DNA of 64,000 nucleotides from Selaginella moellendorffii (lineage: Eukaryota > Plantae > Lycopodiophyta): contig NW_003314315.1 in the NCBI RefSeq assembly GCF_000143415.4, positions 1,301,514-1,365,513 on the forward strand, in the 5' to 3' direction. The translations under genes were made by a program, and so were the position numbers. Positions 1-64,000 of this stretch are shown piece after piece. Within the stretch, counting starts at the first letter, position 1, and each line of letters opens with the position of its first letter. The notes below the pieces were generated by a model. It was given only the letters and a program-made list of their open reading frames with translations, was not told the origin of the DNA and did no database searches.

Positions 1-630
1 CACTCACGCAGCTTGTCCTCCCACCCTGGAGCCAAGGTAAACAGGAGTTTATAGACATGTGTTGTTACGGAGGTTGTTCGCAAGTTGGGGGGATATGTTC
101 CCACATAGCGATGATATTGGACGAGGTGATTGTGAAGGTGGGGTTGAGGGGCATTCCAGCGTCTGTTGGGCAAACAATACTAGTTCCGTTTGACATGACG
201 CTCAAGGATGAGTTGTATGTCGAATACACTTTCGGGTTTTCGTCGGATCACATAAAGTACTTCGATCATTGCTGGACCGTGAAAAAAGACGAGCTGCTGG
301 AGTTTGTCACTGCATCAGAGGGGCCGACGAATATGTCCGCCTTGAGGCTATACGCCTGCATCAGATCCATCTCGCTGGGGCAGTGCTGGAGTCGAAAGCG
401 ATTGGCCAAGACCCAGTTCCGAATCGATACGCGGATTGTATCAGCTTCATTCTGGAAAATCGACGCATCAGGTCTTACACCCACATGAATGAGATCTGGG
501 AGGCGAAGAAGGCGGGAGTGATGTATGAGTCTCTATGTCCATTTTCACTTTTCCTCCACAGATGTGTACCAAGAGGCTTTCAGGATTGCAAGGATGCAGG
601 ACATATTCGACATGGATATCTATGACATTT
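1..630 (+). CDS. Probable 3' portion of an unidentified spliced gene running in from the window edge
   Basis: GT/AG-like sites (e.g. aag|gtaaac at ~37) and open frames 269-625 and 525-983. No family recognised and boundaries uncertain. Confidence 0.3.
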
Positions 631-645
631 CTTCTGTAAAAATGA

Positions 646-2331
646 ATGGGATTACTGAGGAGAGCAGCCAAGGCCAACAGGAAGATCGCCCTCGTACGCT
701 CCGGACACGAAGGGGAAGATGCACGTCTCCAACGCAGTTGCCTTGCATCTCGGCTCAAGCGCTGCGCCACCGCCGCCGATGTCGCGGAGCTCCACTCGGG
801 CTCGTCCTCAGACCTGCTGCCACACGATACTTTCGCGTGCAATGTGCTGGTCCAGATGTATGGAAAGTTTGGGAGGATGGAGGACGCCGCAGCGGTGTTC
901 CACGCAATCCGGAACAAGAACATCTTCTCGTGGAGCATTCTGCTGTCGGGTTGTGCCCAAAACGGGCATTTGGATGGGGCTAGGTGGGCATTTGATAATA
1001 TGCCATCCAGGAACGTCGTTGCGTGGGGCGCGCTGCTCCTTGCATTTATCCGCGCTGCACGTATGCGCGAAGCGGTCCAGACGTTTCATCGGATGCCACA
1101 GCACGACGTGGCATCGGTGGCTTCTGTCTTGACTGCGAATGCCCAGGCAGGGCATATTTTTGAAACAAAAGCTCTAATCGAGGCGATTCCTCCGGGTCAA
1201 GGCGACGTCGTTGTGTGGACGGCATTGATTGGATGTTACATTGCAGAGAACCGCATTGACGACGCCAAGCGCGTGTTTGATGGCATGGAGGAGAGGAGTG
1301 TGGTAACTTGGACCGCATTGTTCACAGGGTATGCCAACGAGGGACTCGTTGCGAATGCCAAGGTCATGTTTGACAGGATGCCCGAGCGGGACGTGGTGTC
1401 GTGGAACTCTATGGCTGCTGCGTTTGCGCAGAATGGCGACTTGCCACTTGCAAAGCAAGCTTTTGATAGTATTCCCGAGCAGAATGTGGTGTCCTGGAAC
1501 GCGATTGTCACAGCATATGCCGAGAACGGGCAGCTGCATGATGCTCTGGATCTCTTCCATAAAATGCCGGAGAGGAGAATGGTGTCGTGGAACGCTGTCG
1601 TTTCCGCGCACGCGAACTGCGGAGATGTGGAGTCGGCCAATATCTTGTTCGATCGCATGCCACAGTGGACGCTGCTTGCCTCCACCGCGATGATCGTTGC
1701 TTATGCGCACAAGAACCTTGTGGCAGAGGCGCGCCGGATCTTCCATTCTCTGGAGGCTCGCGACGTTGTGGCGTGGAACGCTATGATCTCTCTCTACGGC
1801 CAGAATGGGCTGGTGGAGGAAGCAAGCAGGGCATTCCGGCGCTTGCCAGTGAGCGAGCGCAACCTGGTCAGCTGGACGGCCATGGTGGCGGCATATGCCC
1901 AGAACGGGCATAGCAAGCAGGCCATGCAGACGTTCCAGCAGTTGGAGCTCGAGGGCGTGGAGGCGGACGAGATTTGCTTCAAGACAGTGTTGGGCTGCTG
2001 CAGCCACGCCGGCCAAGTCGACGTTGCATGCTACTGCTTCACGTCCATGGTGGGGGATCACGGCATTGCTCCGTCCAAGTGCCACTACTGGAGCATCCTG
2101 GACGCACTGGGCCGCTCGGGGAGGCTGGGAGAATGCGAGGAGCTCATGGGCAGCATGCCTTTCTCGCCGGACGAGGTGGCGAGAGGGAGCGCGCTGGCCG
2201 CTTGCAAGAACGACAGCGACATGGAGCGCGCCAATCGGATCGGCAACCAGCTGCTCGAGACCGATCCAGACAGCGCCCCGGCCTACGTCCTCATGGCAAA
2301 CCTCTTCTCCGCTGCAGTGGGGGCGAATTAG
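646..2331 (+). CDS. PLS-class pentatricopeptide repeat protein ending in an E domain (no DYW)
   Basis: Intronless 561 aa ORF with tandem PPR motifs (F.RMPER.VVSWNA...AYAQNG) and C-terminal CSHAG...D.LGRSG.L...APAYVLMANLF. Confidence 0.92.
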   Translation: MGLLRRAAKANRKIALVRSGHEGEDARLQRSCLASRLKRCATAADVAELHSGSSSDLLPHDTFACNVLVQMYGKFGRMEDAAAVFHAIRNKNIFSWSILLSGCAQNGHLDGARWAFDNMPSRNVVAWGALLLAFIRAARMREAVQTFHRMPQHDVASVASVLTANAQAGHIFETKALIEAIPPGQGDVVVWTALIGCYIAENRIDDAKRVFDGMEERSVVTWTALFTGYANEGLVANAKVMFDRMPERDVVSWNSMAAAFAQNGDLPLAKQAFDSIPEQNVVSWNAIVTAYAENGQLHDALDLFHKMPERRMVSWNAVVSAHANCGDVESANILFDRMPQWTLLASTAMIVAYAHKNLVAEARRIFHSLEARDVVAWNAMISLYGQNGLVEEASRAFRRLPVSERNLVSWTAMVAAYAQNGHSKQAMQTFQQLELEGVEADEICFKTVLGCCSHAGQVDVACYCFTSMVGDHGIAPSKCHYWSILDALGRSGRLGECEELMGSMPFSPDEVARGSALAACKNDSDMERANRIGNQLLETDPDSAPAYVLMANLFSAAVGAN

Positions 2332-2358
2332 GGTTCTTGAGGGGTTTTTGCGGGCACG

Positions 2359-3671
2359 ATGGGTGCGTGGCGGAGGTTGCTGGCGTCTGCTCTTGTCACT
2401 GGAAGGAGCCGCATTCTCAGTCCCCAGTCGCATCACTCTCGTCTCTTGGCGCCTCGGCTCGTGGATTTCTTCCCAGGCACGCCGGCAGCATTCCAGGTGT
2501 GGAATTTCCTCTTTCTTTTCCAAACGTGCGTGCTAGAATTTGTTTCTTGTCTCAGGGCTTTCAAGGCGTCCAAAGAAGAATGTCGACAACCACGGCAGCG
2601 TCATCGGCGGCGGATGCTACGTCTACTGCCGAGAAACCTTTGGCCGAGGGAGTAGAGGGGGAAGAAACCAAGCAAGCTAAGACCGAAGCACCAGTTTCTG
2701 GCGAGGCGAAAGTCGTTCGCCGCAACGTAAGTTTTTCTTTCGATGTACATTCCTCGTCTTTGCTTACTCTTTGTTCTTGGAGCAGCCAGTGTCGTGGCTA
2801 AGTTTCTTCCTTCTGGTAGCCACAGCCGCAGCATTGCTGTTCGTGTTTGAACGAGAGAAGAAGAAAGCGCTGGACGGTGAGTCAAGTGATTGCTGTGAGA
2901 CGCCAAGTGAGTGACGTTTCTTTTCTTTGGTGTTGTTTGCAGCGATCAGGAACAAGGAGATGGACGTAAAGTATGGCCCCTCGGTCGGGAAAGCAGCGAT
3001 TGGAGGCCCATTCAAGCTCGTCAACCACGAAGGCAAGACGGTGACAGAGAAAGATTTCCTGGGGAACTGGACGCTCATGTATTTCGGGTTTACATCATGC
3101 CCGGACATCTGTCCCGACGAACTGCAAAAGATGGTGCAAGCGATCGACGCTGTAGGTTGGTATTTTCAGCGCTCCAGGGACGTAGCTCTCTTCTCACGCG
3201 TTGCAATTTCTTCCTGGTTGTGCAGATAAAAAATCTGGCTTGAAGATTGCCCCGTTGTTTGTGTCTGTGGATCCAGAGCGCGACTCGGTGGAGCAGATGA
3301 AAGAATACGTGCAAGGTACCGCAGGTTATGTCTTTTGCTCTCATCCATTTGTGGCGTGCAGAGTTTCATCCCAGGCTAGTGGGATTAACCGGAGCTCCCG
3401 AAGATATCAAGCAGGTGGCGAAGTCGTTTCGGGTCTACTACATGAAGACTGGGGACGAAGGCGATGACTATCTGGTGGATCACTCCATCATAATGTGAGT
3501 GCTGCTTGCTAGTCTTCCAGCTGATTGTTTCCCCTCTGCTTGTCTACCAGGTATCTCATGGACCCGAAAATGGAGTTTGTGAAATTTTTTGGAAAGAACT
3601 ACACCGTGGACGAGCTGTCGCAGGGAATCATGGACGAGGTGAAGAATCATGGAAAGACGAAGCGGAGCTAA
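2359..3671 (+). CDS. SCO1: Mitochondrial cytochrome c oxidase copper chaperone SCO1/HCC1 (multi-exon)
   Basis: Exons encode a presequence, a TM segment ([18 protein letters not shown]), [27 protein letters not shown] (CxxxC), [22 protein letters not shown]. Stop TAA at 3669-3671. Confidence 0.93.
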
Positions 3672-3788
3672 ACCATGTCTAGGAAAGTTTTGGGCGTAGA
3701 AGAGATAAAAGAGTTCTAGTTCTTCCTCGGGGTGTTTTAAGGCTTAGTATAATGTGGAGAAGGAAAACCGAGGAGGGTTTGTAGCTCA

Positions 3789-5052
3789 ATGGCGGGCTTG
3801 TCAAGTCTCGGCCAGCGCAATTGGTTTGTGTGTGGAAGCTGCAGCGGTAGGAAGGATGGGTTTGGAGGGGCAGTGGCGGGCGGCAAGACGAAGAAGAGGC
3901 TTAGTTTGGGAAGTGAGCTCCTCCAGCCGCTTGTAGGAGGAAGTAGATGCTGCTTGTTCGCTGGGCAGAGCCTCTCACTCTCATCACCGCTGCTCTCCTC
4001 TACCAAGAAACGCGGTAGCAGAGGCGTAGTCACCATGGTCAGTAGTGATACTCCTTTCTCTCCTCTGAATTGACACACTCTCTCTTACAGGTGATTCCTT
4101 TTGTCCGAGGGGACGCGTCGGCACAGCCGCCCCCCGATCTCCCATCCTATCTCTTCCACAACAGGATTGTCTTTCTGGGCATGTCACTGGTTCCAGCAGT
4201 CACGGAGCTCATCATGGCGGAGTTCCTCTACTTGCAGTTCGTGGATCCCGAGAAACCAATCTACATGTACATCAACTCGACAGGCACTACCAAGGTATTT
4301 CGATGCCTCCTGTTATTCTTCACTCGTTTCCTTCGCTCGTCAGGATGGAGAGAAGTTGGGATATGAAACGGAGGCGCTGGCAATGTATGACACCATGCAG
4401 TAAGTGTCTCGCGTGATTGTCTCTGTCTGTTTTTTTCTCATGGTGCTTTTGGTCCCCAGGTACGTGAAGCCGCCGATATTCACTCTCTGCGTTGGGAATG
4501 CGTGGGGTGAGGCTGCGTTGCTTCTAGCCGCTGGAGCAAAAGGAAATCGATCTGCGCTGCCTTCGACCACCATCATGCTCAAAGAGGTCGCTTTTCTCTT
4601 CGTTTTTCTTTTTATTTCTGGAGGCACTGATTCCTTCCATTTGGATTGAGCATGGCAGCCTATTGCACAGTTTCGGGGGCAGGCCACTGACATCGATATT
4701 GCACGCAGAGAAGTTCGCAACTTGAAAAAAGACTTGGTACGTAAGAGGATGGATGGATATGTTTTTCTTTTTTTCTATCACGTGACTAACAAAGCCTTTG
4801 GGCTCCAGGTTGAGCTTTTAGAGAGGCATACAGGCCAACCTGCAGACAAGATCGAGGAGGACATCCGTCGTCCCAAGTACTTCAGCCCGGACGAGGCTGT
4901 TGATTATGGACTCATTGACAAGGTAAGGAGGCTTTTCTTGTGTCTTTTATACTTGATATGCTCGTGTGGATGAGCAGGTACTAAGAACTGAGAAAGGAGA
5001 GAAGTCCAAAGGTGTTGTAGATCAATTGCGACAAGCGCAGCTTCTCAAGTGA
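3789..5052 (+). CDS. CLPR4: Plastid Clp protease non-catalytic subunit ClpR4 (multi-exon)
   Basis: RGVVTM|VIPF..QPPPDLPSYLFHNRIVFLGMSLVP, YINSTGTTK, VKPPIFTLCVGNAWGEAALLLAAGAKGNRSALP, RPKYFSPDEAVDYGLIDK. Stop TGA at 5050-5052. Confidence 0.9.
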
Positions 5053-5101
5053 GCAATTTTATACAGTTTTTGACATGGTGCAGAGACAAGTATGTGCTAT
5101 A

Positions 5102-8724
<3,623 letters not shown>

Positions 8725-8780
8725 GGAGGGCCGAGGGCAAAAGCACACGGGCGGAGAGATGAGCGAGTGAGAGATCGAGG

Positions 8781-11361
8781 ATGGTACCCTCGGCCGTGGT
8801 CGTGCCCATTGTCACCGCTGCCGCTGCCGCCGGCGTCGCAGCCGATCGCCGCCATTTCTCCTCTCCTTGTTCGCCGCACAACTGGAAGAGGAGGAATCGC
8901 CCGCCCGGCGAGGACGATGGAGCGTCAGGCTGTGGCGCTGTGGACAGGGCTGCATTGCGCTGCTGGAGCTGGAGTGGCCATGGACTGGCAAGGTCTGGGA
9001 AGCTGTGGATCGTGAGAGCGGCGGATAGAAATGGTGGTGAAGCCGGTCAAAATGCTGAGGATGCCAGCGTGCGAGCAGCAGTCGACGAGGGTCAGAGGCT
9101 ACTGGCTTTGCAAAAGGAGCTTCTTGAACAGGCAGGCAAACCATTCTCCTCTTCTAAAGTTTGCTACATTGTTTGTATGCCAATCTCTCTCGCCAACTCC
9201 ACTGCTTTCTCGCAGGTCACCGAACGAAAGAAGCTCCTCAACACCTTGACGCAGGAGTTTGGTACCACGAAAGAGAAGGAAAACTCCAGTCCATTCGAGC
9301 CTAGCGATGGAGAAGTCAGTCCGGCAAGTGTACCTGGAATCGGTGCTTGGCCGCCGCAGTCAATGCGGCCTCCTCAATCAAGCCCGGCATCTTCACCTTC
9401 GGTACTTGTACCGGCAGAACCGCGGGTGGTTCGTCCCCCTGGCTCCGGCTTGGACGAGGCCAGAGCCGGCTCTGGATCACCCATCCAGAAGAAAGTTTTG
9501 GATGAGGCACCGCCACTGGCCGGAACCAATGTCATGAATGTGGTCATTGTGGCGTGCGAGTGCGCACCGTGGTCTAAGACCGGTAAGCTCGAGCTTTTCC
9601 TCGATCACCTGGATCGGCCGACTAACGCACGGATATACAGGTGGGCTTGGCGATGTCGTGGGGGCATTACCAAAGGCGTTGGCACGGAGGGGTCACCGTG
9701 TTATGGTCGGTATTCATCTCGACGGCCTTCCCGACTGACTTGTGCGTTCCATGGTTGCAGGCTGTCGCTCCTCGTTACAAGAATTACGTCGAAGCATGGG
9801 AGACGGGTGTGCGAAAGGTGTATAACGTAGCTGGACAGGTACGGTGTGACAATATTTCGCTGCTCATCACTCTTGTCGTAGACAAAATCTGATTTTTTCA
9901 GGACATGGAAGTTGGCTACTTTCATGCCTACATCGATGGTGTGGACTTTGTGTTTGTGGACTCCCCTATGTTCCATGGCTGGTGTCACGACATCTATGGC
10001 GGCTCCAGGGAGGTGAGCAGGATGTGAGTAGCAAACTGGAAAGACTCATGTTTTGCTGTTTATCTTTGTCAGGATGTACTGGCTCGCATGATTCTCCTGT
10101 GTAAAGCGGCTGTTGAGGTCAGTATAGCACTCGCAAACGTGGAGAGTACTAGTGGTGGTTTTTGCTTCTTGTAGATTCCGTGGCATGTCCCTTGCGGTGG
10201 CGTCTGCTACGGGGATGGGAACCTCGTGTTTATTGCAAACGACTGGCACACGGCTCTGCTGCCCGTTTACCTGCAGGCGTACTACCGTGACAATCAACTC
10301 ATGCAGTACACGCGCTCTGTCTTGGTCATTCACAACATTGCGCATCAGGTGCTTTTGTTTCTTTCCTAGCACATCCCTCGTAAACTTTGGTGTCCTGCAT
10401 TCAGGGACGTGGGCCTCTGAGTGACTTCGGAAAGCTTGGGCTGCCAGACCACTTCCGGGACAAGTTTGCTCTCTACGATCCAATCGGAGGGGAACACATG
10501 AACATCTTCATGGCGGGTATCCTCACGGCACACCGAGTGATTGCGGTGAGCCATGGCTACGCTTGGGAGTGCCAGACTCAGGAAGGCGGCTGGGGGCTGG
10601 ACAACGTGATGCGAGAGAACTCGTGGAAGCTCAAGGGCGTGGTTAACGGCATTGACGACTCGGAGTGGAACCCCGAGGTGGACAAGTGCCTCGTCGGCGA
10701 TGGCTACAAGCAGTACAGCAGCGCGAGCCTCGAGACTGGGAAAGCCGCTTGCAAGGCGGCGCTGCAAAAGGAGCTGGGACTCCCGGTGCGACCCGACGTG
10801 CCGCTGCTGGGATTCATCGGGAGGCTCGACTACCAGAAGGGCGTGGACATCATCGCCGAGGCGATACCGTGGATGATGGGCCACGACGTCCAGTTGGTGC
10901 TGCTGGGAACGGGCAGGCCCGACCTGGAGGAGCTGCTCCGTTCGTTTGAGGCCAAGCACCGGGACAAGGTGCGTGGATGGGTGGGATTCTCGGTTAAGAC
11001 TGCGCACCGGATCACTGCCGGCGTGGACATCCTGCTCATGCCATCGCGTTTCGAGCCGTGCGGCCTCAACCAGCTCTACGCCATGAGGTATGGCACGGTG
11101 CCCGTGGTGCATGCCGTCGGGGGACTCCGGGACACGGTGACGCCCTTTGATCCCTTCACGAACTCGGGGCTGGGCTGGACGTTTGATCGGGCGGAGGCGT
11201 CGGCCATGACGCATGCGATCGGGAATGCGATGTGGACGTACAAGGACTACAAGGAGAGCTGGAGGGGGATCCAGCTGAGGGGCATGAAGCAGGACTTGAG
11301 CTGGGATCACGCCGCGCAGCAGTACGAGGAGGTGCTGCTGGCCGCCAAGTTCCAGTGGTAG
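8781..11361 (+). CDS. SS2: Soluble starch synthase II (GT5), plastid (multi-exon)
   Basis: ECAPWSKT|[46 protein letters not shown] and the SSII-type terminus AAKFQW. Confidence 0.92.
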
Positions 11362-11753
11362 CACAAGGAAAAAAAAAAGCTGTACATCAGAAGGTTTGCT
11401 CACCTAGGGCTTTGGATTTCATTGAGATGCAGCACGAGGTGGACCAGCGGACGCTCTTTCTGGTAGGCAGTGCGAATGAAATCAGTGACTATCTGATGTA
11501 TCAGGTGAATGTCTTTATAATCAACACGGTGGAGCTCCTCAACAAGGTCTCGAGCGCCTGTGACACAAGGCTTAGTCATTTACACCAGTAAAAATCCTGG
11601 CGTTTCTTCTGCACTATGTTGATAAAAGTGATGTCAAACAGGAGGATCTTGCGAATGGACGCCACACTGGCACTGGTGGAGGCCAAATTGAAGAGCGTGA
11701 GCAATCCAGCAAACCAATAGAAATGTAAGAATTGCCAACCTCCCAAAACATGA

Positions 11754-13019
11754 TCATTTCTTGAGCACCCTGGCCATGGACGGTGTCAGTCCTGTGCAAA
11801 GAAGTTTTGCTAGACTGGTATTTACTTGTAGATATAGGCAGCTATGCCCAAGACGACGCAAAGCAGTATAACGTCAATGCAGAAGTTCCTTCCCGATCGG
11901 ATCTGTCAACTGAGGAATTGAGCAGAGTCACCAAAAGAACGAGGAGAAAGAGATTACCTTCGACACCACCTCTTTCATTCTCGCATTGTTCTTGGTCAGG
12001 TCCCCCGTTGCTTTATCAATCTGCGACAGTAGCCATCCAGGTCCAATTAGACATTGCGCTGGACATAGCAGCGTTTACCTTCTCTTCCATTTCGCCGACC
12101 ATGGGATCTTGCTTGTCGAGCTCCTGAGACAGGCGCATGCGGGTTCTGAGATGACACTAGTGGGTGCAGGGCGCAGCACAGAACCTCACTGATATCTTCC
12201 GCCATGTTTTTGAGCGTCGACAAGCCTTCTGAAATGATGTCGAGGTTTTGATCCTGGAGGTTCCAAAGTATACCAGAGGTACAAAGCACCATCCGAGACA
12301 ACAAAGGCTTAGGATACCTGCTTGTTCTTTCTGTGTTGAAACTCTTCCTGGTAGGCTGCTGACTCCGCCGTGTGTTCGTACCTCTCGGACCTGAAAGCTT
12401 CGTCTGCAGCTCCAGAGGTTAGAGTTGTCCGTATCGATCATAAGTATGTACCAGCGGCGGCAGAGTCGATCTTGATCTCAATGTGTGACTTGTCGATCTT
12501 CTTCTTCTTCTTGGCCCCCATCATGGTGCCTTCGGGGATGTCATCGATTCTGGCTGCCAGGGCAACAACAAGGTCTGGACGGGCGGCAAGATCCTCCGGA
12601 GATAGTGCTTTCACCTTGAGGAGAGCAAGACGGAGTGGGAATGGAGCAGAGAATGGTTGAGTTATTAGAGACGGTTGGGTTGTTCCACCTTCTTCTTGGC
12701 CAGCCTCTCGAGCTTCGGGATCTCTTCGCGCAGAGCTGCCTTGGTCCGTCGTATCTCTGCATTCATGGTGGCGACGGCGGCTCTGTTCTTTTCCTCGGCG
12801 GCCTCGTTCGCTTTCTGTGCGTGCAAGTCAGCGGAGGGTGGGAGGGCATAGCGAGCGCACCTTGACGGTAGCTTCGATCTCGGCCTCCATTGTGGTGTAG
12901 AGCTGCAAGAAGTGGTCATCCGGGTTGATGTTGAGGTCCTTGTGCTGCTTGGACGGATCATACTTGTCAAACTTCTTGCAGATGGCGTCCACCCGGACGA
13001 GCATGTCGATGATGCTCAT
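11754..13019 (-). CDS. SYP71: SYP7-family Qc-SNARE syntaxin (multi-exon)
   Basis: MSIIDMLVRVDAICKKFDKYD, EKNRAAVATMNAEIRRTKA, SNARE motif QDQNLDIISEGLSTLKNMA, IRSGRNFCIDVILLCVVLGIAAYIY..VLKK*. Confidence 0.88.
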
Positions 13020-13083
13020 GGCTTGTTAAAATGCGGAGGAGCCCTAACTCCTGGAGAATCTTTTTAGGGCTTTGCAGCGAGAG

Positions 13084-14007
13084 ATGGAGAAGAGCATACC
13101 GGAGAGGGTCCACGATCTCTACTACAGGTTCTTTCCTTCCGCCGATTGCCCCGTGACGGGCGCCCCTCCCGCGCCGCCGCCGCCGCCGCCGCCCTGCAGC
13201 AGCGCTGGACAGGGCCAGTGCCCCGCCTCCGGCAGAGGGGCTGCTTACAAGCATCCGCATGTGTACGACGTCTATGGGAGGCGGATCGACGAGGAGGCGA
13301 GGGGGGAGAGGGACGTGTGGAGGATGCCGCGGCACTTGTACTACGGCGGGCAATGGGAGGCGATGAATCCGGCCAACAGCATGCCCCTGCAGCCCAACCA
13401 GCGGCGAGCGCCGGGCCAGAAGGAGGAGCTGCCAACCTTCCGCCAGGTATCCAGCATCCCCAAGGCGGGCACGGACGAGACGTGGGTGTACCCGTCCCAG
13501 CAGATGTTCTACAACAGCCTGGTGAGGAAGAACAAAGCGGACGACGTGACGGAGAAGGACATGGCGGCTGTTGTGACCACGCACAACGCTGTCAACGAGG
13601 GCACCTGGGCGAGGCTGCTGCAGTGGGAGCAGGCGTATGGGCGCTTGTTCCCCGGGTCTTCCAAGGACGAGCCGCGGCTGCTCCACTTCAGAGGCCGCCC
13701 CCACGACCTGTCTCCAAAGGCGCGCTTGAAGAAGCTCCTTGGCTATGGCCAGCCGTTTGACCGCCACGACTGGACCGTGGACCGGGGCGGGCGGGAGATG
13801 AGGTATGTCATCGACTTTTACTACGACGATGCTGCGTCGGAGAGCAACCGGTGGCCGTTTTACATCGACGTGAGGCCCGCTCTCGACTCCCCGACTGCCC
13901 TGCTACTCCGAGCTCGAATGCTGCTGCACGACATGCTGGGCGCGGGCGACGCCGCCAGCAATCCAGTGCCCAGCAGGCACGCTGCTGCACAGGACAGCAA
14001 ACACTAG
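13084..14007 (+). CDS. HCCS: Holocytochrome-c synthase (cytochrome c/c1 heme lyase, System III), intronless
   Basis: N-terminal CP motifs (DCPV, QCPA), WVYPSQQMFYNSLVRK, HNAVNEGTW, FRGRPHDLSPKARL, PFDRHDWTVDR..RYVIDFY, IDVRPALDS. First ATG at 13084 (the ORF-track start at 13072 is TTG). Confidence 0.95.
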   Translation: MEKSIPERVHDLYYRFFPSADCPVTGAPPAPPPPPPPCSSAGQGQCPASGRGAAYKHPHVYDVYGRRIDEEARGERDVWRMPRHLYYGGQWEAMNPANSMPLQPNQRRAPGQKEELPTFRQVSSIPKAGTDETWVYPSQQMFYNSLVRKNKADDVTEKDMAAVVTTHNAVNEGTWARLLQWEQAYGRLFPGSSKDEPRLLHFRGRPHDLSPKARLKKLLGYGQPFDRHDWTVDRGGREMRYVIDFYYDDAASESNRWPFYIDVRPALDSPTALLLRARMLLHDMLGAGDAASNPVPSRHAAAQDSKH

Positions 14008-14116
14008 GACTTGTTTCGATCGAGCATCTCGTCTTCGGCTTGAATAAAACTCGCGGCTTTGAATTTCACATTGATGAAAGAGAATTTCAGAACTTAGGGT
14101 TGTTTGGAACTTGTTG

Positions 14117-15485
14117 ATGGACAAGCAGGAGATTCCACCGCCAGCGCCACCGACTCGTAAGGAGCCAGCTGCTGCTGCTGCTGCTCGGAAGCCCTCCTCC
14201 ATTTCAGCTCTTACGCCTTCCAATTGTGCTCCAGGTATCCGTTCCCTTGCATTAGAGTGCTCCATTCACTACGATTACGATCGCATGACAGGAAACAAGC
14301 ACAAGAAAGGGCCCAAAAGCCTGCTGAGCTTGTGCGTCGCTAGCATCGGCTGCTACCTAGACGACATTGTTGACGACTTGGACTTAATTGCACCGCTTCT
14401 TCCAGTGTCTGTCAAGGTGGGATTTTGCAAGTTTTCCCAAGCCATCAGTTGTGGAGTGTTGTGCTCCGTCAACCACAGTTGCAATTGGTGGCTATCGCGC
14501 GGAGGAGGGGATTGCTGTGTGACAGGCTTCTGGTTCCTCTGGCGGATACGGCATGGGAGATCCTGGATGTGTCCGGCTCCGATGTAACTGACACAGGCAT
14601 TCATCAGGCAGCAAAGATTTGCTCCAAGTTGAGAGCAGTCGACGTAAGGTAAGGAAGAGAGGCTTTCGAGAGAAAGACATACTCTTTTCTTCTTACACTC
14701 GCCTTCTCTTTCGTTTGCAAACGCAAATATGGCACACAGCCGCTGCAGCAGCCTTACGGCGGAGTCCATTAGAACGATCGTCGAGTGCTGCCCGGCTCTT
14801 GAAACTCTGAGATGTGGGTAAGCTTGCTTGCAGGCCTTTGGTTTTCATGAGCTGTTGGAAGCTGAACGCTACGTGATGTTGAGCAGCGGCACACACCTTA
14901 GCAATAGAGCTGCGAGGCTAGCACTCCCGTGCGTGCTGCCGGGCTTGAGAGTGCGCAACCAAGTTGAGGAGAGCTGGGAAGATTTGGATGCAGTGGCGGT
15001 TGGGAGTGGTGCGCAGGAGTTACGATGGATTGTGTGGGTAAGCTGGACCGTTTGAAGCTCGCGCTTGCCAGAGTTGATCGTCTTGTGTGCACTTCCAGCC
15101 TGCGATCGATGGCGAGTCGAGACAAACCGTGGAGCTCGAGTGCCCACGCGTTGTTGTCAACCCCGGGATGGCGTCGTCCAAGCATGCCTGTGTCCCCAGA
15201 GAAGCTCTACCAAGCACTGTCTTAGACGAGCAGCTCGTGGAAGACATATCTCCATCGGCATGGGAGGTGAGATGCAGCCCGAGCCAAGCCGCTGCTCTAG
15301 GCTTGGGCGAGATCTCTATCTCCAAGGCCGAGCTCTTCAGGATGGCATTTGCCGCAAGGGACGAGCGCTTGGCACCCAAGAGAGCCAAGAACTGGAGGCA
15401 GAAGGAGCGGCGGGAGCGCAAGCTGTGGGTCAGCTCTAGCCTTGAGCTCCGAGCTCGCCATTTAGCAGACACTCACGCAATGTAA
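14117..15485 (+). CDS. RNI-like/LRR (AMN1-like) plant protein (multi-exon)
   Basis: PKSLLSLCVASIG, LVAIARRRGLLCD..WEILDVSGSDVTDTGI, LRAVDV/RCSSLT..CCPALETLRCG, VEESWEDLD..LRWIVW. GT-AG introns join the frames. Confidence 0.7.
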
Positions 15486-15599
15486 TGTGGAAATATAATG
15501 CTCCTCTGTATTAGGTATCTTACCGTGCGCAAAGTCAGAGTTGTGTCCTAGGGCAAGGGCATCGATCGCGTCCGATGGCTCCACGATGGGTAAGCCACC

Positions 15600-18015
15600 A
15601 TGACACACCATGGGCACGCTGCTCTAGCGAGTGCGCTCTCCGATTTGCTGCAGGCTAGAGGGGCGCATTTTCTGGTGCTGCTGCTGGTGATCATCGCCAC
15701 TGACTACACTCGCGCGGACGAGATCTCTTACGACGATGTGGATGCTCCAAAACACCCCGGCTGCGACAACAAGTTCGTGCTGGTAAGCAAAGCTGCCGCG
15801 TTTGAGAGAATTGGATTGCTTTGCTGAGAATCTCCCAGGTGAAGATCAGAAACTGGATTGACAACGTCCCCGCAAGTGACTATGTCGGCATCACAGCCAG
15901 GTTTGGGGGGCCCGTCGCAGCACGAGCTGACAAAGCTCATGTCACTTCCCTCTCGCGAGCGGATCCCATCGACTGTTGCTCCAATCCCGGCGGTGTCAAG
16001 GTGTGCCTCCTCGTCCCGCGGTCTCTCGTAATACTTGTTTGCTTGTTATAGCATGCAGGGAACGTACTCCTCGCTGAAAGGGGGAACTGCACTTTCACTA
16101 CCAAGGCAAGGATTGCGCAGCAGGCTGGTGCCTCGGCTGTTCTCATCACAAACGACCGAGAAGGTTCGGGGTTACATCTTATGGATGTTTTCGTCTGTCG
16201 TGAGAGCTTGTGTTTGACAGGCCCTTGTTCTCTTACTTGACAGAGCTTTACAAGATGGTCTGCTTTGAGAACGACACTTTCGCAGACATAACAATTCCAG
16301 CCATTATGATCCCCAGATCAGCAGGAGAAAGCTTGGAGTCTGCTTTGCAATCGAGCCAAAACGGTACGTGCGATGAATCACTGTGCTGCCCCTGACCTGT
16401 CTTGTGTATGCCACAGTGAAGCTGCTCCTGTATTCACCAGTGCGGCCTGTTGTTGACCTTGGCGAGCTCTTCTTGTGGTGTCTTGCGGTTGCGACCGTGA
16501 TCGGCGCGTCCCTGTGGTCCGCATGCACTGCCAACGACGTAGGAAGCGGGCGGTACAAGCGCTTGAAGGTGTTGATTACGTCTTTGCATTATTCTTTGTT
16601 CGCAACGGGGTTTATTTGCAGGAGGCTTCTGCAGCGTCTCGCACAAAGGACGATTCCGACGACAAGGAAGTGGTGGATATCAGCATCGCATCGGCCGTGT
16701 GCTTTTTGATCCTTGCGTCTGTCTTCCTGCTTCTGCTCTACTTATTTATGTCCAACTGGTTTCTGATGCTGCTCGTTGTCTTGTTTTGCATTGGCGGTGC
16801 TGAGGTAATGTAACACCAGACTGATGGTGTTCTAGAGTCTTACTTGCTCCTTTTGCAGGGATTACAAACGTGCCTCGTAACACTGCTATCCAGGTGAGTC
16901 ATATTCGCTATCAGCTGCTACTTCTCTTTGAACCAGCATCCTGTGGCGAGGCGATTTACAGGTTATTTCCTGGTGTTGGTACGCGGCACATAACCATTCC
17001 AATCCTGGGGACTGTAAGTTCCCTATCTGTCGTGGTGTTTCCCATCTGTGTGGCCTTTTCTGTACTATGGGCTGTGTATAGGCACGCTCATGTGGCCTGG
17101 GTTGGCCAAGACGTATTGGTGAGAGCCTCTTGTCTTATTTCTCTGGCTATTTACTACTGGAAGCTGTTTTCACCAGGGTGTAGCATTGATCCTGACCGTC
17201 TTGCAAGTTGTTCGCTTGCCAAACATTAAGGTAACTCTCTGGTTTCCTCCGTTCCAAGGTCGTAGCTGTGCTGTTTGACAGGTTTCCACGGTTTTGTTGA
17301 GCTGTGCGTTTCTGTATGATATCTTTTGGGTCTTCATATCTCCATACATTTTCAAAGAGAGCGTTATGATCGTGGTATGTAAGCTTCGACTATCTGTTCG
17401 TTTACCTCTTTTGATGGAATGTTCACATTTGCAGGTGGCCAGGGGAGATAAGAGTGGAGGGGAGAGCATCCCAATGCTGCTCAGGGTCCCGCGTTTCTAC
17501 GATCCCTGGGGTGGCTACTCAATCATCGGGTTTGGCGATATACTTCTGCCGGGCTTGTTGGTGTCATTCACACTCAGGTGCCCTTTATTCTTTGTTTAGA
17601 TTAGCTCAAGCAAGTGAGATAACGCAGGTTCGATTGGGCCAACAAGAAGAGCCTTTCCGGGGGATACTTCTTGTGGACAACGGTCGGCTATGGCCTGGGT
17701 ACGTGGATTATCTTTGCCTCAAATAAATCCTTGCCTCAAATCTGTTTCTATGTTCTGCGCACAGGACTCATGCTAACTTACGTTGCTCTCAACCTGATGG
17801 ACGGCCATGGCCAGCCGGCGCTGCTTTACATCGTTCCCTGCACTCTAGGTGAGTCTTGATAACATTCCCGCAGTATTTGATTGTAACCTCTATAACCTGG
17901 TGTAGGCATTGTGGTGCTGCTGGGATGGATAAGGAAAGAGCTGGGAGCACTGTGGAACAACAAGGACGTGGCCGAGGAGCCAAGCGCAGGCCAAGTTGGC
18001 GCCGCGCAAGCCTAG
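15600..18015 (+). CDS. Signal peptide peptidase-like (SPPL, A22B aspartic protease) with PA domain (multi-exon)
   Basis: [22 protein letters not shown] (PA domain), catalytic FLYDIFWVF and [19 protein letters not shown]. Stop TAG at 18013-18015. Confidence 0.92.
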
Positions 18016-18169
18016 CTCTAATAATGTATGATACAAAATGTTGGTATTTATGTATGTATGAGGGAAAGTTGGGAAAGACGACAGCGTGTGAGTTGCGTGT
18101 GTATATAGCCTAGGTACAAGGGGAGAAAGGGCATTAGGGCTTAGCTCGATCCATCACAGGTAAGGAGGT

Positions 18170-20876
18170 ATGGAGTCGAGCGACGAGGCGGGGCTGGTGC
18201 TCTTCCCAATCGGCCCATCCACTGCTCTGGGCCGCGCTGTGGCGCTCAAGGTGCTGCTGTGCCGCTCGGCCAAGGAGGTGGTGGAGGTGCTGGGCTTGCG
18301 CGCCTTGGCTCACGTCCGGAAATGCAAGCGCCTGGCCATGCTGCTCGTCGGCTGGGTGCTGTCGTGGTTCAACCCCCGGCGGCCCAGCGTGCTGCTGGCG
18401 GCGGTGCTGTGCGTGGGCTACGCCATCCGCCGCGCGCGCCTGGAATCCACCAAGGCGGAGCTCGTGTTCCGAAGGAAGTTCTGGAGCAACATGATGCAGT
18501 CGGCCCTGACGTACGAGGAGTGGACGCACGCCGCCAGCATGCTGGACAAGGACAACTACTGCCGCCGGCGGCGCAAGGACTCGGACCTGTACGACGAGGA
18601 GCTGGTGCGCGCCAAGCTCAACGAGCTCAAGCTGCGGCGGATGAAGGCGGGCGTGGAGGACATCCTCTTCTGCCTGCGCGCCGACCTGGTGCGCAACCTG
18701 GGCAACATGTGCAACCCGGAGCTGCACAAGGGCCGCCTCCAGACCCCGCGCGTCATCCAGGAGTACATCAACGAGGTGTGCTACCACCTCCGCGCCATCT
18801 GCGAGACCGACTCGGACGAGTTCTCGCTCGAGGAGAAGATCGCCTTCATCCACGAGACGAGGCACGGGTTTGGGCGCACGGCGCTGCTGCTGAGCGGAGG
18901 CGCGGCCCTGGGGGCCTTCCACCTGGGCGTGGTGAGGACCCTGATCGAGCACCGCCTCCTGCCCAGGGTGGTGGCGGGTGCCAGCGTTGGCTCCATCCTC
19001 TGCTCCTTCGCCGCCACCAGGACGTGGCCGGAGCTCCAGAGCTTCTTCGACGACCCCATGCCACCCATGCACTTCTTCGAGTCCATGGGGAGCATCTTCA
19101 AGACGGCACACAGGCTGCTCACACGCGGCGCAGTTCACGAGATCGGCCTGCTCCAGAGGAAGATGCGGCAGCTCATTGGCGACCTCACGTTCCAGGAGGC
19201 ATACGATCTCTCTGGCCGTGTCCTGGGCATCTCGGTGTGCTCCCCCCGCCGCCACGAGCCACCCCGGTGCTTGAACTACCTCAGCTCGCCGCACGTTGTT
19301 ATCTGGAGCGCTGTCACCGCTTCCTGTGCTTTCCCGGGCCTGTTTGAGGCGCAGGAGCTCATGGCAAAGGACAGGCAGGGCAGGCTTGTGCCATACCACA
19401 CCCTGTCACAGGTTGGCCCCGAGGATCACAACATCAGCAACAGGCAGTGGCGGGATGGCAGCCTGGAGAGCGACTTGCCCATGATGCAGCTCAAGGAGCT
19501 GTTCAACGTCAACCATTTCATTGTGAGCCAGGCCAATCCGCACATTGCTCCGCTCTTGCGGCTCAAGGAGCTGGTGAGGGCCTATGGTGGCGACTTCGCT
19601 GCAAAGGTAACTGCCAAGTGTATTGGTGCGTGCAAACATATAATCGTCGTGTGTGCGTGTATGGAATGCAGCTGGCGCATCTGGCTGAGATGGAGGTGAA
19701 GCACAGGTGCAGGCAGGTGCTGGAGATGGGGTTCCATCTCTTTGGCCTTGCCAAGCTCTTTGCCCAAGACTGGGAGGGAGATGTCACCATTGTCATGCCT
19801 GCTACATTTGCTCAGGTACCAACATTTTCTGCGGATGGATGGATGGGAAACAGTCTATTCTGTTGTGCATGCAGTTCGCCAAGCTTATTCAGAACCCGAC
19901 GCCCTCGGAGCTCAGGAAGGCTGTGATGCAAGGCCGGCGCTGCACGTGGGAAAAGCTGTCCGCGATAGAGGCCAACTGTGGGATCGAGTTGATGCTAGAC
20001 GAGTGCGTAGCGGAGCTCAGCCGCAGGCGCAAGGCTCAGAGGGACGCCGAGCGCAACTCCGCTCACGCGCCTGGCGTCTTCTCCTCTCGCTTCTCCGCCA
20101 CCAAGAGAATACCGTCGTGGAACTGCCTGGCCCGCGAGAGCTCCTGGGGCTCGCTGGACGAGGACAGCATAGAGGGGACCTTGCAAGCGGGAGGGCCCTG
20201 GGGCGGCCCGTCACTGCGCAGATTGAGGCCTATGCGGCACAACCACGACGGCAGCGACAGCGACAGTGGAGCGGAGGAATTTAGCAACCTGTCTTGGACC
20301 AAGGCTGGCGGGCCGCTCATGAGGACGGCGTCTGCTGCCAAGTTCTTGATGTCCCTCGAGAGCGACGCCGACAGCGGGCAGGCTGCCAAAGAGGAAGCCG
20401 CTCCTCGAAGCAACCCGGATGCCGCAGCTGCACAAGACGGAGAGGTAGTGAAACGGCCTGCTGTTCCAAAGTTGGGACGTGCTAACAGCTTGGATATGCG
20501 TAGCAGCAAGCGGGCAAACAAGATCTGGGAAGGCCTTGACTACAGTGCAGTCAGTGTTGCACCAAGTGAGCAAGGAGAGAACTTTTCTTTCTCCTTGCAA
20601 GTGGGTATGAGGAAATCTGCGAGCGAGACCATGGTCAGCTCGTCGATCTACCTCTTGGATGACAGTTTCAGCAAGAAACCGAGGACGCGTGAGTGGATGA
20701 CTGCATTTATACGAGCTGAGAGTAACTGACGGTTTTTCTCTTGTGCCGCAGGTGGAGATGATGGTACCAAAAGCGAAGAATCAACGCCGAGGGAAGGGTT
20801 AGGAGTGGCAAGGAGTTTAGGCCATGGTGGTGGAGCATTTGGTTCTTTTATAGCTCATTCCGACCCGCCTCAATGA
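18170..20876 (+). CDS. SDP1: Patatin-domain triacylglycerol lipase SDP1-like (multi-exon; last exon end approximate)
   Basis: [35 protein letters not shown] nucleophile, [28 protein letters not shown]. Confidence 0.92.
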
Positions 20877-20965
20877 TGCTTCGTTCCTGTCTGTCTGTGT
20901 ACATAGCATTGTTTCTTTTGTTCCAATAAACAGTCCGCTGAATCCATGGAGGTGGCTCTTGATCC

Positions 20966-23356
20966 ATGCCGCTCCGGAACAACGGCAGTGGCAGCATCAA
21001 CGCCCTCGCAGCAGCCCTCCGGCAGTGTGGAAGCAGAGCGGCTTTGGACGAGGGCAAGCGGCTCCATGCGCAGCTGGTGGCCAGCAATCAGGACTCGTCC
21101 ACCTTTCTGGGCAACTTGCTCGTTCAAATGTATGGCAACTGCGGGTGCATGGACGCGGCGGCAGCGGCCTTTCACAGTATATCGGTCCCTAACGTCTACT
21201 CCTTCTCCATCCTCATGTCTGCATATGCCCAGAATGGGTATGGCAGCGAGGCCGTGCTGGTGTTTCACAGGATGGAGATGGAGGGGATTCGGGCCGATCG
21301 TGTCGCTTACGTATCCCTGCTGAATGCCCTGTGCTTGTGCTCCTCCGGAAAGCAGCACGGCATGCTGCTGGCCAGGGGGAAGCAAATGGAGTCGAGGATG
21401 ACGGAGTCGGGCATCTTGTCCACCACGCCGGTGCTGGGCAATGCGCTCATCACGCTCTACAGGCACTGCGGGAGCATGGTGGATGCCGAGGCCACCTTCG
21501 AGGCGATGCAGCGGCGCGACACAATCTCGTGGAACGCCATGATTGCGGCGTGGCTGGACCACGGGCAAGCCGCACAAGCCCTCCACCTCTACCAGGCACT
21601 CCTCCGGCAGCCCGACGTGAGGCCCGACGACACAACGTTCGCGAGCGTCTTGAGCGGCTGCTGCCACCATCTCAGCACCGGGCGGTCCGTCCATGCCGCG
21701 CTCCTGGCAGCACGGGGCGACGTGGCTGCCGACGTCTTCCTCTCCAATTCCCTGGTGCAAATGTACGCCCGCTGCGGCAGCGTCCTGGAGGCGAGGGCCG
21801 TGTTCGACGCCATGCGGCAGCGCAACACCGTGTCGTGGAACATCATCATCTGGGCGTACGCGGCACAGGGGCTGGGAGTGGAGGCGCTGTGCCTGTTGCA
21901 GCGCATGGACTGCGAGCGCGACGTGGTCACGTTCATCAACGCCCTGTCTGCTTGCGGCGCGGGCGGTGCGGCGCAGCTGGAGCAGGGGCGGCGGCTTCAC
22001 GCGGACATGGTTGCGCGCGGCCTCCTCGCCGCCAGTGTGTCCGCCACCAACGCCGTGCTGAGCATGTACGCCAAGTGCGGGGACGTGGACGCGGCGGTGG
22101 AGGTGTTTGAGCGGTGCAGCTGCCCAGACCGCGTGAGCTGGAACGGGATCATGGCCGCATTTGCCGGGTCGGGGCATTTCCGCGAGGCGCTGCAGGTGAT
22201 GAGGCAGATGGAGGTGGAGGGGGTGGCGCTGGACGCCGCCGCGCTGAGCTGCGGTGTAGCGGCTTGCAGCGGGCTGGGTGGCGTGGGAGGCCTCAGCCAG
22301 GGCCGCGCCCTTCACGCCCGCATCCGGAGCTGTGGATACGAGCAGTTGCCGGCGGTGGGCAACGCGCTGCTCCACATGTACGGCAAGTGCGGACGGATTC
22401 GTGAAGCGCGGCTCGTGTTCGACGGCATGGAGGCGCGGGGCGTGATTGCCTGGAATGCGATGCTGGGTGCTTATGCCCAGCACGGTCATGCGAGCGAGGC
22501 GCTGGAGTTGTTCCGGGGCATGTCGCTGGAGATGGAAGCGGACGAGGTGACGGTGAGCAGCGTGCTGCACGCGTGCTGCCATGCGGGCATGCTGGAGCGC
22601 GGCTGCTGCTGCTTCGGCTCCATGAGCGCCGATTACGGTGTCGCGCCCACTGCCGAGCACCTGGTGATGGTGGTGGACCTGCTGTCTCGGGTCGGCAAGC
22701 TCCAAGACGCGGAGGAGTTGATCGCCCACGCTTACCAGCATCAGCTTGTGCCCGGGGCCCCGGACGATGCGGTGTGCTGGAGGGCGTTGCTTGGGGCGTG
22801 CAGGCTCCAGGACAGCCCAGAGCGGGGCGTCCGGGCCGCCGAGAAGCTCATGGCGCTGGAGCCGGCCGACTCAGCCGCCTATGTGCTGCTGTCGACCATT
22901 TACTCGAGGGCTGGGAGGCTGGAGGAGGCGGCGAGCGTCAGGAGGCGCATGGACATGAGAGGGGTGGTGAAGCCAGCGGGGTGGAGCGCCATCGAGGTCA
23001 ACAACAAGGTGCACGAGTTCGTGTCAGCGGACTCGTGCCCACCGGAGCTGGCCGCCACCCTCGAGGCGCTGGCGGCAGAAATGCAGCGTGCTGGTTACGT
23101 GGCCGACGACCCTGGCCACGGCGACAAGGAGAGGCTGGGGAGCTACCACAGCGAGAAGCTGGCAATTGCATTCGGGATCAGGAGCACTCCAGCCGGGACG
23201 AGCCTCCACATTGTCAAGAACCTTCGCGTGTGCGCTGACTGTCACTCGGCCACCAAGTACATCTCCAGGATTGTGGGGCGGCAGATAATCGTGAGGGATA
23301 CGTATCGCTTCCACACCTTTGACAAGGGGACTTGCTCCTGCCAAGACTTTTGGTAG
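20966..23356 (+). CDS. PLS-E-DYW PPR protein (C-to-U RNA-editing-factor type)
   Basis: Intronless 796 aa: PPR motifs, E domain, PG-box KPAGWSAIEV, HSEKLA, LRVCADCH, terminus CSCQDFW. Confidence 0.94.
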   Translation: MPLRNNGSGSINALAAALRQCGSRAALDEGKRLHAQLVASNQDSSTFLGNLLVQMYGNCGCMDAAAAAFHSISVPNVYSFSILMSAYAQNGYGSEAVLVFHRMEMEGIRADRVAYVSLLNALCLCSSGKQHGMLLARGKQMESRMTESGILSTTPVLGNALITLYRHCGSMVDAEATFEAMQRRDTISWNAMIAAWLDHGQAAQALHLYQALLRQPDVRPDDTTFASVLSGCCHHLSTGRSVHAALLAARGDVAADVFLSNSLVQMYARCGSVLEARAVFDAMRQRNTVSWNIIIWAYAAQGLGVEALCLLQRMDCERDVVTFINALSACGAGGAAQLEQGRRLHADMVARGLLAASVSATNAVLSMYAKCGDVDAAVEVFERCSCPDRVSWNGIMAAFAGSGHFREALQVMRQMEVEGVALDAAALSCGVAACSGLGGVGGLSQGRALHARIRSCGYEQLPAVGNALLHMYGKCGRIREARLVFDGMEARGVIAWNAMLGAYAQHGHASEALELFRGMSLEMEADEVTVSSVLHACCHAGMLERGCCCFGSMSADYGVAPTAEHLVMVVDLLSRVGKLQDAEELIAHAYQHQLVPGAPDDAVCWRALLGACRLQDSPERGVRAAEKLMALEPADSAAYVLLSTIYSRAGRLEEAASVRRRMDMRGVVKPAGWSAIEVNNKVHEFVSADSCPPELAATLEALAAEMQRAGYVADDPGHGDKERLGSYHSEKLAIAFGIRSTPAGTSLHIVKNLRVCADCHSATKYISRIVGRQIIVRDTYRFHTFDKGTCSCQDFW

Positions 23357-23378
23357 GGTAACAACGCAGGTACGTAGT

Positions 23379-23860
23379 ATGGCGTTTTTCGCAATGGCAG
23401 CAATGCCGCCGCCTTGCAAGCTCAAGCTCAAGCCCACAACGTCCCACGCGGCCAAGGATTTGAGCTGGCGGAAGAGCGAGCTGGCTGGCACTGGTGTGGC
23501 GGTTCCACTCGTGGTGCCATTGCAGAGGCTTTCGTCCCTCATCGTCCAGCCCCTGGCAAGTAAGTGTAGCAGAAGCCGCGAGTCCAAACCGATGATTGAT
23601 AATTTCCTTTTGGGCTTTTGCCAGGCAGGGTGTGCGAGCTGACGGGCAAGAAGTACAACAACGCGCGCAAGATCTCCTACTCCCACATCCGCACCAGGAA
23701 GAAGCAGCAGCCCAACCTGCAGTACAAGCGGCTGTGGTGGGAGGCTGGGCAGAGGTTCGTCAGGCTCAGGATTTGCACGCAGGCGCTCAAGACCATCGAC
23801 AAGAAGGGGCTGGACGCCATGGCCAAGGAAGCGGGGATAAACTTGCGCAAGCACCGCTAA
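23379..23860 (+). CDS. RPL28: Plastid 50S ribosomal protein L28 (2 exons)
   Basis: Transit-peptide exon, GT-AG intron, then [49 protein letters not shown]. Confidence 0.93.
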
Positions 23861-23997
23861 GCTACCTAAAAAGAAGCAGTGTTAGCCTACACGTTGTTAA
23901 TGTTAAAAAGGAGCCCCAGTGCCAGATATTTTGTTTGGGGAGAGGAGAGAAGATATTTTGGGGGAGGGTGATGGCTTAGCTAGGGTTTTAGCGCGCA

Positions 23998-26350
23998 ATG
24001 GCGGTGGACGAGGCGGCCTGCCCAGACGACCACAATCCAGCCGCTGCGGCATTCAAGCACTTGGCTGAAAAGTTCAAAACGGTTGATGGCAAGTTCATGG
24101 AGAGGTTTCCTTCTGCAATGCAGAAGGAAGGCGTGGAGAAGGAATTCGGGCAGAGCGGTCTCAAGAAGCTGCTCGTCAGGGCTGGACAAGGCTGGGATGT
24201 CCCCAAGCCTGGTGATGAGCTCACAGGTACTCTTCTCCTCCTTCTTCTTCCTTCGAAAGTAGAGAGGCTTACTCCATCGGCTAAACCCTTCCATGGATGA
24301 ATGCAGTGCACTACGTTGGGAGGTTTGCCGATGGAACCAAGTTCGACTCCACCCACGATAAGAACCAGCCCTTCGTGTTCAGGCTTGGCCAAGGTGGAGT
24401 ACAATGTGGCTATTCTATCTCAACTCGCTCCTTTGCCTGAGTCTTCCGTGCAGGAGAGGTGATAAGGGGCTGGGACCGAGGCATTGGCTCGATGAAGAAG
24501 AAAGAAGTAGCCGTTTTCACAATCCCACCCGACATGGCCTATGGCAAAGCTGGTTGCCCGCCCCTGGTTCCTCCAAACGCTACTCTCGTGTTTGAAGTGG
24601 AGCTGCTAACTTGGGCTAGCATCACCGACGTGCTCAAAGACGGCGGCATCGTCAAGAAAGTCGTCTCTGAGGGTCACAAGTGGGAAACTCCTAAAGACTC
24701 GGACGAAGTTACAGGTAAGTAATAGCTACCGCTATTTTTCACTTTCCTTACGGAGTAACTCCATGCGTACCAGTGAGGTTCACGGCGACGTTGCAGGACG
24801 GCACCCTTGTTGAAAAGACACCCGCGAAAGGCGTGACCATCTGTCCAAGAGATGGTGCTTGACGGAAGTGGAACTTGTCTGTTGCAGCTAACAGTTTGAA
24901 CATTTTGATGCAGGATTCTTTTGCCCTGCAATCGGGAAGGCCGTAAGAGCAATGAAACATGGAGAACAAGCATTGTTAACCGTGACGCCTCAGTGTAAGC
25001 TAAGCTAGCTGCATAAATCCACTGATTATTATCAAACTGACCAGACTTGCAGACGGATTTGCGGAACAGGGGCGTAAGGCTACCCGTAGTGGAGCATATG
25101 TGCCTCCCTATGCAACCTTGACTGTTGACATCGAGCTTCTCGAGTGGAGGACGGTAGATGATGTCACTGATGACAGGCGTGTTGTCAAGAAGATCTTGGT
25201 GGCCGGAGAAGGACAAACCAAGCCGAACGATGGCGCCCTTGTCAGGGGTAACTAGTGGTGCTCTTTGTGAACAATTTGTCGCTTACATGTGATCTCTGCA
25301 GTCAAATACGAGGCCAGACTTTTGGACGGGACGGTCTTTGAGCGCAAAGGCTACGGCCAAGATGACCTGCTCGAGTTTACCATCGGTGAAGGTAAGGCTG
25401 TGTGTTCGTACGAGCTCACTCTTAAAAGGGGCCTTTCTGCAGAGCAAGCTGTGAGTGGCTTAGACAGAGCTGTGGCAGCTATGAAAAAAGGTGAAGTTGC
25501 GGAGGTGACAATCGCTCCAGATTATGGGTATGGTGGCTCGGAATTTCGGACGGACCTGGCAACTGTACCACCAAGTTCCACGCTAGTGTACATCGTTGAG
25601 CTTGTCAGCTTTGACAAGGTTGGTTTTTTCCAAGTTCTCCATGGTATGACGCATGCATGTGTCTCGTATCTCAGGACAAAGACATCTGGGAAATGAGCAC
25701 CCTTGAGAAGCTGGAAGCAGCAAGCAAGCACAAAGAAGAAGGGAACCAGCATTTCAAGGGCGGAAAGTACTGGCGTGCTTCGAAGAAGTACGACAAGGCA
25801 GGTAGCACTTCCTTGTGTCGCACACGCTTTGACGGTATTGCCTTTCGCCTTGTTGTAGGCTGTCAAATACATTGATCACGATCACAAGTTTTCTGACGAG
25901 GAGAAAAAGCTGTCTAAGCAGCTCAAAACCGTATGCTGCGTAAACAATGCTGCGTCCAAACTGAAGCAGGAGAAGTACAAAGATTGCATTGCTTTATGCA
26001 CGAAGGTGGGCGAGCACTGAACGTGCACTCTTCCTAGTCTCAGACTCTTATCGCACAGGTGCTGGATCTGGAGGCCGGCAATATGAAAGCGCTTTATAGG
26101 CGAGCCCAGGCTTATTTGGAGAACGCGGACATTGAACTGGCGGACAAGGACGTGAGAAAGATGATTGCTGCCGATCCGCACAACAGGTGAGTAGCGGGTT
26201 CTAACAGTCGGGGCATCATCTGATTCTGAGTTGTACAGAGATGCCAAGGTGCTCCAGCAGGAACTGAGAAAGCGGGGATTGGACTATGACAAAAAAGCTG
26301 CAAAGCTTTTCGGCACTATGGTTGCCAGATTGAATAGCGAGAGCTCGTAA
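23998..26350 (+). CDS. Multi-FKBP + TPR peptidyl-prolyl isomerase (FKBP62/65/ROF-like; multi-exon)
   Basis: Three FKBP domains (VIRGWDRGIGSM..AYG..VPPNATLVFEVELL; DGGIVKK; YEARLLDGTVF..GLDRAV) followed by TPRs (KEEGNQHFK, NMKALYRRAQAY). Stop TAA at 26348-26350. Confidence 0.9.
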
Positions 26351-26779
26351 AAATAAATGGAGTTAGCTAAGCTCTTACATAACTTACCATCCTTCCGTTT
26401 CTGACGGGCTTAACACCTTGGCAACAGTAGAAGCTGACATCTCGCAGCAGCTGTCAGTCGATCCGTCCGACACTTGCTGAAACTGATTGTCTTCTAGTTC
26501 CTGCATATGACAAGCAAGCTCCAATTTTGCAGGATTTTCATATTTTTTTAGTGTTGCCCTTATCAAATGAAGGGAATTTGTTTCCTTGGCTCATGAGAGT
26601 GTCTTATGACTCTTGAACTGAGGAGCTGAACTGTGGGCATTCCTATTAGAAATCTCTCAAAAAGTTTAATGAAGTTTTATCAAGCTTGTGAGCTCAAGTC
26701 ATTTTGCATTAGGAGAATGACAGCTAGCTTGCAAGTGAGCTGAGATCTCAATCTAGTATATTATGTACTATGAAGAAGC

Positions 26780-28900
26780 ATCAATAATTGAGTGGGAAAT
26801 TGGGGAGTTGGGGAGTTGCTTGGAAGAACTGTTGTCAGCCCAACAACAAATGCCACGGGAATGTCTCAAAATTGGTACAAGGTGCAAGTCACAACAAGGT
26901 CATGCCCCTAGATAAGGTTGGCAAAATCCTCTTGCCTAACATCAGTTCCAAAAACATAGAAGCCAAAAAGAACATTGTCAATTTTGTCTTGCAATTTCTA
27001 CATGATTGTGGAGATGTGGAGATTTGGCTTAGGACATGAAGAGGATGACATTGTGTCTCAATTTGTCATCTTAGATGTCCAATGGTTTATCAAGGATGTG
27101 GTGCAACTCTTCATACATACTGAGACAAGCAAACTCAAAAGTCAAATGGAAACACACAGAGTTAAATATCAATTGCAAGAACAATGTGGGAACCAAGACA
27201 AAATAGTGGAGTACAGTCTTGGAGTGCTCCATGAGATGTGAGTGATATTGCCTTGGGATGGGATGGGAATTGGCATAACCTACTTAAGGAGTTGATAGTG
27301 CCAACACTATTGAAAGAAAAATATTCATCTCCAGAATATTTATTATCAATTGACACTCAAAAAAGCCACAACTACTGGGGCAGAAGGTTTGAATGCAAAG
27401 ACAAGGACATGAAATTGTTTCTTGCAAGTATTTTCATAAAGATCCAAATTAAACTTCACAAATTAAGCAAGAAAGGCTTCATGTTTGGGAATGGATGGGT
27501 GGCTTTGAAAGAGAACTTTATCAAGACAATTGTGGGAGTTGCAGGAGACATGGACAATTGGAAAGATAAGCAATGGGTTGATGTTCATCTACTACTTAAA
27601 AGAGGTAGAGTATACACCAAGGCTAGATTTGGAAAAAGAAGCTGAAGGATGAATGAAAGAAGTTAGAAATTGCATTATTGGGGTATGTATGGAGGATTGC
27701 CCATCTTTGGAAATTGAAGAAAATGTGATGAGACGTGGTTATATGTGGAGAAGGATAATAAATAAGATAGGCAAACCAAAATCATGGGATGCAGTTGTTT
27801 GTCCACTAAAGCAAGTCAAATGTGAAGCAAGAGAAAGAGGTCTAGACTACTCCCACATTTGGAATTATTCACATGTGGGATATGAATAATGATTTAAAGG
27901 TCTCATATGAGAATGTTTTGGCTGAGCTATTGATGCACAATACGCAAAAACATAAAGTGATGAATAAGTTTGTTGAACTTCATGAACTCTTAAAGGACTA
28001 TGAGGAGGTTGGAAAGTCATAATTCGCAAAGTATCATCAGATGTCGTTAAGATTCCGAATGTTAGAGACTTAGAATTTGATGCAATCTTCAGATATTTTG
28101 AAAAGAGGTTTGATGAAATGGAGAACTATTTTGATAAGATGGATATGAAACTTGATGACATTGAAGTAAACCTCGACAGAATTGTTTCAAATATTGATGC
28201 AATCCTGAGATATGTTAGGATAAAAGGTTTGATAAAATGGACAACCATTTTGACAAGGTGGATATAAAACTTAATGATATTGAAGTATGCCTTGACAAGC
28301 TTAAGAATGAACTCAAGTCTACCATGGATAAAGTGAATGCAATCCATACAAGGTATTTGCAGGTATTATTGAAATTGGAGATAGATTGCCCAAAGTATCC
28401 ATATATTCTTGATGAGAATAATAGGTGGAAAAATTATAGTAAAATACTGGGAACACATGTTAGACTTCACTACTTGTATGAATGGCCTAGAGGAACTTAT
28501 ATTCAAGGAGCTAAAAGTCATCAAGTGAAGAGTTCTATAGGTGTTAAATTGGATTTCCCACCAAACTAACTCAAAAAATTTGCTCCAATACTTAAACATA
28601 CATTAATCCTATTATTTATTGGGGCCAAAGTTGAAGGACATTTTGCTGATGTTGGAAAGATAGTAAATACATTTATGGATGAGATCAAGGGAAGCCTTAT
28701 AAGCTTTTTGGATTCATATCTTCTCAAAAGCAAGCTAGCTATAAATCCTAAAGCAAAAGATGTGCAAAAGATATTTAAGCTAGTGACAACTAAATTTAGG
28801 AGAGAAGAAAAGTAGGAGAAGATCATGGAAAAATATTTTGCTTTTCATCCCACAATCCTGAATGAAAGAAAAATATGAGTCTGCAAAAGTATTTAATATT
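26780..28900 (+). pseudogene. Decayed TORNADO1-like ROC-COR (ROCO) gene fragment
   Basis: Frameshifted pieces FLHDCGDV, FVILDVQWFIK, LIVPTLL..YWGRRFECKD..FIKIQIKLH, a duplicated coiled-coil unit (28106-28177 / 28225-28297) and CPKYPY..VRLHYLYEW. Many stops, AT-rich. Confidence 0.6.
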
Positions 28901-30204
28901 TAAGTTTTTAGTTTTATCTAACAAGCACCATTCTAAAGCAGATCATCAATCTAAATTTTTATAAGGTGAATTAACAAGATGAATGTATTGTGGAAAAACA
29001 AAAGACAACTAACTATCATAAAAGATCATCAATCATCCCATCAATGAAGAGATGTATAATCATTGTTGAAGAAAGAATCAACCATTTTACATTTGAATGT
29101 CAACATAGTTGTTAACTAGCAAATGCACAAATGCCAATAACACAAAACTACAACTAAATCATCAACACTCTTCATCAAGACTAATGAAACTCAATATCAA
29201 TTTTAAGGAGAGACATTTCATTTCATTCGAATCTTAACATCAATATTGTCAACGACAGGGCATCACTTCAATGCCATCAACATTAGAACAAAACTAAAAG
29301 AAAGAAAGAGTGAATCACCACTCAAAACTCTCTAACAACTAAGCTAACTAAAGTCAAAAACACTTTAGTTAGTATTCAAAATGAATTCTTCAACAATCCT
29401 CAATTATAGATAACACATCATCAAGGAGTGAATCACCACATCCAAAACTCAATATAATCCAACACTATAAATTAAATACAATCAAATGATATTAACAAAG
29501 ATAGAGTCAATATGCCAACATAGAGAAACCATACAAGCCTACGACACAATCCTCCATAACACCATTTAGTAAAGCAAGCCTATCATTGATAAATTTTCAT
29601 TGAGCGAAGCAAGTGTTAAAAGTCCTCGACGAAGTCTAAAAGCAATCACTAGTCGTAAAGCAACTAACAACTGCCTTTTAACTTGCTTTCATAAAACCCA
29701 AACACTAAACTCATATCATCAAGTCATATACTTGTCTAACATAAATGTAATACCCTAGGTACAAGATAAAGGTTCATGGACAAGCATAAACCTCGAATCC
29801 AACTCAACTACAATAAGCTCACTAATGCGTTTAATTAATAGCTTTAAGCATGCCTTGAAGAGGCTAGCTATGCATAATTAACACTTAGTCAAAACTAAAG
29901 TGAAGACTATAAGATGGACTTATATTCCTCATAGACAAAGCTATAGTACTGGTGTTAACTGTGAGACACAAATCCCTAAGCCTTAAAAAGGAGCCGAAAG
30001 GGTGCCACATGGTAGTGGCTGAAGCGAAAGCTAAACAAGCATAATATACTTGGACTAAAAGTGCCAACTTGAAAAGTTGAGAGCAGAAGTGGAACTCCCA
30101 ACAAAGGGCTTGAGGAACAAGCATAAAGCGAATAATAAGTGAGTCTCTAGAAAAGGGAGACAAAAGGACTAACCCATGATATGTGGAAGTGTTGAGATAA
30201 AGGC

Positions 30205-30550
30205 TAACTGAGATGGAGTTCGAGATGGAGTTTGAGATGGACCTAAAATGGAGTCTGAGATGGAGTCCAAGATGGAGTCTGAGATGGACCTGAGATGGAG
30301 TCCGAGATGGAGTCCGAGATGAACCTAAGATGAAGTCTGAGATGGACCCAAGATGAAGTCTGAGATGGAGTCCGAGATGGAGTCTGAGATGGACATAAGA
30401 TGGAGTTTGAGACGAACCTGAGAGGGAGTCCGAGACCGAGACCGAGTCTCCAAGACCAAGTCCGAGTCCGAAACCATGTCCAAGTCCGAAACCATGTCCG
30501 AGTCCGAAACTGAGATCGAGACTGAGTCTGAGTCCGAGTCCGAGTCTGAA
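30205..30550 (+). repeat. Minisatellite in 5' LTR: (GAGATGGAGTCC/GAGATGGACCT)n then (GAGACC/GAGTCC)n
   Basis: Directly visible tandem 11-12 bp and 6 bp units. Confidence 0.9.
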
Positions 30551-33500
30551 TACTGATACAGGCAGTTGGGTGAAAGCCCAAAGTGATCGTCCCCCAGGGG
30601 GGGGGGGCGGCTGCGGGGGGTTCCAAAAGTATAGTAGGGAGAGTGTGGGGGTTGGAGCCCAGTGGAGCCAGTTTGGCCCAGGAAGGTCATACCCAGTGTT
30701 GGGTGATGAGCTGACCACTGGGAAGTCCAAGACTAGAGTGAATACGGACCGACAAGCGGGGTAGCTTGGTGAAGTATTCAAGAGACGGCTCAACGGAACC
30801 TCGCTCTAAGCCCATGGCTAGAGCACCCAAAGGCGGAAGGCGGGGAGAGTACCCCCGAGGCCCGCGTAGGGCCACGGTGTTCCGAAATGGTGTCCCAAAG
30901 TCGCAGACTGTGGAAAGGAAGAGGAGTAGCCCTCTGGTGTGGTGACCAAGGACACAGTCACATGGTGAGGAAATCCAGAGGATAGTGGGACTTAGTGGTC
31001 GGGCCGTTAGGCCTTGATCTAGTGGCAGTGTTGGCAAACACAACCAAGGACAGAAAGGGACTTGGTGGGGACCGGAACGGAGATATTGGGGAAGGCTATT
31101 CCCCATGTCTGTAGGCATCCTAAGGATGTTAAGGAGTGGATCTGGGATGATCACTCATGGATGGATGACCCAGTCTTTGAAAGACGGGATTGGAATGTAG
31201 GTGGTGTTGGACCACTAGTGTGACCAAGGTAAATGGGCATGGCCTTAGCGTAATGGGTCGATACGTCAGTGGTACCTTGGGGTGTTGATCATGGGATCGG
31301 ACACGTGGAGCACCTGGACCAAGTGCTAAAGTTGAGTGGCATAGATGCCATTCTCAGGGCTAGCAAGCCCCAAGTCCTGAATGGGACTTATGGAAGTTGT
31401 GAATGAGACTCCTCCAAGTGGTCGGAGGTGCGGTTAAATGACTAAAGTAGAATGGAAACTTTAGTCGCTTACAACTTGGTATCGGAGCTGTTCCTTAGTC
31501 CGACTTTTATTGGTGGCCAAGTATATCACCACTTGTATTGGAATTGAAAGGTCCTAGGTGTGGACCTATCCTTGAAGAGTAGCATGTCGAGAGGACATGG
31601 CTCTCCACTCAAGTTCATGCATGAACTTGTGCATAATGTGGTGGATGGAAAAGGGCCAGTAAGGGAACGACTTTGGGATCTTGGGAACAGTATAAGGGTT
31701 TCCTCAGAGAGTTGAGGATGTGATCCGGATGAGCATTTGATGCAGCAAATGGGCTAATGTAGTTGTGGTAAACAACTATAGTTGGGATCACAGGAAAGAG
31801 GTAGACTCCAAAAAAATAAAGGAGTCACAAGATTACCCTTATGTGGTTGAGGCTGGTGCTCATAAGTTTGAGACCAGAATTGATGACTGTGGGAAGTCAA
31901 ATACGGAAGAGGACACAAGTCCTTGAAATGGTAGCCGGGGCTACTTCTAATAAATGCTGGAACAACCCAAGGAGTTGGGGGTGTATTTAGAGGATGAGTT
32001 GGTATTTTCATCACATAGACAAGTAGTTCTAAGGGGCAAAAGGTTGCCCCCAGAGAACGAAATCGAGTGTTAGAATAACACTCATGATGGTGGTCCTGGT
32101 GAGTAGGACATGAATACAAGAAGTTGTATTCCAATGAGCTAGCATCTCAAAAGTAAGACCTTATAGGTCGGGTGATTAGGAAAAGTCCAAAAGGCTGAAT
32201 GACTTAAGTGGAGTCAAGGAATAGTCCTAAAGGACTAATGGAAACATTTGGACTGAGGTGTGTTGTGCCCCACGAAGGATGGGGAGGATCATAAAATCCA
32301 AGTATGAGAACGGTGGGTATCTCATAGGTGGCAGAATGTGCCATATTAAAGTCGTGGGAAAGGTGTTCCCAGAAGAAGCAACTTTGGTGCAGAGTTGTGT
32401 GTGAACACTATGGTGTAGTGCTAACAGATAGTTGGCATAAGAAATGATTGGGTTGGTCTTGGCAAAGACCTAGACACAAGTGCAAAGTGTCATAAAGGTA
32501 GACTCATGGAGTCGATGGTGTGGGGACACCAAATGGGCCAAGGTGTGATACCTTGGGATTATGTTGATGGGTTCATGAGAACCCCTTGCCAAAGGAATTC
32601 TAATGGAAATGGGAATGGCATAGCCTAAGCTGGAAGGCATGAGGTAGAGTGTGGTGACCCGGATAATGATGGATTTGTGCAAGCACCAGCAATGAGTTGT
32701 AGGACTTGGCAACTATAAGGCAACTAAGCAAGAGGTGCAGGTAATTGGTTAAACAGGTAGAAGGTAGCTATCCAAGACTTCTTAATGGCATAAAGAAGTT
32801 AAATATACCCTTATCGGGGATAAGTTGCTTATGTTGTGATAGAGTAGGTCAATGTCGTAAAAGGAAATGCTCATTGTCAATGAGGCCATTATTGGGACAC
32901 TCAAACACTCTAGAACACCAAGAGGTGTTGTTTAGTGTTGCTAAAAGCAATAGATAAGGCCCAAGGGATAAAGTCCTTAGCGAATGATGGATAGAAGGTG
33001 CTATCCAAATGTCCAAGGTTGCAGAGATGGGAGAAATCTCTCTACCTGAATTGGACAAAGTCAAAAAGGGATTTTGGCAGGGCTAATGATGGGCATAGAA
33101 AGGCCCATAAGTAACAACGGTAATCCCAGCAGGTGGGATTACAAGGTGAGCAAACCCGGATCGAGGAACCACTCCCTAGGCTGTCGGGTAGGTTCATCCC
33201 TATGAATACTTGCCAAAGCATGGTAGAAAGTGCAAAGCTATCTTCCTAATTTGGAGGAGAATAACCGAAGAAAAGGTGTGAGGCCAAAGGCAAGAAGTAA
33301 AGGGATAGAACCAAACCATAGGAATTGACAAGCATGACCAAAGGTGGTTATGCAAGTTGGGAGTGGAGAATCAAGTGGGTGCTCAAGCATGTTGTTACTA
33401 GCGATCGAGATGCCATGGAGAGTCTAAAGCATGGGATTGTCCATGTTAGACTATATGGTAATTGGAAAGCTTGTGAAAATGAGAGACCTTAGCAAGCTAA

Positions 33501-35759
33501 GGAACAGAGTTCCTTGAACGTTCCCCTAGGTAGATAAATACCTAGTCAGCCAAGTGTAAATGGTTCATAGAACGGGCAAAATCAGAATGGCGTAGCAGAA
33601 GCGTGGTCTTGAAGCTTGCTAGGAGGCAAAGCTATCAAGGCTGGGGAAGTAGTTCCCGAGTGTTCAAAGAGAGGGCTTTGAATGAAAGTCGATGGTTAAG
33701 GACTTTCACGCTTATGCATGAACCATGTTACAGTGGCCGGATGACTTGCTAAGTGAGATTGGCAAGTTGGGGGAATGAATACCCTACTTGAAGGAGCCAA
33801 CTTCAAAGGGGTGGCTCGTGGGGCCGAGTATGGAGGAGTCCATGCATGATCACAGACATGTCGAGTGAGAGGACTTGGTAGTGGGGAGGAACTAGGTTCC
33901 TAAGCTGTGATCTGTAGCGCGCTTTAAATAAAAGTTGGTGCACCGGCGTGGGGAGTCATGCCATGCATCCTGCGTGATGCCATCCGTAGATGCATATACA
34001 GAGGTTGGGTTCGAGTCCTGACCCTCTAGTGCTTGGGTTTGAGTCCCAACTCACTAAGGCGTGGTGATGGTTTGGAATATGAGGACACTCATATTTCGGT
34101 GGTCATGGACTCTTAGTCGGGAGACTGGTTTGGGCACACCGCCAAGCGAAGGATGCCTCGGAGTCGTGATGCACGGTTAGATTGCTTAGTGTGAAAGCTC
34201 GGCATATCTAACTTGAGAACTTTGTTGCAAGTGGCACCAAGGACGTGGTGAATGAGATGGGGACACCTAGTCTCAATTGCTATGGACCCTTCGCCAGATG
34301 GGCTGGCTTGGGTGCACCGCCAAGTGTGGGGGATGCCCCCAGGGTCATGGTCAACAACTTAAAGGTCTAGAAGACCTAGTACCTTTTAGCAAACCTGTTA
34401 AGATGCCAAGGTTAGATCACTAGGTGATCTTATGGCCAAAACAAGGACAATGTCTTTGTGAGGTTAAAGGATAAAGTTCCAAGTTCAAAGTGTTGATTGG
34501 AACTATTGATGATGGTGTGGCTTGGTCAAGGTGACCAAGTGAGAAGGACACCTTAGGGAAATGAGATATGTCAATACGATGACATAGTGAGTCCGAGGAA
34601 AGTAGTCTCTATAAGAGACCCATGGGAGGGTCACAAAGTTGGGCCGTGGATAGAGCCTATAGCAGAAGATGCTAAAGATACCTACTAGGGGTGAACACCC
34701 TCCGGACTTGGCAAAGAAGAGTCTTTGCTATGGAACCGAAAGGATACTTCGAAAATGGAGGTAGCGATCCTATGTTGCTGAGTGCAACAATCAAGGATAG
34801 GAGCAAAATACTAGTGGCTAAGTAAAGAGCCATGGGAATCATGAGAAAGAATCCAAATGGCAAAGTTAGGCCAAGAACACTAAGGTGTTAGGTGCTAACG
34901 GATTGTGGGAAAGGCAATGTGTTCCCAAGGATGGATTCCCAATTGCTCTAATGTGGCGAAAGTGGAAGCTTCAAGGGTGGGAGCGGTAAGGTAGCCAAAT
35001 GATAGGGATGTGGACAGCCCTAGCACAAATTACGATAACTGGAACTTAGTGCTAAAGGTGGCACGATATCGAAGAGAGGATGATGGTGCCCCCAAGTAAA
35101 GAACTTCCTAGGATGGGGAAGTGGAGTTGCACCATGTGCAACGTAAGGTGTTGGAGACACCTAGGAAATCAACTTTGAGAAGTCAAAACTAAAAGTTCCA
35201 AAGTGCAAAGGTTACGTCGATGGAATTTGAGACTACTCGAGAATGAGTAGTGGAATTGAGTTAGAGAAGGTGTCTCTAATGGGTTTAGCGGGAACTGAAC
35301 CAATAAAAGGGAGCAAACTAGCCCAGGTGGTCAAATGAGTCTCTATATTGGAGAGACTATGCTCCTTAGAGGATGGATAAGGCATGGTGAGCCTTCGGTG
35401 TCAAACTATGGACAAATGTTGGCTGGGTGCCAAGGATGGAAATGGTAACACATGCGGGTGTTACTTTATGAAAGGGTTTACCGTTTGATGAGGACATTGA
35501 ACTTCGTCTATGGGTGGTGGAGTTGTGAGACACAAAATCCCTAGGCCCCAAAGTGGAGCCGAAAGGGTGCCATGTGGTAGTGGCTGAAGCGAAAGCCAAA
35601 CGAGCATAACACGTTTGGACTAAAAGCTCTGACTGGAAAAGGTCGAGAGTGGGAGTGGAACTCCCAACGAAGTGCTCAAGGAACGAGCACGAAGCGAGCA
35701 ATAAGTGAGGCTCCAAAAAGGGACCCCAAAAAGGACCAACACATGACATGTGGAAGTGT

Positions 35760-36290
35760 CTGAGATGGACCCAAGTTGGGGTCCGAAGTGGAGTCTGAAG
35801 TGGAGTCTGAAGTGGAGTCCAAGATGGACCCGAATTGGAGTCTGAAGTGAAGTCCGAAATGGAGTCCGAGATAGACCCGAGATGGACCCGAGATGGAGTC
35901 TGAGATGGAGTCTGACATAGACCTGAGATGGACCCGAAATGGAGTCCGAGATGGACCCGAGATGGACCTGAGATGGAGTCCGAGATGGACCCGAGATGGA
36001 GTCCGAGATGGACCTGAGATGGAGTCCGAGATGGAGTCCGACATAGACCTGAGATGGACCCGAAATGGAGTCCGAGATGGACCTGAGATGGACCCGAGAT
36101 GGAGTCCGAGATGGAGTCCGAGATGGAGTCTGAGATGGACCCGAGATGGAGTCCGAGATGGACCCGAGATGGAGTCCGAGATGGAATCGGGACCGAGACC
36201 AAGACTGAGACCGAGACCGAGATCGAGTCTGAGTCCGAAACCGGGACCGAGACTGAGTCCGAATCCGAGTTCGAGTCCGAGTCCGAATAC
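35760..36290 (+). repeat. Expanded copy of the same minisatellite in 3' LTR
   Basis: Same units, about 180 bp longer than in the 5' LTR. Confidence 0.9.
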
Positions 36291-37319
36291 TAATACAGGC
36301 AGTTGGGTGAAAGCCCAAAGCGATCATCCCCCAGGGGGGGGGGGGGGGCTGCAGGAGGTTCCAAAAGTATAGTAGGGAGAGTGTGGGGGTTGGAGCCCAG
36401 TGGAGCCAGTTTGGCCAGGAAGGGCCAGTTTGGCCCAGGAAGGTCATACCCAGTGTTGGGTGATGAGCTGACCACTGGGAAGTCCAAGACTAGAGTGAAT
36501 ACGGATTGACAAGCGGGGTAGCTTGGTGAAGTATTCAAGAGCCGGCTCTAGTTCCCCCGGGAGATCGAATGGTCGATGCTCCCAATCTAAGTGTGGGTGG
36601 CACTACCTACTTGGATACCAGGCGTGGCTCAACGGAACCTTGCTCTAAGCCCATGGCTAGGGCACCCAAAGGCGGAAGGCGGGGAGAGTACCCCCGAGGC
36701 CCGCGTAGGGCCATGGTGTTCTGAAATGGTGTCCCAAAGTCCCAAACTGTGGAAAGGAAGAGGAGTAGCCCTCTGGTGTGGTGACCAAGGACACAGTCAC
36801 ACAGTGAGGAAGTCCAGAGGATAGTGGGACTTAGTGGTTGGGCCGTTGGGCCTTGATCTAGTGGCAGTGTTGGCGAACACAGCCAAGGACAGAAAGGGAC
36901 TTGGTGGGGACCGGAACGGAGATATTGGGGAAGGCTATTCCCCATGTCTGTAGGCATCCTAAGGATGTTAAGGAGTGGATCTGGGATGATCACTCATGGA
37001 CGGATGACCTAGTCTTTGAGAGACGGGATTGGAATGCAGGTGGTGTTGGACCACCAGTGTGACCAAGGTAAATGGGCATGGCATTAGCGTAACGGGCCGA
37101 TACGTTAGTGGTACCTTGGGGTGTCGATCATGGGATCGGACACGTGGAGCACCTGGACCAAGTGCTAAAGTTGAGTGGCATAGATGCCATTCTCGGGGCT
37201 AGCAAGCCCCAAGTCCTGAATAGGACTTATGGAGGTTGTGAATGAGACTCCTCCAAGTGGTCGGAGGTGCGGTTAATTGACTAAAGTAGAATGGAAAATT
37301 TAATCGCTTACATACTAAA

Positions 37320-38090
37320 AGGGGGTTGCACTAGGCTCCATCAGGCTAAATTGGACCCTAGTGGAGCCAATTTGGCCTAGGAAGGCTGCACCCAAGTGTT
37401 GGGTGATGAGATAATCACTAGGAAGTCTTGGGGGGGGGGGGGAGGGGTTGCAGGAGGTTCCAAAAGTATAATAGGGAAAGTGTGTAGGGGTTAGACTCTA
37501 GTGGAACAGGAAAGACTAGTGTGACCACGAAATGCTATACTCATGTGTTGGGTGATGATATAACCATTAAAGAGTCCAAGGCTAGAGTGAATACGGATAG
37601 ACAAATAGGGTAGCTTGGTGAAGTGTTCAAGAGCCAACTCCCCAAGGGATCAAATGGTCAATACTCCCAATCCAAGTGTGGGTGGCACTACCTACTTGGA
37701 TACCTAGTGTGGCTCATTGGAACCTTGCTCTAACCCCATAGCTAGGGCAAGTAAAGGAAGAAGGTGCCCATGAGGCTCGTGTAGGGCCACGGTATTCCAA
37801 AATGTTGTCCCAAAGTCCTGTAGAGACCAAGGATACGGTTATATGGTGAGGAAGTCCCAGAGGTTAATGAGACATAGTGGTCCGGCTTGTGGGCCTTGAC
37901 CCAATGGTAGTATTGGTAAACATAGTTGTGGACAGAAAAAAACTTGGTAGGGACCAAAAAAGGATACTGGAGCAGTTGTTCCCCATGTTTGCAAGCATTC
38001 TAAGGATGTTAAAAAGTGGATTTGGGATGATCATTCATGGATAGATAGCTTAGTCTTTGAGAGATGGGACTTTGATGTTGGATCATTAGT
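37320..38090 (+). mobile_element. Older diverged partial LTR related to the 29960-37312 element
   Basis: Degenerate matches to LTR blocks (gtgttgggtgatgag, poly-G, ctagagtgaatacgga, gtgtgggtggcactacctacttggatacc, taaggatgtta). Confidence 0.7.
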
Positions 38091-38294
38091 TGTAAGGGAC
38101 TAAATTTTCCTGCCTCACCCTAAACCCGGCATGATACTGCGGCCCATAGTACACTGGCAAACCATGCTTGGCTAGGACAACATGCCACATGGGGCACCTG
38201 GGCCGCGGCGTCTTGCAAGGTAGGGCATAGCAGCCACAGCATCATGTTGCATGGCATGCCATCCTCACCTGTCTGCCTCGCATGGCATGCTGTG

Positions 38295-38394
38295 NNNNNN
38301 NNNNNNNNNNNNNNNNNNNNNNNNNNNNNNNNNNNNNNNNNNNNNNNNNNNNNNNNNNNNNNNNNNNNNNNNNNNNNNNNNNNNNNNNNNNNNN
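38295..38394. other. Assembly gap (100 N)
   Basis: Run of N. Confidence 1.
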
Positions 38395-38514
38395 CTAAAT
38401 TAGAATAATATCAAAATAATAAATATTATATTCCACTCTAAAAGAAAAATTAAGGAAGTAATCTATATATATAAAAACAAAGGGCCAGACCCCCACAGCC
38501 ATCCAATCCAAAAG

Positions 38515-41500
38515 TCCCCCCGACTTCTCCCGTGGCATCTTAACCTGTTGACAGAGCTCACATGATTTACAATACTTGAGGATATTAGCCTTCATATTCC
38601 TCCAATAAAAATTGCGCTTAATCAACTTATACATCTTCTTCCCCCCAAAATGATTGGGCTCTAAATGATCATGATAGTAGAATAAAACTTGAGTAATTAA
38701 CGCATCCACTTGTGGCAAATATACACAGCCATTGTAGTAGAGAATCCCATCCACCAATGAGAAAGGGGCTTCCATCTAGTCTTGCAAAGAGACCACCTTA
38801 GCATCTTGAGCCTGAGCACGCACAATCAACTGCCTAAACTTGCTAACCACCTTACTCAAATGATGATAAAATTGTGTTTGTAATGCTGTCACATGACAAA
38901 TACAAGATAAAGCATCTGCCACCACATTTGATTTTCCCAGACGATGCTCAATAGGAAACTCCCCAAACTCTCTGAGTTTAACCATCTAACAAGCTTGCCT
39001 AGTGTTCAACTCCTTTGTGTAAAAAGATGTACAAGTGGTTTGTGATCTGTCAACACCACAAACAGTGCACCATAAAGATACATCCACAAAGCATGAACAA
39101 TAAAGAGTAACTCTTGCTCATATGTGGAATAGCATTGCTCCGTGAGATTCAAAGTTTCACTCTCATATGCAATAGGCTATCCCTCTTGCATGAGAACTCC
39201 TCCCAATGCATAACCACTCGCATCACATGTCACCTTGTAAGGTTTCGATGGATCAGGAATACAAAGCACTAGAGCCTTGTTCAACAATTGTTTAAGTGCC
39301 ACAAAATTCTTCTCTTGTGGCGTCTTCCACTCGAATAGCACATTCTTGCATAATTACGTCAAAGGAATAGCCACCTCTGCAAACTTATGCTGGAAATGTC
39401 GGTATCAACTAGCCATTCTATGAAAGCTACGTAACTCGACCACTAAAGTTGGTGTAGGCCAATTCTCCACCACAGCCACCTTCCTTGGATCCTTTGCTCT
39501 TCTTTGCATAAAGTTTGTTGTCACGAAGTAACAAAAGAACCTTGCACAAATGCACCTTATACTCCTCCATATTTTTGCTGAAAACAAGAATATTATCCAA
39601 GAAAATCTCCACAAACTCATAAAGATAACGCCTAAATACCTCTGTCATCAACCTAGTAAATGTGGCTGGTGCATTCTTTAAACCAAACGGCATAACTGTA
39701 AACTCAAAATGCCCGAAGCTTGTGTTGAATGTTGTCTTGGAGATATATGCATCATCCATTGCAATCTGATGATATCCACTCCTCAAATCAATCTTGGTAA
39801 CACTCATGCTTCACCAAGCTTTTCTAAGATATCATTCACACACGGCATCGGCATCTTATCCTTCACTATCTTTTTGTTCAAGACATGGTAGTCAATACAC
39901 ATCCGCATTGAACTATCCTTCTTTTTCACAAGCAAGACTAGAGCACCAAATGGACTTACTTAGCTGAATAAATCCAAGCTCATGTAACTCTTTGACTTGT
40001 CGTTGAACTTCTTTTTCCTCCATATAACTTAACCGAAATGAACGCTAGTAAATTGGCCACGTCCTTGGCTTCAATATAATCCCATGCTCCACATCTCGCA
40101 ATGGAGGCAACCCATGAGGAAGTTCAGATGGAAAAACATCAAGAAACTTGTCGAGTATATCCCATATTGCTACTTCGCCCCTACATGTGCCTTGGTCCCC
40201 CAAGTCACAAACAAACAGTAAGTAACTCGAAAGTGCTTTTCTATTACGACAAGCCTGCTTCAAAGATGTTGTAGAGAGCATAACAACTAGAGGTTGAACT
40301 CCCTCTCCAAACCACACATCTTTAATGCCACCGTACTCCAGCGATACACGTTTAAAACTCCACTTTATCTCTAAATCCACCTTCACCAACCAAGGCATCC
40401 CAAGAATAAAATCCGCATGATGGATATTTGCAAGATAAAAAGTCTCCACAAGTATGGTTTTGCCAACCAACACTTCTAGCCCCTCTACACAAGTATCGAA
40501 ATGCTAAGCAAAGGTAGTTACACCTTCCACCATATATGGAAGAACTCCTCGTGTGACCAGGCCATGCTCCACAACAAACTTTGCTAAAACAAAGTTATCA
40601 TCGCTCCCACTATCTAGTAAAATCTGTACTAGACCGCCACAAAACACGCCCTCTAGCATTAAAGCTGATTCATGAGTATCCTCGAGTTGACAAGCAATGA
40701 TCAAAAGCCTTTTCCTTTGACCGGAATGGTTGTCCCCATCATCCTCATATTGTAAAGTTTGCAATTTTTTAGTTTCTGACTTACCGTCAGTAGAAGATTA
40801 GCCATTCTTCTTGCTCTGCTACTTGTTTTTCAGTTGTAAACAATCAACCTTGTAGTGTCTAAGCTCGCCGCAATGATGACAACCCTATCTATAATTCTTC
40901 ACAAAGAACTTCTACTTCTTTAACCCCTTTGCATCTTAAGTACAGACTTCAATTTGTGGTGCTTGTTCCCATCCTTGTGTCCACAGCGATCATCATAATG
41001 ATTCTCGATAGAATGACTTCACAAACGCTTGCAAGACTTGTGCTTGTCATTGTCAAGTCGACAAGCCGCATCAAAGACCTATTCCAAACTCTTTGTAGGC
41101 TAAGAATGACGCAAGTGTTGCTGCATGCTCTCACTATGAAAGCCATCAATGAAGTAAGATTTGTTTTTATCTGGATCCTTTATTGGAACACGGCTAATCA
41201 AGCAAGTAAGCTTCTCAATATAGTCCCCGAGTGTCATTTTCCCTTGCTGGAAATGTCAAAATTCTGTGTGAGCATTCTCCACATCGTAGTGAGAGGCAAA
41301 ATGTAAATGGAAAACAACTTCAAACTCATCCATGGTAGACACTGGATCTGCAACACGAGACTCCTCAAGCCAATTCCACCACCGAAGACCTGCATCACGC
41401 AAAACCATTGGAATAGCCACTAAAGCCTTTGCATCCAGAGTTCCCCTAGCAACCAAAAACTTCTTCACATTAGCTAGCCATCGTCCACACCACCATCACT

Positions 41501-42001
41501 GGAAAAGGTTGGAACCTTGAGTCGATCTACTAAGGAAAGCTTACTTGGAGCCTAGCCTTGAGTGCCTCAACACGCCCATGCATGGTATCCATCATACCAT
41601 GCATCTTGCCTTGCATCTTTTGCTAATTTCGATTAAGGGCTCGCAATTCATGAACAACATCTTGAATGGTCCAAATTTCTGCAGCTCCATTGGCACCATC
41701 TTCGGCACCACCATCGATAATAGGATTCCAGCATTCAGTTTGGTCAGCCATCACAACCAACTTCTTTGATACTAATGTTATGATCCGGTGCAAACAAATA
41801 GAGATCTAGTTGCTCTAGACTATGTTACGCCACCTCTTGGGGTCCTCACCACCCAACCACCCCCGAGCTACCTCAAAAGCTCCATTGCACTCCACTATGA
41901 GCCCTAGGGTAAGTTAAGTCTCTTACCTTAACATGCCTTGCTATACCTTTGAGCCTCCCTTTGACTGACATTGACCATGTGGTCAAAGCTGGTGCTTAAC
42001 A
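38515..42001 (-). mobile_element. Decayed Ty3/gypsy copy (same family as 45738-62991), cut off near the gap; 5' LTR 41776-42001
   Basis: Fragmented gag, protease [34 protein letters not shown], RNase H and integrase zinc finger, with many stops and frameshifts. LTR TGTTATGATCC...TAACA. Confidence 0.9.
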
Positions 42002-43229
42002 TCCGCTGCTTCACAAGGACTGCAAGAGCCCTAGCATCTTCTTGCTCATTGCGTTCCTGTGTTTGTCAGTGTTTTGCCATCAGGATCAAAACAAACCAGA
42101 TACCATGTAGATGTCTGGATTTTGTGTACGGAATGCTCTATTGACTTCATTGCTTTGGTATGGTTATGTACATAAAAGTATGGGTGTGACACTTTGGCAT
42201 TTGGTGTCTTGGAACTCAGCTTGTTTGCTGATGTGGAGACTTGCCATCACTCATCTCCACATCTCATTAAGGAACTTGAGGTGGCCATAGTGCAGTAAGT
42301 GTAACTCTTCGGTGCTGGAAGAGGTACATTTTCAGGGACAACAAGGACTGAGGCTGGTCTGGGATGGTTGGAGCAGACAGCTGCGGGTTCAGTGTTCATG
42401 TGGACGAGTACTTGGTTCTTGCAGCAGCCAAAAATTATTTTCAAGATCAACACCAGGCAAAGGGATTCCTGCCGAGTAGTTACCTGTAACGGCTGCTGTG
42501 CCTTAACCGTCAGGCCAGGGATTGTTCTTGCAGAACTTCTTAGCTTTATCGTTTGAGAGCATGTTGGAGATTTTCAGTGGTAAAATGGCAGACATGCCAC
42601 TTCTCAGACCACTGCTGCAGGCAAGCGGCTGCCCTCAAGGGGGTTTCAAGAGTTGGCCGCAAGGAAAGGTGAAGTCCTGAAAGACTTGATTGATGCATTT
42701 GTTTCTGCTGACGGCTATGATCCCGAAGTCTTTCTTGTGGACTTGGAAAGGGATGGTCCACTCTGCACGACATGGATCTCAGGAGACAACACTGCCGGTG
42801 CTGATACTGTGTGAGGCATTCGATACAAATTCAGTGAAGGGAATGGAGACATAGAGGTGCACGTGATGCACGTCTTGGAGCAGCACAAGTTTCCTAAGAA
42901 TGCATTGAGCTAGACCGATATGTTCTATACACTTGTGAAGACTGGTTTTCGTGAGGATACAGAAGCATACAAGTTGCTCTTGAGCATTCAGTTTATAAGG
43001 CTCTTGGTAATGCCGCCACAGCTGAAAGGAGATCAATGTCGATATTCCTGGGAGATGCATGCAGGAGGGAAAGTTTGTAGTCTTGGATGCAGAGAATGCT
43101 GCAGACCTGTTTGGCGATGAATCTGCTCTCAAATTCTTGAGGATGAAGTTCGGCCCCAGTGCCCTGCAGGATGAAGCTCGCAAGCGGAAATGGAACTTGC
43201 CACCACCATGTGTAAAGTGGTCCAAACGG

Positions 43230-44900
43230 TCCAAGGGTTGTGACTTTGTCTCAGGATGAAAGAGAACTATACAAACTTATTGCCATTGGAACTTGTATCT
43301 GAGTTTGGTGAGTTGTTTCTTGAGTATTTGAGTTTTCTTATAAGTTCTAAATGTAAGATTTTCAAGAGCAAGATTTTAAATCTGAGGTGCCTCATAAGTT
43401 CCTGGAATAGATTTGAGAGTAAGAAAACAAACTTGGGATGACAATCCACACACTTAGAGTCCATGGAAGACAGGAACTTCTCTCAAGAGAATTCTGGACA
43501 CTCCTTGCATCACGTGGTATCTCCCTCCAAATCTCTATGCCATATGAACATGGCCATAATGGGGTTGTGGAGTAGAAGAAGTTGACGGTCCTTGATGTGA
43601 CCAAGGCATCCAGTGTTCTTTTCTTCTGGGCTGAGTCTATGAATATACTGTGGTTCATGTGCAAAACATTCTTCCTACAAAATCAGTGCTGAACAAAATG
43701 CCATAGAAAATCTGGATAGGCTTGAACATGTCTCTTATGTACTTGCATGTGTTTGGGTGTGCAGGATATGCATACATTTCAGCTGAGGAAAGACAAAACA
43801 AGTGGGAAGATTGTTCAATGAGATGCATGATGCTCGGCTATAGCAAGAACACTTGGTTATCGGGTTTGGATTTTCAGTCAAAAGAAGGTATTGGTGATAT
43901 GTACTATTTTCTTTTGAGACGACGTACTAGCGTACTCTGCCTCATCAGTTAACAACAAGAAAGACACTGGGCATTTCTTACATTTGGTTCTAATTAGTGC
44001 ACATGGAAATAACAGTGACAAGGAAATGGTATCAACCCCAGAGACTTCTCTATCAGAACCACCACCACTGCTACCTTTGATCACCACCTGAGGATCCACT
44101 GCCTCTTGCTATAGATGATAATGGCTCTGAACTTTTAGAACAAAGTACTTCACTTCAGAGTTGGATATTGTTCATGCAGATCCAGAGGGTAGAATCTCAT
44201 TGGAATGAGATAGTGATGATGCTCCAGTCACTAGTTCACCACCAAAACATTCTCTCAGACCTTAGACACCTACTTAGAACATTCTATGTTATTATGCATA
44301 AGCCACACAAGCTATTCACAAGCTATTCACAAGCTAACAAACTAGATGAAGTGCTCTCTGGACTACAACACTTTCATTGGTGAGCAGCTATGCAGGACAA
44401 ATATCATGCTTAATTGGAGAATGGTTCCTAGACACTCATTTCACCACAGGAGGTTCTTAGTTCCAGTACTGTGCTATCTACATACTTCAAATTTGTTTGC
44501 ATCCTCAGGATGGCTCCAAGATGACATGGTAGAGAATGGAAGAGAAATGCCTCAAGAGGTTAACAGGTTACAGCGTCACTGAGATTGACAACCATGTCCA
44601 TCACTTTGTAGCTGGCAATCTCTCACTTATTTCGAGAACTTATTTTGAGAATGTAGCTAGCAAATCAATATATCTTTAATGCAAAAACTAGATGTGCCAC
44701 CCTCTTAACAAGCTACTCTATGTGATTGTCTTACGTTTCAAGTCCTGAAGTAGAAGTAGTTATAGTCATTTCTTTTAGATTATGTTGATATCCAAATCTC
44801 CACCTCAAGCCAAATGTAAAACAGAGTTAGAGAGACGTCACTACCAGCAAATTTTATTGTTATCCACTCTCCCAAAACACAGAAGCCATCTGTTCCTCCA
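43230..44900 (+). mobile_element. Ty1/copia remnant (integrase and downstream)
   Basis: RGISLQISMPYEHGHNGVVE*KKLTVLD resembles the copia integrase PQQNGVAERK motif. LHVFGCAGYAYISAEERQNKWEDCSMRCMMLGYS resembles the copia post-integrase motif. Confidence 0.6.
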
Positions 44901-45439
44901 CCCCTCTAGTTGACTAGGTTTTGCATATTCTTTCAAGATGGCATAATGGAAGCACACCACTGCAAGAGTGAGTCTCCATCATAAGGCCACCATTACATAT
45001 ATCCTCACTTATTATCTGTCAAAATGATAGTGATTATGTGCTTCCCAAAGTGCTTACACTTTTGTCATTCTCTAGATATCCCAACACTTGTGGCCCATTG
45101 CCTCCCAAACCGGCATGCCAACTTTAGCTCTTGTCACTTCTCACCAGACTTGCATCCATTTGTGCTGTCCTTGACACTGAACGCATTTCCAAGCTAGATT
45201 AGTGGCTGAACCTCTTACTCCTTTGAACCTGTGGAGAATATCCCCACTCTTAGCTTTGAACTCCAAAATGTTTCATAATTCTTGTGTCCCCTTCAAAATT
45301 TGTTGCCACACTTCTTTATATAAGGAGGGGTTTAAACCCTATTTAGTATATCTATTCCAATATCCTGAACACGACATTATTTTAAATAATATTTTTTAAT
45401 AAAATTAAATTATTATTTCTATATCATTGTTTGATGAGC

Positions 45440-45737
45440 AAAGAATGTTCTCCCATCCAGCCAAGATGTGCTCTCACAGCTCCTATTGCCATCGGCAGCC
45501 CTCTACGCATCCCTCCTCCACTGCTGTGGCATCTCCAGCTTGCTCGCCGACGGCTGTCGTGTCCACGATCACATCCTTGCCACAGGCCACTTCCTCCAGA
45601 GCGTCCACCTCAGTAATCTCCTCATCCAGAATGTGGTGGCACCAGCAGCCTCGCGGCCGTGCGTGCAGTCTTCGATCAGATGCCCAAGAAAGATGTGGTG
45701 TCTTGGAGCTGCATCATCGCGGCCTACGTGCAGTCGG
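45440..45737 (+). pseudogene. 5' half of a PLS-PPR pseudogene split by the gypsy insertion
   Basis: LYASLLHCCG..GCRVHDHI..VHLSNLLIQ..FDQMPKKDVVSW. Ends at the TSD GTCGG. Confidence 0.8.
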
Positions 45738-46044
45738 TGTTATGATCCGGCGCAAAAAGACAAAGATCTCGTTGCCCTAAACTATGCTACGCCACCTCTT
45801 GAGGTTCCTCATCACCCAACCACCCCCGAGCTACCTCAAAAGCTCCACTGCGCTGCCGCTCCACCGTGAGCCCTAGGGTAGGTTAAGTCCCTTACCCTAA
45901 CATGCCTTAATATACCCTTGAGCCTCCCTTTGACCGACGTTGACCACATAGTCAAAGCTGGCACCTAACAATTCTTGCCCCCCAAAAAAGTCCTTGTCCC
46001 AAGGACGAGTTGTACCGGTGATCACCCTTTCTGGGGAATCCTGC

Positions 46045-48194
46045 TCAAGCTCCTGGTCCATCTTCCACAGCCGTATACATCAAGGAGGCATTGGGCCCGT
46101 CACTTCGAGATAGTACACCTTTCAACTGACTGACATAAAATACCGGATGAATTTTCACCCCAGCTGGCAGCTGCACCCGATAAGCTGCTTTACCAATGCG
46201 CTCCAGCACTTCATATGGACCAGCATATCGATGGGAGAGTTTATCACTCTTCCCTATCCGTAAAGGTACCAAGGTGTTCCGCCGCTCACTTGATGGAAAG
46301 ATCACTCGCACAAAGACGAGATCACCCACCTTATATTCCCGGAATTGGCGATGCTCATTAGCAAACTTCTCCGCTCTATCCCGAGCTGCTTGCAAATTCC
46401 GTTTGCACACCACCAGAATCTCATCAAGTTCTGTGGCCAGATCAGTTGCCTCGGAATCAAGCTTTTCTTGAACGTCCTTACTCAAATGCAATCCCAACTC
46501 CACCGCTGTTCGAGGATGCCTTCCAAACATCACAAAGTAAGGACTTAGCTTGGTTCCACTGTGTTGGCTATTGTTGTAAGCAAATTGCACCAACGGAAGA
46601 TATAGATCCCATTGTCCTTGCCTTTGACCAATGCTACAACGTAGCATATCCTCCACCACTTGATTCACACGCTCAGTTTGCCCATCCGTCTGAGGATGAT
46701 CTCCACTCGAGAGTTTCAAAGTCACTTGCATAGCCTTTGCAAAGCTTTTCCAAAATCCACTGGTGAACTTTGAATCTCGATCACTAATGATGTCCTCCGG
46801 CAAACCAAAATCAGGAAAAACCTTCTCCAAGTAAACCGCAGCCAAGTCTGAGGCAGTGACAGTCTTCCGAAGAGCCAACAACCGCACATACTTCGTCAAC
46901 CGATCCACTATGACCCATACTTGCTCCTTTTGCCTCTGTGTTCGTGGTAAACAAGTGATGAAGTCCATAGAGATATTACACCAACGGCTCTGAGGAATAG
47001 GTAAAGGTTGCAAAAGTCCCCCCGGCTTCTCCCTTGGCACCTTAACCCGCTGACAAAGCTCACATGATTTACAATACTTGAGGATATCAGCCTTCATATT
47101 CCTCCAATAAAAGTTGCGCTTAACCAACTCATACGTCTTCTTCCCCCCAAAATGACCGGCCTCTGGACGATCATGATAGTGGAATAAAACTTGAGTAATT
47201 AACGCATCCACCTGTGGCAAATAGACACGGCCATTGTAGTAGAGAATCCCATCCACCAATGAGAAAGGGGCTTCCATCTGGGCTCGCAAAGAGGCTACCT
47301 CAGCATCCTGAGCCTGAGCATGCTCAACCAATTGCCCAAACTCGCTGACCACCTTACTCAAATGATGACAAAATTGTGTTCATAACGTCGTCACATGACG
47401 AACACGAGATAAAGCATCTGCCACCACATTTGATTTTCCTGGACGATGCTCAATAGGAAACTCCCCAAACTCCATGAGTTTGACCATCCAACGAGCTTGC
47501 CTAGTGTTCAACTCCTTTTATGTGAAAAGATACACAAGTGGTTTGTGATCTGTCAACACCACGAACACTGCACCATAAAGATAGTGCCGCCACGTCCGCA
47601 AAGCATGAACAATAGAGAGTAACTCTTGCTCATATGTGGAATAGCGTTGCTCCGCGGAATTCAAAGTTTGACTCTCATATGCAATAGGCTGTCCCTCTTG
47701 CATGAGAACTCCTCCCAATGCATAACCACTCACATCGCATGTCACCTCGTAAGGTTTCGATGGATCAGTAATGCGAAGCACTGGAGCCTCGCTCAACAAT
47801 CGTTTCAGCGCCACAAAACTCTCCTCTTGTGGCGTCTTTCACTCGAATGGCACATTCTTATGTAACAACCGCGTCAAAGGAATAGCCACCTCTGCAAACT
47901 TATGCTGGAAACGTCGGTAGTAACTAGCCATACCAAGAAAACTGCGCAACTCAGCCACTGTAGTCGGTGTAGGCCAGTTTTCCACCACAGCCACCTTCCT
48001 TGGATCTGTCTTGACACCCTTAGATGTCACAATATGGCCTAAATATTCCACCTCCAACTTTGCAAATTCACATTTGCTCTTCTTCACATAAAGTTTGCTG
48101 TCTCGAAGTAACAAAAGAACCTTGCGCAAATGCACCCTATGCTCCTCCGTATTCTTGCTAAAAACAAGAATATCGTCCAAGAAAATCTCCACAA
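46045..48194 (-). CDS. Gypsy pol 3' part: RT C-terminus, RNase H, integrase (some stops/frameshifts)
   Basis: FLDDILVFS, TCDVSGYALGGVL, HDRPEAGHFG..CELCQ, ISMDFITCLP, SDRDSKF, HPQTDGQTER, YAGPYEV. Confidence 0.9.
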
Positions 48195-48636
48195 AAGCTC
48201 TATTTCGTTAAAGTGGGAATTGTCATTATCCCACTTGTAAAATAAGGTTTCCAAACCTTTATATAGTATATAAATATAACAAAATTCAACTGCATTGAGG
48301 CACATGCCATTTTATTTTAAACAAGGAAATGTCTACTCAATCACTTCTCCTCCCCCTGCCACTGCTTCACCTCTCTCTTCTCCTTGTCATCGTCATCCAA
48401 TTTCTTTCCATCCTTTTAATATTAGCTCAGTTGCTCTGAGTCTAGGTGGAGCCCAAGTCCCCATTCAATCTTTACTTTCCCATTATTAATAAAACAACTT
48501 CTTAGACTTCCAATAACATGCTGTAACACTTCTAGTATAATGCAAATCCTCTCAAAGAATTGTCTTTTAATATTAATACAATGGCATGGAACCCCATGCC
48601 ATAATAAGTTACATTTTTAAATAAATACATGCCATC

Positions 48637-51600
48637 TCAGATTGTTATTTTTTGCCTCCAACGCCTATACAATAATCTTGGAATTTCATCACTCTCCACA
48701 CTATCAGGATTTAAACCCAATAGTAATGCCATCTCTTCTCTAACACGTCCATGTTCATGTTCAGTGGTCGAAGAACCCATCTGGTTGAGCAGATTATGGA
48801 GATGCGGATAGTGCTTGGCTAGACAATATACATGCCATAAATGATGACTGGTGTCTGTCCGATCAAATGGCTTCTGATATACCGTTCCATCTGCCATTTG
48901 GTTGATTTCTGCAGCCACCTCCTGGGCTGGCCGGTTCTCTATCACCATCGCTCCAAGCCGTTTTGCAAGGTCCCCCAGAATATACGGTTTCTTCTCCCTA
49001 GTTTCCATACTGCAAGAGATGGGGTGCACTGCATATGTGTGTGTGTTCGCTGCAGTTTTAATCGGCGAGTCATCAATGATGAGGATTTCACTTGAGCTAG
49101 CAGTCCGGTTCATCACTACAGCCTCTGGCTTGACGAAGATGGGCTTGCTACCCCTCACATGGACCATAGTCAAGCAATCTTCCTGCGTTAGGAGAAAGTC
49201 AAATGGTAATATTACTCGCGTCTGATCGTGCATCATCTGTAGCAACGTTAATGCATTGTGGCGCATCATGGATGTCCAAACTCCCAATTGCAAATTGAAC
49301 CCGGCCCTCTGTTTTAAGTGTCGCATGGTCATTATTAGATCCCGCAGTTTCTCCCGTGTGATTAATATGAATCTGTCTCTTTTGACCAACTTGCGACCGC
49401 AGGCTTTGGAGGGTGCAATGACATTCGAGGACGAGCCACGCTCATGGGAGAAAAGGACACCGTTCAGATCAAAAACGATACAGTACCTTCGCCGTGACTC
49501 TGAAATGAAATGCGTCAGTATAAAAAATGGTACAAGTCAATTTTACCATCTACAATATTAGCGAATGGTGCTCCCGATGGTCGTTGAGAGGGTTTTGGTC
49601 GAGGAAACGTGAAGGGCGGAAATACTCTCCTTTGCAATGTGGGGTCAATCGCATCCGATGGCGTGTGGGCACATGCCATTTCAGCTGTAGACTCTGGTAC
49701 AACTGGCTCAATAGTGGCATGGGGTGGTTCCGATGGCGTGTGATCACACGCCATTTCAGCTGGTGCCTCCGTTGGCAAAGTGGACATGACCGAACAGGCA
49801 GCAGAGACGGTGTAGGGAGGTTCCAACGGCGCGTAGTCAGACGATTGGGCACACGTTGAGTCCGTTGGAAATGAGGATACGACCGGCTCGGCGGCTGGGG
49901 CGGCCTCATGTGGGTCCAATGGCGCCTGGTCACCGTCAGTTGGATACGTGGACAAGATTGACTCAGTGGTATGGGCAGCATCAAGTGGAGCGTGGTCAGC
50001 TTGCTTGGCATTGATATGGATAGTAGCCTCCACCAGCTCTGATGACTCTTGCAGCCAAGTAGAGTCCACTGGCGGATCCATATGCATGTCCAAATATCTC
50101 CCTTCGATTGAGATGGTATCCTCCCGTGCTACTAAAAACAAACTCATTAGCACATTGAATCGACTATACTGTATTTACCATCAACTGCTATTGAGGAACT
50201 AGGACCGATATCACTTGGGCGCACTGCTGATTCTGAAGGATTGGACATACGTTTCGACCCTTGCTTGGCACTATCCTTCCTCGACACTAAAGGCTAGAGT
50301 TTGTAAATTCAACTGAATAATCTCTACTTACCATTTGCTCTGCGACCTACATGGACAATGTTAGAAATGGTAAAAGGTTAGGAATGGATGTACTATTATT
50401 TACCTGATGGTTTGTCTTGTATGACCTTCCTCCGCTGCTCTTTGGCCACCTCAGGCTGGCCATCGTCGTCATCATCGTCGTCGTCGTTATTGTGATCGTC
50501 ACTATTGTGAGGACCATCCAAGTCCTCTTCGTCCTCCTCTTCTTCGTCCTCCTCTTCTTTGTCCTCCTCTTCGTCCTTCTGCTCTTCCTGCTCATTATCT
50601 TTCTCTGGCTCCTCATCCCCCTCCTGCATTTCTTCCATAGGCTGCTCAGGCTGGATGGCTTGTTCTTCCAGAACCATCTTGGGAAAATCATCTGGCCGAG
50701 TCTCCATCTCAAAATACAAGACATCCATAGCCTGTTTTAGTGCGTGACCTAGGACCGTATCCTCACCCGACTGTCTTAACATGGTTTCTGCACGTTCTTG
50801 CACCCTTCGAAGACGACGAGATGAGAAAAACGTGGCCCTGACTTGAAAAGCTTCCCTCATCCATTGTACCTCTCCATTGAGATTGGGGAAGGAGAGTCCG
50901 CCATAGGAATCTGAGTCATGAGGTGGTGACTGCCTGCTTTCACTCAGCCCTTGATCTGCAATGAATGGCATGAGCACACACGCCATAACCGCGAGGCATT
51001 ACCTATCATCTTTTCGTTGCCCTTCTTCCTTTTCGAATCAAACGCCTCTGATCTCGACGAATGTCCAACGTGCTTTCGCTTTTTATGACCACTGTCAGTT
51101 TGAGCTTGGCTGGTGCTTGCCTGTTTTGCCTTTGAAGAAGTTTCTCCTGCAAGGAATGGCATGAGACCACACGCCATTGCAAATATAATTTGTACCTCCT
51201 TTTTTCCTATTGCTTGTCTGTTTGTCCTTCTTTGATGCGCCACCAGTGCGCTTTTCAGTCCTCGTGTCTGAATATTCACAACGATCTATAATCAAAATGG
51301 CGTGAGGCCTCACGTGACCTTACCTTGTGCAGGTTGTGAGCTCGGCCCAACATGGGTATCTTCAACAGTAGCTGTTAACGCCGTTTCAGCATCTGGGGGT
51401 GGCCACGCTCCTGCATACAGAGCTTGTGAGATAACATTTAAACTTAAAGTGTGTACTCACCAGGTTCGCAGAGAAGATACTGTTTTTCTTTGGCAACTGT
51501 AATTATATGCTCCATTGAAGTCACCTCTTCAATGGAGTTTGTCACCGCAACACACGGGACACCCTTGAGTAGTGCGGCTCGAAAGAATAGTCCGCCGCAG

Positions 51601-54259
51601 TTGTACTCGACAACGCATTTGCCCTTGGAGTCGGAAGTAGGTGACCCACCCGCTATTGCGTTGAAGACCCAGCTGAGCATTTCCCATGCTGCACCTGGAG
51701 CTTTCTTTGGATTCGAAAGCTCCATAGCCGTCTTCAGTTCCTCAGGCACGGGTAAATTGACCTCCCTCAAATCAATTCGATTGGCCTTGTCGAACGAAGC
51801 TGGGAAGTCACTCCAGTCCCACTCTGCTGCAGGACCAATAACAAGGGCGAGTGTGAAGATGCGGACATTCGTCGGTATCTTCTTCTTAGCCATTATCCCA
51901 TGGATCTCCCGCATCTCCTTGCCTTTCAACCGAGCCTTCACCTCGTTCAAGGCCTTCTAGAACTTGTGATAGGATTCGGAGTCGTAGATCATATAGTGGA
52001 CTGAAGATTCCACCTCCGCAAGTCCCACCATTAAGTCAATGATGGAGCTGACTTCGTCTGCATGAGTGATCTCCTCGTTTGTGAAGTCCATCACACAAAA
52101 GATGTTCTTGACCTACTCATCTCCGCGGGAAACGATGCTCCTCCACCTTTGATCCTCATCCGAATTCAATTATACCCGGTAAGGTTCTCGATAGGCCTCC
52201 GCTGCGGGGTCGAGCTGTTTCTGAAGCTGGCGGTCGACATCAATCTTAATGAAATTTGGATACTGATCCAACTTCTCAGCTTTACTTTTCGTGGCATCCC
52301 GCAGCAGATCGATGAACTTGGGGGCCCCCTTCACGTACTCGTCGATGTCTTCATTTGACAAATCCAGTGCTTCCATCATCTCTTGCGTGGTGTCGATGCT
52401 CACCCTCTCCACGGCCACTTGCTCGAAGATCCAATCCTTCAATAGCGCACGAGCTCTCAGAGTCGTGCACAAGTCCTCGTATGTCACAATATGGCCGGGA
52501 GTCATTTTGGTCTTGTTGAAGACTACCTCACCACGTAGAAGAGCATTAGCCACTGTCAGAAGGTCGTCGTCGTCTAGAGACCGCGAGAAACGCAAGGCGT
52601 TGAGCTTCAAATCATTGGGCTTCCGGCCGTCCTCCACACCCATTGAGTTTGGCAACTCCCCGTCATGGTACCTCCTCAGCACATCTACCCATTTGTCAAA
52701 AACAACTTTTGTCGCGAGTAGAATGTTATGGATGCTGAGTGTGTCATTGACCCCCAGTGTTTTCGAGAGAAGACTCGAGAATTCCTGCAATGGAAATGGC
52801 GTGAGGCCACATGCTATGCCACATGCAACGAGGCTTACCTGCCAGGCGCTAGTTGCTAGTGCACGTCCTTGTCCTGGTTTTTGTGGCTTCTTCAGTTGAA
52901 CCCAGAGCTTCCGTGTTCGTGCCAATGTCTCGTGCAGACCCGATTTGTAGCACGTTTCTTGCTTGACATTCTGCGCGTGGGAGATGTATATGATAGATCG
53001 GAGGGGCGAGTTGCCTTTTATCAGGCGGACAACTCTTGTCTTGAAGACTTTCTTCACCTCCTCGCCCACCATAATATCCACAACTATCTCTTGCATCGCC
53101 AAGCTAGAATGCTGCCCGGAGACGGCATAGAACCGGATGTTCTGATCGTCCAACACCTTCCTATTGATCAAGTCTGGAAACCTCGTCTTGCCCTTCATTG
53201 TTCGGTAGTAGGGGATCACGTCTGCGATGTCGGGTGTTACTGGACTTGCCAGCATCTTCTGCTTCAGTTTCTCCACCCACTCATCAGATACTAGCCTGTG
53301 GTTGTATTTGCTTTGGATGTCGATACGGCTCACGTCGATTGTATATACTTTGTTGGAATAGTAATAAGTACTATTATCTGCGACGATTTTTGCTGCCTCT
53401 TCTTGCTCTTTCTGCTCTTTGCGGCTCTTCTTTTTGGTGGGTGTAGTGTTCGAACCCGAGGCAATGGCATCACTGAGTAGCTTCTTTTTTGGAGCAGGAG
53501 AGTCGGACGTCGGCTTGAGCTTGACCACCCTTTTCTGCTCCGAGGTAGTTTCCAGATCGACCCCCTTCCCCTTTGCTTCGCGAACTGGAGTCACTCTCAA
53601 CGGCTCAATGTTGGAATATAGTTTTTGAACATCGCCGTAGGTGAGGTCCGTGGATTCCATGTGATCTTCATAGACCCGCAGCGTCTTTGAAATTGTGGGC
53701 CTCCTGGACAACCTCTCCCTAGCTCGCTCTAGGAATTCCTCATAGCCGCTGCCCCCCTCCGGGAAGCCGCTAGGATGTGCAAGGTGGATCTTGAAGGCAG
53801 ACGCTGTCTCTACCACAAGTGCCAGTCCATATTCTTGCATGGAACTGCATGGAGTGTCTGTCACTTGGATGAGGATCCCCATGCATTCTTTTCTCCCACC
53901 ATCTGTGTTGTACAGCCTCAGATCCTCGCCTTCCATCCCGAAAGTCCAACTGGTGAGCTCCTCCTCCTTCTCTGCATCCACATTGACAGTGGCTGGAAGA
54001 AGAACGCAATTCCTCGCCTGTTCAGAAATGCACAACAATTAGAGCTGACAGATGAAAAGCTAGTAGCTGGAAATAACGTGAGGCCACACGCCATTCACCA
54101 CTGCATCAGATGTCTTGAGGCTGCATCCTAAGATGGCGTGAGGCTACACGCCATCTGTAACCGGACTGCACTCAAGAGCCCAATCGGTGCATGCCAATGT
54201 TGCTACTGAATGGCATGTGGCCTCATGCCATTTTCTACTTGGCCTAAAAGACTTACCAT
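48637..54259 (-). pseudogene. TE cargo gene (spliced): ParB-like domain + degenerate beta-class N4/N6 DNA-MTase fold + acidic/low-complexity linker + FCP1/NIF-type HAD phosphatase; three in-frame TAR stops
   Basis: ATG|gtaag at 54259 and a chain of GT-AG introns that keeps frame to TGA at 48637. Motifs: NHRLVSDEWVEKLKQKM..FYAVSGQHSSLAM; KCVVEYNCGGLFFRAALLKGVPCVAV; IVFDLNGVLF..VWTSM..QEDC..LIIDDSPIK. Confidence 0.7.
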
Positions 54260-55452
54260 TTGAGTAGAGTAGCCTTGCTGCTACGATCCGCTGCACACAC
54301 AGTGCACATTCGCCAGCGAGTCCGGTTGTCACGCCTCCATTCGGCTTGGAGAGTGGCGCTGAAATCTCCCGGGACGCCAAGTGGGCTGCGTGTGGGTGGC
54401 AGAGTGGGCGGCGGAGTTGGTGGCGAAGTTACAAACTGGGTGTGTCTTGAAGTGGACGCCGATGCACACGAGCGCGATGCGAGCGCAAGTGTGATGCAAG
54501 CGCGAGTGGACGCCAATGCACACGAGAAACCTGTAGAGAAGTGGGGCGCGAGTGGGAGCGCGATGCGAGCGCGAGTACGAAGCAAAATGCAAAACCTAAC
54601 CTCACACGCGCGAAATGTCACGACGGTTGGTAATCCCGCCACGTCATCATTCCTCGGACTTGGGCGCCACCATTAATTTCTGGATCGGCACGCGCATGCG
54701 TGAAATCCAAAAGAAATCCGCAACGTCATCATTCCTCGGACTGCATGCACGCGAAATCCAAAAGAAAGATCATGATTGGGATATCATTTAATACCCTCGC
54801 TATATTTATACCATGCATGATTGGATATTCCAAAGCATCTTGTATTTCCAAAAATGCCAGATGTTCAGCTAAATAAATTGTCAGAGGATTTGATGTGATG
54901 TTCAAGCGTGTGGGCTCATGCAATTTTGATCCCAAAAAATGCACCAAAAAATGCTCGGCGTCATCTGGCGTTATCTCTTGAATGGCGTGGGGCCGCATGC
55001 CATTTTCAGGAGCACATAGGAGTATATTCCTAGAATATTCTAACACGCGCGAGATTGTTTTGAGTTTCCTAGAGATCCAACCGTTAGATCGCAACTAGAT
55101 TTTACAGAATGGTATACAATGTCCTTCTTGATGACCCTGCAAAGAAGCATCTCGATCGGACACCACATGAGACCACACGAGCCTTACAATGTTTCAGGGG
55201 CATTTGCCATAGATCCGACCGTTATTTTGCTCCAAGATTCTACAGTTTGGTGTGCATTGACCTTTCCATCGACACTGCAAAGGGACATCACAATCAGATG
55301 CGGGATCACAAGAAACCAACTTCACTAACTCTGGTTTCACCAAGATCTACGTAAGGAGTTATGAAATGAAAGGACCCTCTCTATTGAAATGTGTTTATGG
55401 TCCTAGGGGCATTGTGACATATCAAAGGATTTTGCATCAAGCTACTGAATTG

Positions 55453-55485
55453 CTAAACCCTAAACCCTAAACCCTAACCCTAAAC
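55453..55485 (+). repeat. Short interstitial plant telomere repeat, about 4 units of CCCTAAA
   Basis: ctaaaccctaaaccctaaaccctaaccctaaac. Confidence 0.85.
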
Positions 55486-56344
55486 ATGTGGCAAATGCTG
55501 CGTGAAGAAAGATGCCCTTTCTGGGCAAATGCTGTAAGAGGCAGATTCCGAGCAGATGTATCTCAAGCTAGCGAAGGGGACAAACGAAAGCTAGCTATAA
55601 ACATGACGGGATGCAAATAGATTATTAGGCTGGTCCTGCGAAAATCAAAAACCATAATTGAAAACATTGAAAATGCAAAAAGAAAGGTTTATAATATTTT
55701 TGAATTTTAAGCAACCAAATGAATGTAAGTAGGGCATGTGTTTGTAAGTTTAAAAATGCCTCAACCACTTAAATTCCCAAGTAAATAAAGCTGTTTCTAT
55801 TTTTGGTACAGGTAAACTTTATAGCGTGTGGGCTCATGCAATTTTGAACCCAAAAATGCACCAAAAAATGCTCGACTAACATTATTCTTTGAATGGCGTG
55901 TGGCCTTATATTGCCATAAATGGACGTACACACACAGCATAATTATTCCTTTACACGGCGAATAATCTTGGCGCGGATCGCTGACATGGCATGGCAAAGT
56001 TCGAATCACTGACATGGCACAGTTGGATTGAGGCAAGGACATGATGTGACAAAGTTCAACCTCCGACAGCAAAGTCTAGAAGCTACTCAGTTTGAAATTT
56101 GTCAGAGGAATCATAAGATCTGGTTTGTCAGAGGATTTGATGTGACGTTCAAGCGTGTGTTATTTTTGAATTCTCGAACTCATTCCTAGGTCTATCATTT
56201 TTGTGCGCCGTGTTCTTGGTTCCGCTGAGCGCAGTGAGCGCTACTTGTGTAAGCGGCGTTGTGAGCTGTGGTTTATGCGTCTACAAGCGGTTGTGGCATT
56301 GCGAGCACCATTGCAAGCGGCAGTTTATGCGAGTGGCAGTTTGT

Positions 56345-56416
56345 GCGAGCGGCGCTACGAGCAGTTGCGGTGTTGCGAGCGGCACTACGAGTAGTTGCGG
56401 TGTTGCGAGCGGCACT
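56345..56416 (+). repeat. 30-bp tandem repeat (about 2.4 copies) upstream of the transposase
   Basis: gcgagcggcrctacgagyagttgcggtgtt repeated. Confidence 0.75.
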
Positions 56417-56770
56417 GTCTTTGGTGTGGCTACCGCTTCCTCTTGATATTCGGCACTTGTGCTTCCTGGTATGTTCACCATGGAATGGTTTAGGACCACA
56501 TTTAGAAATGGCATGAGGCCACATGCCATCTTGGGCCCTTGCAATTTCATGGCTAGCGTATTGTCATGTATGTTTTTACTTGCCTGCAGCTGTGTGTATA
56601 TCAAGATGGCATGAGGCCTCATGCCAATTTTGTGAATGCGAAATTTCACGTGGGTGTCAATAGCATGTTTGAATAATGGCATGTGGCCTCATGCTATTTG
56701 GTATGTTATGATTTAGGCCATTCTCCAATCATTTTTTGTATGGTCTTAACTTCTTTTCTGCATTTTCAGA

Positions 56771-59700
56771 ATGGCCTTCAGGGTTGGGGAAAAGGTTTAC
56801 ATTTTGAATGGTGGGAAGAGAGTTGCAAAAGGGACCCTTGTGTCTATGGATCGGAACTTTGTTATACACTATCAAAGGCTTGGGGAAGGCAATGCTGCTG
56901 TATCAGTAGAGACTGTCTTTGATGGGAATGTGGTCGCTATTGAACGAGGAGAGATGGTCGTCGGGGTAAATGTTGTTGTTGCCTTGAAAAATCTGCAGAA
57001 GAAAGCAGATGTTGGGGACAGCGCAAGTGCGACGCATGTTCCCTCCGTGAATCTTAAGAACCATGCTACATGGATTCAGGCAAAGGTGTTTCTAAACAAC
57101 CCCGAGGGGGAGGTGGTAGCTGAGGGCTTAGCCACAGTTGTCGATCCAAGAGATGCGGTTGCTAATCAAGAATTGGGCTGGGATGATATTGGAGTTGCGA
57201 TTTTAGAGGTTGTTGACACAGAAGAAAACAGTCTGACTATTGGAAGCATTGTGCGGTGGAAATTGACGCATTTAGTGTTTGAGAATGTGAAGGATTCACA
57301 ATCAAACACCACTACAACTGATGACAGAACATCTCTTCATGGGAAAAGAAAGTACACCTTCCTACAGCGTAGCCAAAGGGATCTGAGCAACGAACCGAAA
57401 AGGCAGAAAATGGCGATGGAGGTTCGAATGGTCTCGACAGTTGCTTGTTGCAAGAGGAGGTGCTGTCAACATGCTGATTGGGATGCTATTGAAGAGGAGA
57501 GAGCAAGATACAAGACATTATCCTAGAAGGCAGCTCGCAATTTTGTGTATGAGGCATTACGGTCATCTGTTGATGCTTCAGAACATCAGGTGGGGGGCAT
57601 GGTCTTCCAGAGGGGTTTGGTCTGCATGAAGGCATGGAGAATCATTTATGAAGTCCCTCGAAGCACATTCTACAGAATCAAAACTAAGTTCGAGGAACAA
57701 AGGGTTCAACAGGCAGTCCATGGGAACGACGGTACGCACAAAACCAGGGGTCATGTTGTATATGGAGAGGCAATCTTCAAGAGGTTTGTCGAGACATGTA
57801 GCGAGCAGCAACCACATAAAACCCGCCTCTTGGAAGATGGAACACGAGACACCCAACGAGTTCTCCCTTCCATGTATACCAAGGGGGCCATATTGGAAGA
57901 TGTGAATCAGGAACTCCAGAGTAATGGCTACAGGAAGCTGAGCCAATCTAGATTTAGTAGATTGTGGAGCAACAGGTTCAGGGATGTGAGTATAGGAAAG
58001 TACTCCAGCTTTTCAAAGTGTGACGAGTGCACTGCTATCAAAATGGCTTTGTCGAAGAATTCTTGCAGCGCTCAAGAGCGAGAGACATTGGTTAGAAGGC
58101 GGCTCGACCACAACATCGAGCAGAGAAGCTGCAGAACTGCATATTATCATAACAGGATTCTCTCCATGGAGAGACCTGACTCTTACCTCTGCATCATCCA
58201 CGACAAAATGGACCAGAAAAAGACGTGCTTACCTCGACTCAATCCTGCCCCCAAGGCAATCTCTTCATCCATGCAGCTGCCTGTGTCTCTGTTTGGCATA
58301 ATCGCTCATGGGCATGGTGCCCAGAACTATGGGAACTTCTTTGTACCTCTATGGGGTGGCGGGGGTGCAAACATGATGATTGCGTCCCTAGCAAAACACT
58401 TAAGGTCTCTGCAAAGTGCGCAGACTGAGCTGAACGGCCAACCCTTGCATAAGGCCCTTGTCGATCGAACCCCATACAGGGTTTAGCTGGAGGAGGAGCA
58501 AAGGCTTGCAGTATCGCGTGGGGCCCCATGCCATCCTAGTGAATATGTTGGCCGTCAGATTGTAGGGTTATCACGTGAGGCCTCATGCCATTCCGACGAG
58601 GCTGGTCGCCCGGTGAATGCACAGCCTCATCCAAACGAAGCAGAATCTCAAGGAAGTTCTTGCGGCCGATGTGGCCTTCCACCCCATCTTCTGCTCCAAA
58701 CAGACAATGCTGGTAGTAAGAACAAAAACATGTACGTCTTCGCGTACTTGGCGATGCTTGTTGCCAAAGGCATATTTGAAACGGTTACACTTGGCTTTCT
58801 CATGGTTGGGCACACTCATGAAGACGTTGATGCCATGTTCAGTCACCTGGCAGAGTCCCTCCGGCGATCCAATGTCCTCACCCTCCGACAACTCTACGAT
58901 GAATTCCAAAATTGCATCAAAGGCACTGTTGAAGCTGCACTTGTGACAGAGGTTCCAGACTTTAAGGGGTTTGTAAGAGGCTACATCAGGGACGGATCCG
59001 AAACGCTGATTGGCCACTCCAAGCCTCTTCAGTTTCATTTCAGCATGCGTGACGGTGCTCCAGTGATGAGGTACAAGATGAGAGAATGGGACACAATGTG
59101 GCTGCCAGTGGATGGCATTGAACTCTTCAAGAGAGATCCCATAACTGGGGAACCTATGATTCCTCAGGGTTCCCCACGGCCGATGCACCCGGATGGACTC
59201 AAAGACCAGGAAAGTATAGTGGCCGGGATTAGACAGCATATTGCCTTCTGGAAGAGGGGGTTGGTGTTTGGTGGAGAATCCTATTTTAAGAGGTGCAAGC
59301 CTTTGCTCGAATACTGGGAGAAGATTATATCTGCTATCCAAAATGGGCCGGTTGTATATGAAGAATTGGAAGAGTCCTTTTGGCCAGAACCCAGAGCACC
59401 AGATAGTAGCGGAACAATGTCCTCTGGAAATGCAGTGACAGATAACGATGTTAAGGATCACTATTGTGGGCCGAGGAACAAGAAGCCGGATTCAGCATTC
59501 AATCCAGTACAGGTCTGCAAAGGAATGGTCGTGCTTGTCAGACCCAGTAATAAAAAACAAATGATATGGGTGGGGCGCTGCATCACTGATGCAGAGGAGG
59601 ACGCGGAAACTAACTCTTTCAATGTAACTGTGGAGTGGTTCAAGCCAAGTTCCGGATATACGAAGGATTGCCTAGAAAAGAGATGGGTGCTGAATCCAAG

Positions 59701-59839
59701 GGATCCCAGCATGAGCATATCGGTGGATAATGTTGTGCATGGTTGGATGCGGAAGCAGAGTGCCACCATCACCTTGCCAGACCATGCAAGAGATGCAGCA
59801 AGAGCATTCATAACCCGGGTTCAAGGTGAGATTCATTAA
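56771..59839 (+). pseudogene. Sola-like DDD transposase, ~1020 codons in one frame with two in-frame TAG stops
   Basis: ORFs 56771, 57545 and 58613 share one frame, broken only by TAG at 57524 and 58484. Motifs: CMKAW..STFYR, FSKCDEC..H, IIHDKMDQ, LQTDNAGSKNKN, FLMVGHTHEDVDAMFS. Confidence 0.8.
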
Positions 59840-60528
59840 TATTCCTTTACTAAGTTTCTAATGTATTTTATTTCAAGGTGAACAATCCGAATCTGAATCA
59901 AAGGAGGCGTGATGGCATGTGGCCCTTTGCACTAGTATATCTTAATACCGGTCTAAGAAATAGAATGGCATGTGCCCTCAGGCCTTTTACTAAATCACCT
60001 TTGAAAGAAATGCAAGCCTCTATGTCGTAAAAAAAAGGTACTAGAGAAATTCCTTAATAATATGAATGTTATTTAGTTTCATGAAAATACACTAAGGGTC
60101 AAATGAGTTAAATGACTTCTCCAGACTAGCAATGCCTCTTGCTACACCTTCACAATTAGATTCGTTAGAAAAAGATAACATTGAATAATATCTAAATGTT
60201 CTCACCATTAAGTTATATGTCTGGCTAATAGGAATGACGTTCATCTTGGAAAGCTCACCACACGCTCAATGAACAAACAAATAGTGTGTGCGCGCATGCC
60301 ATCGCTCTTCTTTAGCTTCAGATTCGGCTTGTTCACCTTGACAATGAGATTTATTATACAACCAGATGGACTCAGTCTAGACACAAAGTCACCGCACTAG
60401 TCACCATGCCCCAGATATGTCTAGCCCCTGGACAAAAAACATATAATTTCACGTCATTTTCAAATACTTGAAAATTTGTACCTAGTCCCATTTTACTGAA
60501 TAAATCCCACTTTAACGAAATAGAGCTT

Positions 60529-62735
60529 ACAAACTCATGAAGATAACGCCCAAAGACCTCCGTCATCAACCGAGTAAATGTGGCTGGTGCATTCGTCAAA
60601 CCAAACGGCATAACTGTAAACTCAAAATGTCCGAAGCTTGTGTTGAATGCCGTCTTGGAGATAGATGCATCATCCATTGCAATCTGATGATATCCACTCC
60701 TCAGATCAATCTTGGTAAACACTCGTGCTTCACCAAGCTTGTCTAGGATATCATCTACACGTGGCATCGGCATCTTATCCTTCACTGTCTTCTTGTTCAA
60801 AGCACGGTAGTCAATACACATTCGCATTGAACCGTCCTTCTTCTTCACAAGCAAGACCGGAGCACCAAATGGAGACTTACCTGGCTGAATGAATCCAAAC
60901 TCAAGTAACTCCTTGACTTGTCGTTGAACTTCTTGCTCGTCCGCATAACTTAACCGAAATGGACGCCGGTAAATTGGCCGCGTCCCCAGCTCCAATGTAA
61001 TCCCATGCTCCACACCTCGTAATGGAGGCAATCCATGAGGAAGTTCAGATGGAAAAACATCAGAAAACTCGTCGAGTACATCCCGTACTGCTGCTTCTCC
61101 CCCACACGTGCCTTGGTCGCCCAAGTCACGAACAAACAGCAAGTAACTCGAAAGTGCTTTTCCATTACGACAAGCCCGCTTCAAAGATGTAGCAGAGAGC
61201 ATAACAACTGGTGGTTGAACGCCCTCGCCAAACCACACATCTTTAACTCCACCATACTCCAGCGAGATACGCTTAATGCTCCACTTTATCTCTGGATCCA
61301 CCTTCACCAACCATGGCATCCCAAGGATGAGATCCACACGATGGATATCCGCGAGATAAAAAGTCTCCACAAGTGTGGTTTGGCCAACCAACACTTCCAG
61401 CCCCTCGACACAAGCATCGAAATGCTGAGCAGAGGTAGCTGCACCTTCCACTGTGTATGGAAGAACTCCACGTGTGTTCAGGCGATGCTCCGCAACAAAC
61501 TTTGCCGAAACAAAGTTGTCATCGCTCCCACTATCCAGTAAAATCCGCACTGGATCGCCACGGAACACGCCCTCCAACATTAAAGCTGATTCACGCGTAT
61601 CCTCGAGCTCCATCTTGTTCCACACACAGTTGAGTTGACGAGCAACAATCGAAAGTCTCTTCCTCCGACCGGAATGGTCGTTCTCGTCATCCTCACACTG
61701 TAAAGTTTGCAACTTTTTAGTATCGGACTTACCGTGAGAAGATGATTGGCCATTCTTCTTGTCCTGCTGCTTGTTCTTCAACTGCAGACAATCAACCTTG
61801 TAGTGTCCAAGTTCGCCGCAATGATGACAACCCTGTCTATAATTCTTCACAAAGAACTTCTGCTTCTTGGACCCCTTTGCATCTAAAGTAGTCACCACCG
61901 ACTTCAACTTGTGATGCTTGTTCCCATCCTTGTGTCCACGGCAATCATCACGACGATTCTCGACAGAAGGACTCCGCGAACGCTTGCGAGACTTGTGCTT
62001 GTCATTGTCAAGTCGACAAGCCGCATCAAAGAGCTCCTCCAAACTCTTTGTAGGCTGAGAATGACGCAAGTGTTGCCGCATGCTCTCACTATGTAGGCCA
62101 TCAATGAAGCAGGACTTGTTTTGATCTGGATCCTTCGTTGGAACACGACTAATCAAGCGAGTAAGCTTCTCAATATAATCCCCGAGCATCATTTTCCCTT
62201 GCTGGAAATGGCGAAGTTCTGTATGAGCATTCTCCACGTCGTAATGAGGGGCAAAACGTAAATGGAAAGCAGCCTCAAACTCATCCATGGTAGACACTGG
62301 TGGTTTCTTATCCGCAACACGGGACTCCTCAAGCCAATTCCACCATCGAAGACCCGCATCACGCAAAACCATCGGAATAGCCACTAAAGCCTCTGCATCT
62401 GGAGTTCCTCTAGCAGCCAAAAACTTCTTCACATTGGCTAGCCAAGCAAGACACTTGTCCACACCACCATCACCGGAAATGGTTGGAATCTTGAGTCGAT
62501 CTACCAAAGAAGGCTTACTTGGAGCGCTACCCCGTCCAGCCTCGAGTGCCTCAACATGCCCACGCATGGTATCCATCATGCCATGCATCTCGTCTTGCAT
62601 CTCTTGCCGATTCTTATTAAGGGCTCGCAGCTCATGAACCACATCTTGAATGGTCCAAATCTCTGCAGCTTCGTCGGCACCATCGTCGGCACCACCATCG
62701 ACAATAGGATTCCAGCGTTCAGCTTGGTCGGCCAT
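60529..62735 (-). CDS. Gypsy gag-protease-RT N-terminus
   Basis: [14 protein letters not shown] zinc knuckle, [12 protein letters not shown] protease, [33 protein letters not shown]. The frame runs into the TIR at 60528. Confidence 0.93.
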
Positions 62736-62996
62736 TGCAACCAATGCTCCGATACCAATGTTATGATCCGGCGCAAAAAGACAAAGATCTCGTTGCCCTA
62801 GACTATGCTACGCCACCTCTTGAGGTTCCTCACCACCCAACCACCCCCGAGCTACCTCAAAAGCTCCACTGCACCGCCGCTCCACTGTGAGCCCTAGGGT
62901 AGGTTAAGTCCCTTACCCTAACATGCCTTAATATACCCTTGAGCCTCCCTTTGACCGACGTTGACCATGTAATCAAAGCTGGCGCCTAACAGTCGG

Positions 62997-64000
62997 GGCA
63001 TTGCCGCGAGGCGATCAATCTCCTCCAGCGCATGGATGTGGAACCACTAAATGGTGATCGTGAGCACACTGGCTGCGTGCTCCGGTGCCAAGGATCTCGC
63101 GCTGGGCATGGCCATCCACGCGAGAATTCTCTCCCCGGATCTCCGCAAGAATGTGATCAGATACCGCACAAGGATGTAGTGTCGTGGACTGCGATGATCA
63201 CCGCATTTGCCCAGATTGGGGATTGCTGCCAGGCGCTCGAGACGCTCAAGGGGATGATCCAAGCTCGCGTCCAGCCCAATCCGGTGACCTTCGTCGTGGC
63301 AATCACTGCGTGCTCCAGCAGGGAATTTCTCAATCAGGGCAGGAAGATCCACGCCGCCATGATCAACCTGGGTTTCCACGGAGACATCACGATCCAGAAT
63401 GCGCTCGTTTCGATGTATGCGAAGGGTGGCAGCACGGAGGAAGCACTTGCGGTGTTCCAGAGGATGGAAGATCACAACAGGGTCTTGTGGAACAGCATGA
63501 TCGCGGCCACACACAGTCTTGCACGGCGATGGGCCTCTTCCATGGCATGAACTTGGAAGGGATCAAGCCCGACGACGTGAGCTTTCTGGAAGTTCTAAGT
63601 GCCTGCTCGAGCCCTGGGTGCTTGCGATCGTGCAAGCGGATCCACTCGCAGCTGGAGCTCGCCGCGGTACACTCTCCTCCAGATTTGAGCTTGGAGAACT
63701 CACTTGTCACTGCCTACGCCAAGTGTGGAGATCTAGAGGCCACCGAGAGGATTTTTCAGAGAATCCCAAGAACGTTGTGTCCTGGACGGCCATGCTCACT
63801 GCTTACACCTTTCACGGCAATGGATCCAAAGCTCTCGAGCTCTACGACAAGATGGTCGGGCAGTCGATCCAGCCGGACAGCGTGGTGCTGCTCAACGTAA
63901 TCTACACCGGATCACTGGTCGGGGACGTCGGCCTCGCGAGAAAGTTCCACGCTCGCGTTGCTTCCTCCAGCTTCATGCTCAAGATCCAGATCTAGAATGC
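62997..64000 (+). pseudogene. 3' continuation of the interrupted PLS-PPR pseudogene
   Basis: GHCREAINLLQRMDVEP, DVVSWTAMITAFAQ, NALVSMYAKGG, NSLVTAYAKCGDL, spread across frameshifted frames. Confidence 0.85.

Follow-up and report, generated by a model that had tools for sequence, protein, structure and literature searches.

A dispersed 22-bp palindrome in a Sola1-like transposon of Selaginella and a ParB-like protein as its candidate reader

Gene content and boundaries of the element

The 64-kb window, the whole stretch of Selaginella moellendorffii DNA that was analysed, contains a DNA transposon of 12,334 bp (48195-60528) with terminal inverted repeats (TIRs), a target site duplication (TSD) and an empty site within the same window (Table 1). 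The interval 48581..60302 given in an earlier note on this DNA is too narrow for the element. The empty site is located in a second gypsy copy at ~39611 of the window, where ACAA is present once. Joints that skip 12,338 bp are found in three of four runs, with the left end also joined to other flanks, and the transposon is multi-copy in its host. Predicted gene models assign 8,031 of the 12,334 bp to coding sequence, with an accessory gene (- strand) divergent from the transposase gene (+ strand). Telomere-like repeats are present at 55453-55485, between the two genes. The window copy is decayed, carrying five in-frame stops, three in the accessory gene and two in the transposase.

The transposase is 30-37% identical to intact relatives from liverworts and other assemblies, and the acidic motifs HDKMD, DN and GHTHEDxD, conserved across 11 transposase sequences, fit a putative D-D-D triad. 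Sola DNA transposons have TIRs and a 4-bp TSD (PMC10741241), features seen here in the 27-bp TIRs, ACAA TSD and empty site, and the element is, as judged by its sequence, Sola1-like with a DUF7869 transposase. Viral contigs contained no transposase match. Literature searches found DUF7869 in no paper, no relevant match for the motif GHTHED and, within the partial literature covered, no relevant paper on palindromes in Selaginella Sola DNA transposons.

In the accessory gene model, the acceptor of intron 8 is the AG that keeps the frame, 7 nt beyond one that breaks it, and intron 2 corresponds to an 18-aa gap relative to homologues, several of whose ORFs break off there. The one run guessed to be RNA gave no joints, leaving the introns as predictions. 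Homologues are found in Selaginella, Riccia (which also carries the transposase) and Calypogeia; a word-index search with the accessory alignment gave no match. The fold of the AlphaFold model matches ParB, Noc and KorB. The best Foldseek match of the ParB-like domain is Noc-NBS (E 8.5e-4; 7ol9, a Noc-DNA complex), the alignment with Caulobacter ParB (VIA) has a Z of 10.9 and an rmsd of 2.1 Å over 98 residues, and the domain falls with the DUF3723 and ParB_N clusters of the atlas. A ParB/Noc-like fold of the modelled protein is supported, in agreement with the domain assigned earlier. The CTP-binding motif of ParB, GxxR, is absent, its place being taken by AISGQHS in the profile built from 15 homologues and by SGQHS in the window copy, with an upstream Arg and a downstream Asn kept; this replacement renders CTP clamping uncertain. 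The alignments with ParB, Noc and KorB extend over the helical domain that follows, as far as model residue 342, at a loose rmsd of 10-16 Å. The methyltransferase-like part has a low-confidence model (pLDDT 46) and lacks a clear catalytic motif, and searches of PDB by sequence, by fold, and of PHROG, NCBIfam and phage sets failed to support its identity as a methyltransferase. A Pfam search of the transposon's ORFs gave no ParA-like match. Literature searches returned no relevant paper on ParB-methyltransferase transposon proteins in Selaginella or, from 2019, on a eukaryotic transposon ParB with palindromic binding sites in introns.

Table 1. Features of the transposon, with positions in the 64-kb window
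Feature	Position	Strand	Basis
Whole DNA transposon, inserted in a Ty3/gypsy retrotransposon (RT region)	48195..60528	.	TIRs, empty site, joints
Left TSD, ACAA	48191..48194	+	Sequence; single ACAA at empty site
Right TSD, ACAA	60529..60532	+	Sequence
Left TIR, 27 nt, starts AAGCT, lacks palindrome half-site	48195..48221	+	Inverted-repeat comparison, 96% complementary
Right TIR	60502..60528	-	Inverted-repeat comparison with left TIR
Palindrome just 3' of accessory gene	48581..48602	.	Consensus and weight-matrix scans
Predicted accessory gene, 11 exons, 10 GT-AG introns, 1,653 aa, three in-frame stops	48637..54260	-	Gene model by coordinates
Predicted C-terminal NIF/FCP1-like HAD phosphatase domain, DLNGVL, perhaps inactive	49039..49485	-	PF03031, E 6.7e-6, above cut-off
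Two palindromes (49658, 49733), local duplication in coding low-complexity linker	49658..49754	.	Consensus scan, repeat comparison, gene model
Three predicted introns, 50956-51002 (47 nt), 51147-51195 (49 nt) and 51286-51323 (38 nt), one palindrome each (50965, 51156, 51297)	50956..51323	-	Gene model
Putative alpha/beta domain, degenerate N4C/N6A methyltransferase-like by eye	51465..52112	-	Motif likeness in alignment
Helical domain after ParB fold, candidate DNA-reading (HTH-type)	52221..52799	-	ParB/Noc/KorB alignments; putative equivalence
Predicted in-frame 54-nt intron with palindrome 52796	52785..52838	-	Gene model, homologue alignment
ParB/Srx-fold (CTPase-like) domain, motif SGQHS	52935..53369	-	AlphaFold model, Foldseek, structure alignment, atlas clusters
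Predicted first intron of accessory gene, three palindromes (54073, 54133, 54210)	54018..54257	-	Gene model
Intergenic palindromes 54982, 55821; weaker copies 54903, 55893	54903..55914	.	Weight-matrix scan
Predicted 5' UTR intron(s) of transposase gene, three palindromes (56508, 56606, 56676)	56469..56769	+	Putative GT/AG signals in sequence
DUF7869 (Sola1-like) transposase, 1,022 codons, in-frame stops 57524, 58484	56771..59839	+	PF25273, E 7e-39
Two palindromes (58513, 58570) in variable insert of transposase	58513..58591	.	Consensus scan, alignment with relatives
Right-hand palindromes 59965, 60281; weaker copy 59912	59912..60302	.	Consensus and weight-matrix scans

Distribution and symmetry of the palindrome

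The earlier note described about 20 copies of a 22-bp palindrome, essentially confined to the TIR element. A scan with ATGGCRTG-N6-CAYGCCAT, allowing up to two mismatches, bears this out, with 19 matches in 64 kb, 18 within the transposon and one outside at 33943, the single loose match already reported there; the chance expectation is 0.09 matches (maximum 1 in 100 shuffles). A symmetric weight matrix recovers 19 sites of at least 15 bits in the transposon and none outside in the 64-kb window, the enrichment being circular for the 12 transposon sites from which the matrix was built. At 8-12 bits, 22 sites lie in the transposon and two outside. Chance would give 0-0.3 sites per 12.3 kb at these thresholds, and the host genes and retroelements that fill the other 51.7 kb of the window contain none of at least 15 bits. 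The 6-bp centre, previously described as variable, is in fact constrained: GGCC is central in 10 of 19 sites and position 10 is G in 36 of 38 half-sites, giving the refined consensus ATGGCRTG-W-GGCC-W-CAYGCCAT. The symmetry reaches beyond the AT ends, with a purine outside in 32 of 38 half-sites, and the copy at 49733 is, as claimed, perfectly palindromic, with 11 of 11 pairs matching.

The palindromes are spaced 0.06-1.8 kb apart along the transposon, and 15 of the 19 are non-coding, 10 of them in predicted introns. The remaining four occupy low-complexity inserts, as noted earlier, namely a proline-rich linker (49658, 49733) and the variable insert of the transposase (58513, 58570), such that conserved protein sequence is spared. 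The reported placement in introns, between genes and within coding sequence therefore stands, but there is no concentration at the ends and the TIRs lack a half-site. Among copies covering 53950-56800, none of 22 substitutions falls inside a palindrome, a number too small to carry weight, with some hidden by contig ends.

The arms vary independently (Fisher p=1.0, positions 6/17, 18 sites), and the sequences flanking the copies are unrelated, with a mean identity of 0.30 in 231 pairwise comparisons, three site pairs sharing theirs. Because of the independent arms, and because the copies lack TSDs of their own, with only the AT ends of the motif repeated, the palindromes look like double-stranded binding sites rather than hairpins or micro-MITEs. 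A role as hairpins, whether of RNA or of single-stranded DNA, such as one in the splicing of minimal introns, appears extremely improbable. Beyond the 10 intronic sites, such a role could draw on the sense-strand CTCAY that the right arm places 15-17 nt before the AG in all four short predicted introns (38-54 nt), compared with 10 of 30 orientations elsewhere, and that appears branch-point-like; however, the arms show no covariation, the would-be loop is conserved, the copies at 49658 and 52796 would have A-C mismatches on the transcribed strand, and copies are also located between genes. It is very improbable that the copies arose as neutral micro-insertions (micro-MITE- or introner-like) or were left behind by local duplication. 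In 16 of 19 sites an 18-bp hairpin flanked by AT dinucleotides is a possible reading of the motif, the four tiny introns contain little else, three site pairs share flanks and, in the relative L002, the sites reside within a loose 97-145-bp repeat. Yet the AT pair belongs to the symmetry and no other TSD is seen, the motif is missing from five of nine short introns, the position of intron 2 is the break point of several homologue ORFs, and a mobile unit would not stay within one element. Both readings were rejected on these grounds.

Candidate readers of the palindrome

Independent arms, a conserved centre, unrelated flanks and the lack of TSDs fit the suggestion that a dimeric protein may bind at the palindrome, with the ParB-like domain as one candidate binder. 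Relatives of the transposase also carry palindromes. Dispersed palindromes with at least four copies above shuffles are found at 7 of the 43 relative loci screened. L001, L003, L004 and L005 (transposases 53-76% identical to P0004) share one 24-bp palindrome, L002 has its own in 10 copies, and L057, L048 and L038 carry theirs. In an AT-rich clade, in which no TIR was found, palindromes are located on both sides of the transposase, with 48 matches in the 75 kb within or close to nine copies compared with 8 in 70 kb outside. Different element clades have entirely different motifs, and contigs of a single assembly contain two of these. The ParB profile, which detects the window gene at 7e-30, has no match in any of 80 relative loci, whose contigs are short or decayed; thus, the lack of a ParB gene in them may be only apparent, yet it weakens the link between palindrome and ParB. 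An ORF adjoining the five palindromes of L048 appeared ParB-like by eye, and profile, Pfam, PDB and atlas tests returned nothing for it. The relative L040 is complete, with TIRs and a 4-bp TSD, and has neither a ParB match nor a palindrome family.

Because relatives carry clade-specific palindromes and no ParB gene was found in them, the transposase is the main rival reader, binding the palindromes as internal or subterminal sites to pair far ends or to activate its own copies. The motifs track transposase clades (one for L001/L003/L004/L005, another in L002, a third in the window), the AT-rich palindromes flank the transposase with no ParB gene found in these short or decayed contigs, and the AtMu1 transposase alone is described as binding cognate motifs and activating copies (10.64898/2026.08.24.746577). 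We nevertheless regard this as rather unlikely: few of the screened relatives, and not the complete L040, have such dispersed copies, the window palindromes avoid the TIRs and fill accessory-gene introns whose distance to the nearer end reaches 5.9 kb, and an accessory gene would track the same clades as the transposase. Improbable, too, is a host transcription or chromatin factor whose sites the element gathered for expression in a favourable cell type. First introns and the region of the divergent promoters do contain clusters of palindromes, and telomere-like promoter repeats also occur (55453-55485), but a plant factor would seldom have a site as long as 22 bp with ~18 positions constrained, no site of at least 15 bits lies among the host genes and retroelements of the window (51.7 kb), and clades have wholly different motifs, even within one assembly.

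ParB, Noc and KorB are binders of palindromes, and we consider it moderately likely that the accessory ParB-like protein binds those of the transposon, recognising and regulating copies of its own family. Counting for this reading are the enrichment of the sites in the element, their independent arms, conserved centre, unrelated flanks and lack of TSDs, their largely non-coding placement away from the TIRs, the ParB/Noc/KorB fold, the homologues in Selaginella, Riccia and Calypogeia, L040, which lacks both match and motif, and the algal precedent of PAG3 with inverted-repeat arrays in Plavaka; relatives with palindromes in which no ParB gene was found, the loose HTH equivalence, GQHS and the merely predicted status of the introns count against it. 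A dimer of the ParB-like protein would read the two half-sites through its helical domain, coat or spread along the 12-kb element and bring its C-terminal modules (the putative methyltransferase-like part and the NIF/HAD domain) to element chromatin. That both genes have a three-site cluster in their first intron points to control of the two divergent promoters, which may be anti-silencing (VANC-like) or autoregulation (KorB-like). The right arm may double as a branch point in the four minimal introns, and the decayed window copy would rely on intact copies elsewhere. Possible, if doubtful, is the fuller proposal that land-plant Sola1-like transposons have a complete ParB/parS-type self-recognition system of bacterial origin, which loads at intron-hidden, family-specific palindromes that double as branch points and spreads over the element as a silencing shield or to hold the ends, with site and reader diverging per family.

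Comparison with known systems

With ParB-parS, Noc-NBS and KorB-OB the Selaginella system shares the N-terminal fold and palindromes spread along the replicon, through which KorB controls transcription. It differs in its 22-bp site, GQHS instead of GxxR, a eukaryotic multi-intron gene and the absence of a ParA or segregation context. The earlier label parS-like is thus a fair analogy, but one in which a segregation role is unsupported.

Discrimination of self from host and escape from silencing have been shown for few transposon systems (VANC, TnpA, AtMu1), and ParB-domain accessory genes of algal transposons have been proposed for self-recognition without a defined site. The candidate site described here has a sharp 22-bp consensus and ~20 copies in a many-copy plant family, and since relatives offer different motifs, a simple binding assay would suffice to pair a reader with its site. 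If true, a eukaryotic ParB-fold reader of evolvable 22-bp specificity would be an interesting DNA-targeting module.

In Arabidopsis VANDAL elements, VANC has a demonstrated anti-silencing function, and its motifs are gathered in introns and in non-coding sequence between genes and at the ends (PMC5735166). An element-encoded accessory protein and family-specific short motifs in non-coding parts are shared, as seen here in the 15 of 19 non-coding sites and the clade-specific motifs of relatives. In contrast, VANC motifs are 8-9 bp, non-palindromic and in one orientation through tandem repeats, the transposase is Mutator-like, and VANC function is experimentally demonstrated, whereas that of the Selaginella accessory protein is predicted. 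Sola1-1_Ec32 of Ectocarpus is a giant TIR element with an opposite-strand accessory gene encoding a ParB-like and then an N4C/N6A methyltransferase domain (PMC12477816). It shares the opposite-strand ParB-like gene, AA...TT termini and a TSD of 4 bp with a tendency for A at its end; the main text describing it mentions no palindromes, and the Selaginella element differs in a putative methyltransferase-like part without clear catalytic motif, followed by NIF/HAD, in its 27-bp TIRs and in its land-plant host. Red-algal Plavaka (EnSpm) likewise combines a ParB-domain accessory protein, PAG3, with inverted repeats in the element, and is proposed to bind and modify its own sequence (10.1101/2025.02.11.637652). 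There, however, tandem arrays adjoin PAG3, the transposase superfamily is another and the effector is a 2OG-oxygenase, whereas in Selaginella single sites are spread over the element and its introns. As ParB genes with inverted repeats have already been proposed in algal transposons, the Selaginella element would represent a new, testable land-plant variant.

The palindrome and its distribution

The 22-bp palindrome ATGGCRTG-N6-CAYGCCAT is a real and sharply defined feature of the window, with 19 matches (up to two mismatches) in 64 kb where shuffles predict 0.09. In agreement with the earlier note, which had placed it essentially within the TIR element, 18 of these lie in 48581-60302, leaving a single loose match at 33943. 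A weight matrix built from 12 of the pattern-matched sites finds 19 sites within the element and none elsewhere in the window at 15 bits, and 22 versus 2 at 8–12 bits. The 18 element matches together with 51297 define the 19-site set used for site analyses, with the consensus ATGGCRTG-W-GGCC-W-CAYGCCAT. The conserved arms described previously are retained, but the 6-bp centre is not simply variable, reading GGCC in 10 of the 19 sites. A purine is favoured immediately flanking the palindrome (32/38 half-sites), and neighbouring sites are 57–1,837 bp apart, dispersed rather than tandem as had been noted.

Positions 6 and 17 show no association (5 A-T, 4 G-C, 7 G-T and 2 A-C; p=1.0) and the would-be hairpin loop is conserved, which argues against a hairpin. 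Single sites in the same set have no target-site duplication (TSD) beyond the AT ends of the motif, which argues against micro-insertions, the alternative raised in the earlier note. The flanks are unrelated, with a mean identity of 0.30 over 231 pairs from 22 sites, except for three local pairs. Because the arms vary independently, the loop is conserved, TSDs are lacking and the flanks are unrelated, the pattern is consistent with a symmetric dimer recognising double-stranded DNA, and the palindrome stands as the candidate dimer-binding site originally suggested from its sequence.

The sites are predominantly non-coding (15/19), though coding sequence occupies 8,031 of the 12,334 bp of the element, and none lies in the TIRs. 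As previously observed, they enter both introns and exons: ten reside in predicted introns, and the four coding sites all fall within variable linkers. Among the intronic sites, the first intron of the accessory gene and the predicted 5' UTR intron of the transposase gene hold three each, while the other four occupy introns 38–54 nt long. In all four palindrome-holding short introns the right arm places CTCAY on the sense strand 15–17 nt 5' of the AG, a pattern noted post hoc in just these four introns; YTNAY occupies this position in four of five short introns without a palindrome, and the remaining sites would give a CTCAY-type placement in 10 of 30 orientations.

The transposon and its genes

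The empty site, with a single ACAA, is found in a second copy of the Ty3/gypsy host element within the window. Contigs from three of four public sequencing runs span the element junction, skipping 12,338 bp, and two runs have alternative flanks at the left end; the transposon family is therefore multi-copy, and its assembly in runs with just 2–5 million letters of contigs suggests a high copy number. The window copy is decayed. Differences from run X3 are A>G or T>C at 93 of 132 places, and at 19 of 22 in a second comparison with run contigs, an excess that would be expected if methylated cytosines were lost from the window copy.

The transposase matches DUF7869 (E 7e-39), shares 30–37% identity with ten relatives and contains two in-frame stops. 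The predicted accessory gene comprises 11 exons, and its 1,653 codons include three in-frame stops, in a sequence-based model for which one acceptor was selected to preserve frame. All ten predicted introns are GT-AG, nine of them 38–57 nt long, and intron 2 coincides with an 18-residue gap relative to homologues, the nearest of which is from S. moellendorffii itself. This homologue and the tiny introns would fit a Selaginella-like lycophyte as host, and the PPR-DYW genes of the window mark it as a land plant. The predicted structure contains a ParB/Srx-fold domain, for which the top Foldseek matches are Noc, ParB and KorB (best E 8.5e-4; Z 10.9, 2.1 A over 98 residues) and the atlas neighbours are DUF3723 and ParB_N, with ParB_N annotated on 35% of its cluster. 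A helical domain can be superposed, though loosely, on the DNA-binding region of Noc/ParB/KorB. At the position of the GxxR motif of ParB, the accessory family reads GQHS. In addition, the protein has linkers rich in acidic residues or proline, a NIF/HAD domain (E 6.7e-6) and, by eye, a candidate degenerate N4C/N6A methyltransferase, for which sequence and fold searches gave no clear match.

Coordinates of features in the window and in metagenome loci with DUF7869 transposase relatives
Feature	Position	Description
Sola1-like transposon	48195-60528	27-bp TIRs, ACAA duplication
Accessory gene (predicted)	48637..54260	minus strand
Transposase gene	56771..59839	plus strand
~85-bp segment	54263-54346	just 5' of predicted accessory start; seemingly inverted relative to main X3, X9 and X20 run contigs (opposite-strand joint, contig breaks)
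Telomere-like (AAACCCT) repeats	55453-55485	between transposase and accessory genes; similar repeats near relatives in L012
47-nt imperfect inverted repeat	59873-59919, 60295-60341	brackets 375 bp at element right end; both arms terminate in a palindrome half-site
Second Ty3/gypsy copy	38509-42001	decayed; source of empty site
Two related repeat units	29900-38100	12-bp-type tandem arrays (GAGATGGAGTCC), strong GC skew; match 33943 lies between units
Ordinary plant genes	646-23356	two PPR (one DYW), alanyl-tRNA synthetase, starch-synthase-type glycosyltransferase, cytochrome c heme lyase, patatin-like lipase
Complete DUF7869 element	L040:90-9746	opposite-strand ORFs SET-like and oxygenase-like by eye
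ORF, family P0071-P0092	L048:2584-4991	~885 aa, ParB-like by eye; five palindromes directly 5'
Upstream ORFs in DUF7869 elements	L044:528-1514, L048:7085-8086, L078:908-2203	C5 cytosine methyltransferase-like by eye

Candidate readers and related elements

We favour the ParB-like accessory protein, as slightly more likely than not, for the reader of the palindromes, because its fold family binds palindromes, because the sites lie inside the element instead of at its ends, and because ParB genes and inverted repeats accompany an unrelated transposase in red algae. The main rival, in which the transposase itself reads the sites, is less likely; in AtMu1, cognate motifs are bound by the transposase alone (10.64898/2026.08.24.746577). 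The ParB-like protein would bind the palindromes as a dimer, may spread to coat the element, and could act on its chromatin or its two promoters, with a possible effect on silencing.

When metagenomes were searched with the transposase alignment, 204 stretches were confirmed, and the relatives described here come from the best 80 loci. Palindromes in this transposase group are clade-specific and recurrent. Ten copies of a TTGGCCATATGGCCAA-type palindrome lie upstream of the transposase in L002; L001, L003, L004 and L005 have in common GCTCAAAC-N4-GTTTGAGC (2, 2, 4 and 1 copies, up to four mismatches); and L057, L048 and L038 carry five copies each of other motifs. In an AT-rich clade of decayed copies, TRGTGGCCACYA flanks the transposase on both sides, with 48 matches in 75 kb versus 8 in 70 kb outside, the left boundary being placed arbitrarily 4 kb upstream. 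A controlled screen detected at least four dispersed copies beyond shuffles in 7 of 43 loci, a count that overlooks the AT-rich motif and includes one tandem array.

A ParB profile that recovers the window gene at 7e-30, with this gene absent from training, found no ParB gene in the best 80 loci, where most palindrome-bearing contigs are decayed or end <2 kb upstream of the transposase; the divergent gene of L057 is cut off at the contig end. The one clearly complete element, with long TIRs and a 4-bp TSD, has neither a ParB match nor a palindrome family and carries other accessory ORFs. Profile and atlas tests returned nothing for ParB likeness of the P0071-P0092 family, and the candidate C5 methyltransferase ORFs have no Pfam match at 0.01.

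Relation to known systems

Sola1-1_Ec32 of Ectocarpus has an opposite-strand gene combining ParB and N4C/N6A methyltransferase domains, a 4-bp TSD whose last base tends to be A, and termini of the form AA...TT; the main text describing it does not mention palindromes (PMC12477816). Sola features used for comparison are from PMC10741241; PMC4455052, PMC5751038 and PMC9033089 contributed no decisive point. ParB-HTH fused methyltransferases are known from algae (Iyer et al., PMC4738411). In red-algal Plavaka, a ParB-domain gene adjoins tandem inverted repeats and binding to its own sequence has been proposed (10.1101/2025.02.11.637652), and VANC proteins recognise short motifs located in the introns and intergenic DNA of the elements that encode them (PMC5735166). 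The literature searched, which covered few subscription papers, yielded no such palindromic sites in land-plant transposons. What appears new here is a land-plant variant of putative transposon self-recognition, of a kind proposed before.
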